From positions 850,693 to 914,692 of the forward strand of contig NW_003314284.1 in the NCBI RefSeq assembly GCF_000143415.4: a DNA stretch of 64,000 nucleotides, in the 5' to 3' direction. Below, piece after piece: positions 1-64,000 of this stretch. Positions within the stretch are counted from its first letter, which is position 1; the number at the start of each line of letters is the position of its first letter. A model generated the notes under the pieces. It had not been told where the DNA came from and ran no database searches. It saw nothing but the letters and a program-made list of their open reading frames with translations. Made by a program: the position numbers and the translations under genes. The DNA comes from Selaginella moellendorffii. Its lineage: Eukaryota; Plantae; Lycopodiophyta.

Positions 1-367
1 GCGGGAGAGCAACAAAGCACGCGTGGTCTTCCGTAACACGGTCGCCGTGGCTGGAAGTATAAGAGCTGATCCCTCCAATCCTCAAAAAATGGAAGCTTTC
101 AACTCGATCTTGAGTGACGAGTTCCAGCGACAGTTCCGAGCTCTGGAGAACCTGGTCATGTTTGTGGATAACTATGACATGACTTTTCCTTGGCACTATG
201 ATCACTGCTGCAGCGATGGGGGGCACTATGGAGTTGCGCCTTCGTTGTCACCATGGTTTGGCACGATTGGCCACTATTACTTTGTTGATTTGGTGCTCAT
301 TCATGTGCTTCTTACCACCATTTGCTCTTACCCTGGCAAAACAAAAGTTAAGACTGATCATAAGTGA
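1..367 (+). CDS. 3' end of an SGNH/PC-esterase (NXPE-like, At3g06150-family) protein; begins before the window
   Basis: Frame is open from base 2. NPQKMEAFN, VDNYDMTFPWHYD, DGGHYG (DxxH) and HYYFVDLVLIHVLL are near-identical to the C-terminus of the next gene. Confidence 0.85.
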   Translation, partial: RESNKARVVFRNTVAVAGSIRADPSNPQKMEAFNSILSDEFQRQFRALENLVMFVDNYDMTFPWHYDHCCSDGGHYGVAPSLSPWFGTIGHYYFVDLVLIHVLLTTICSYPGKTKVKTDHK

Positions 368-591
368 GTTTCAACAAAATGTTACCTCCAATGTCATCTC
401 GACTGCCAGCTCCTCTAGGAAGCTAGGATTTCATTCTCTTAACGTCAGATACACCAAATCCATATAAATGCTCAAGCTCAAGCTAATTTCAAAGCACGCA
501 TGCAAAACTTACAGTACAAAGGTTGGAGAGAATGTTTGGCTTAACGGCCAGTCACTTTGGTAGCTGCTTCAATGAATCGCCTTTGAGGCAT

Positions 592-2215
592 ATGAACTCC
601 ACTATGAACGGAATTATTTTGATTTCTCTGGGTGCTTTCTTGTTGCTAGCACTGCATTTATGCACACCATTAAGTTACTACTCTGATTTGCTGTTCGAAT
701 TCAAAGACAGAGTACCTTCGATGTCGTCCCCCAACGCAAACAAGCGTTCGTCTTTCAACGAGTCTACAAGCATCTTCTTCAAGCGTTTCTCTGAGTATGG
801 CAAACAGGAATGTCACAACGTAAGTACTACCGCTGCTCTCTTCTTTGGGCTCCCTAGAGCAGAGAATGGAGGCGAAATTACCTTGTCCACTGATGTTCTT
901 CACAAGATTTGGATCGTCTCATATGCTGCTAGCGGAAACAGGAGATGCTTTGGAGGAGACTTCTACGAGACGGATCTCTCCAGTTAAGTTTGTTCTGAAA
1001 GTTTTTGTTCTCACGAATTTTCTATCATCTGTAGGTCCTCAATGGAAATCAAGGCCACCAATCACAGATGTCGGAGATGGCTCTTACCTCGTCGAGCTGA
1101 AAGTGGATGAGGAATTCGCTGGAAACTACACCTTCAAGGTTATCCTTCTATACTCCAACTTTCGTGGACTGGAGCATCAGCCGGGTCCATGGGCCCTTAC
1201 GAAAGAGATGCTAACCGTCCAAATCCGTTTTACTACCAGCCGAAAAAGAAATCCTCATCTTGCAACCTGCACCAGCCACGACTTCGTGTCAGCAACAACA
1301 TGGTCAGGCAAATGGACTAGAACAAAATTCAACGAGTCCTGTCAGCTCGACAAGGAAGGACGTTACCGTTGCTTGGGAGAACATGAGGAGTGCGATGACA
1401 GCCAATGCATTGGCAACCTTGAGAGCTTGGAGAGCAACGGATGGGTGTATTCAGCTCACTGTAAGTTCCGCATCTGGAACGCAGCCGATGCATGGAAGTG
1501 CTTGGACGGGAAGAAGCTCTTCTTCTGGGGCGACTCAAACCACCAAGACACAATCCGGAACCTCATGAACTTTGTTCTTGGTCTGAAGCAGGAATACATA
1601 GAACGGATCTTCATGGCCAACGTCACCAATCCATCCAATCCTGCACAGAATTTCAGCTTAGTATCGATCTTCAACGGACATGCAGATCCAAACCAAAACT
1701 TACTGGGTCTAGGCTCGCTCTACGTACCGGCATATCGTGATCTGGTCAAGAACGAATTCTTTCGTGGTCGAGCTCCGGACGCAGTGATCATAAACTCGGG
1801 CATCCACGACGGGCACGCATGGAAAAAGGTTCATCACTTTGCCACAGCAGTTAAGACTGCTTCGGCTTTCTGGAGGTCACTGCTGGAAAACAAGAGCAGC
1901 ACTCGTGTCGTGATCCGCAACACGATCACCCTCGCCGCAATCAAAAGAAGTGACCCCTCCAATCCCCAGAAGATAGAAGTCTTCAACTCCATACTGAGCA
2001 ACGAGTTCCAAAAGCAGCTGCATAGCCTGGAGAACCAGCTGATGTTTGTAGACGATTACGACATGACCTTCCCGTGGCACTACGATTTCTGCTGTAGCGA
2101 TGGTGGACACTATGGCATAAAGCCTGTGCTGGCACCTTGGTTTGACAGAGTTGGCCATTTTTACTTCGTTGATGTGATGCTGGCTCATGTCCTGCTCACA
2201 GCCATTTGCTCATAG
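592..2215 (+). CDS. Membrane-anchored SGNH/PC-esterase (NXPE-like, At3g06150/At5g19060-family) protein; exons 592-982 and 1035-2215
   Basis: N-terminal hydrophobic anchor. A GT-AG intron at 983-1034 joins GGDFYETDLS to SPQWKSRPP. FFWGDSNH (GDS), NSGIHDG and DGGH motifs are present. Tandem paralog of the upstream gene. The start could be 592 or 604. Confidence 0.88.
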
Positions 2216-2524
2216 TTAGAACAATGGTTTCCACCTACAAAAGATATAGAAAAGGTTACGCAAACTGACCTCAACGAGAAACTCCTTGTGATATCTAGTG
2301 AAGATCGCAAAAGAATATGAAAGTGGTTACTCATAGTTAGATTTCCACCTACAAAGAAATAGAAAACTTTACGCTCAAACGCAATGGAGGATATGTAGCT
2401 CGAGAAAATCCTTGTGATAGATCTAGAACTCTACCTACAAAAGAATAGATAAGTTTTACCTCAGGATATGTAGCTCGAAAAAATCGTTGTGATATCTAGA
2501 GAAGATCGCAAGGAATACGAAAGT
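2209..2524. repeat. Mosaic imperfect tandem duplications between convergent genes
   Basis: Blocks CTCATAGTTAGA, ACCTACAAA, GGATATGTAGCTCGA and TTGTGATATCTAG..GAAGATCGCAA each occur 2-3 times. Confidence 0.7.
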
Positions 2525-2541
2525 ACTGCGTCAGACTTATA

Positions 2542-4467
2542 TCACCTGCAAGAAACAAGAGTATAGAATTTCTTGCTCAACCCTTGGCCAGCCACGATCT
2601 GGAGGAGCTCTCGCGCCTCCTCCGATTCTCCGGCTCGGGAGAGCGCATCGATCATGAGCCAGAGGTGCTCCTTCCGCGGCGCCAAGCCATAATCCCCGCG
2701 CATCGACACGAAGCTATCCCTAGCCGCCGCTAGCAGCCCCAAATGGTTGCACGCAATGAGGCTACTCACGAAAGAGCTCTGGTCGGGCTCGATTCCCTCC
2801 ACCCGCATTTTAAAACTCTCCCGGCTGGACCCAAACCGGGCGTGCCCTGCCACGATGGTGTTCCAGGTCACCAAGTTCTTCTGGCCCGGTGGTATCCTCC
2901 CAAACGTCCGCGTGGCATTAACAATCTTCCCAGATAACACGTACGCGTGGACCAGCGTTGTCCACGAGACCACGTCCACCTCAGGCATGGCATCAAATAG
3001 CATCTTCACGAGATGCCAATCCAGCGACGCAAATGCCGCCAGCAGTGCGTTCCAGGATAGGATATTCCGCTGCGGCATTTGCCGGAAGAGCGCTGCCGCC
3101 TCTTGCGCGTCCCCCAGCTCGGCATTCATCGCGACCAGCGTCGTCCACGTCACCACGTCTTTGTCCGGCTGCTTCTGGAACAGGCTCCGCGCGCTTTCCA
3201 CGTGGCCGCCCCGGTGGCAGGCAAGGATAAGAAGATTCCACGACACAGTGCTGTGTTCTGGCATTGTGTCAAACAGATGCTTGGCATCTTCCAGATGCCC
3301 GGCCTGGGCATATTCGGTTAGCATCGCGTTCCACGTCGAGGCATCTTTTGTTCCCAAAGAGTCAAATGCTACCCTCGCCTGTTTGACCTCTCCCGCCAAG
3401 AAGAGCGCCTGGAGAAGCGCGTCCCAGGATCTAGAATCCCACTCGGGCATTCGATAGAAGAGATCTTTCGCGGATCGAAATTGCCCAGCGCGAGCGAGCG
3501 TCTGGATCATTGTTGTCCAGGTTGCGTGATCTCTCTCGGGCATCCGATCAAAGAACCCCTCCGCCTTTGCGAGACTGCCGCTCGTCCCAAGCGCTGTGAG
3601 CATCGCATTGAATGACACGACGCTCCACTCGGGCATCGACGAGAAGATCTTACTGGCGCGCTCGGGTTGCCCGTTTTGCGCGTATGCCTGAAGCAAAGCC
3701 GTCCACGCGAGAAGATCCGTCTGGGGGATCGAATCAAACAGCGATTTCGCTCGGCCTGGATCGCCCAGCTGGGCGAAAACCCGGAGAATCGCCGTGCATG
3801 AAACGATGTCGTGCTCGGGCATCGACTGAAAGAGACGCTGGCATTCGCCCAGATTCCCCTCGTCCAGACGGCCATTGAGGAGAAGCGTCCAGGTCTGGCG
3901 ATTCCAACCTGGAATCCCCAACAGATCCACGGCGTCGATGTGCCCACGCGAGACGTAAGCCGCCAGCATGGCATTCCACGTCACCAGGTTCTTCTCGGGC
4001 ATGGAATCGAACGCGCGCTTGGCTTCATCAAAATCCCCTCGTTTGGCAAATGCCTGAACAAGGCAAGTCCATGAGACAGTGTCCCATTCAAACATTTGAT
4101 CAAAGACAGACTTTACTTGATCGAGTTGATTGAGCTTCAGTAGCGCAGCTAGAATTGTATTCCAGGACACAAGATTCTTCTCCGGCATGCTCAAGAGGGT
4201 CTGTAAAGATTCTTCAAGATGCCCATTTACGGCATATGCCGAAGCCATGATATTCCACGAGAAGAGGTTTGGATGCTCGATACCGTGGAATGTCTGGCAA
4301 GCATCTTCGAGGCATCTGACACGGCCGTACATTTGGACTGTTAGATTTGCAAGGAATGTGTCACCTCGTACAGGACTGGTCTCGAGTTCTCTGTGAACTT
4401 CCCTGGCTTGAACTGGGGTTCTGGCATTTCGTAGACGAGATGCGAATTCGAGCTGGAGTTCTTGCAT
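2542..4467 (-). CDS. PLS-class pentatricopeptide repeat protein (short-motif array), ending before any E domain
   Basis: 641-aa ORF of about 31-aa repeats (F..MPE.DVVSWT..L.A.A..G). Terminal P2-L2-S2-like motifs (EGIEPDQSSFVSSLIACNHLG; PRKEHLWLMIDALSRAG), then stop. Confidence 0.9.
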   Translation of the reverse strand: MQELQLEFASRLRNARTPVQAREVHRELETSPVRGDTFLANLTVQMYGRVRCLEDACQTFHGIEHPNLFSWNIMASAYAVNGHLEESLQTLLSMPEKNLVSWNTILAALLKLNQLDQVKSVFDQMFEWDTVSWTCLVQAFAKRGDFDEAKRAFDSMPEKNLVTWNAMLAAYVSRGHIDAVDLLGIPGWNRQTWTLLLNGRLDEGNLGECQRLFQSMPEHDIVSCTAILRVFAQLGDPGRAKSLFDSIPQTDLLAWTALLQAYAQNGQPERASKIFSSMPEWSVVSFNAMLTALGTSGSLAKAEGFFDRMPERDHATWTTMIQTLARAGQFRSAKDLFYRMPEWDSRSWDALLQALFLAGEVKQARVAFDSLGTKDASTWNAMLTEYAQAGHLEDAKHLFDTMPEHSTVSWNLLILACHRGGHVESARSLFQKQPDKDVVTWTTLVAMNAELGDAQEAAALFRQMPQRNILSWNALLAAFASLDWHLVKMLFDAMPEVDVVSWTTLVHAYVLSGKIVNATRTFGRIPPGQKNLVTWNTIVAGHARFGSSRESFKMRVEGIEPDQSSFVSSLIACNHLGLLAAARDSFVSMRGDYGLAPRKEHLWLMIDALSRAGESEEARELLQIVAGQGLSKKFYTLVSCR

Positions 4468-4508
4468 TACTCACTAATAAACTCCCAATTTAATCTCGTG
4501 ACATAGAG

Positions 4509-6419
4509 ATGCAATGCAGCCAACAAGATCCAAATCACTCCATCTACACAGACTACTTTGCGACACTCCTCCGGGCCTGTGGGAGAAGCAAAGATCTCGC
4601 GCATGCAAGACGCATCCACGACCGGCTGGCGCAAAATGGAGAGATTACAGATACCTACATTGCCAACTTGGTTATCGAGATGTACGGCAAATGCCAGAGC
4701 CTGTGCGATGCGCGTTCCGTGTTTGATTCCCTGGAATCCCCCAATGTATTCTCGTGGAACATTATCATTGCAGCATATGCCCATAATGGGAATCTTGAGG
4801 AGGCTAAGGCGATGTTTGATCGAACGCCCGAGCCAAACGTTGTGTCGTGGACGACGATGCTCCAGGCATATGCCAAAACCGGGCACCTTGAGGAGGCAAA
4901 GTTATTCTTTGTCTCTATGCCAGAAACAAATGCAGTGACGTGGACGACTATGATCAGCCTGTACGTGCGGTCTGGATTGCTGGATGACGCAAAACACATT
5001 TTTGATTCCATGCCCGCGAAAGATTCCATCTCGTCAACCGCTCTTATGCAGGCATATTCCCAAAGAGGTTATCTTGAGGGAGCAAAGCAAGTTTTTGATT
5101 CCATGCCGAGCCACGACGTGGTTGCCTACACAGCTTTGCTACAAGTCTATGCGGATTTAGGGTTTGTTGAAATGGCAAAGCATGTGTTTGATTCTATGCC
5201 GTCTCGCAATGTGGTTTCCTGGAACGCCATGATGCGAGCATATGCCGAAACCGGGCATCTGGATCGAACACTCAACCTCTTTCTGAAAATGCCCGAGCGG
5301 AATGTTATTTCCCACACAACAATGCTCACGGCATATTCGGAAAACGGCTACGTGGAAGAGTCGCACAGGGTCTTTGCCGGGATGCCCGAGTACGACATGG
5401 TCTCGTGCAATGCGCTCATCCAAGCCTACAACGAAGCTGGAGACGCATATACCGCGGATCTTCTCTTTGAGGCCCTGCCGTTTAGAGACACGGCATCTTG
5501 CAGCGTCATGATCGCCGCATATTCCCGCTCAGGGCATATTCACCGGGCCAAGGATGTGTTTGATTCCATGCCGGGGTGGAACATCCTGGCGGTAAATGCC
5601 ATGATCGCAGCATATACCCAAAGCCGAAGCCTTGAATATGCCAAGAATCTCTTCGACAACATGCCCGAGCACGATGCCGTGGCGTGCACGAGCCTCATGA
5701 CAGCATATTCCCATGCCGGGCATATCCAAGGCGCAAGGCTGGTGTTTGATGCCATGGCCGACGAGAACCGCAGCTTGGTCACCTGGAATGCCATGGCTGC
5801 GGCATATGCCCAGAATCTAGAGCTGGAGAGAGCGATCGCCCTCTTTTGTGAGATGCCTGAGAGGAGCGTCGTGTCGTGGACGAGCATGATCTACATCTTT
5901 GCATCGAGCATGCGTCTGGATCTCGCGATCAAGCTATTCGATCGGATGCCCAAGCACAATGTGGTCGCATGGAACTCGATCGTCCAGGCATTCTCGGCGT
6001 TTGGAGATGGGTTCCAAGCGCTCGCCCTCTTCCGGATGATGGTGCTTGAGGGGTTTGATCCAGACGAGATCACCTTCACGAATGCGCTGGTGGCTTGCAA
6101 CCACATTGGCCTCGTCGAATTGGGGCTGGCGTTCTTCCTTCTCATGAGAGATTTCGGTGTCTCGCCCCAGAGGGAGCACTACTGCTGCCTGGTGGACGTC
6201 CTGGGGCGATCTGGAGAGCTCCAAGATGCCGAGGATTTGCTAGCGAGCATGCCATTCGAGCCGGACAAGATGGCGTGGGGGGCATTCCTTGGGGGCTGTA
6301 AGATCCACAAGGAGATCAAGGCAGCCACAAGAGCAATGCCCAGGGCGATGGAAATTGGGAGCTCCACAAACTCTGGAGCGCCATGCGTTCTTCTTTCCAG
6401 CATTCTTCCAACGAGCTAA
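4509..6419 (+). CDS. PLS-E class pentatricopeptide repeat protein (candidate organellar RNA-editing specificity factor, no DYW)
   Basis: 636-aa intronless ORF with a short-motif array, then EGFDPDEITFTNALVACNHIG, EHYCCLVDVLGRSG and MPFEPDKMAWGAFLGGCKIH (E1). No DYW domain. Confidence 0.93.
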   Translation: MQCSQQDPNHSIYTDYFATLLRACGRSKDLAHARRIHDRLAQNGEITDTYIANLVIEMYGKCQSLCDARSVFDSLESPNVFSWNIIIAAYAHNGNLEEAKAMFDRTPEPNVVSWTTMLQAYAKTGHLEEAKLFFVSMPETNAVTWTTMISLYVRSGLLDDAKHIFDSMPAKDSISSTALMQAYSQRGYLEGAKQVFDSMPSHDVVAYTALLQVYADLGFVEMAKHVFDSMPSRNVVSWNAMMRAYAETGHLDRTLNLFLKMPERNVISHTTMLTAYSENGYVEESHRVFAGMPEYDMVSCNALIQAYNEAGDAYTADLLFEALPFRDTASCSVMIAAYSRSGHIHRAKDVFDSMPGWNILAVNAMIAAYTQSRSLEYAKNLFDNMPEHDAVACTSLMTAYSHAGHIQGARLVFDAMADENRSLVTWNAMAAAYAQNLELERAIALFCEMPERSVVSWTSMIYIFASSMRLDLAIKLFDRMPKHNVVAWNSIVQAFSAFGDGFQALALFRMMVLEGFDPDEITFTNALVACNHIGLVELGLAFFLLMRDFGVSPQREHYCCLVDVLGRSGELQDAEDLLASMPFEPDKMAWGAFLGGCKIHKEIKAATRAMPRAMEIGSSTNSGAPCVLLSSILPTS

Positions 6420-6422
6420 AAC

Positions 6423-6484
6423 GAGAGCCCAGGGTTTAAGGATTGGGGTTCTTGAGAGCTCAGGGTTTAAGAATTAGGGTTCTT
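6423..6484 (+). repeat. 31-bp tandem duplication with telo-box-like motifs filling the PPR-panC gap
   Basis: GAGAGCCCAGGGTTTAAGGATTGGGGTTCTT is followed by GAGAGCTCAGGGTTTAAGAATTAGGGTTCTT, then ATG 6485. Confidence 0.85.
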
Positions 6485-7620
6485 ATGGCGATCGTGGGGG
6501 AAAAGGGGGCGATGCGGCAGTGGTCGAGGTCCCAGCGCCAATGCGGGAGGCGGATCGCGCTGGTGCCGACGATGGGATTCCTACACGAAGGTCATCTGTC
6601 GCTGGTGTCCGAGGCGAAGCAGCGAGCGGAGAAAGTGGTGGTGTCGATTTATGTGAATCCCGGGCAATTCGCTCCCGGGGAAGATCTGGATGTTTATCCC
6701 CGCGATTTCGATGGCGATGTCGAAAAGCTCAAGGTCCGTCTCAAGAATTATCGCTTCTCTCTCGCATTTTCTTTTCCTTTTCTTTTTGGAGCAGCCACTT
6801 GGCGTGGACATCATTTTCAATCCACGCGACTTGTATGTCCGAGACTCACCCGAGAAGAATGGCGCCGGCCACGAGACTTGGATCCGGGTGGAAAACTTGG
6901 AAAAGCCTCTTTGCGGTGGAAGCCGTCCATTGTTCTTCAGGGGTGTTGCTACCGTGGTGTCAAAGCTTCTCAACATTGTGGAGCCGGACGTGGTCGTGTT
7001 TGGCAAGAAGGATTACCAGCAATGGCGAGTCTTGTCTCGCATGGTAAGCTCCATCGTTTTCTTCTCTTCCATTTCTTTCTTTCTTTCTTGGTCTTTTCGA
7101 TTCAAACAGGCTGACGAATCTCTTACCTTAGCTTAGGTGAGGGATTTAGACTTTGGAGTGGAGGTGGTCGGCTGCAAGCTCGTAAGAGAAGCCGATGGCC
7201 TTGCAATGAGCTCCCGGAATGTGAGACTCACTGCCACCGAAAGAAAAAATGTAAGTCCTACATTTGTTTCATTTCTAGTTATTTGTCTCCTGAGTTCCAG
7301 TCTCTTTCTTTGGCTCAGGCTTTGGCGATCTTTCATTCGCTCAAGAGGGCTGAGGAGCTCGTGAGATCCGGCGAGACGGATTCCAGTGTTCTCATAGAAC
7401 AGGCAGTGAGTGCCATCAGCCATGCCGGTGGAAGAGTGGATTATGCAAGCGTAAGATTTATTTGCTCGGCTACTTAGTTCTCTAACGCTTTTGTGTTTAG
7501 ATTGTCGACCAAGAAACACTGCAGAGTGTCGATAAAGTGGCGAGCCCATCAGTGTTTGCAATTGCTGCGTGGTTTGGTAGTGTTCGTCTCTTAGACAATG
7601 TTGAGCTTCCTAATAGCTAA
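6485..7620 (+). CDS. PANC: Pantoate--beta-alanine ligase (pantothenate synthetase); exons 6485-6733, 6795-7043, 7137-7250, 7319-7450, 7501-7620
   Basis: Motifs [58 protein letters not shown] and VRLLDN. Four GT-AG introns keep the frame. Confidence 0.96.
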
Positions 7621-7829
7621 GCTATTATGTTCTTCATCTTGATTGCCAGGAAGAACATCTTTAGAAGTTGTCCACATTGCGGACCTATTTTTCAGAATCC
7701 AAAGTCAAATAACGGGGCCTCGGAAGTTTCTAAACGATCACTTGCAGACTTTGCTTTTATCTACAATCTTCATGCCGAAGGCTATAAATTGCTGTGCAAT
7801 GCCCTTGAAATTTGTGTGGATTCAATCGT

Positions 7830-8471
7830 CTTCACAGATCCTCTCAGCTGGGCGATATCCATCTCAATCACAGGTACAAAGCACCATATTCTTTTCATTC
7901 GTTCATTCGAACTCTTTTCTTCGTTTTTTTTCAGAGTCGTGCCACTTACAAGACGTCGATCGTATAATTACCTGCCACAGCCGCAAGCTGCGGTGTATCG
8001 AGGGGGATTGCTCATTGCCGAAGCTACTGCAGTCTCTACCTCTGGATTGGGGTACGTGGATTTGTTTTCTTTCTTTCTTGTCTCTTTTCTACTGGAATGA
8101 TGACATTTTGATTTCTGGCTCGTGTAGATGTCCAAGCACCCCGGGATATGGTCTGACCCATTGTCAGGTGCATGACTCCTTCAAATCTGGCATGTTGTTT
8201 CTCACACATGTAAGTTTTACCTCCCTTCTCATCTTTTTTCTTTTCTTTTTGATGGATTTTCTCTTTGCGAAGCTTACCAGCCTCACCAAAGCGCTCCAAT
8301 TTCATCCACCAGCAAGCAGGCTTCTGGGAAGGTTCTACTTCCAAGAAACCGACCTCTGCACTCCACGGTACCTTGGAAACTCCCAGTCTAGTGGAAGACT
8401 TTTTAATCGCTGCACAAAATGCCATTCGTGCAGGAAAACACGAGATTAAATCTCATGAAACTCTGAATTGA
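7830..8471 (+). other. Possible spliced gene fragment or UTR with introns, product unknown
   Basis: Intron-like segments 7874-7934 and 8052-8127 (GT..polyT..AG) separate exon-like blocks. One frame reads through both junctions, but no start codon or family was recognised. Confidence 0.3.
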
Positions 8472-9559
8472 TTCACAGCGTCAGGTTGATGTTTGAACGG
8501 TTGTTTTTCTGCTTGGCAGTGCTGGAAATGTGATTACGTATGGTTTTAACACTGCAAGTGGTTTATCTGCAAGAAAGAGCATTCACCTACATATGGTGCT
8601 CAACTTTCATATTAGTGAGTTTGTCCCATCTTATTTGAGATGGATCATCCAAAGCGGAAGATTATGCAAGATACGTTGGGACAAGTTTATTATGCAGCAA
8701 ATTTCTGAACAACTGAAGCAAAATATCTAAATAGTAAAAAGATGTTTTGCTGGAAAGTTCATCCCTGTAGGACAAGTCTAAAGCTTTTTTAAATTTTAAG
8801 TTAATTACATTCTTTAATTGGAAAGGTTTTCCTTTCATGTTACATATTGAGATTTAAGAGAGCATAATTGTCATGTTTATCTTGTTTTATAACAACTTTA
8901 AAAACATAATCCTTTTGCAAAATTAAAAAATATTTTTTTTATAGTTTTTAGGTTATGTATCATTTCTAATACAACCCTACCAATAATATCTGGTATTTAT
9001 TTTGCATTATGAATTTCTATTAAAATTGTATTCGATATTTCTCCAAATTTTTTATACAGCTTATCATAAAATACCCTTTTTATTTAGTTTTCTATTTTTT
9101 AAAGGGTTTTCTAGGTTTTGAAGTACATCAAATTTTTTATCACTCTCTCAAGTTATTAATTGAATAATTTATACCATTGATCAAATTACTCAATAAATTT
9201 GTGAATCCATTTCTTTATGTATTACTTCAATTCAACATTGTAATTATTGATTTCTTTAGTTTTGGAGTAAAGATATACTCACTATATGTACTATATAGTG
9301 AAGTGTAATTGAATGTTATCAAAGTTTATCATAAAAATCCTAGCCTTAGCAAAACACTTAGATTAACTATTTTAGTAGTTTCAAATACATTCATGTAATA
9401 CATTTTAGTAGATAAAAATTCTTTAATTCTTCATCTAGTTTTTTTTAATTACTTTATTTTGTCTTCTTTAATTAATTCCTATTGCTTCAAGATTTTGAAA
9501 TTTATATTTATAGATTTTCTTACTAATCTTTTACTTTCTTAAAGATTTAAGATAATTTT

Positions 9560-9598
9560 GTTGTGGTTGACCATTTTTCTAAAATAACACATTTCTTG
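9560..9598 (+). mobile_element. Heavily AT-shifted Ty3 integrase relic
   Basis: Translates VVVDHFSKITHFL, matching the integrase motif VVVDRFSKMAHF. Confidence 0.55.
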
Positions 9599-10229
9599 CT
9601 ACTGAAAGATAATTGATAAAAGAGTAACTAAGTGAACTTGTTTTAGATATTTTTTTAATCATCATACTTAAAAGTTTAATTCTCATTTTACTCATACTTT
9701 TAAAGAATTTAATTGATGATATCCACATTTATACAATATTTAAATTGCCATTCAAAACTTATAATTAAAGGCAATGAGAAAAGAGGATGATACATTTGTC
9801 ATCTTTGTATATTTATTAAAGTTTTATAAATAATAATGTCAAACTTTTATTCATAAAATTTAAACTCAAGACATATTTATAGGCATTTAATGTATACCTA
9901 CATTATATTCCTAGATTAGTTTGAGATTTGACTTTTATTTAACTTTTCTAAAACTAAAATTTCTATTAACTTTATATTCAAAGTGTTAAAATGATATCAT
10001 TTTTATTTTTTTATTTTTTTCCTCAATAGTTTTTGTCATTTTCTTTTCTCTTAACAATAAATTCATAATGTTAAAGATGAGTACTTGTCATGTAAACTAC
10101 TTTACATTTTTCTTGGTCATCCAAATAAGCAAAGAAAGTCTACATATATGATATCAACTCATTTTGTATGATTATATCAATTAACGCACTAATATGCTCC
10201 TCCTCAGTTTACAACTCCCTCATATAACT

Positions 10230-11275
10230 TAACCAAGGATAAAAGAGATAACCATTCCCTTTACATACCCAATTAACCTTTTTATGTTGAAACTCTAGAT
10301 TATTTCATGATGCTAGTGTTCGGTCAGTGCAATTGGTGTTAGCCTAGTCATAAAAACTATCTCCAATTTGGTTAAAGTGTAAACTTCCTTAACATATTCT
10401 AGATCTTATCAAAGCAAAGATGTTAACAAGTTAATAGCATGAGCCTCCTTGGACTTAATTGATTTAAAGCCATCAAGTTCTACAACCTTTCCCTTAAGGT
10501 CACGAACATATATGTACGACTCCACAAAATTTTTCTTTTATAGCTCTCCCAACACTAGTATGATCCAGGAAATGTTGAAGAGGCATATCAAATTAGGTGC
10601 AAGGTTAGTCAATATGTTTAACTTCAAGTGTGCAAGTTGAGTACAGATTGTTTTCCCTAGTTTGAAGGACCCTTTGTCAAGACATAGAGCCAAAAGAAAA
10701 ACCTTCAGACACATATGATAGGATATATGGCAGCCTATCAAATATCCACACCACCTTGTCTTGCAACTCTTTTTGAGGTTTTGATTGCCACTCCTTATAT
10801 GCCACATAACTTCTTGTAACCATTTCACTTCTACTAAAAATACTGAATATTCTTCTTCTATCAGGTACATAATATTATCTAGCCTTTTCTTTCTTATAGA
10901 TGTACTAACCTTAGTGTTCCTTGATGTCCTTACTAGTAACATTCTAAATAGGTAACACATGATTGATTCAAATATAGAGATGTTCTAAAATAGTATCAAA
11001 GGATCCTCTATTTGCTTCTACCATTGATCATGCATATCCAAAAAATGATTGATCAAAAGCAAAATCTTTATATAGTAATGATCTAGTTCTCCATAAATAA
11101 AAACTCTATTTAATGCCTCTAGCTTGGCATAAACCCATAGGGCCACTAGTATCTTCAAACTTTTAGGAATGGTCTCCAAAGGTGAAGTTGAGGGAAGATC
11201 TTGTGTAGTAATATAAGTCTCATATAATTTTTCTTGGATAATGACTCAAATTTCTTGTGGCAAGTAAACATCCCA
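10230..11275 (-). pseudogene. Decayed intronless gene (about 350 codons) of unknown family, interrupted at its 5' end by the chromovirus
   Basis: One frame reads WDVYLPQEI*VIIQEKLY... into ORF 10538-10960 and beyond. Only 3 stops occur in the first ~245 codons of AT-rich DNA. The lower boundary is approximate. Confidence 0.6.
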
Positions 11276-11276
11276 C

Positions 11277-11598
11277 TGTTAGGAATCCCCCAATTCTTGC
11301 CACATTCTTGACTCTCGAGATACTTCCCTATTCCTGACTTTCTAATTTCCTATACGATTCCTGAGTCTTGAGCCACATTCCTGATGATGATATGGCACCT
11401 CCTCAACCTCAACTATATTTAAGCCGTCCTTGATCCAAGAGTGGTGGAGCTTCATCAACCTATAGTATATATAGGTTAACGTTGTTCCATTTCTCCACAA
11501 TTTGAATCAACGCCAGTTTAAGGTTTTTTCTTCGTTTCCACTAGTTTTTCTCTTTGTCTTCTGCATTTCCAGTCTTGATCTTGTTGGGGGTCTTGACA
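11277..11598 (+). repeat. 5' LTR of the chromovirus
   Basis: TGTTAGGAAT...TCTTGACA with a TATATATA box near 11466. Matches 16420-16767. Confidence 0.95.
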
Positions 11599-11600
11599 GT

Positions 11601-11616
11601 TTGATTCAGATTGTGG
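11601..11616 (+). promoter_or_regulatory. Non-tRNA primer-binding site complementary to the LTR R region (self-priming)
   Basis: TTGATTCAGATTGTGG is the exact reverse complement of 16664-16679 and matches 11495-11510 at 15/16. No TGG-type tRNA PBS is present. Confidence 0.85.
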
Positions 11617-12638
11617 TCTTTTCGTTTTTGTTTTAGCTCGTTTTGATTGTTTGACTGCCTTTGCCTTTTTCCCCCTTTTCATTCTTCTTTGCCGATGGAG
11701 TCTCCAAGCCATCCTGATTTCTTTGCCAAAGTCCTTGCAAAAATCCAGTCTGAGAATACCGAGCTAAAGGTGACCCTTCTTCGCATGTAGCAGGAGCTTT
11801 CTTCACTTTCGGCTCAAGGATCAAGCAAAGTTCCTAAACCAAAGGTGAGTTTCTTGGCGAAATTTTTAGGCAAGCATTTGGAGCTTTGCGGATTCCTGAA
11901 CCAAATGGAGCTGATCTTTGCACTTTAACATCGGCAGTACCCCACTCCTGAGTCTCAAATCGGCGCGATCGGGACATTGCTCGAAGGTGCAACTTTGTCA
12001 TGGTTTTCTCCTCTCTTGGAGAAGAATATGAAAGGGGTCGTGGTTCCGGAGTTGATGGATCTTCAGTTATTCAAAGAGAAGCTCGAAGCATGTTTTGGCG
12101 AGACGGATCGGGCTCGAGCTGCCACAACAAAGATGAGACGTCTCTCTCAGGGGTCTCGTCCTGCCTCGATCTATGCTGCAAAGTTCCAACTCCTTGCTTT
12201 GGACACTTAGTGGGATGAGCGGGCCCTGATTGATCAATTTCGTTTCAGCCTCAACAACAGTGTCAAGGATTTATTACTCACCATGGAGGATCCCATGGAC
12301 CTATCGGACGCCATCAACAAAGCTTTTCAATGCGACAATCATCTCTTTGAACGTCATCAGGAAAGTCGCCGCACCGCCGTTTTCCCGTCCCAGACTCAGG
12401 AATCCCAACTTGAGTCTTCGGGGCATACTCCTGAACCTACTACTCCAGTCCCGATGGATATTTCTGGTACTCCCCAACTCATCAGAGGGAAGTTGAGTCC
12501 TGCTGAGAAGCAATGTCGAATATCTCATAATCTTTACCTCTATTGTGCTGATCCTAATCACAAAGCAGCTGTGTGTCCCAAGAAGCCTCCCCGACTGCTC
12601 GAGTTCACTCTGCCTCAAGGTCCACCTCTATTGCAGTC

Positions 12639-12683
12639 GGGAAACAACCTTGTCCAAATAGAGTAGGAGCCGTTTGTTTAGAC
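12639..12683 (+). promoter_or_regulatory. -1 programmed ribosomal frameshift signal between gag and pol
   Basis: G GGA AAC lies in gag phase and the protease ORF is in the -1 frame. A 6-nt spacer precedes the stem GTCCAAATA / TGTTTAGAC. Confidence 0.75.
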
Positions 12684-15600
12684 TCCCCAAATAAAAATCA
12701 CTTTTCTTCTTTATCAAGCTCCTCACCACCTTTCATCAAAGCCACCACCAATTCCCGCAACTTCTGCATCCCATGTCTCCTTTTTTTCACCGGACAATCA
12801 GGACTTAAGGCTCTGGCGCTATTGGACTCGGGTGCAACTTCCTGCTTCATAGACACGGACTTTGCTGCCTGACATCACATTTGTCTTTCTCCTACTATAC
12901 GGGATCTGAGGGTTGAAGGCATCGGTGGGCATTTTATGTCTCCATCTTCTAGACTTAGGGAAATGTTGCCTGTTCGAGTACAATCGAATCCACTGTCACT
13001 GATATCGCCTTTAACATCATCAATAGCAAGTCCTCTTCTATGGTGCTCGACCTCCTTGGTTCCAACTACACCAACCTCAGATCTGTTGGAGGGAGTTACA
13101 GCTCGTCTCTCCCACGTCACCATCTTCCACGGCTTCCCTTGCTGCTCATCGAGTCCAAATCAGGAAAAGTTCCCTAAACTCAAATTGGGGTTTTGTTCTT
13201 GACTCTATGAAGTTTTCACCCTCTTCTTTTTCCTCTCTTCCATTTGACACTGGACAGTATCCTCATCTCATCATTCCATTTAGTCATATGCCTCCTTCTA
13301 TCTCCACAATCACTATGAAAGAACTCATTCATGAAGAACCTATTTTCCTTTTTGCTTTGCATGTTTCTCCTATCAGTCTTCCTGAGAAGTATCATGATTT
13401 TGAGGATGTGTTTGACAAAAAAAAAGCTAGTGTACTGCCTATTCATCGGCCTTATGACTATCCCATTGATTTACAGGAAGGAGCATCACCTCCGTGGGGG
13501 CCTATCTACGGGTTATCCCCGTCCGAACTTAAAGCCCTCAAAGAGTACGTGGATGAGAACCTTCCCTCGGGGTACATTCAACATTCGCAGTCCCTGGCTG
13601 GAGCGCCTGTCTTCTTTGTCAAGAAGAAGGATGGGAGTTTGCGGCTAGTCATCAACTACCGAGGTTTGAACAAGGTGACTATTTGGAACTGTTATTTGCT
13701 GCCCTTGATCGGACCTATTGGAACGCCTCGGCAGTGCCCGCTTCTTCACCAAGATCAACTTCCGTGGAGCATACAACCTGATTCGGATCCGGCTTGGCAA
13801 TGAATAGAAGACTGCATTCCGAACCTGCTATGGCCATTTTGAGTACACTGTCATGCCATTTGGCTTGACAAATGCTCCAGCAGTTTTCCAACACATGGTG
13901 AACGACGTCTTTCGGGAGTTTCTTGATTAGATGGTGATCGTCTACCTCGACGACATCCTCATCTACTCAAAAACTCAGGAGGAGCATGACGAGCATGTGC
14001 GAAAGGTGCTGGCGAAGTTGCAGGAACACGGCCTATACGCGAAGGTTGAGAAATGTTCCTTCGATTAGGAGTCTGTGGAGTTCCTTGGGTACATTGTCAC
14101 TCCTGAGGGTATCACGATGGATCCTGCCAAAGTCAAGACTATTCTCGAATGGGAGCCTCCACAATCAATGTCGGATGTTCAGGTTTTCCTTGGCTTCGCC
14201 AACTTTTACCGCAAATTCATTGATCACTGCTTTGATATTGTCCTTCCTCTCACACATCTCACTCACAAGGATGTTCCCATTTCTTGGTCTTCTGCTGCCT
14301 AGCAGGCCTTCAACACACTCAAAATGGCCTTTAGTTCTGCTCCCGTCTTGATCCATGCTAATCTCTCATAACCTTTCTTCATCGAGGCTGACGCCTTCGA
14401 CTTTGCCATCGGTGCTGTGCTGTCTCAATTCGGAGCGGATAAGGAATTTCATCTGGTTGCTTTCCATTCTTAGAAATTCCAGCTTGCGGAAATCAATTAT
14501 GAAATTCACGACAAGGAGCTCCTTGCCATCGTGGATTCTTTTGGAGAGTGGCGTCGTTTCTTGGAGGGGGCAAGCCATCAAACAACGGTTTGGATGGATC
14601 ACAAAAATCTCGAGTACTTTGCCACTTCTCGAGTTTTGAGTTGTCGTTAGGCAAGGTGGGCACAATTCCTGAGTCGGTTTGACTTTGTTACCAAGTACAG
14701 ACCTAGAAAGCTTCAAGGCCTTCCTGATGCTCTTTCAAGGCACTTCTATCTCAGTCTTAGGCCTGGTAATCCTGCCTTCGATCAACAGGATCAAATTATC
14801 CTCAGTCCTGATCGGCTTCAAGTTATGGCAATTTCCTTGGCCCCTCAGGACTCCTCCTTGATGGATGCCATCAGAAACGATCTTCAATTCGACGACCTCG
14901 CCAGTGACATTTTTCCCCATCTTCAAGCTGGACACCTAGTGACTCCCAACTGCTGGTGATTTGACGAGTTCGAGTTCTTAGATGGCTTGTTGTACCGTGG
15001 AGAGCAGCTTTGCGTTCCTGAAGGTGATGCTCGAAGGTTGGTCCTGATGGCGTGCCACAATAGTCTGACTGCTGGTCACTTCAGCATTGCGAAAACCTAT
15101 GAGCTGGTTGCACGGGACTTTTGGTGGCCTCACATGGATGACTACATCAAAGCTTTTGTTACCTCCTGTGACACTTGCGCCCAGAATAAGGTACCTCGCC
15201 ACCTTCCTTCAGGTTTGCTTCATCCCTTCTCGGTCCCTTCAGGTCCTTGGGAATCCATCTCCATGGATTTCTTGAGTGATCTTCTGAGTTCTAGAGGTTT
15301 CAAAAGCATTTTAGTTGTGATGGATCGCTTCACAAAGATGGCGCACTTCCTGCCATGTACAAAGGGGTTTTCGAGCGAGGACATGGCAAAACTGGTATTT
15401 AGGGAAATTTTCCGACTTTGTGGGATTCCTGCAGATGTGGTTTCGGATCAGGGACCTTAGTTCATCTCTCATTTCTAGCAATGGTTATTGTAGCTACTTG
15501 GAATGAAGGCCAACCTCTTTTCGGCATATCATCCTCAAACTGATGGACAGTCCGAGCGAACGATTCAAACGTTGGAACAATTCCTGAGGTGCTTCATCAA

Positions 15601-16419
15601 CTATCATCAGGATGATTAGTTCGATATCCTTCCCCTTACTGAGTTCTCCTATAATAATTTTGTTCACTCCTCCCTTCGAGTTTCCCCCTTCTTTGTGAAC
15701 TCCGGCCGAAACCCCCAATTCAATCTCTCACTTCCTTCTCCATCCGAATCCTCTCGTTCAAATCCCCGCTCTGAGGCCTTTGTCTCCAACCTCCAGGAAA
15801 TCCACAACTCCATCTCCTTCCACTTCCATCATGCTCAAGAATCTCACAAAACATTTGCCAATGTCCATCGTCAGGATTGTCCCCCTTACAATATCGGGGA
15901 TGAAATCAAGTTTGGGACATGGCCTGGTGGTGAAAATATTTCACCTGAGGAGCTAGACTCTAAATGCCTTGATCCTTTTTCTATCACTGCCATCATTAAT
16001 CCTGTCACTTATCGCCTTGCACTTCCCTCCTCATATCAAATTCACCCTATTTTTCACTCCTCTATCTTTGAGCCTTATATTCCCAATCTTATTCCAAATT
16101 GGGTCATTCCTCTGCCTCCACCAGTGCAGCTCGAGGATGGGTATGAGTACGAGGTTTAGGACATCCTTGATTCCAAGATTTCACGGTCTAAACTCTACTA
16201 TCTGGTAGACTGGAAGGGTTACGGACTTGAGGAATGCACTTGGGAACTTGCGGACAACCTGATTCATTCTCCTGACCTTGTTCAGGACTTCCACTGCCGC
16301 TATCCTTCTTGTCCCAATCCTCATTCTTTTTCTCCATCTCCCATCCCTCACCACCCATCTCATCCTCCTCTTTGTTCTCATTCACGTCCTCGTTCCACTC
16401 GTTCTTGAGGAGGAGGTGC

Positions 16420-16767
16420 TGTCAGGAATCCCCCAATTCTTGCCACATTCTTGACTCTCGCCAGATTCCTGACCTACAGACCACATTCCTAACTCTCAAG
16501 ATACTTTCCTATTCCTGACTTTCTGATTTCCTGAGTCTTGAGCCACATTCTGATGATGATGTGGCGCCTCCTCGACCTCAGCTATATTTAAGCCGTCCTT
16601 GATCCAAGAGTGGTGGAGCTTCATCAACCTATAGTATATATAGGTTAGCCTTGTTCCATTTCTCCACAATCTGAATCAACACCAGTCTAAGGCTTTTTCT
16701 TCGTTTCCACTAGCTTTTCTCTTTGTCTTTTGCATTTCCAATCTTGATCTTGTTGGGGGTCTTGACA
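16420..16767 (+). repeat. 3' LTR of the chromovirus
   Basis: TGTCAGGAAT...TCTTGACA. About 17 substitutions and 3 indels relative to the 5' LTR. Confidence 0.95.
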
Positions 16768-17009
16768 CCCACTAATCTATAGGACTCAATCATTAGTATG
16801 TACAAGTTGAAGGAGGATGATTTGTTATAACTTAAACACAACTATGCACACATTGAATAATATCATATTGCATCTCCAGCCAATAGAAACACTTATATAG
16901 TCATATGCCAATATTCTATATGCCCACAATAGTGCAGTATGATTAGAAAGATGATTAATAAAACAACCAAGATATTATACCTTGCCTAGGAAGTGTTACA
17001 TATCATTAG

Positions 17010-17096
17010 AGTAGGAAAATTTTGAATGGCCACAAATTTGACAGAATTAACTTACAAACCCTCATAAAAAATATGGTATCCAAAATAAATTATATC
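17010..17096 (-). mobile_element. Distal piece of an old Ty3 RT split by the 17097-31296 insertion
   Basis: Minus strand reads DIIYFGYHIFYEGL*VNSVKFVAIQNFPT, continuing KCIFVSKD found at about 31300. Confidence 0.7.
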
Positions 17097-17698
17097 TATA
17101 GCACATGTGGTTTTACCCTTTATCCTATGTTGATTTACCATAGGATAACACCACGAAGTAGAACCTAAACCCTCTATGTGCCACATGTTGCATGCCACAT
17201 GCCACATGCCACATGTTCAAAGGATAGTGGTGTGGAACCTGAAATTCAGGGGCTTGAGCCACTAAATGAAGGAACGGTGCCAAACTCCCAAGCATAGAGC
17301 CAAGAAGCAATAGCACTAGAGCATGGAATGAATCCCAAGGATACAGTCTAAGAAGTGAAGGGATAGGAGCATGGAGCAACTTGGATCAGTCTTAGAGCAA
17401 TTAACATCCTAATGCCAGGACCAGCACGCAAAATAGAGCCAAACGGAGTCTGGCACTATTTCGGCATATCGGTGGCTTAACGTGAGGATATGGGTACTCC
17501 ACTAGCTAGCATGGAATGGAACTTTGGCTTAGACTCAAGCCGGACGCAGAACAAAGACAAACACATAAGCAGAAGCTAAACTATACCTCAGGTTGGTTGG
17601 CCATGCCCAACCTACTCACTATCCTTACTATACATTTGGAATTCACGACACTCTCGCCCCTTAGAGAAGATTAATATCCTCGTCGATGCATACTTGAG

Positions 17699-18633
17699 TG
17701 TCGCGAATGTGACTTCGGGTATCGAAAGATACTTGTCGGCCAGTCCTTATAGACACTCTTTCCTTACTGCCATGACGGCAAGAGGTCGGTACAGTTGGAT
17801 CCCTTTAATAGCCTCTCTTGTGCTAGTGGAGTTAACTGGGCATTTCGAGTGTACTTAGACCGGACAAGCATAAGGACAGAATTCCTACGTGCTATTAACT
17901 AAGCATATTTAGCATGGTAAGGAGTTCTGTCTCGTCATGTTTTGCACTTGCTAGTGACAAGAACCCTCGCATATTAAGATTAGTCCCTCAATATCGCTGG
18001 ATGATAGCTTACCGTGTCTGCCAAACACCCTCGCTATCACGCTCTTTGTGTTGGTCGGTCCCAAATGTTATTTATGGAAAGTGTCTAAATTAGCTCATTT
18101 GGCATAGCTACAGAATGTAAAGATTAGCCCGAACACAATGGTGTTCATCCCGTGTCCAAATTCGCAATCTAGTGCCATTCCATATTTAGTAAATTTTGAG
18201 TTTGTCCTAGAGACTAACTCTTGATACTAAAGGAGGCTTGGGGTGAAAGCCTAAAGCGTGTGTTCGTCAAGGGGGGGGGGGGGGGAGGCTACTATGGGGG
18301 GTTCCAAATGTATAGTAGGGATAGTGGTTGGAATGCATGTTCGACTACCTGAGGTATTAGTTTTTCTCCCACTGGGCTGTGTCGCTCTTTGTTCTGCGTC
18401 TGGCTTGGGTCTAAGCCCAAGCTCCATGCTGCTCTAGTCGGTGGGGTACCCTCCTCCTCGCGTTAGGCCACTGGTATGCCAAAATCATGCCAGACTCCGT
18501 CTGACACCATTTTGCATGTAGGTGCTAGATATGGGGAGCTGGTGCTCGTGCGATTGTACCAGACCCTTGTTTCGTAGTGCAACGGGCTTGGAGTTCGGCT
18601 CCAAATTCAGGTGCGCTACATTTGGTATTAGAG
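17699..18633 (+). mobile_element. Isolated LTR plus PBS of a sister subfamily, inserted antisense into element A
   Basis: TGTCGCGAATGTGAC...GCGCTACA (17699-18620) is followed by TTTGGTATTAGAG. The U3 matches the element A LTR and the 3' end matches 58033-58343. G15 tract at 18271-18285. Confidence 0.85.
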
Positions 18634-21001
18634 ACTCAAGTCTAGACCACTGGCAAGGAAACAACTCTAGAAAAAGTTCATGGTGATCACACTATATGAG
18701 AAATGCATCAACTTAAATCAGTAAGGGTAATCTCTTTGTCTAACGCAAATGCATTACTAACTCAGACACCTTCCGGCCATCGCTGACAAGGAAATGACCA
18801 ATGGAGTTAGTCACCCTTACTGTTCTGGTTGTCACCCCGCTTTCAAAAGTGTGATACACCCTTGCCCGTAGAGACATAGAGAGAAAAGCCAAAGGCCCTA
18901 ACTCTCATGAGCAAAGAAACCAAACCTGTCAGTAAGGTTTAGATAAACTACTGTAAACAAGTAGTTAGAGTTGTTTACATAGTCACGCCTTTTGAACGAA
19001 AGAAGGAACATCAACAATGAAGCGGGTGATATGACTAATCGACAGTAGCAACCTCGAGACTTGAGATTTCACTATGCATACGAAGTGTTGAAGCCAATCT
19101 ACCTATACTGGCCCAAAGTCAAAGATCAAGAGATGGACAATATCAAAGTCATAAACAATAATATCTTAGAGACTTAATTATCAATGAATATATCTTAGAT
19201 TAAAACACAAAAGTATTCCAAGTAAGTTATCATCTGATAAATTAGTATTAGAGTATAGAAACCACCAAGATCATCATAATTGGAAAACATAGAATTTACT
19301 ATCTAAAAAAATTCAATAGCAAGTGTATTATCAAGAAAACTCAATGAGAAAACTTAACTACCAAAAATTATAGAAAGTATGCCGAACAACTTACTAAAGA
19401 TAACTCAAAGAACACAAAGTACTATCGGCTGGCAAGCAAAATGCTTGCAAATGTATCACCTAAAGGAAATAACATCTCAATCTATCAGAACTAACTCAAG
19501 CAATAATCAGCAGAATAGAAAGAATATGGTAAAACTAACAAACACTCATTTATGCCAACTATCATAAAAGTCAATCTAAATAAATCTCGGTTAACAATAT
19601 AAAGGAATTCAAGTTTCTTAAGCAAGTGTTAGCAACATCCTATCGATGTCTCAAACCCAAGAGATTAATCCAGAGCAAACCATAAATAACATGCGGTATT
19701 GCAAGAAAAAGAAAACCATAAGTCATCAAAGAGCATAACTAATTATCATGAAAGAACATCAATCATCCTATCAATGAAGAGATGCATAATCATTATTGAA
19801 GAAAGAATCTACCATCCCGAAGAATGGCAAATTATTCCATACCAACAATAATCAAGCAAAAGCCTTCACAAGGACAATCAACTATCCTAGATGATAATTA
19901 ATCATCACCAATGATTGCCAGATGCAAATACTAACTTCAACATTGAAGTTAACAAGCTAAAATGCCTTCCCTAACAACTTCTAACAAATGGAACAATGAA
20001 CATAAAAACTCAAGAAACCAAAAGCTCGAAGAAGTCTATACCTAAATCTTGCCTAATAATGATTACAAGTCTTGCATAAACTAATTTCAATGCTAAAGAA
20101 GGAATCGTGGCACAATCCATAATATCCTTCTCAACAGATTTATAAAATAAACTTCATAATGCTAAGCTAATGAAGAGCATATTTGCATCAATCCAAAAGC
20201 TAAGCACAATAGAGTTATGCTCAACAAGCGATTACCAAATCAATCCTCCATGAATCCATTTATAACAAAATGTAACTCACTTCATAACAAGCATAAGAAG
20301 AATCATTAATGATTGATATATCCCAACTCAAATTCAATAAAGATTCAAACATTCTCATATCAATCACTAACTCTTCCTTTCGTAAAACTAGCATAGTTCA
20401 TGATTGAATCACTTTTCAAGGAAAATCTAAAGCTCAACCCCTACTAAATAATCTTATCTAGAACACAACTAACTCAAACTTGCCACTCAACTCATTTGAA
20501 CACTAACATAGTTGCAACTAACAAATGCACAAATGCCAATAACACAAAGCCATAGCCAAATCATTAACACTATGTCTATCGAGATTAATGAAACTCAATA
20601 TCAATCCTTGGAGAGACATCTCATTTCACTCAAATCTCAACATCAACAATATTAACGAAAAGGCATCACTTCAATGTCATCAACACTATAACAAAACTAA
20701 AAGAAAGCAAGAGTGAATCACCACTTAAAACTCTTTAACAACTAAGCTAACCAAAGTTGAAGATAGTATCTGAGACCAATTCTTCAGCAAAACTCAGTTA
20801 TAAATAAAACATCATCAAAGAATGATTCACCACATCCAAGACTCAATGAAATCCAACACTACAAACTAAACATAACCAAATAATATTGATAGAGGTAGAG
20901 TTGATATACCAATATGAAAAAACCATGTAAGTTTAACGACATGATCCTTCGCAACACCATTCGGTAAAGCAAACCTATCACTAATAAATCTTCATCGAGC
21001 G

Positions 21002-27565
<6,564 letters not shown>

Positions 27566-30500
27566 AGCAAAGCAAGTGTCAATAGTCTTCAACAAAGTCT
27601 ACAAGCAATCACTAATTGCAAAACAACTAACAATCACTCTTTCAACTTGCCTTCATAAGACCCAACACTAAACTCATGCCATCAAGTCATACTTATCCAA
27701 CATGAATGTAATACCTCAGGTACGAGATAAAGATTCATGGACAAGCATAAACTAAATGACTATTCAATCTAACTCAACTGCAATAAGCTCACCAACTCGT
27801 CTAACTAATAGCTCTGAGCATGCTTTGAAGGGGTTAGCTATGCATAATCAACACTTAATCAAAACTAAAGTGAAGATCATGAGATGAACTCATATTGGTA
27901 CAAAACCTCCTCATAGATAAAGCTATAGTACAGGTATCAACATCTCAACTTTAAACAACTAAGTTGAACATCACTATCCTCAGCCAAAGTGCAGGGCCAC
28001 TAAGACCAAGTCAAGATTAGTGAGAGCTCACTACTCTCATAGAGTTTAACGAAATGCAAAGTGTAACTTACCATTAAGCACAATGCTACAGAAGAAAGGC
28101 ACAAAGGTCACCTTTCTAAAAAAACACAACAATCATTTTTCTACACCAACTCCAGACTCTATCCAACTCAATTGCTTTAACCCCAAAAGTCAATATCCCT
28201 TTCGGGCCACATCATACAAACTACCTATTAAGATCTAAGCCAACCGAAGTCAACTCCAACCCTTTCACTAGTTTGTATTAGCTTATGAAAACAGAAAGGT
28301 TTTCGGGCAAAGTGATCAACAAATCAGCCATTGGAAAAGTCTAAGAAAATTTAAAGAAAAATTTTCCATCCTAAAGAAAGAATAACTTTTAGTCTAGGAA
28401 TACAAATTTTCAAGACTCAACTAACTTCCTCCTACTTACTACTACACATAGGTTCACCTCAACACAAATTCTTATGATCCATCAATATGCTTAAGCATCA
28501 AACATTTTTGCCCATATAACCGACATCCAACACCGACATCTGCAAAACGCAAAGTGAACATTCAAGGCTTGATCACGAAGACCACATCTTCAGATATCCA
28601 CATTACACTAACACTTTTTTTCAACCACCTTCAAGATCTAATATGAAGCCAAAACACTAACAAGAAAAATGATATGGAAAATCAAGCTCTAAAGAAAGTT
28701 CCTCATCACTCAACATAACAATGCCACTTCTACTGACATAAGTGTTAGTAATGTTAATGCCTCAATTACACATCTTTTTCATTCAATAATCTACTCCAAG
28801 TGCAATGGAATTATTGATGACCTATAACAAATAAATGCTACAACCTTTTTCCAACACTTCAATGGGCAAACTTAAAGACTAAGGAACCAACTTAAGTTTA
28901 GCATAATGGATCACTATTGAGAACTTTAGTCAAAATTACTTCAATATTACTATATGTAAGTAGATTAGCTTCATTATCAACCACTTTGGTTGATCATCGT
29001 TCAACTAAGCAACTTCGTAAATATATTGCCCATTATCACATGGATATGATATAAGTATCACAATGACTTGATTATCAATTGAGTAACACCACGAGCAACA
29101 CACATGTCATTACTTCAAAGGTTTATGTAAGCATCAAGTGCCAACTGGATTCAACAAAATGCAACATAAATGCCACACTTCACCAATAGAGATTTACAAC
29201 ACTCAACACCACTAACTTTTGCTCACAACACAGACAAGCTCATGCCACCCTTTATTTGACCAAACTCAAAACTAATCCAACATCAAGCTATTCAAGGAGC
29301 AATAGCAAGGTTCCTTGGAAAAGAATTAAGCATTGCAACCCAAGTCTTCAATAATAAGCCTAGACAAAATGGCATAGCATTTCATCGTTATCCATCCCGC
29401 AATTCACCATTTGTAAGAGCACTATAACTAACATGCATTAAGGTAGGGACTCTTGATTGCATAATGTGAACACAAGCAATGAGTTAACATTTCATTGCAA
29501 ATCATCTCTCCAAGAAGAGAAAATGATTTACATGTTTGATCCTTCGTCCCTGATGACTCTCTTTTCGATCTCATCTTTTGACCAAACCTCAAGTTTGCTT
29601 CCGCACTGCCTTCAGTCCAATCCAAGAAAAGTTTATGAAAGAGTATGGCAATAACTACTTGAACCAATAGATTATTCTCTACAGTCTTGATTGATCCTTT
29701 TGTAATCATGCCTAGGAAGGTTCCACTAGTGTCATGCTAAACAACTACGGACCAGCCTATTTGCCACTCATAGTAAACCCAAGGAGGTTTACTTTTACTC
29801 ATGGTACATAGAACAACTCATGAAAACATCAATAGGCTATCATTAATCCTGCCAACTCAAAGGGTAACTTTGAGTTGCTAATGTGCCTCACTCACGAGCC
29901 CAAGCACAAACTTATGCGAAACGGAATATTTCAATCCATCTTATGAGCCCAAGAGCAAACTCATATAATATGGTACAAAAAGGTAACCAAATCCATACCC
30001 AAGGAATGATTGCGAAGCCTTTGCACCTAAATATATACCACTCGGATCATTGTTTTCATCTCTACGTATGCAATGAGACTAGTTGCCTAATCTTATTGGA
30101 TAGTACTCGCTGAGACTCATTCTCTGATACCAAATGTAGCGCATGTGGTTTTTACTCTTTATCTTATGGTGATTTAACATAGGATAACACTACAAAGTGG
30201 AACCTAAACCCTCCATATGCCATGTGTCACATGTCATATGCCATGTGCCACATGCCACATGTCCAAAGGACAATGGTGTGAAACCTGAGATTCAGGGCCT
30301 TGGGCCACTGAATGAAGGAACAGTGCCAAACTCCCAAACATGGAGCCAAGGAGTGATGGCACTAAAGCACGGAATGACTCCCAAGCATATAGTCCAAAGA
30401 GTGAAGGGATAGGAGCACAGAGCAACTTAGATCAATCCTAGAGCAACCAACATCCCAAGTATACAAAATAGAGCCAAATGGAGTCTGGTGTTATTTTGGC

Positions 30501-31296
30501 ATACTGGTGGCCTAACGTGAGGATATGGGTACTCCACCAGCTAGCATGGAATGGAACTTGGGCTTAGACCCAAATTGGACACAGAACAAGGACAAACACG
30601 CAAGCAAGAGCTCGACTATACCTTAGGTTGGTTAACCATGCCTGACCTACTCACTATCCCTACTATACATTTGGAACCCCCCATAGCGCCCGTTCCCCCC
30701 CCCCCCCTACCCCCCTGCCCTAAGGAACACATGCTTTGGGCTTTCACCCCAAGCCTCCTTTAATATCAAGAGTTAGTCTTTGGGATAAGCTTGAAACTTA
30801 CTAAATATAGAATGTCCCTAGATTGCAAATTTGGACATGGGATGAACACCATTGTGTTTAGGACAATCTCTACATTCCATAAATATGCTAAATGAGCGAA
30901 TCTAAACACTTTCCATAAATAGCATTTGGGACCGAAATGAGACTAACATAAAGGGCATGATGGTGAGGGTGTTTGGCAAACACGGTAAACTATCATCCAG
31001 TGATATTGAGGGACTAATCTCACTACATGAGGGTTTTTGTCACTAACTAGTGCAAGACACAACAAGACAGGAACTCCTTACCGGGCTAAGTATATTTAGC
31101 TAATAACATATAGGAATTCTATCCTTATGCTCATCCGGTCTAAGTACACTCGAAATGCCCAATTAACTCCACTAGCACAAAAGAGACTGATAAAGGGTCT
31201 AGCAATACCAACCTTTTGCCATCATGGCAGTAAGGAAAGAATATTCAAAAGACAACTGACAGATAACTTTCGATACCCGAAGTCACATTCGTGACA

Positions 31297-33250
31297 TTAT
31301 CCTTAGATACAAATATGCATTTTAATCACTTCAGCTTTAAACTAACTTTTTGCAATTGATTTAACACCTTTTGAACATCACAAATATGCTCCTCCCATAT
31401 CCCTTCTGAGTGGATCAAAACATCATTGAAGAAGTTGGTAGTCACCTTTAACATCTTGCAAAGAACTTCATCCACTATCCACTAGAAAATCACTAAAGTA
31501 TTGTTCAAACCGAATGGCATTACCAAAAACTTGTACAAACCAAATGATATATAAAAAGCAATCTTGGGAATATTCTTTTTGGCCATTAGCACTTGCCAGT
31601 ATCTAGAAACAAAATCTAATTTGGTGAACTAACAACTTCTCCCCATACGATTTAGAAGATTAGTATCGTGAGGAAAAGGGTATATATATGGGATAGTTAC
31701 TTTGTTTAAGGGATGACAATTGATGTAGAAACTAATACTCCCATTAGACTTCATTACAAGATGAGGTTCACATGCTTAAGGACTTCGTGACTTTTGAATA
31801 ACACCCTTTTTCAGATCTCTTTGATGTTTGTATGTAAAATCTTGATCTCCTTTGGTGACTGATGACGAACAGGAACCTTGATTGAACAAGCATCCCTAAT
31901 TGGAACAGGATGATGTGTTGCAATCTTGGCCCTAGATGACAAATTAAATTTGAAAAGATTAACATACTCCTTCATAAGTTAGTGAACCACTGCAACACAA
32001 AAATTGTCAAAGGGATTTAAAGAGGGAATAAAGGAACAAGATGGAAACATAAAAGGAAATAATGGGGAGACAAAAATGATGAAAACAGAAGTAGAAGGAC
32101 AAAAAGGAATAGAAATGAAAGGAATGAAAAAAAGATAAGGAATTATGAAACAAGGGGAGAAGCCTCAAAGTCACATTTGACATGATTACATGTAATCAAT
32201 CTATACCAAGGATGAGGTCAAAAGTTTGACTTGGCACCACTCTTAATAATAGAAGCTTCACCCTCAACATCACCCATACACAAAACTAGGTTCACCTCAT
32301 CCCGTGCACATGCATGTGTACAGTTATGCCATAAAGAATAAAAACTAGCTTTACGACATGACGCAAATGTAGATGGCAACATGTGGCAACACACTAAACA
32401 ATAGAAAATAAACTCAAGCCTATATTATCTAACACAAAAAGAATAATAGAAGACCTTTTGTTATAAAAATGATATTGAGAAGTAAACACTAGATGAATTG
32501 ATGCCAAATAAACCCTTTAATGATACTCCTAAAAAAAAATGAATGGATCACCAACTTATTGGCACAAGGAGCCCCCACTACTCACGTGACTCCTCGTTTC
32601 CTAGAAACATCTTGTTATTTAGAGCTTCCACTATAGCAGCATCAATAAGACATTGTTAACGCCAAAGTCTCCACCCAAGAAATAAAGTACACCAATCTAG
32701 AAAATGTTAACAACACCGATAAGTGTGACCAATTTCATCACACGCCCAATAGTGGACATCATGGCCATGACTACATCCTTACTTTTGTTTTTGAACTTGA
32801 GCAATAGTAGCATCAACTTCCATTAAAATAGAACCATCTCTCATATGAAGTGGAGGTAAAGCATGTGCAATAAAAAGTGGAACAAGTAATATCTCATACA
32901 ATGCACCAAAGAGAATGCTCTAATCTGTATAGTGGTTGCACTTAAACCATTGTACCATTGTAACACTGTCTCTTAGAGACATGTGAAAACTCAAACAAAC
33001 ACTAAACATCATCTCAAGAATGATATGTAACAATCACCATAAAATGATTAAACTAATGGTATATATCATCCATAGAATTCCTATAGAAGATCTTTAGCCA
33101 AATGCAAGGATTGGCAGCAATAGCAGGAGGAGTTGTACCATATGCTATGAATACTACCATCAACTAAGTTTGATTATTCAATTGCAACTGCATAACATCG
33201 AACAATTGCACTAATTATTGCTCCATAATTAAAGGAGGAGGAAGCTACTA
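31297..33250 (-). mobile_element. Old degenerate Ty3 element (RT recognisable; protease and gag eroded)
   Basis: Minus strand reads FGLYKFLVMPFGL and KLK*LKCIFVSKD. The upper boundary is approximate. Confidence 0.65.
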
Positions 33251-33901
33251 TGTCATGAAGATGAAAAAAAAGGAGAAAAACAAAAGAGAAAAAAATAAGT
33301 AAAATCTAGATGATGCTAAAGTTTAATTTAAACCAAAATCCCAAATTTAAACACTTCTTAGGAACAATTAAAGTTGCCCTCTCCTCCTCTGAATGAGTGC
33401 ATAAACTATGAAAATGGAAATACAAAATGTGCATCTTTATTCAAAAACCTTAGGTTATATATAGGAGTGAGTGGTTTGGATTGATATCAATTTGATGGCT
33501 ATCAAAATCCACTATACTAATATAAGTGTATAGCTGTTAATATTAGTATATAGCATTATAACCGTACACTTGAACCTTATAGATACTAATTTTGTTCCTT
33601 CTAAATAAATCTTGATAATATAAAATTACATTTGTTTAAATTTCCTTCACAAACTCATGCCTCTTTTATTTTTATTTTTTATTTCTTTTCTCATTCTTTT
33701 GATAAGTGGTTCCACTTAGATCTCACATATGTAATAATCTAATTAAAAATGATTTTCTATTAAGCTCTGAGTTTTCTATGCTACTAGAAATAGTAGAAAA
33801 GGAACAATTTCTTTAAAAAAGTAGTTTTTAATTGATTGAAGGTATTAATTGTACTAATCTAGAACTTTAGGAGATTATACTTGTTAGTTAAGCTGCACTT
33901 C

Positions 33902-34354
33902 ATGGGGTTTTTAATATTTTTTACTTTACTTATAAATATTTTTAAGTACTTTGTAAGTATAATTTTAAATGACTAATTTTTACTCAATTTTTCTATATTT
34001 ATATAGGTTATAATACATAGTGATTTTGTTGATACATGTGATATTAGTACAATGAAGCTTATAAGAATTGATGATAATGATGAAAGTAAAGGTTGGCAAT
34101 TTGAAGCTGTTTGTGAACCTCTTATAAATCAAAAATCAACCATTACTCTTAATAATTGTATTACAAATACTAATGGGAATATGGGTCATGGTCGTGATTT
34201 TCAATTATCATGTAATAGTGCAATTGTAACAATATCATATGAAGGTTGGGTCAAATTAGCAGCAGTATGCAGTACTTTTGGTGGTCTTCCAAATCCAACT
34301 ATAATTTATTTAAATTCAATTCTTGTAAATGTAAATGGTTATCTTAAATGTTAA
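33902..34354 (+). CDS. Secreted cyanovirin-N homology (CVNH) lectin-like protein, 132 aa; exons 33902-33952 and 34007-34354
   Basis: Signal peptide MGFLIFFTLLINIFKYF|VIIHS spans a 54-nt GTAAGT..ATATAG phase-0 intron. Two pseudo-repeats: DFVDTC..FEAVC..STITLNNCITNTNGNM and DFQLSC..LAAVC..G..TIIYLNSILVNVNGYLKC. Six Cys; AATAAA just after the stop. Confidence 0.85.
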
Positions 34355-34699
34355 ATTGAATAAAACCAATAATATAAAAAGAACACATTCTAAAATTTGT
34401 TTTTGAAAAAATTATTAAATAAATTATGTTATAAATATGAAATGATATAGTAAAGTTATTTATAAAATGTGAAACTAACCATTATTTCATTAAGTGATAA
34501 GGAATTTTATTTAGAGGTTGATTTTTCATATCATTTTTCTTATTACTGTTTTGACTTCACATTTGATCTTAAAAATGAATATAAATATCCAAAATGTGAT
34601 CTTTGTGATTGAGTCTTGGATTTGAATAATCAATTTATCCATACTTCTCCATGTTTTTATATATTATACTTAGTGTGTTTCCTTTCTTTTTGACATATA

Positions 34700-35060
34700 T
34701 ATAACTTAATAATATGAGTTTAGTGTTTGGGTTTTATAAAGGTGAACTAAAGAATGATTGTTGGTTATTTGGTGACTAATTATTATTTGTATACTTTGTC
34801 AAGGACTATTAGGATTTTATTTAGCTTGATAATGATTTAGTAGTGATAGGCTTGCTTTACCAATGTATTATGGAGGATTATGTTGTTGGGCTTGCATGGT
34901 TTTTATATATTAGCATATTGATTCCATCTCTATCAGTATTATTTGGTTGCATTTAGTTTTTGGTGTTAAATTACATTCAGTTTAGAATGTGGTGATTCAC
35001 TCCTTAATAATTTACCATTTGTAGCTGAGTATTATTCCAAAATTAATTGAATAAGATATC
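34700..35060 (+). mobile_element. Fragment homologous to the internal region of element A, lacking the element B insertion
   Basis: Aligns to the reverse complement of about 27566-27680 joined directly to about 20760-21001. Confidence 0.75.
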
Positions 35061-35334
35061 AATAACCTTAGTTAGTTTAATTAGAGAGGTGATTCTCTTT
35101 TAACTTTATTCAAGTATTAGTGGAGCATATATTATCTATCTCCCTTTAATGAGAGAACCTTTAATACTTATTTTATCCTTATTTATCCACCACTCTATCT
35201 CTCTACCCTTAAGCCAATTAAATAAAGGAGCCTTTAAAGTTATTTTATCCTCATTCATCTTATAATTGAATTTATCAATACTTCCATTATATAAACTGAT
35301 TATTCCATATGAAGTAATTAGTCATTTTAGGGAA

Positions 35335-35750
35335 CTAGATTATACCTCAAGTTAAATAGCCATGCCTAACCTATACTATCCCTACTATACATTTGGAACC
35401 CCTTCAAAGGAATGCATACTTTAGGTTTACACTAGGAGTTAGTCTCTAGAACAATCACAAAAATTTATTTAATATAAAATGGCATTAGATTATGCATTTA
35501 CAACACTATTGTGTTTAGGATAAACTCTACATTCTATAGATATGCCTCACTAGAAAATTTAAACACCTTCCATAAATAGTTATTGAGACCAAAGAAAACC
35601 AACACATATAGTATGATAGTGAGAGTATCTTGGCAAACACGGTAAGTTATCATTTAACAAATATTGAGGGATTAATCTCAATATTTTTGGGGTTTCTAAC
35701 ACTAGTAAATACAATCCAAATCAAGTATGCTTAATCAATAGAACTTAAGA
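35335..35750 (-). mobile_element. Degraded family-A LTR fragment
   Basis: ACTATCCCTACTATACATTTGGAACC and GGCAAACACGGTAA blocks are shared with 30650-31050. Confidence 0.8.
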
Positions 35751-35774
35751 ATGCTATTATGTAACGCATCTCTC

Positions 35775-36530
35775 TAATTGTTTATTATCTCCTCTAAATA
35801 ATTTAGATTTTACTATATCACCTAAGTATTTTCATGACCTGATCTTGGGTTCAAGATGAATGAGAAAATCAAGCTCTCTAATTTTTAAAACCCCAAAGAA
35901 AAATGAATTTGTGAAAAATAACAACCAAATCATTGAAATATTGTGTTTGGGATTAAATGGATACCTTGCATTGTGCAATACCTTGCTATAATACACCAAC
36001 AACTTAAGCCATTTTACTAGTGAATGTCATCTTTTGTAAGATAATCTTCCCCATTGACACTCCATAATTACATAGCACTCCAAAACATAGAACAAGAGCT
36101 GGGATAATGATCATAGTTCAAACTTTTTATAAGTAGAATTCTGCCATAATCTAAAAACTTTTTTAGAGAATATTATATATTGTGAAAAGCTAATAGATTT
36201 AACTAAATCATTAAACTTTTAGCAGCTAGAAAATTTATGTATATATCTTTTCTTCTGATGTATAATATCATTCATTAGATGTAAAAAATTTATTTACTTA
36301 AATATATTAAGCATAATATACAGCTCTAATTTATTTACTAATAGAAAACATAGTTAAAAAGATCTAGTGCAATTATAAAATAAATATACCATCACTTTAT
36401 TATGTTAGTGTCATCTAATAAGCTTTTACAGAATGGTGGTGGTGCTTGGTAGTTGGTAAACTACAAGGTACTTGACAAAATATAGATATTATCCTTTGGA
36501 ACTAGATAAAATTAGCTATCCAGACCAGAA
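35775..36530 (+). mobile_element. AT-shifted LINE-like RT relic (inverted second copy at 56200-56947); may extend to about 37800
   Basis: A stop-riddled frame gives LGFKMNEK, WIPCIVQYLAI (YLGI-like), LTLHNYIAL (LS..GR..L-like) and GGGAW in LINE order. The repeat itself is directly visible; the LINE identity is tentative. Confidence 0.5.
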
Positions 36531-37847
36531 TATCATAGTTCTGATTGAGAAAGATGAGCCCTTATGACTATAACTCTTTTTATGCTTCATTTTTTAAAAA
36601 CAATTTTAGGTACAGATTGTGTTGAGTATTCCATTTCTATCACTTAGTTTATAAGTCGTGTTCAAATAGTTCATAACAATGGAAAAAAAATATTTACTAA
36701 TCATTATTTTAATTTTAACTGATTTGAAAAATGGCATCCATATCTTGATAAATTACAAAACTTGTTTAAGCTCATTGCTGTAAGCAGGATTATAAATGTT
36801 TACTAGTGTTTTTATTAAGAAAATTGTGAAAAAATCAAATGCCTATTTAAACTATTAACAGAAGATTTGATTTAATAAAGAATTAGTTGTGTTTTTATGC
36901 TATCTACAATTGTCACTACCAAAACATATGCCTACTATGAAATATACTAGTTAGCCATGATTTTTTTTATACAATTGAACCATGATTTCATCTTTCAAAA
37001 TTTACTAATAGAGATGTCTAAGGGAATTAAGTCTGAAGATCTTGTCAAATAGAATTCATAAGAAATAGGTGTAGGATACCTTAAAAAAATCCAAAAAACT
37101 CAAAATTAAAAGGCACTCATTTTAGTGGAGTGAACTAATTTAGTTTATGATCTTTGGCATAATTCCCTGAAATTTTCTAAAGAAAAACGCTAATAAAATA
37201 GATATCATAAGCTCAAATTCTTGATTTGGATATTGGCATGCTTTTCTTTAATTTTTAATTCAGTAATTTTTTGTATAATATTTAAACTCATTATGCTATA
37301 TAAACACTTTGAACTATGTCCCAAATACTCCCTTTATTGTGATAGAGGTACTGTACAGATAATAGCCTGTTAATAGGATCATTCCACTTAAGAAAGTAAC
37401 ACTTTTGCGACTAAAGAAAAATCTTTTTCCTACATTCGCATTGACTTTTCACTGTAGGACTTCTCTATATTTATATTTTACAATTAGATTTATATATTCG
37501 ATGAGAAAAAGTATTTTATGATTTCAAGTGTATTTTTTAAATAGATCTGCAAAGAAAAAACACATTTAAAGACTTAATTCTGTCTAGGCTAGCATAACTA
37601 GATTCCTTGATAGTTTTACAGGTATTGACAAAGCATATTTAATAGATGTAAATCACATCTATTGGAATGTTACATTTTCTTGTCACGTGTTATGTTGGAA
37701 CAATTTGATTTAAGAGTCAATACCATAGTTTCATACACAAACTTTATCCCTTTTCTCCTACTTAGTTTAATTTATATCCTCTTAGCTTTTATACAAGAAA
37801 CCCCATTAGAAACTAAAAAGTGAAACTATGTTGTCAAAATATTTTAT

Positions 37848-38060
37848 TATAGTTTAACTATAGATTATATTGTTTTTTATATAATTTTAATAAATTATAT
37901 GTTATATCCTAGTTTATTGTAATAATATTAGTTTATCATAGTTTAATATTATAGTTTAATGTAATGAAATAAATTTCATAGTTTTAAAATTTCAAGTATA
38001 GTTTAAATAACATAGTTTTTTAAAGTAATATATTGAATATAGTTTAGATAACATAGTTTG
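37848..38060. repeat. Degenerate tandem array of an ATAGTTT core
   Basis: About nine TAGTTT copies with irregular AT-rich spacers. Confidence 0.6.
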
Positions 38061-38564
38061 CACTTCAAATAAGGGTAAGATCTATTGGATCTATTTTCAT
38101 CAAAGCTTCACAAAATTCCTCCAATTCAAGTTGAAAAGTTTGAAGAAGATCCTTTCTATTCCAGTCGCTAATTGAGAAGCCCAAGGACCACAGAGCCACT
38201 AGCTTTGAGTGCCTTTCAAAATTTCATATGCAATATAACAATCAAAGGATAAAAGTAAAAGATTAATAGTCAAGAATAGGCCTTTGAAATTATTGAAGGG
38301 AATCCAAATGATAAGTTAAACAAAGACCCACTATATAGTGGATGCTAACAGATTATAAAGAAAAAAACATGTTTCCCAGAATAAGATTCCTATATGCTCA
38401 GATTTGGTGAAAAGCAAAAGTTTTAAGATATGGAGTGGCAAAGTAGCCAAATGAAAGGGATATGGACAACTTTTAAGAATTATGGTTAAGTGGAAAGGTG
38501 GCATGAAATAAAAAAGAGAATAATAATGCCCTTAAGTAAAAACCTTTCTAGGTGTAAACAATTA

Positions 38565-39090
38565 ATTTTTCCATTCTACTTTAGTCACTTAACCACACCT
38601 CCGACCACTTGAAGGAGTTTCATTTATAACCTCTATAAATCTAATTTATGACGTGGGGCTTGCTAGCCCTAAGAATGGCATCTATACCACTCAATCGTTG
38701 CACTTGGTCTAAATGCTCCACATTTCCAATCTCATGACCAACACCCCAAGGTACTACCGACATATTAACTTATTACGCTAAGGCTATGCCCCTTCACCTT
38801 GGTCACACTAATGGTCCAACACCACCTACATCACAGTCCTGTCTCTCAAAGACTAAGCCATCTATTTATGAGTGATCATCGTAGATCCACTCCTTAGCAT
38901 CCTTAGGATGCCTACGGATATGGGGAATAGCCTTCCCAAATATCACTTTTTCGGTCCCCACTAAATCCCTTTTTGTCCATGGCCGTGTTCGCCAACACTA
39001 CCACTGGATCAAAACCTACAGCCCGACCATTAAGTCTCACTGTCCTCTAGGACTTCCTCACCATGTGACTGTATCCTTAGTCGCCACACT
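38565..39090 (-). mobile_element. Decayed retroelement internal segment (protease-like); direct repeat of 63583-64000 and partly of 39833-39990
   Basis: AATTTTTTCCATTCTAC..CCGACCACTTG..GGGAATAGCCTTCC is shared. The minus strand has a GIDAIL protease-end-like motif. Confidence 0.6.
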
Positions 39091-39139
39091 AAAGGACTAC
39101 TCCTCTTCCTTTCCACAGTTCAGGATTACTTTGTCTCAG

Positions 39140-39395
39140 CTTCGGACTCGGTCTTAGTCTTGGCCTCGGTCTTGGTCTCGGTCTTGGTCTCGGTCTCGGT
39201 CTCAATCTCGGTTCCATTTCGGACTCCATCTCAGGTTCATCTCGGACCCCATCTCGAACTCCATTTCGGGTCCATTTCAGACTCCATCTCGAGTCCATCT
39301 TAGACTCCATCTCAAACTCCATCTTGGGTCCATCTCGGAGTCCATCTTGGGTTAATCTCGGACTCCATCTCAGGTCTATCTCGGACTCCATCTTG
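39140..39395. repeat. 6-bp (CTCGGT) then 12-bp (TCGGACTCCATC) tandem repeats
   Basis: Directly visible units. Variants are mostly CpG transitions. Confidence 0.85.
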
Positions 39396-40769
39396 AACAC
39401 TTCTACGTGTCATGTGTTGGTTCTTTTCTGTCCCTTTTCTAAAGACTCACTTATTGCTCACTTCGTGCTTCTTCTTTGAGCCCTTCATTGGGAGTTCCAC
39501 TCCCACTCTCGACTTTTCGAGTCGGAGATTTTAGTCCAAACGTGTTACACTCATTTGGCTTTTGCTTCAGCCACTACCATGTGGCACCCTTTCAGCTCCA
39601 TGTTGAGACTTAGGGATTTGTGTCTCACACTAGGATGGAGAAGTGAAATTTGCACAACCAATATCTATACCACTCAGCCTATACACTTGGTTTGCATGCT
39701 CCACATATCCGACTTTATAATAGACACTTTAAAAATACCACTAACACATTAGCCCATTATACTAAAGCTATGTCTATTTACATTTGTGTCATTAGTAGCC
39801 AAGACAACTTGTGCCACAATCCTGTCTTCTGAAGACTAGGCCATCTATCCATGAGTGGTCATTCCATAACCACATTTTAGCATCCTTAGGATGCCCAAAG
39901 ATATAAAAAACACCCTTTCCCAATATCCCTTCTCCAGTCCCCACTAAATTCCACTTCATTTATAGTAATGCTCACCAACATTGCCACTGAGTTAGGATCC
40001 AAAAGTTTAATTTGCCAACTTACCACGTCTATCCAACCACCACTACCTTAACCTTAGTTAAGTTCTTTTACCAAGGTTCCCGTTTATTGTACTAGCTTAT
40101 ACTTGGTTTACTTAGTTTCAACTACTCATTACAAGAGCAACGAAGTGTTAAGCTATCCATCCACGAATTCCCAAATTCTTTCTCAATCCCCCTCCCTATG
40201 TTAGATTGGACTTAAAGTTTAACTACACTCACCGCAAATACAAGCAGTTGAACACACCAAGTTTCCAGGTTCCTAATATCCCATGGTACAATAAAACTTA
40301 ATTATGGGACTCTTTAACTCCCAAGCCTTAGATACATCTCTTACTTCAGGACCATGGAGGGAAACACTATAACTTAATAACTTAGTATAAATACCCTTAC
40401 TCTTCCATTTCCATCCCAAAGAGAAGGCTTAAGCCCCTAGGAAGGAGTGAGGACTAATAAATTACATAGTACTCAAGTAGAGCACCACTCCATATGAGCT
40501 AGAAGTACTGTAGTTGATTCCCTTTTTGGGAGTGGGAGCTGCTTTTGAGCACTTCCTTAGATGGCATTTTTGGCAAGTCCACACTCACTCCCATTTAAGG
40601 CTTTTAACCCCAATCCCATTTTCAACTCAATTTGGAAGCACCACTAAAGAGTCCCTTCAAGATTAGTTCTTAAACCTCACTATCCTTATTATATTTTTAG
40701 AACCCTTTGCAACCCTTTCCCCTAGGAGATGATTGCTTTGGGCTTTTACCTTACGATTTGTATTAGTAT

Positions 40770-41030
40770 TTGGATTCAATCTCAAACTTAATCTTGGATT
40801 TGATCTTAGACTTAACCTCAGACTCGGTCTCAAACTCGATCTCAGACTCAACATCGGGCCCAACCTCGAACTCGGTCTTGGACTTGATCTCAAGTCTTGA
40901 ACCCAATCTCGGATCTCAAACTTAGTTTTGAACTTGGTCTTGGACTCAATCTTGAACTCAGTTTCAGAGTTATGATCTTGAACTTAGTCTCGGAATCGGT
41001 CTTAGACTCAATTTCAGACTTAGTCTCATC
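40770..41030. repeat. More decayed 6/12-bp tandem array related to 39140-39395
   Basis: CTCGGT/CTCAGA/CTTGGA hexamer periodicity. Confidence 0.75.
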
Positions 41031-43689
41031 TAATAAACTCTTTATCATTTTAATTGTGATTTCAAATATCCTTTAACCTATGACACCTCAGGGAGTTAAT
41101 TCCTTACAACTTCACCACCCATAAAAGAAGTTCAATGTCTACAGGAACTTGGAGAGTTTTATGTTCTAGTTGCAACTTATAGCCTTTAACCCATAATTTC
41201 CACTCCTTCAACTTGTTTTTTAGTCAATCTTGGTCCTCCATAGTACCCTTTGAGTACCTCTTAATTTTAAAATGCTTTCTGACACTCTTTTTCAAATGTT
41301 TGACCACTTCCTTTATGACATAAGACTTTTAACTATTTGCAGAACAATCAAATGACTTTTTCTAACTCCCTTTTCATCTTCCCTACTTGTGTATTGGGTA
41401 GTAGTGCTAATCCCTTAGTAGAGCTCTACCCTTGACACTCTCTGCATACCAATCAATCCACCACTAAACAAAAACCTTAATCACAATTTTTTCATGAAGT
41501 CCTTATATCAGTAGCTCCAAAGTTGCTGCAAAAGTACCCCTATGTGAAATATGGGGGCAAGGAAGTTCCCCATAGCTCCTTTTACTGTCATTAGAACCCT
41601 GCACCCTCTAGGAAGAGGAGGCTAGATGCTTCAATAGAGAATGTTATTTATAAGTGTGTGTTTTGCTTGGTGGACTACCTTGCTGGCCATGCTGCACAAT
41701 ATCAAGATTTTTGCACCACAATAGAGCAAGTAATATATTAACTAGTGGTCATTAAGCAATGCATATGCATTGGTGAGCTTATTGAAACAGATGGATTCAC
41801 AAATAGAGCCACTTTAAGAGGTTCCAAGGCAGGTAAATAGAAGTAAGGGAAATTGCATAATTGAAAACACGCTCTAGTCAAGGATTTTAGAGCATGTTTC
41901 CCTAATGGATTTGAACCATACTTTTGAGACTTTCAAGGATGATATGCTTTGCTTCTTTTTTACTCTTCCAGATGATAAGCATGGCTTCGCTTATTGCAGA
42001 AGTAAAGGATTGGAATGGAGAGCTTGGTGGATAGAAAAATCCATCAACATCATATGACAAGAATAAAAGGACAAAATGAATAAATTGAAAGCAAAATTAT
42101 ACATTTTTATTAAACATTAAGCTAACCTATATGTATTATGTATTGGCAAGTTTTATCTCATTAGCATAAGTAGAATGTCAAGTTCCCATTATGAACAATG
42201 ATGGCAAAAATATATTACAATAAATACTAAAGACTAAAGCAAACAAAGTAAGAAAATTATATATAACTGGAGTATACAAATGTAAACTAGCCTCAAAAGA
42301 TCAACAGATTGAAAGATGCTAAAGCCCATCAGATGCATTCAGGAATGTGTTTTACAGGATGGTAAGTATTCCATAGCTTTCCAATAAGCCCAAAAGACAG
42401 TTCACGATGAAATTTTTAACCGAGACTGGATAGCATATATTTAAAATATCCTAGTATATTCTAGGATATTTCTCATGCTCTTAATCATTTGCAATCATTG
42501 TTTGATGATGATAAAAACCATAATTCCTTGCCATGCAGATAGATATGTTCCCAAGCTGGAGATCGATGCTCCACGACCTCCTGGACAATACCAAGGAGTC
42601 AGCGCTATGCGGCCATAGTGAGAGGGTAGCAATTTTCAACTCACCAAACAAACAACGCGCATGAATGAACTGTGAAGAAGGTGTGAGGTGTTTGCTGTAA
42701 ATTTGCTTATCGGCCGTTGAGTTGGGTGTGTGCAGGAGATGTTAGGGTATTGCGCTCGGCTCAGGGAGTTCATTGTGGCGTAAATGGGAGGCAATTACCA
42801 ATTACAAGCTGTTTATAAAGGTCACAGGACTGATTTGATTGTGTATCTTGAGTGGTGAAGGTAATATTCTTCAGCTGAAGAACGCAAGGAAGCAAGGTGA
42901 AAACAACGATGCAGAGGTGGGTTTGAGTTCAAATTTCTTCAGAAGGTGGTCACAGAGGTTTGTTCTTGTGATGAGGAACTCATATAGGCAAAAAGTCATG
43001 CATTTGTGCATGGGATCTTGATCTCAAGCAATCATGCTTAAAGTTCTTTTCAAGCTCAAGGACAGAAATGCATTGCTTTTTCGAGCGTGTCCTTTTGTTG
43101 GTGTGAGGAATGTGATTATCAGCAGCATTCACATGCACTCCATCCCTGGCGGCTACTACCATTATCACGACCATTAGGATTTGTCAATCAATCTTTCAAT
43201 GTTCTTGTCAACAGAATTTCTAACAGCATTCTCCAGATTTGAAACGCAAAGCGTTGCTGCTACACAGCGTAGCAAATCATCAAGTGATCCTTAGGAGTTA
43301 AAACTTATGTGGTGTGATTTAGAGTAGCAGAGCTCGATCCACTGGCCCAAGCACTCTCAGAGTGTTAGATTTCTTTTGGTTTTCTTTTGGTTCCCAGTGT
43401 TCTGGAGCGTGGAGCGAAGAGCAACAGGGAGCTGGAGCGAGGAGCAACAAGCAAGTTTCTCTTGTCTCCAGCTCTTGCTTGGAGCCTGGATCGACTCGAG
43501 GCAGCACGGTGCCCAGGTATTTGTCATCGACTTCTGCGCGGACGCCGGTGCCAAAGATGAGAATGTAGGCCAGAGATCGTTGCCCGTGTCAGCTTTGTAT
43601 ACTCCAGTCCGGAGGAGGTGGTGGAGCTCAAGATCTCCAAAGGCAAAGTACTGGTTTTTACTTGGCACATTAACTTAGGGCTTTAGGTG

Positions 43690-45591
43690 ATGGGAGACGC
43701 TCGAGGATGGCGGCGGGACGATTTCAAGGCATCGGTTCTTGCGGAGAGGTGCCTGAGGACGCGCATTGTGTTTGCGCTCCGGTTCCCGCCGACATTGGAG
43801 CTGGCGCCGCCTCCCCCGCGCTTCTTGGCCGCCGCGACGAGCGATGGCAGCGTTGGGATTCATCCCATTTGCCGATCTCCTCCTGTAAGTCTTCGCATTA
43901 TTTCTCTTTGGTGATCGCCTCCAGTTTTCTTTCTTGTCCTGGTAGATCTCGGGCATAGCGGAGACCACTGACGAGTAAGAATCTTCGATGGCTCAAGTTC
44001 CTAAGGAGAAAATACTCTTTTTCCTTTTTCCAGATTGGCAAAACCATGGTTGTCGCTCGCTGGACACGATGGCCCGGCGTATGGTTTGCTGTCATTTGGA
44101 GAAGATGGAAACAAAGTTCTTGCGAGGTAAGCGATTAATTGTAAGAACTTTCGAATGGTATGACCAAAACAATTGTCGTAGTTGTGGGGATGACGGACGG
44201 ATAGCGATCTGGCGATGGAACGACGTTTTGGAAAGATTGGGCAGTGATTCAAGCTCGGGTTTGAAAGCTTTTTTCTTTTTTCTCTCTTTTTTTCTCATTG
44301 TGGCCTCATTAGATATGCAAGAGCGGCCTGTTTTGGAGATGAAAATTCCTCAGCAGAGGTAAGTTTTTAGCTCCCGATCTTCTCCACTGCGATGTTTGCA
44401 GGGGTCAGCATGGTTCTCTTCTACCCGTTGCCGAAGCCAATGGTCTCGCAGCAGATGTAATATTACGTAGAACTCTCCGCAAAAATTTTATTTCTTCTAC
44501 TTACGTTTATTTTCTCAAAAGGCAGGGACGCTTTTCTGTGCTGCTGGCGATGGCTGTGCTTATGGTTGGGACTTGGTAAAGTATCATGTTTCCAACGAGC
44601 ACTTTATGCAAATTCATGCAAGAGTTTACAGCACCTTACTTTCAGGAAACTGGACAAGGTTCAATGGTATTTCAAGGCCATGCCGGTTACTTGCACTGCA
44701 TAGCGTCGAGACCATCTCAGAAACAGGTAATCAAACATGTTTATTCATCTGAATCTACATTCCTCCCAATGCAGTTAATCACGGGATCCGAGGATGGCAC
44801 CTGCAGAATCTGGGGTAAGCTTTTGCGACAGAAACGAAAGATCACTGCTAAGTTGACGGCCTGTAGACTGTAGATCCGGCCGATGCACAGCAGTGTTGGA
44901 TCCTTGGAATGTACAACGAGTGGCAAGAGCAAAATCCAGGCTCCCATGGGTGAGCTGTGTAGCAGTGGATGCTAGCGAGAATTGGATGGTAAGTTTCTCC
45001 ATGCCTTGGCTTTGTTTCATACTTGTTTGTTTTTGCTTGCAAAAGGCGTGTGGGACTGGAGGAGGATGTGTAACGCTTTGGAACTTGCCAATGGTAGCAG
45101 CAGCAACGAGAATAACGACCGCTGGAGCACCGCAAGACGTGGCCTTCACCACGGACGAGGTCAGCTTTTGATTTTAAAAACGAATGAGAGTTTTGATAAG
45201 CTTTTGGTAGATCTTTCGATCTTTTGATAAACTTCTGATAGGTAGATCTTTTGAAAGATCTTTGACTGATAGAAAAATGATCTTTTATATGACAGATTGT
45301 GGTCGTCGGTGTTCAACCGCATCTTTCTCGATTCACCTTTGGCGGGAAGCTTTCGTCCCAAGTCGCTTGCGCTCCATTGTCTTCCTTCGCCGTGTCACTC
45401 CATCCATCTGGAGTAAGTATCACTTTGTTTCTGTGCTTTCTAGGCTCGAGACAAAGAGCTAGAAAAGATTCTCACGACTTTTTCATTGCCTTTTGGAAAC
45501 TTATACCCAGGTGACAGCTGTTGGTGGCCATGGCGGAATGGTGGATGTGATATCCAGCTATGGAAGCCATCTGTGTACTTTTAGCTGCTAG
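43690..45591 (+). CDS. THO6: THO complex subunit 6 / DWA1-like WD40 protein, about 12 short exons
   Basis: MGDARGW, ATSDG, GHDGPAY, SCGDDGRI..WRW, AAGDGCAYGWD, FQGHAGYLH, LITGSEDGTCRIW and AVGGHGGMVDVISSYGSHLCTF follow the order I recall for Arabidopsis THO6. Blocks are joined by GT-AG introns. Confidence 0.92.
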
Positions 45592-45749
45592 CTTGCAAAG
45601 TTCTAAGAAAATGCTTGGGACGTGTGAAAGAATCTGATGTTTTCTTCGTGTTTCCTGTTTTTATCGGCAATTGCTACTGACATCGTGCATGCTCTCTAGC
45701 AGAAAAGCATGAAACCAAGAGCCAGAAAAAAAAAACCCGACCGTGAAAT

Positions 45750-47445
45750 CTATGCCAAGACCTGTTTGATCACACCATTTGCGGTAGTCTTTACGTTCCC
45801 CAGGAGCTGCGGCATGTAGCAGTCCTTGCCCTGCGCTGCCTCTATCCGGCGCCTGGGATCATACATATTCTCGTCACGTAAAGCCTGCAAGATGGCCTCT
45901 GGCGAGCACTCCCTGCACAAAACGTATAAACGCACAAGCCAGTGAGCAAGGAGAAAAGGAATGTGTGGACTACTAGGCCTACCTCTTGATGAGGATCCTG
46001 TAAAGCATTTGCAGTATGGGACAGAGCTCAACTGGAGCCACGGGCCGGTTACCATCTGGGTGCATCACGCTCAGGCTTGGTTGTCTGAGCAATTCATGAA
46101 AAGCTTCCACGGCTGACACTCCCTGCCAAAGTGAATTGAAGTTGGGTGAGTGTCTTCCAAAAGGAAAAGTATGAGAGATCTCACCTGTATCATGCCTTTG
46201 CCTTGGATGCTGTCTCCCATGTCGAGCCTGAGCTCCCCTTCCACGAGCTTCTGCCCATACCAGGCATTGCGTCCCTTTAGTAGAGTCACGTACGTGTCCG
46301 CCAGAAGAGGCCCGGCCAAGCGCTCGGGCTCCTCGGCCAGGAAGTGCGTGATGTAGATCATCTCCGACGTGCAATGCGCGAAGTAGACGGCCTTGCTCGT
46401 CGCGCTCTCGTTTGTCAGTGCGCCAACCATACCTGTGAGCGAGCCAAAGATTTTAGAACATTTCTTTCGTTTTCCAAACAAGAAACTAAGAACTTGAACA
46501 CTAACCGGCACCAATTGCGTAGACGTTCTTCAAGCCTCCCATGACTTCATGAGTAACGAGGTCGCTGTTGTCCCACACCACAAAATGCGGCTGCCTCAGG
46601 AAACGAGCCAAAGGTTTCCTCCACTTCTCGGAGCCACAGATCCGGGCGTTTGCGTACTCCTTGTTGTAAACCTCCGCCGCGATGTTTGGTCCACCTAGAT
46701 AAAGAATGTTCTCTAGAGGCACCTTGGCTACATAAAACAAAAGCATTGTCAGGCTAAAAGAATCACAAGACCTTTAAGAAAACAAATCTAAGAACTTAAG
46801 AGAGAAAGAAAACCACTTACTTGCTTCGCTGATCATCTGCGTTGGAGTGACAATGTGTGGCACGGGCGTGAGAGCTGCCTCGACTCCTTTTGATAGCGAT
46901 ATGATCACGGGCATGGTTCTTCTCTCTCGCCAGTACCTCCCAATCTCCTCAAACACTGGCCGGGTCTCCGTGGAAGGAAGGCTGTTGATGACAATGTCCG
47001 CGTCCCACACAGCCTCTTGCAAATTGGTGACCACCTTGAGGGGGCACAGCGGCGTATCCAGCATGTTGATGCAAAAGCCATCGCGCAAGATCTCGTCCGC
47101 GTAGAGCACTCGATCGCCCAATCGCCCCTCCACGTACTTGAGATAGGCGCACTTTTGGATGAGCCGCCGGAGCACGTCCTCCCTGGAATTGATGATCTCG
47201 AAGAGGTGCTGGGCGGATTTCTTGTCCACCGCCTTGCCCCCGCGCCGCCACACCCGGACCTGGACCAAATCCCTCAGGTGGCCGAAGGCGTCCTGGAGCA
47301 TCGCCACGAAGACGCTGCCCCACGCGCCGGCTCCCACACCGACGATCTTGAGGACATCTCCGTCGGCCTTGCCGAGCAGCTCCCTGATCTCCGCCACGCG
47401 CTCCTCGAGCGTCTTGCCATTGCAGCTGTGGAACTTGGATGCCAT
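45750..47445 (-). CDS. GPDHC1: Cytosolic NAD+-dependent glycerol-3-phosphate dehydrogenase (GPDHc type), 5 exons
   Basis: GVGAGAWG Rossmann motif, [52 protein letters not shown] and [13 protein letters not shown]. Confidence 0.95.
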
Positions 47446-47733
47446 TGTCGATGCGCCGCTGGAATGGATGGGATCCTCACGAAACCCTCATAGGCGAGCG
47501 CCCCGGGATGGAAATCGCGGTGAATTCCACTCGAAATATCGACCGATCTCGGCAAGAAGGCACTGGATCGAGGATCGGGAGGCACCGCTCGAGCAATGCC
47601 GATGAAGCAAACCTGGATTCGAGCGAGCGAGCGAGCGAAGGAGCGACGCCTGGCGATCTTCCTGCTGCCCTCGCCGAAAGAGAAATATATCTTGCGATAA
47701 AACCCCCAACAGGGGTCCGGTTTGCATGATCCC

Positions 47734-47866
47734 TGACACGTCACCATCGACAGTCCACGTGTGAAACAGCGTGGCGGCCAAAGAACTTCGGCGGTGCCGC
47801 CGCGTGGACGGCCGACTCGCTCGCCGGCATCACCGGTGTCCCGACCACTGTGCGCGGGCCACGTGT
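47734..47866. promoter_or_regulatory. ABRE/G-box/CE-like and DRE-core cluster upstream of GPDHc
   Basis: TGACACGTCA 47734, CACGTG 47756, GCCGCGTGG 47799, GCCGAC 47811 and GCCACGTGT 47858. Confidence 0.55.
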
Positions 47867-48477
47867 AGACAGCGCTCCACCTGCCATCACGAAATAAATG
47901 GGCGTTTTCTCCAAAGTGGTTGTGGCTTGGATGTTTAGCGCCGCGCCAACGGTGGCGCTGACTTGGTCAAGCCGCATTTTCCACCGAGAGTCACGAGACG
48001 AGGCGAAACCAAAAAAATGAGCTTTCGGTGCTCGAATAGATCTGGAGATGGAAAGAAAAATAGATCGCGAATTTGATTCGATGGCTTATAGAAAGAACTA
48101 AACTTACCAAGCGCCACGGTTCATAAAAATCTGGAGCTGACCGACCGGCTTCATTGCGCGCGCTCAAACAGAAGTTTTCGCTCGACATGGATCGGAAAGA
48201 CGCGACGATAGCTTCCAAACGAATTTGGAGCTTGTCCAGGAAAATGAAATCTCTCAAACTATAGTCGTATTGATAGCAACTGCAAAAACCACGAACCAAG
48301 TCAGTCGCTCGGCTTTCACAAGCTTCAAGAGACTTACCGAGAAGAAAAGTTCGTGTTCTCGCAAAACGGATACTCCACCTCCCTGTGTTCTAGTTCATAA
48401 GTGCCAGTGGACAAAACTTCCACGGCCATAGCGTCCTGTTCTCGTCTCTCCTGGACTGTTTCTTCTCCGGCAAAACC

Positions 48478-49532
48478 TCAACCATAAAACCGAGCGCCTG
48501 ATCTTGACCGACCGACCTTATAAAAAATGCCAGATTTTCCATATTCATCATCGCCGCTGAATTCCCTGAAAGCATTCATTCTGTCCAGTCGCCTTGAATC
48601 ATCGCCATTGCTTGGGGTGCTCCTGTCGTTGCTGATGTTGTTGTTGTTGTTGTTGCTCTGTGAAGATCTTCCATGGTTAATGCGTCCAGTGTTAAAGCTC
48701 TGCGGTCGCTCGTTGTTGTTGCTAGTGCCCTGCGCTCTTCCGTTGCTGCTACTCTGCGCTCGTCCCAAGCTGCTGCGTTGCAATGGCCCATTGCTGTTGC
48801 TCTGCCCGTTGTTTCTGCCCTGCGATCGTCCAAAATTGCTGCTTTGCACTGGACCATTGTTGTTGCTCTTTGGTCGTCCAAAGTCTAATGGTCCACTGTT
48901 GCTTTTCTTCTCTGGAATCCTGTAGCTGATTGGCTCCGGTTCTGGCAACTTATATCTAGCAGGCTTCGGTGATCCAATCTCTTCCAAAGCCGGACCTGAA
49001 AGATGAGAACCCGACTGTGACTCCACTCTGCTCTCAGTTCGTGAGTCCTCGGTCGCCCGAGACGAGCAACGTTCTGCGACTTCGTCTTTCTCAGGCTTTA
49101 CAGAAGAGCCCCATACTGCTGGGCCAGAGAGATAAACAAACATGTAAGTCTAGTGAAGAAACGAAGTTACCAACCTGATGGGAATTGAAGACGTGGTTCC
49201 GAGGGTCTAAATGCTTGAGGATACTTGGAGTCTCCAAGTCTCTTCTTCATCTGGTGCTCGAAATACATCTTTTGGATGTATGGATTCGGACTGACGTCCT
49301 CCCTCAAAATTAAATTGGTCTGCCTCATTGCCTGCGTGCTCAGATTATTCTCTGCCTCGTTAAGTCTCTCAACCTGGAGTGAATGAATTACGAATGAAAA
49401 AAAAAAAGCGAAAACGAAAGAAAGAAAATAGAAACTCGATCTTCCACTCACCTCTGCCTTCAAAAACTTATAGAAACCCCCAATCTCTTGTGACTCGGAC
49501 CTCCATCTCGCAGGTGGTGCAACAATATCCAT
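48478..49532 (-). CDS. Unknown protein (about 307 aa) with an N/S/G/R/Q low-complexity C-terminal half; exons 49532-49452, 49373-49175, 49119-48478
   Basis: GT-AG introns join ORFs 49167-49628 and 48478-49143 in frame. Probable 5'UTR introns lie upstream. The start is uncertain. Confidence 0.65.
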
Positions 49533-49810
49533 GTCTAAAATCACCAATGCGTTAGGAGGGAGAAGAATACCACACACAGGCCTCGCAAAAGCAAAGACAA
49601 GCAACCATAGACCTGTGAGAGATGACAACGAGTCAAGAATGAGCTCTCAATTGCCTAAAAATTGAATCACACAAAAAAAAACTAGCAATTTCTTCTTCGC
49701 GAATCGCGACGACGATCCAAGCCAACTCTAGAGGTGTGGAGACACACATCTGAAACGCGTAACATACCTCGCGATTATCCTCCCGCGAAGAACACGAGCT
49801 CGGCGTCTAA

Positions 49811-49944
49811 AAACCCTAGCTTGCCTTCTTCATCTTCGGTGGGCGTGGCGTTACATTTCCTAGCGAGTTAAACTCTAACACGTGGAATCTTTTGGCGGGA
49901 AGAAAATCAAAACTCGAGATGGCGCCCAAATTTCACCTAGGGTT
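49811..49944. promoter_or_regulatory. Bidirectional promoter with telo-boxes, G-box and E2F site
   Basis: AAACCCTAG 49811, CACGTG 49879, TTTGGCGG 49891 (WTTSSCSS) and CTAGGGTT 49937, all between divergent genes. Confidence 0.6.
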
Positions 49945-49950
49945 GGAGCG

Positions 49951-52588
49951 ATGGAGGGCAAGCTCAAGCGCCTTCGCAAGGTACGCCAGGAAACTTCTAT
50001 CGCCGGCTTTGACGAGCGACACGATTGTTCTTCAACTGGTGGCGTTGATCTGGGATTGGAGCGAGCTGCTGTAGACATAGAGCTTGGATCCGAGAAGAAT
50101 GCGGATTTGGAGGGGCATAGGGATTCTACGGGCGATGCTAGACCTGGTGACGGTATGGATTTCGGCGGTCCTGGAAATTTGGATTCAAATGGGAGCTTGG
50201 AAGGTGGTAGTGAGTCAGAGTCGTCGAAGAACAGTTTGGATGCCTGGAAAAAAATCGCCAAGAAGAGCAAGACAGGCGAAGCAGTCTCCGAAGACAATCC
50301 TGCGAGATCTGGCATGGGTCACGAGGATTTGGATCCGACTGGGAGCGACAATGACTCAGAGACGTCTAGAAACAGTTTGGATGAGCTACTTTCCGATGGC
50401 ATCGTCACGAAGAAGAAGCGAAAAGTTTTCGCAAGAGAGCGCCAGGCGGAGGAGCTACTCTCCGACGGAATTGAGAACGAGCCTGCAAGATCTGGCGTGG
50501 GTAATGGGAGCTTTAGTGGCTCAGAGTCGTCTAAGAACAGTTTGGATGAGCTACTCTCCGATGGTGTTGTTACCTCGAGCAAAAAGAGAAAAAGGATAGC
50601 CGAGCCTGAGAACAAGCCTATTGATGCTCACAGCCTTCAACCTTCTTCGAGTTTGCAGGATGATACGAAACATCGGGTTAGGAAGGTGCATATTTTTCTT
50701 TCTGTGTTTTTATGATTTAAAAGTTCTGATTTCTTTCAGGTCACCAAGAAGGAGCTTGACGAGATGCATGCAGAGTCGCAAAGATTGCTACGAGGTAAGC
50801 ATTTTCTTACATCTACTAGTTAATCAAATGTTTTTATAGAAACAAGGGAAGCGGCCTTTGAAGCAGCTCCTGTTGTTGAAGTTCCTATGTCTGGGCTCTT
50901 ATCCAAATTACGACAGAGGAAAATTCAACTGGGATGGAAGTCAGCGTATGCTTTATAAAAATTATTGCGTTGTTCTTGTAACATGTCAGCAATGCAGGAG
51001 TAAGTTGAAAGTAAGTCATCAAAACGACGTTGATGTGGGGCATGATACGAGCCAGCTCCCTACGATCTCAACAAGTTACTGTGAAAACGAGGATGAATGT
51101 TCCGGAATGAATAAAGTTCTAGAGGATACTAGTTCTAGTAAGGTCAGTTGCGTATTCCTGCATGCGATTGCGTCTAACATGGATGATTTTCAGGAATCTC
51201 CTGTAAGATGCAGCAACGCTTTCAGACAGCCTTTAGAAGATACTCAGGTGTGTGAATTTCGACAACTTTCAAGATCTCGCTAACAGACCCGTTTCTCCTC
51301 GTAGGATCTCTTTCCGGACTCCCAAGCTCTGGACTATATTCTCGCAGGAAGTCAAGATAACTACAATGGAGGGATCCACTTGGACTTGCATATGACGGAA
51401 AGTCAAGATGAAGCTCTTGGGACTACTGAGACCGTCGAAGCCTTCCCTGTGAAGCCTCCAATCATGGCACTTATAGATGACGAAGCTGAAGCTGAGGATG
51501 AGGACCTTATCCTTCATAACAGTGAGGAGGACGAAGGAGATGACAGTGCCGAAGTCCTCGAAATTATTGATCGTTCAGCAGAGGCGGAAGAGCCTCTGGA
51601 TAATGGCAGACGTGCCGATCTTCATCGTCAGTGGCTAGAACAACAAGATGAAGCTCAGACCGACAGCATCTTGTGGAGGATTCAAGGATCATCAAAGCAG
51701 ACGGAGTATACAGCCGAGATTTCTTCGTTTCTGGATGCCGACGATTCAGATCCACAAGAGTTGTCACGGGGGACTTCGGTGAAACTGAAAGAAACAAAGG
51801 AAGCTGCGCCGCCTCCATCTATCGGTCTTGAATTTTTGGAAGAGGACATGCAAATATATCACGAGTCGTCGGACGACGAAGAAACAGAGCGTACAATTTT
51901 ACGGCAACGGCTGCTCGAAACTGCTGTAAGAGTGAAGTATGCCTCCTCTGAACATGTCAACTTACATATCTCTGTTTTCAGGAGAGGCAGGAACTGTTTA
52001 TGTCTCCTGCTGATGATGAATCGTCAAGGGAGGTTCTGGGCATCATAAAGAAAGCAAACGTTTCTCATAGTACTACGAAGAGAAAGTCTGCTCAACAAGG
52101 TTCTTATTTCATTCCTATATATGTTTTCACATAACATAAAACTCTTCCACAGAAACGTGTGCCTCTGTTTGTAAGTCTAAGGTAAAATTACTGGTTCCCT
52201 CTCATCTAGTCGTAACAAACTTTTGGTGCCGCAGTCAATATTTTCGAACCGGTCGACGTCGAATTCGTCATTGCTCAAGCAAACCATATGTACAAACTCG
52301 AAGTCGTTCATATTTGGACGTGATGACAGTAGCAGCCTCTCCGGTTTTCCAGTTGCCGCACAGGTGTGTAACTTCCCACTTGCCACTCCTAGCATTGACG
52401 TCTTCCCTCCACAGCACACCGTTAACAAAGAAACCGCTGCTCCAAAACCAATAGAACAGAGAGGCCCCTCATTGTTCTCAATTCTCAAGCAGCAACAGAC
52501 GGACCACCCGAGGCCGGGAGAGAGGATTGTAATGGCGGACAAGCTCTCCATCTTTGGCAAATTCCCCAAGAGAAAAGGGAAGTACTAG
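49951..52588 (+). CDS. Claspin/Mrc1-like acidic protein (At1g75150-like), multi-exon
   Basis: Spliced MHAESQRLLRETREAAFEAAPVV..LLSKIRQRK. LIDDEAEAED and RRADLHRQWLEQQDE resemble the MRC1-like domain; NSKSFIFGRDDS near the C-terminus. Family recognition is from memory. Confidence 0.72.
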
Positions 52589-54039
52589 ACGATTTACCAA
52601 GAAAAAGATTTCCAAAAGGTACCAAAATGTCTCTTTTACTTTCAATTGATTGTCCAGAAAATGTGCAACCAGTTAGACCTTTCCATTCCCCACAGCAGCG
52701 CAATCATGTAGTGGTTCTTCAAATATTTACTTTCCAAGAAGCGAAAAATTATAAAGGGTTATGGGCGCTAGATGTTTTATACTAAGATTAATGTTAAGCT
52801 CTATAATCGAGTTTTGGTTTGCTGATGATAGTGAATATACTTAAAATATGCTTGGATATTCTAAAATATTTAAAACTGTTGCTATTCATTTAGATTAATC
52901 TTGTATTTATAATTTATAAACATGTTTATAATTTATAAACTTTCTTAAACCCTTTCTAGTATATTCTTTTTTATTCTATCATCTAATGGTTGATATGTAG
53001 TAAGAGTGTTTACAAATTACAAACATGCTTATAATTATAAACTTTATTTGATCAATTGGATTAATAAGTAATAATAAAACTACTATTAAGCAAACCAAAC
53101 ATTGCTACATGCAATGTGTAGCAATTTTTTATTTTTTATAACGTTCAATATTTTATCTCTATTTTATTTCAGTTATTGAAAAAGACTATTCACAATTTTT
53201 TTTTTTTTTATGGTTGAGATCTTATACTATAGTGATTTAAAGTTTAAAATATCTTAAACATTTTTACTTTTTAACATTACAGCCAAGCTTCCACATCTAT
53301 GTAGGGACAATCTTGCCACAATATAAAATGTTTGTGTTCATTCCACTTTGGATTGGTGGCCAGACTAATTTATCAATTGGGTTTTATTTATTTATCTTTT
53401 ATAAAACCATAGAGTTTAATTTTGACATGCTTGAAATCGGAAAAGAGCAAATGAAGGGGTGAAAGGGACAAAGCTAAATTAGAACTTGAAACCATGACTA
53501 TTCTGGTCCATATGGTTGAAGTTTTGAGGGGGAATCCAAGGGACTTAGGGAGGTACATGTTTTATTGTTCTTGGACAAGTGTTGCTAAACCTATAGTGGT
53601 GGTTTTCATGTCCATTCATCTTCGCTAACTTTGTTTTTATGTCTAAAGAATGGCTAGAGAGCTTGTTCTTTAGCAATCACTTTAGCTAGTTGATTTAGGG
53701 TGTAAGAAAGAATATTCAACATGGTGGATTTAGAGGGAGAACTAAAGTTTAAAAGGACTATGGTGACTAGAGGGTGGCTTTTTTATAGCTAATGAGTGGG
53801 GCAGAAACATTTTGCAAGAATATTTAACATGGTGGATTTAGAGGGAGAACCAAAGTTTGGTAGACCCTAAGAGAAAAACTATGGTGATTGAAGGGTGGTT
53901 TAAGTATGATTGCAAATGATCATTCTCTGGCAAAGGGAGGATTGTTAGGTACCAAGTCAAAATAATAGGATAAAGAAAGGGTCCTACAATCAAGTGATCA
54001 CCCCTTTAGCCAGTTGGTTTAGGGTGTAAGGGATAGGAT

Positions 54040-55470
54040 AACACTGGAGGGTGTATTCCATGGCAGTCCAGTGCAAATTTTATTGGATAATGGGAGTGAT
54101 GACAACTTTGTTTCAGTAAAATTTGTTGAGGAGCATGGCCTGGTGACACGAAGAGTTCTTCTATACATAGTGGAAGGTGCAACTACTTCTACTCATCATT
54201 TTGATACTTATGTAAAGGGACTAGCATTATTGGTTGGCAAAACCACACTTGTTGAGATTTTTTATCTTGTAGATATCCATCATGTGGATCTTATTTTTAA
54301 GATGCCATGGTTGATCCAAAGATAAAGTGGAGTGTTAAGCGTGTCTTACTAGACTACAATGGCATTAAAGATGTATGGTTTGGAAAGGGAATTCAACCTT
54401 TAGTTGTTATGCTTTCTACTACATTTTTTAAGTGGGTTTGTTGTAATGGAAAAACAATTTTGAGTTACTTGCTATTTATTTGTGACTTGGGGGACCAAGG
54501 CATGTGTGGTGGAGAAGCAGCAGAATATGATGTATTTGACGAGTTTTCTAATATTTTTCCATTTACACTTCCTCATGGTTGCCTCCATTACGAGGTATGG
54601 AGCATGGGATTACGTTGAAATCGGGGACACAACCAATTTAACAGTGTCCATTTCAGTTGAGTTATGTAAAGGAGCAAGAAGTTCAACGATAAGTTAAAAA
54701 GTTACTTGAGTTTGGATTTATTTAGCCAAATAAGTTTCCATTTAGTGTTTTGGTCTTTCTTGTGAAGAAGAAAGATGGTTCAATATAGATATACATTGAC
54801 TATTGTGCTTTGAATAAGAAGATAGTGAAGGATAAAATGCCTATACTGCATGTGGATGATATCTTAAATAAGCTTGGTGAAGCATGAGTGTTTACTAAGA
54901 TTGATCTGAGGAATGGATATCATTAGATTACAATGGCTGATGCATCTATCTTTAAGATGACATTCAATATAAGCTTTGGGCATTTTGAGTTTACAATTAT
55001 ACCATTGACAAATGCACTAGCTATATTTACTTGGTTAATGACAAAGGTTTTTGAGCATTATCTTCATAAGTTTGTAGAGATTTTCTTAAATGATATTCTT
55101 GTTTTCGGCAAAAATATGGAGGAGTATAAGGTGTATTTACACAAGGTTCTTTTGCTATAACATGACAACAAATTTTATGCGAAGAAGAGTAAATATGAGT
55201 TTGCAAAATCGAAGGTGGAATATCTAAGCCATATTGTGACATCTAAAGGTGTCTAGATGGATCCAAGAAATGTGGTTGTGGTGGAGAACTGGCCTACATT
55301 AACTTCAATAGGCGAGTTACATAGCTTTTTTGGTATAGCCAAATACTACTGATGTAATTTTGCGGAGGTGGCTATTCCTTTGACACAATTGTTATGTAAG
55401 AATATGCCATTCAAGTGGAAGAAGCCACAAAAGAATAATTTTATGGCATTGAAATGATTGTTGAGTGAAG
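54040..55470 (+). mobile_element. Degenerate Ty3 protease-RT relic
   Basis: ILLDNGSDDNFV, VKKKDGS, KIDLRNGY, FGHFEF and FLNDILVF, with many stops and frameshifts. Confidence 0.85.
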
Positions 55471-56199
55471 CTTTAACCATGTGGTTAACATCAGTCAAAG
55501 GGAAGCTCAAAGGTATACTAAGGCATGTTAGGGTAAGGAACTTAACTATCCTAGAGCTCACAATAGAGCGGTGGCACAATAGAGTTTTTGAGGTAGCTCG
55601 GGGGTGGTTGGGTGGTGAAGAACCTCAAAAGGTGGCATAACATAATCTAGGGAGATTAAATCTTTATCTTTTTATACCGGATCATAACAATGTCCAATCA
55701 GGATACTAGTGTGATGACTAAGTGTGACAAAACTTTTGAGATTATTGCTCAAGCTGAGGAGTTCTTATTATTGAACATCTTGGCATAGGAAGTCTTCCAG
55801 ATCTCTGCAAGAGTACATCTCTTGAGGACATTAAAAAGCTCTTGGTGAAGATATGTAAAGTGAGTGCATATTCATTTGAGTTGAACAAAATAGGGAGTTC
55901 TTGTTATATCTCCATTTCCAAGCATTTGGGAATTTGGTCTTCCTTTGTAGAAAGCAGCCCTATAGCATTGATTCATAAGTTATGGCCACACCTCCTTGAG
56001 AGAGGTTTGTTTAAGGATTGTTATAGTGCCTTCCCAAACTTCCTATGCTGCTGAATATTCCTATAGGATGTGGTGCTATGTCTTTTTTTCTCTATATAAA
56101 CTACATACTATATTCAGGAGGTGTATTTGTAGCATACATGAATTTAGAGCCAAATTTCAAGCCCGTTGCGCTACAAAATGAGGGTCCAGTACAACTGGT

Positions 56200-57140
56200 T
56201 CTGGCTTGGATAGCTAATTTTATCTAGTTCCAAAGGCAATATCTATATTTTGTCAAGTATTTTGTAGTTTACCAATTGCCAAGCACTACCATCATTCTGT
56301 AAAAGCTTACTAGATGACACTAACATAATAAAGTGATGGCATATTTATTTTATAATTGCACTAGATCTTTTTAACTATGTTTTTTATGAGTAAATAAATT
56401 AGAGCTGTATATTATGCTTAATACATTTAAATGAACAAAGTGTTTTACATCTAGTGAATGATATTATACTTCATAAAAAAAATATATACATAAATTCTCT
56501 AGCTGCTAAAAGTCTAATTATTTAGTTAAATCTCCTAGCTTTTCACAATATATAATATTCTCTAAAATATTTTTTAGATTATTGCAGAATTCTACTTATA
56601 AAAATTTTGAACTATGATCATTAGCCCAGCTTTTATTCTATGTTTTAGAGTGCTATGTAATGGTGGAGTGTCACTGGGAAAGACTATCTTAGATAATATT
56701 GACTAGTAAAATGACTTCAGTTATTGGTGTATCATAGTAAGGTATTGCACAATGCAAGGTATCCTTTCAATCCCAAATACAACATTTCAATAATGTGGTT
56801 GTTATTTTTCATAGATTCATTTTTCTTTGGGGTTTAGAAATTAAAGGGCTTGATTTGCTCATTCTTCTTGAACCCAAGATCAGGTTATGAAAATACTTAG
56901 GTGAAATAGTAAAATATAAACTATTTAGAGGAGATAATAAACAATTATATAAGGTTAACTTGGCATAATTAAAACTACAATATTAGGTGGAAAGTTTTCC
57001 TCAAATGCCTTATAGTTTGAAAGTTGTAAAGACATTTTTTTTGTAATGCTTGGATAAATTTCTAGCCAATTTACTAGATCCCTTAAAAGGAGGCAAGAGA
57101 ACATCATCCTAAAGTGCAGATTACAAACCTTTTTTCTCAC
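56200..57140 (-). mobile_element. Inverted copy of the LINE-like relic at 35775-36530, next to an LTR-end fragment (about 56128-56195)
   Basis: The reverse complement aligns colinearly over about 750 bp. Confidence 0.6.
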
Positions 57141-57153
57141 TAATATTTACTAG

Positions 57154-57830
57154 TGTTACAAATGTGACAATGGGTATTAAAAGTTATCTGTTCAGTAAAA
57201 GGTCATTATTGTTGGTAGGACTAAACTAGACTGAACCTTTTTATTAGTTTCCACCCAAGTTAGTTTATAAATTAGTCTTCACATATGCACTTAGCCAGAA
57301 GAGCATAAGGACAGAATTTCTAAATGTTATTAGTCAAATATACTTGATATAGTTAGAGAAACTCATTCATTGGCTTGTACTTGCTAGTGTTAAAAACCCC
57401 CACAATATTAAGCTTGGTCCCTCGATATTCACTAATGATAGCTTACTGTATTTGCCAGAACACTCTTGCTATCATGCCTTATGTGTTAATTTTATTCAGT
57501 CCCATTAGCTATTTATGAAAAGTGTCTAGATTTGCAAGTTACACATATCTATAGAATGTAGAGCTTGTCTTAAATATGATGGTGTTATTCTCGTATCAAA
57601 ATTCATAATCCAGTGCCATTCCATATTTAATAAGTTTTTATGATTGTTCCAAAGACTAACTCTTGGGATAGTGGGCATTGCTAACTAACTTAAGGTATAG
57701 GCTAGCTCTTGTTTGTGTGTTTGTCATTGTTCCACAATGGTTTATGTCCAAGTGCAAGCTCCTTACTATGTTAGCTAGGGGAGTACCCTTATCCTTCGGT
57801 CTGTCACAAACATGATTTCAGGTATCAAAA
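57154..57830 (+). mobile_element. Degraded family-A LTR
   Basis: TGTTACAAATGTGAC start, colinear with 17699 onward and with the reverse complement of 30500-31296. Confidence 0.8.
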
Positions 57831-57932
57831 GATATTGTTCAGTCAGTCCTTATGGACATTCTTTTCTTATTGCCACAACACCATGGAGGCGGTATTGTTG
57901 GGTCCTTTTTAATGGGTTCCCACCCAAACTAA

Positions 57933-58032
57933 NNNNNNNNNNNNNNNNNNNNNNNNNNNNNNNNNNNNNNNNNNNNNNNNNNNNNNNNNNNNNNNNNNNN
58001 NNNNNNNNNNNNNNNNNNNNNNNNNNNNNNNN
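57933..58032. other. Assembly gap (100 N)
   Basis: Run of 100 N. The LTR sequence on each side covers the same LTR region, so two different copies are joined here. Confidence 0.99.
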
Positions 58033-61000
58033 TTCAAATGTATAATAGGGATAGTGGTTGGAATGTATGTCTAATCATGTAAGACATTAGTTTGGCTCGC
58101 ATTGGGCTGTGGCTCTCCTTATTTTGCATCCAACTTAGGTTTAAGCCCAAACTCTATATTACTATAATCGACCCTCCTCCTCATGTTAGGTCACCGGTAT
58201 GCCAAAATTGTGCCAGACATTATCTGACACCATTTTGTATGCAAGTGCTGGATACAAGGAGCTAGTACTCGTGAGATTGTACCAGAACCTCATTTCGTAG
58301 TGCAATGGGCTTGGAGTTCAGCTCCAAATTCAAGTACGCTACATTTGGTATCAAAGGAATTGTCTCAATGATTCCTATCCAACTTTTGTCAGATTTTCTG
58401 ACTCAAGTTGCATATGAAAAGACTATTTTAATAGATTCGAAGCGATTTGTGTAAGATTAGTGGGATTACACCATTTGGTAAGAATGTTGTATGCATGTTC
58501 ATTTATTGATAGAGGCATGCATGCAGCTAGTGAGATGGTGAAAAGAAACCATATTGATAACGCTAAAACCTCTAGACAGGTGAATCAAGAGGAGGAAACT
58601 CCTGCTAGAAATGCTGTGGAGGAGACAAAGGTTGAGTCAAAAAAAGAAGAGCCAAATGCTATGGCATTGTGGCTGTAGTGCATGTGATCATAGGATAAGA
58701 TTTGGATATACTGTCACCGTGGATCCTTGGAACCTTGGGGGATAAATGGGGATAAAATAGCCACTAAGGGCTCTCTCATCAAGCAATTGTTTCTTTTCTA
58801 GTTGGCTTAAGGGAAGAGAGATAAGATGCGCTACAGTTGGTATCGGAGCAAATGGCACGGGTTTGATTCCCATTGATTAGTAACTACTTAAAAATATAGT
58901 ATACCCTTGAGCAAGGTATATTCCTATCCCTAAATTTGAAATCGTACGTATTGGACATCCATGCGTACGTCCTTCCTCTTGTGTGGAGTATCTACGGACA
59001 AAGGTATCCACCGTGGGACTGCAGTACGGCTGGATGACTAGTTGCCTCACATGGAATAGTTGATCTACACAATGGAAAGATTGGTAGATTGAGTGAAGAA
59101 ATGGAAGTGCTGGTTCCCCTTGGAACCTTGGGGGATAAAATAGCCACCAAGGGCTCTCTCATCAAACAATTGCCCCTTTTCCATTTCGCTTAAGGGGAGA
59201 GAGATAAGGTGCACTACAGTAGCATACGGCTCAAAAAGTTGAGATCGAGAATTTGCAAAGGGAAGTTTGCAAATTGAAGAAGGAGAACAAGAAGAGGAAG
59301 AAAGAAACTAAAGTAGCTAAACCAGCTAAACCTAAGCAACTGGACTCCTCTCAAATTTTGAGGATGATGAAGTTTTGCAATTGCCCTCAGTTGCACAAGT
59401 TTCAAAGCTCAAGCCTCCAAAACCACCCAATTTCAGAGGCATGTGGGACTATGAAGTTTTGGAAGACTAGGTCTATGCTATGGAAAATTATTTCATAGCG
59501 GTAGACATAGATGATTGTACAAAAGTTGCATGTGTGCAATCCTTTTTTACTAATCATGCCAAAACTTCGTGGCGCCTGGTATGTGCTGAAAAAGGTCAAA
59601 CTAAAAGTTGGACCAAGATGTGATCTCGTATCCATAAGGAATACTTGCTGAACGATTTTGGTCTGAGACTTTATGCGAAGTTATGGCGGTTAAAGCAGTG
59701 AGGGGACATTATGCATTACATTAAGGCGTTTGCTCAGAAGCATATTATGATTGCAAATATGAGTGACGAAGATGCTTAAAGTTATTTCTTGGAAGGTTTA
59801 AGTTCATTTTCTCACAATGAGATTTTGAAGTTTAAATTGAAGACATACCTAGAGTGTAAGGAGGTAATACAGCAAGTTGCCTTTAGTCACTCAATATCAG
59901 CAATTATATACTAGTACCTCAAATAAGAATAAGAATTCTAAGAATAAGCAAGGTGATCGGAAATAGAGGGTGGAAGGAATATTCCACCTTAGAGGCTCAT
60001 AAGCAATGGTTAACAAAGATGTTGGTGGTTGGCAACCACCAACAGCTTTTTCTAGTCCTAGGCCCTTTGTTCCTCCTCTTAGTGGGTACAAGTGAAACTT
60101 ACTCTAGGTGGAATGGGTAGTGTGGGTCATTACTTCCATTGTGGAGAGTCAAGACATAAATCCTTAGGATGTCCTAACAAACATAAAATAAGGTCTCGTG
60201 TTAATGTCATAAGGGAAGATCGTGGTGGTGAAGTTGAAGGGGTTGACGAGTTGGACAATATAAAGTATGAGGAAAAGGAGGTGAGTTACTTTCATTACTT
60301 TCCTCAAATTTTTCTCACAATAAATGCAAACATTAATCCATTGATATATCTGGTAGGCTTTGTCTGTGGACACTAAATCCGAGTGATGATTGATACGAGA
60401 GCTACACAAAGTGTAATATTTAAAGACTTAATAATTAAGTTGTTAGGATTGAATATTGAGAAAATGTTGCCTATACACTTCTAGTTTGTAGAAGGTGGGC
60501 AAATAGCCAGAAAATTTGTGAGTCATGTTCTAATAAAAATATCCAAGTGGAACGAAGAATGGACTTGGTAGTGTTGAAGATACCAGATTTTCAGATAGTG
60601 TTTGGTATGGATTTCTTCAACAAATATATTAAAGGGATTGATAGTGCTAGACAAAGTCACATCACATTAAGGTCAAAAGGATGTCACGATGTGTCCTTCT
60701 AGTTGTAAAAGTGCTCCTCAAAGGATTGGGATGCTAAGTTCTTGATTGCGAGAGCCGCTCGAAAAGCAGCTAAGAAGGGATGTCAGACCTTTTGGGTTCA
60801 AGTGATGGAAGCTGAGGGTGATGGTGACTCAATTTGAATTGGTGACAGGGTTGATCCTATACCAAATATACTAAATATTAGAGTTGTTGGTGTGGAATCA
60901 AGATATCTTTCCGAAGGATTTGCTACTAGGACTACCTCCTAGCTATGAGGTTGATCATCGGATTGAGGTAATTTTGGGTCTTAAACCACATATAAAACTC

Positions 61001-63575
61001 TATATCATTTGAACATCAAAGAGATGGCTAAACTTAGAAAGCAACTTATAAAGCTTCTTGACAAAGGTTATATCAAACCAAAAAAGTCACCTTATGGAGT
61101 GTTGATGCTTTTTGTTATGAAAAATGATGGAACCATGAGGATGTGTATCGACTATCAGGCACTCAACAAGATCATGGTCAAAAACAGTTATCCTTTACCT
61201 CACATTGATGACTTGTTTAATCAACTTTTAAAGGCTAAGTATTTTACGTGACTTGATTTGCAATCTGAGTATCATCAGATGTGGAGAAGACAACCTTTAA
61301 GACTTGGTACAGGTCTTATGAGTTCCTTGTCGTATCGTTTGGGTTATGCAATGCTTCGGCAACATTCAATACTATGATGAATAGAATATTTAGAGATTAT
61401 TTGGACACATTTGTTATCCTATATATTGACAATATTCTAGTCTTTAGTGAAACGTTGGAGGATCATTTGAAACATTTAGAGCTAGTGTTTTAGAAGTTGT
61501 GTGAACACAAACTGTATGCTAAGGAAAGTAAATGCACTTTTGGACAATTACACGTAAACTTTCTTGGACATATAGTTGGTGTGGCTTAATTGAGGTGGAT
61601 CCAAAGAAGGTGGAAATGATGAAATCCTGGGAAGTCCTGACCACAGTATCAAATGTTCATTCCTTTCTCGGTTTGGTAGGATACTATTGCAAGTTTGTTT
61701 GCAATTTTGCAAGAATGGCTCTTCCATTGACTGAGTTAATGAAGAGTAGTATACCATTTCATTACACAACAGCTTATCAATATGCTTTTGCATAGTTGAA
61801 GGAAATTTTGATTATGGTTCCTTTTCTCAGAATCCCAAATCTTGATAAACCCTTCGAAGTGCATTGTGATGCATTTGGCTATGCTATTGGTGCCATGTTA
61901 TAGCAAGATTGTGACAAAGCGGTTGGTGTTACATTAAGGCAACATGGTTGTCCCGTTGCATTCTATTCCAAGAAATTGTATGAAACTCAACGAAGATGGC
62001 CAACGCATAAGAAAGAGATGTTTATTATAGTGTCAGCATTGGAACATTGAAGACATTATTTGGGTGGACGTACCAAGGTTTATACAGATAGTAACACACT
62101 GAGCTACTTTGCTACACAGTCTAAACTTATGCCGAAGTAGACTCATTAGTAAAAGAAACCCTCTAGATTTGATATTGAAATCATCTATAAACCTAGTAAA
62201 GACAATATTGTTTTGGATGCGTTGAGTTGTCACTTGCTTGCTGAAGTCTAAAGTTTATGATACTTTCATAGTGGTTGTAGATTGGTTGTCAAATATTGTA
62301 CACTTGTAGAAATAGTGAATGCTAAGCAAGCAGAAAAGCTCTTTTTCCATGAAGTAGTATGAGTTCGTGGTCTTCTCGAAAAGATGATCTCGGATAGGGA
62401 TTCAAGACTTACAAGAAGTTTTGAGGCACACTATTCCAGTTGTTCGGTACCAAGTTGAAGTTTAGTATGACTTATCATCCTCAAACTGATGGGCAGACCA
62501 AATGTGTGAATACTCAAGTTGAGGATTATCTATGGTACTATATCGCAGCAGACCAATGCAACTAGGTTGAGCATTTGGACACAACAGAAATCTGTTATAA
62601 CAACACATTTCATAGCGTTATTGACTGTTCTCCATAGGAGATGTTGCAAGGGAATGCTCATGGGGTGCCTCAACAGATTGTTGTTCTGAAACCAATGTTT
62701 AAAGTGTTGGTCCCGACTGTTGAGACTTATGCAGAGTAGCTATGCCAAGGTTGATCTAGAGCTACTGAGGCGATGGGTAAAGCTTAGGATAGGTATCAAC
62801 GTGATAAGGATCAACATCATCGGGATGTATCCTATCAAATGGAAGGTCAAAGTTTTGGCAGAATAACTTCAGCATTTCGGTGCATAGGTCCAATCCATAA
62901 CCATGGGGATAACTATTATAGACTGATCACAAGTCCCTACCTCTCTCTCAATGACTCATTTTTAAAAGGGCGTGGTCGTGTAAACAACTTCATCTGCCGG
63001 TTTATAATAATTGTCTAAATCTTCCCGATAAAGTTGATTTTTTGCTCAGGGGAAGTTGTGCCTCTAGCTCTCTCCCTATGTCCCTATGGATAGGGATGTA
63101 TCATTCCTTTGTAAGCCAAGTGGTACTTGGAGCAGCAAGGGTCGCTAATTTCGTTAATAATTTCCTTGTCGGTGACGGCCAAAGGGTGTCTAAGTCTTAA
63201 CGTCTTTGAATGTAAAGGAAAGGTTATTCCATAATTTATTTAAGTCGATGTGTTCCCCACATAGTGTGCTTTCCGTTAACTTTCGGAATTATTTCCTTGA
63301 CAATTTGTTAGACTCAAGTATGCATCGATGAGGATGTCAATCTTCCCTAAGGGGGGAGAGTGTTGCAAATGTGACTTTGGGTATTGAAAGATATTTGTCG
63401 GTTAGTCCTTACAGACACTCTTTTTTTATTGCTACGACAATAGGAGGTCGGTATTATTGGTTCCCTTTATGATCTCCACGCAAGTTAGTTGAGAAACTAG
63501 TCAGCATATGTGCACTTAGACTAAAAGGGCACTAAGGAAAGAAATCCTAAGTTGTTATTAAGTCAAGCATACTGT
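58033..63575 (+). mobile_element. Degenerate coding Ty3 element 'C', probable autonomous relative of family A
   Basis: Partial 5' LTR to 58343 and Met PBS TGGTATCA. Leader direct repeat (about 58725-58835 and 59117-59220). Gag with HCGESRHKSLGC, MIDTRAT protease, YIDNILV RT, HCDA RNase H and internally deleted integrase (YHPQTDGQT). PPT AAGGGGGGAGAG; the 3' LTR from 63361 is truncated. Confidence 0.9.
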
Positions 63576-63582
63576 AAGCGAC

Positions 63583-64000
63583 TAATTTTTCCATTCTACC
63601 TTAGTCACTTAACCGCACCTCCGACCACTTGGAGGAGTCTCATTCACAACCTCCATAAGTCCCATTCAGGACTTAGGGTTTGCTAGCCCCAAGAATGGCA
63701 TCCATGCCACTCAACCTTTGCACTTAGTCCAAGTGCTTCATGTGTCCGATCCCATGACAAACACTCAAGGTACCACCGACCTCTCACTCTGTTACGCTAA
63801 GGCTATGCCCATTTACCTTGGTCACACTGGTGGTCTAACACCACCTACATCGCAATCCCATCTCTCAAGGACTAGGCCATCCGTCCATGAGTGATCATCC
63901 TAGATCCACTCCTTAGCATTTTTAGGATGCCCACAGACATGGGGAATAGCCTTCCTCAATATCTCTTTTCCGATCCCCACCAAGTCCCTTTTTGTCCATG
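63583..64000 (-). mobile_element. Second, less decayed copy of the 38565-39090 segment, interrupting the 3' LTR of element C
   Basis: Colinear direct repeat that runs off the window end. Confidence 0.7.

Follow-up and report, generated by a model that had tools for sequence, protein, structure and literature searches.

How does a small gene in which nearly every codon ends in A or T keep an open reading frame among retrotransposon remains that have decayed around it? The question is raised by a locus of Selaginella moellendorffii lying within the 64,000-nucleotide stretch of DNA analysed here (the window). A preliminary description had proposed an intact gene for a secreted CVNH lectin, standing alone in a 35-kb block of transposable elements, held by purifying selection and comparable to effector genes in the AT isochores of fungi.

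An intact two-exon gene

The locus (33902-34354, plus strand) contains a two-exon gene of 132 codons, encoding 132 amino acids, that starts with an ATG at 33902 and ends with a TAA stop. Its parts are as follows.

33902..33952, plus strand: exon 1, 17 codons, with the start codon and the hydrophobic core of the probable signal peptide
33953..34006, plus strand: intron predicted from the sequence, 54 nt, phase 0, GT-AG, with a CTAAT branch-like motif; interior 11% GC
34007..34354, plus strand: exon 2, with the end of the probable signal peptide (five residues), the mature 110-residue CVNH domain and TAA; 5 of 111 synonymous third positions are G or C
34359..34364, plus strand: AATAAA, at chance expectation for the 3′ flank, no poly(A) evidence

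As first described, the list of open reading frames captures the gene only in part, covering just 34052-34354, the final 100 codons. The intron is canonical: its donor is the sole GT(A/G)AG within 33850-34060, the branch-like motif lies about 30 nt upstream of the AG, and reading through the unspliced intron leads into stops. Exon 2 has 115 codons and finishes with a cysteine followed by TAA; the probability of an open frame of this length at the local composition is about 4e-5, and the remaining five frames carry 5-21 stops each. All 132 codons are free of stops and frameshifts and the protein has six cysteines, both in agreement with the preliminary description; all six cysteines lie within exon 2. 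The AATAAA at 34359 was discarded as a polyadenylation signal because 1.4 such motifs are expected by chance per 116 nt of flank. No Rfam match was found in 33700-38500.

Hydropathy analysis revealed a hydrophobic stretch over residues 1-21, with a plausible I-x-S site before the start of the domain; a charged n-region is absent. The hydrophobic stretch and the site suggest that the protein probably has an N-terminal signal peptide cleaved near residue 22 and hence is secreted. A signal-peptide-like start is also found in the fern CtCVNH (PMC3645700).

The encoded protein is predicted to adopt the cyanovirin fold

With exon 2 as the query, the Pfam CVNH profile (PF08881) gave 33.7 bits against a cut-off (the gathering score) of 24.5, aligning residues 19-114 with profile positions 8-102 of 102, and a sequence search matched exon 2 to cyanovirin-N (CV-N) chains. 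The domain consists of two pseudo-repeats.

34022..34189, plus strand: CVNH pseudo-repeat 1, exon-2 residues 6-61, with Cys 11, 36 and 51 and, around residues 20-30, an inserted acidic loop
34196..34351, plus strand: CVNH pseudo-repeat 2, exon-2 residues 64-115, with Cys 69, 88 and 115

The two halves align with 14 identities, beating 2000 of 2000 shuffles. While fold prediction from the single sequence failed, a model of exon 2 with a pLDDT of 83.6 was obtained from a 4-sequence alignment of CVNH matches (exon 2 plus three distant CVNH rows), on which it depends. The best 25 rows of a Foldseek search with this model were all of the CVN family (TM about 0.7-0.8), and alignment with VIA-align reached Z 15.4 (rmsd 1.6 over 101 residues), compared to Z of 4.7 or less for unrelated folds. 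The model adopts the cyanovirin fold, with two three-stranded sheets plus hairpins. By profile, pseudo-repeats and predicted fold the protein is a CVNH lectin, upholding both the domain identity and the pseudo-repeats proposed at the outset.

The predicted fold is shared with solved members of the family (CV-N, PDB 1iiy/2rdk; Ceratopteris CrCVNH, 2jzj; Cyt-CVNH, 5k79) at Z 12.7-15.4 and rmsd 1.6-1.9, as are the single domain, the two pseudo-repeats, the four CV-N cysteine positions, and the N-x-D/N-G and F-x-x-T/S-C motifs in both halves. However, identity to the solved members is just 22-30%, and the protein differs from them in an insertion of about ten residues that forms an acidic loop in repeat 1, in two extra cysteines and in a shorter hinge. 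Cys 11, 36, 69 and 88 (exon-2 numbering) occupy the CV-N disulfide positions; at the places of Cys 51 and 115, CV-N has Val39 and Tyr100. Since Cys 51 and 115 recur together in the closest fungal match (P0004, below), we infer three disulfides: the two of CV-N and a third between Cys51 and Cys115.

In CV-N, sugar hydroxyls are bound mostly via backbone carbonyls, with the side chains of Asn42 and Thr57 playing a key role (PMC8091458). The counterparts of these two residues are Asn54 and Ser68 at one predicted sugar site, and a second site predicted by pseudo-symmetry contains Asn108 and Thr10, the counterparts of CV-N Asn93 and Thr7. With the key side chains thus represented at both sites, both could be functional. 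Other pocket residues are changed compared to CV-N: Glu41, Glu56 and Arg76 are lost (replaced by Thr, Leu and Phe, respectively), Asp44 and Asp95 are both Asn, Lys74 is also altered, and the hinge is one residue shorter. These substitutions, together with the acidic loop insertion, suggest that sugar specificity may differ from that of CV-N.

Silent sites have lost nearly all G and C

Codons ending in G or C number 13 of 132 (GC3 about 10%), or 8 of 127 when synonymous ones are considered, and in exon 2 the synonymous figure falls to 5 of 111 (GC3s 4.5%). By comparison, the long open reading frames of the neighbouring gene islands have GC3s of 0.55-0.76, and annotated S. moellendorffii genes have a mean GC3 of 61%, mostly within 0.35-0.95 (PMC11276031). 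The extreme A/T bias first described is therefore real. At the first two codon positions of exon 2 the GC fraction is 0.39 versus 0.045 at silent third positions (Fisher p 6e-13). This gap, along with the retention of fold residues and cysteines, points indirectly to long-term purifying selection under AT-ward mutation. The claim that such selection maintains the gene gains indirect support for this long-term component, and the gap says little about the present day: in simulations of neutral decay, the frame, the ATG and the six cysteines together survived in 48% of cases at 2% substitution, 20% at 5% and less than 1% at 20%, so that an intact frame outlasts 5% neutral substitution one time in five.

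The interior of the intron (11% GC) and the 3′ flank (13%) are also AT-rich, with wider flanks at 22-31%. The GC3s of exon 2 is lower than the GC of any 111-nt window of the repeat block (minimum 10.8%). Older LTR copies give an equilibrium GC of 0.16-0.21, which the GC3s likewise falls short of (p 2e-4 to 1e-6), though this estimate is biased upward by changes that predate insertion. The simplest reading of silent sites that are more AT-rich than their surroundings is age, since a gene under selection outlives the non-coding DNA around it.

Alternatively, A/T endings might themselves have been selected in part, either because fewer methylatable cytosines leave the gene expressible in silenced chromatin or under a tissue-specific or low-translation regime. 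A GC3s below every window of the block and below the estimated equilibrium speaks for this model, and exon 2 retains a single CG, with none of the 30 codons that precede a G-starting codon ending in C. However, the GC of the intron interior is similar to that of the silent sites (p 0.15, not significant), loss of CG is equally a product of methylation decay, and the equilibrium estimate is biased upward. We consider selection for A/T endings improbable.

The surrounding repeats show methylation-type decay

The gene lies in a gene-poor block of repeats that alternates, within this one window, with gene-dense, GC-rich islands at approximately 0-8.7 kb and 43-52.6 kb.

8800..43200 (approximate), no strand: repeat block of about 34 kb, nested Ty3/gypsy relics, CpG-depleted, between two GC-rich gene islands
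30135..31296, minus strand: second-family LTR lying upstream of the gene; on visual reading, its end carries a motif resembling a tRNA-Met primer site
34490..35082, plus strand: decayed LTR fragment starting about 135 bases past the stop; its family also occurs at 20.7-21.2, 27.4-27.8 and 28.6-28.7 kb
35332..35719, minus strand: decayed LTR fragment of the second family, more AT-rich than most; copies at 17.1-18.6, 30.1-31.3, 57.2-58.4 and 63.3-63.6 kb

Several LTR families are represented in the block, along with broken remnants of gypsy gag and integrase. Its CpG observed/expected ratio falls as low as 0.08 at 34-36 kb, compared to 0.8-1.05 in the islands. The preliminary description was right about the extent of the block and about the gene standing alone in it, and no further CVNH copy was found within the 64-kb window. 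The block is not AT-rich as a whole: GC per kb ranges from 0.21 to 0.48 in a mosaic, in which young elements have 45-48% GC, comparable to that of genes, and the pocket at 33-38 kb has 25-29%.

Pairs of repeats differ chiefly by transitions, which affect 29% of CG, 18% of CHG and 11% of CHH cytosines. When changes among LTR copies were polarised, 112 GC-to-AT changes were counted on 664 sites (104 of the 112 being C>T or G>A) versus 73 AT-to-GC changes on 1084 sites. In the LTR fragments adjoining the gene, divergence from related copies is 14-29%, and these fragments have lost GC compared to their other copies (101 against 44, p 2e-6). A ranking of C>T changes in the order CG > CHG > CHH is the expectation from methylation decay, to which a lack of GC-biased conversion could add. 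The sequence comparisons thus support C>T decay of a methylation type in the repeats around the gene, much as the preliminary description had supposed. Mutation of the RIP type, which acts at CpA, was rejected on the basis of this ranking and of a (CpA+TpG)/(ApC+GpT) index above 1.1 everywhere. Capture of the gene inside one intact transposon is likewise unsupported, because the flanks are unrelated fragments and no matching pair of ends was seen.

Several other features of the block were recorded. Its youngest gypsy element (11276-16767) is broken yet still has 46-48% GC; its LTRs are about 93% identical, matching CCCAC motifs mark the two outer ends, and parts of gag and integrase are present. 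A 757-bp segment of 27% GC is present as an inverted duplicate, 91% identical, at 35775-36530 (minus strand) and 56199-56947 (plus strand). A frame in this duplicate (ATG at 36114 on the minus strand and 56614 on the plus strand) begins with a signal-peptide-like sequence followed by a cysteine-containing stretch, with several stops in both copies; it has no Pfam match and its GC3 is not low, and it is possibly a dead secreted gene or a non-autonomous element. In one LTR copy, (TC)n repeats extend over about 190 bases (21149-21343), where the matching copy at 27.5 kb has a short TC stretch only. A second very AT-rich pocket (9000-10200, 22% GC) lies at the left edge of the block and contains no long open reading frame or repeat match within the window. 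Degenerate tandem arrays of 6/11/12 bp occur at 39127-39411 and 40779-41028, and the repeat to which they are assigned (38553-39989) has another copy at 63573-64000.

The gene islands contain features of their own. Two long single-ORF PPR genes (2542-4467, minus strand; 4509-6419, plus strand) are arranged head to head with their start codons about 40 bases apart. They are preceded by an NXPE4-like single-ORF gene (845-2215, plus strand), whose 3′ end is 74% identical to 16-330, which suggests a tandem paralogue. An exon of G3PDH in the window is 73-86% identical to land-plant proteins, which together with the tandem-repeat PPR genes marks the host as a land plant; the compact islands, the short intron and the high GC3 are in keeping with S. 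moellendorffii.

A diverged member of an expanded family

Among 5.8 billion proteins, none shares three 5-residue words with exon 2. A HMMER scan of 1.8 billion representatives returned two real CVNH matches at E of about 2e-5, a Roridomyces protein and one other, and no plant CVNH at E 0.001 or better. A further word-index search for homologues recovered the Roridomyces protein only, and four contig scans found no relatives. The top representative match (P0001) was discarded as a repetitive protein without CVNH motifs; P0002, P0003 and P0006 gave long multi-stretch matches and were taken as spurious without inspection. The gene thus appears to be unannotated in the protein collections searched and far from annotated plant CVNHs, and the earlier suggestion that gene finders may miss such genes is in line with its absence from public protein sets in both the word index and the HMMER scan.

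The best real match is the Cyanovirin-N protein KAJ7617276 of Roridomyces roridus (P0004; E 2e-5, 47% over 73 residues). It resembles the present protein in length (131 amino acids), in its signal-like N-terminus and in the same six cysteines, including the C-terminal one, but it is encoded by a basidiomycete gene of 55% GC and is too distant to be a donor. For S. moellendorffii, 27 cyanovirin genes are listed, making up 12% of its lectins (PMC6362431, supplement). The present gene has its domain, and probably its species and family, in common with this set, from which it is strongly diverged and apparently missing as an annotated entry. It is a very diverged new member of a CVNH family already known and expanded in this species.

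Could the codon usage instead be that of an AT-rich donor (a fungus, amoeba or bacterium), acquired by horizontal transfer and still unameliorated? The GC3 far beyond the annotated host range (PMC11276031), best matches that are not from plants (the Roridomyces protein and one other), and the view that CVNH domains have moved between kingdoms (PMC6362431) are all in keeping with such an origin. Nevertheless, the 1.8 billion representatives contain no donor-like close relative (best real E 2e-5), the CVNH loci of the two relatives have 45-55% GC, Selaginella has a native, expanded CVNH family of its own (PMC6362431), and the intron and flanks are AT-rich as well, with local repeats drifting in the same way. 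Taken together, these results make transfer very improbable.

Occurrence of the locus in sequence runs and its expression

The sole indexed run that contains 33700-34600 is X1, a very small contig set of 5 million letters from 2020 that contains 73% of the locus words. The presence of the locus in just one indexed run and a composition unlike that of host genes would be compatible with a contaminant or mis-assembled insert. Against this, the gene lies between fragments from two LTR families that are found several times elsewhere in the window, GC shades gradually from the gene into its flanks, and X1 shares its species label with the RNA studies considered below. An artefact of this kind is hardly credible.

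No RNA-labelled run containing the locus is on record in the index, and 19 RNA-like contig sets with the same species label, from nine studies, contain next to none of its words. The blank contig sets argue against broad, high expression. As a guess, a set as small as X1 that contains this locus could be RNA from a tissue in which it is expressed.

The same observations are relevant to a model in which the gene is a silent or recently dead copy, its protein-coding signature having been earned by an ancestor in this AT-rich family. The copy would then have reached the repeat block by duplication, or lost its activity there, so recently that it has not yet broken. Absence from RNA-labelled runs and from the 19 contig sets would follow, the LTR fragment about 135 bases after the stop would suit such a setting, and the simulated survival of 48% of frames at 2% substitution and 20% at 5% is compatible with it. 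However, the flanking LTRs are 14-29% diverged and less than 1% of frames survive 20% substitution, an argument that holds only if the gene has been resident equally long. Moreover, a near-identical source protein is absent from the 5.8 billion searched, and X1, with 73% of the words, may be RNA. A silent copy is therefore judged unlikely.

Proposed explanation

We favour, with a probability of roughly 0.6, a model in which the locus is a native CVNH lectin gene that is functional or was so until recently, and in which its codon bias records a long stay in methylated repeat DNA. The gene unit would predate the LTR fragments that now flank it, which would explain why it is more AT-rich than they are. 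During this stay, C>T and G>A changes would have removed nearly all G and C from the intron and from silent sites, with selection holding codon positions 1 and 2. The protein would be secreted via its N-terminal signal peptide and is predicted to act in the cell wall space, where it would probably recognise high-mannose glycans at the surface of fungi or other microbes by their Man-alpha-1,2-Man ends. It would probably be switched on only in certain tissues or upon challenge.

By itself, the gene is one more member of an expanded lectin family, perhaps with a new glycan specificity. A synonymous GC of 5%, where the annotated genes of the genome average 61%, indicates the extent to which silent positions in plant repeat DNA can lose G and C without loss of the protein, and that genes of this kind escape annotation.

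Comparison with known systems

The AT-blocks of Leptosphaeria maculans (PMC3105345) offer the closest comparison. Shared features are a lone, small, cysteine-rich and probably secreted gene among decayed transposable elements, A/T-ending codons and a TAA stop, little support for expression, and alternation with gene-dense GC blocks. In contrast, decay in L. maculans is driven by RIP at CpA, whereas the ranking here is CG > CHG > CHH, as for plant methylation; its AT isochore is uniform, whereas the present block is a mosaic of 25-48% GC; and the present gene belongs to the host and encodes a recognisable domain. The parallel drawn in the preliminary description thus survives in the alternation of repeat and GC-rich blocks and fails for a uniform AT block and for RIP. 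Known environment-facing, GC-poor gene families are similar in being GC-poor, but they form large arrays in cis, while the gene here is a singleton in its window; by analogy, low recombination could be an alternative cause of GC-poor sequence.

Strong divergence from all known CVNHs fits faster adaptive evolution, and a two-speed compartment for such genes is plausible by analogy from this one window. More tentatively, with the balance somewhat against it, we raise the possibility of a whole class of functional, small, secreted singleton genes (CVNH and others) in methylated repeats, with silent GC of about 5%, that finders trained on 60% GC3 would miss. A targeted literature search found no description of such a gene class in Selaginella. 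Were the class to exist, censuses of lectins and secreted proteins in S. moellendorffii would be too low, and with its members one could test directly how mutation bias, loss of GC-biased gene conversion and codon selection act in heterochromatin. The plant would then possess a host-side, methylation-driven counterpart of the effector compartments of fungi, and its defence repertoire would far exceed the annotated one.
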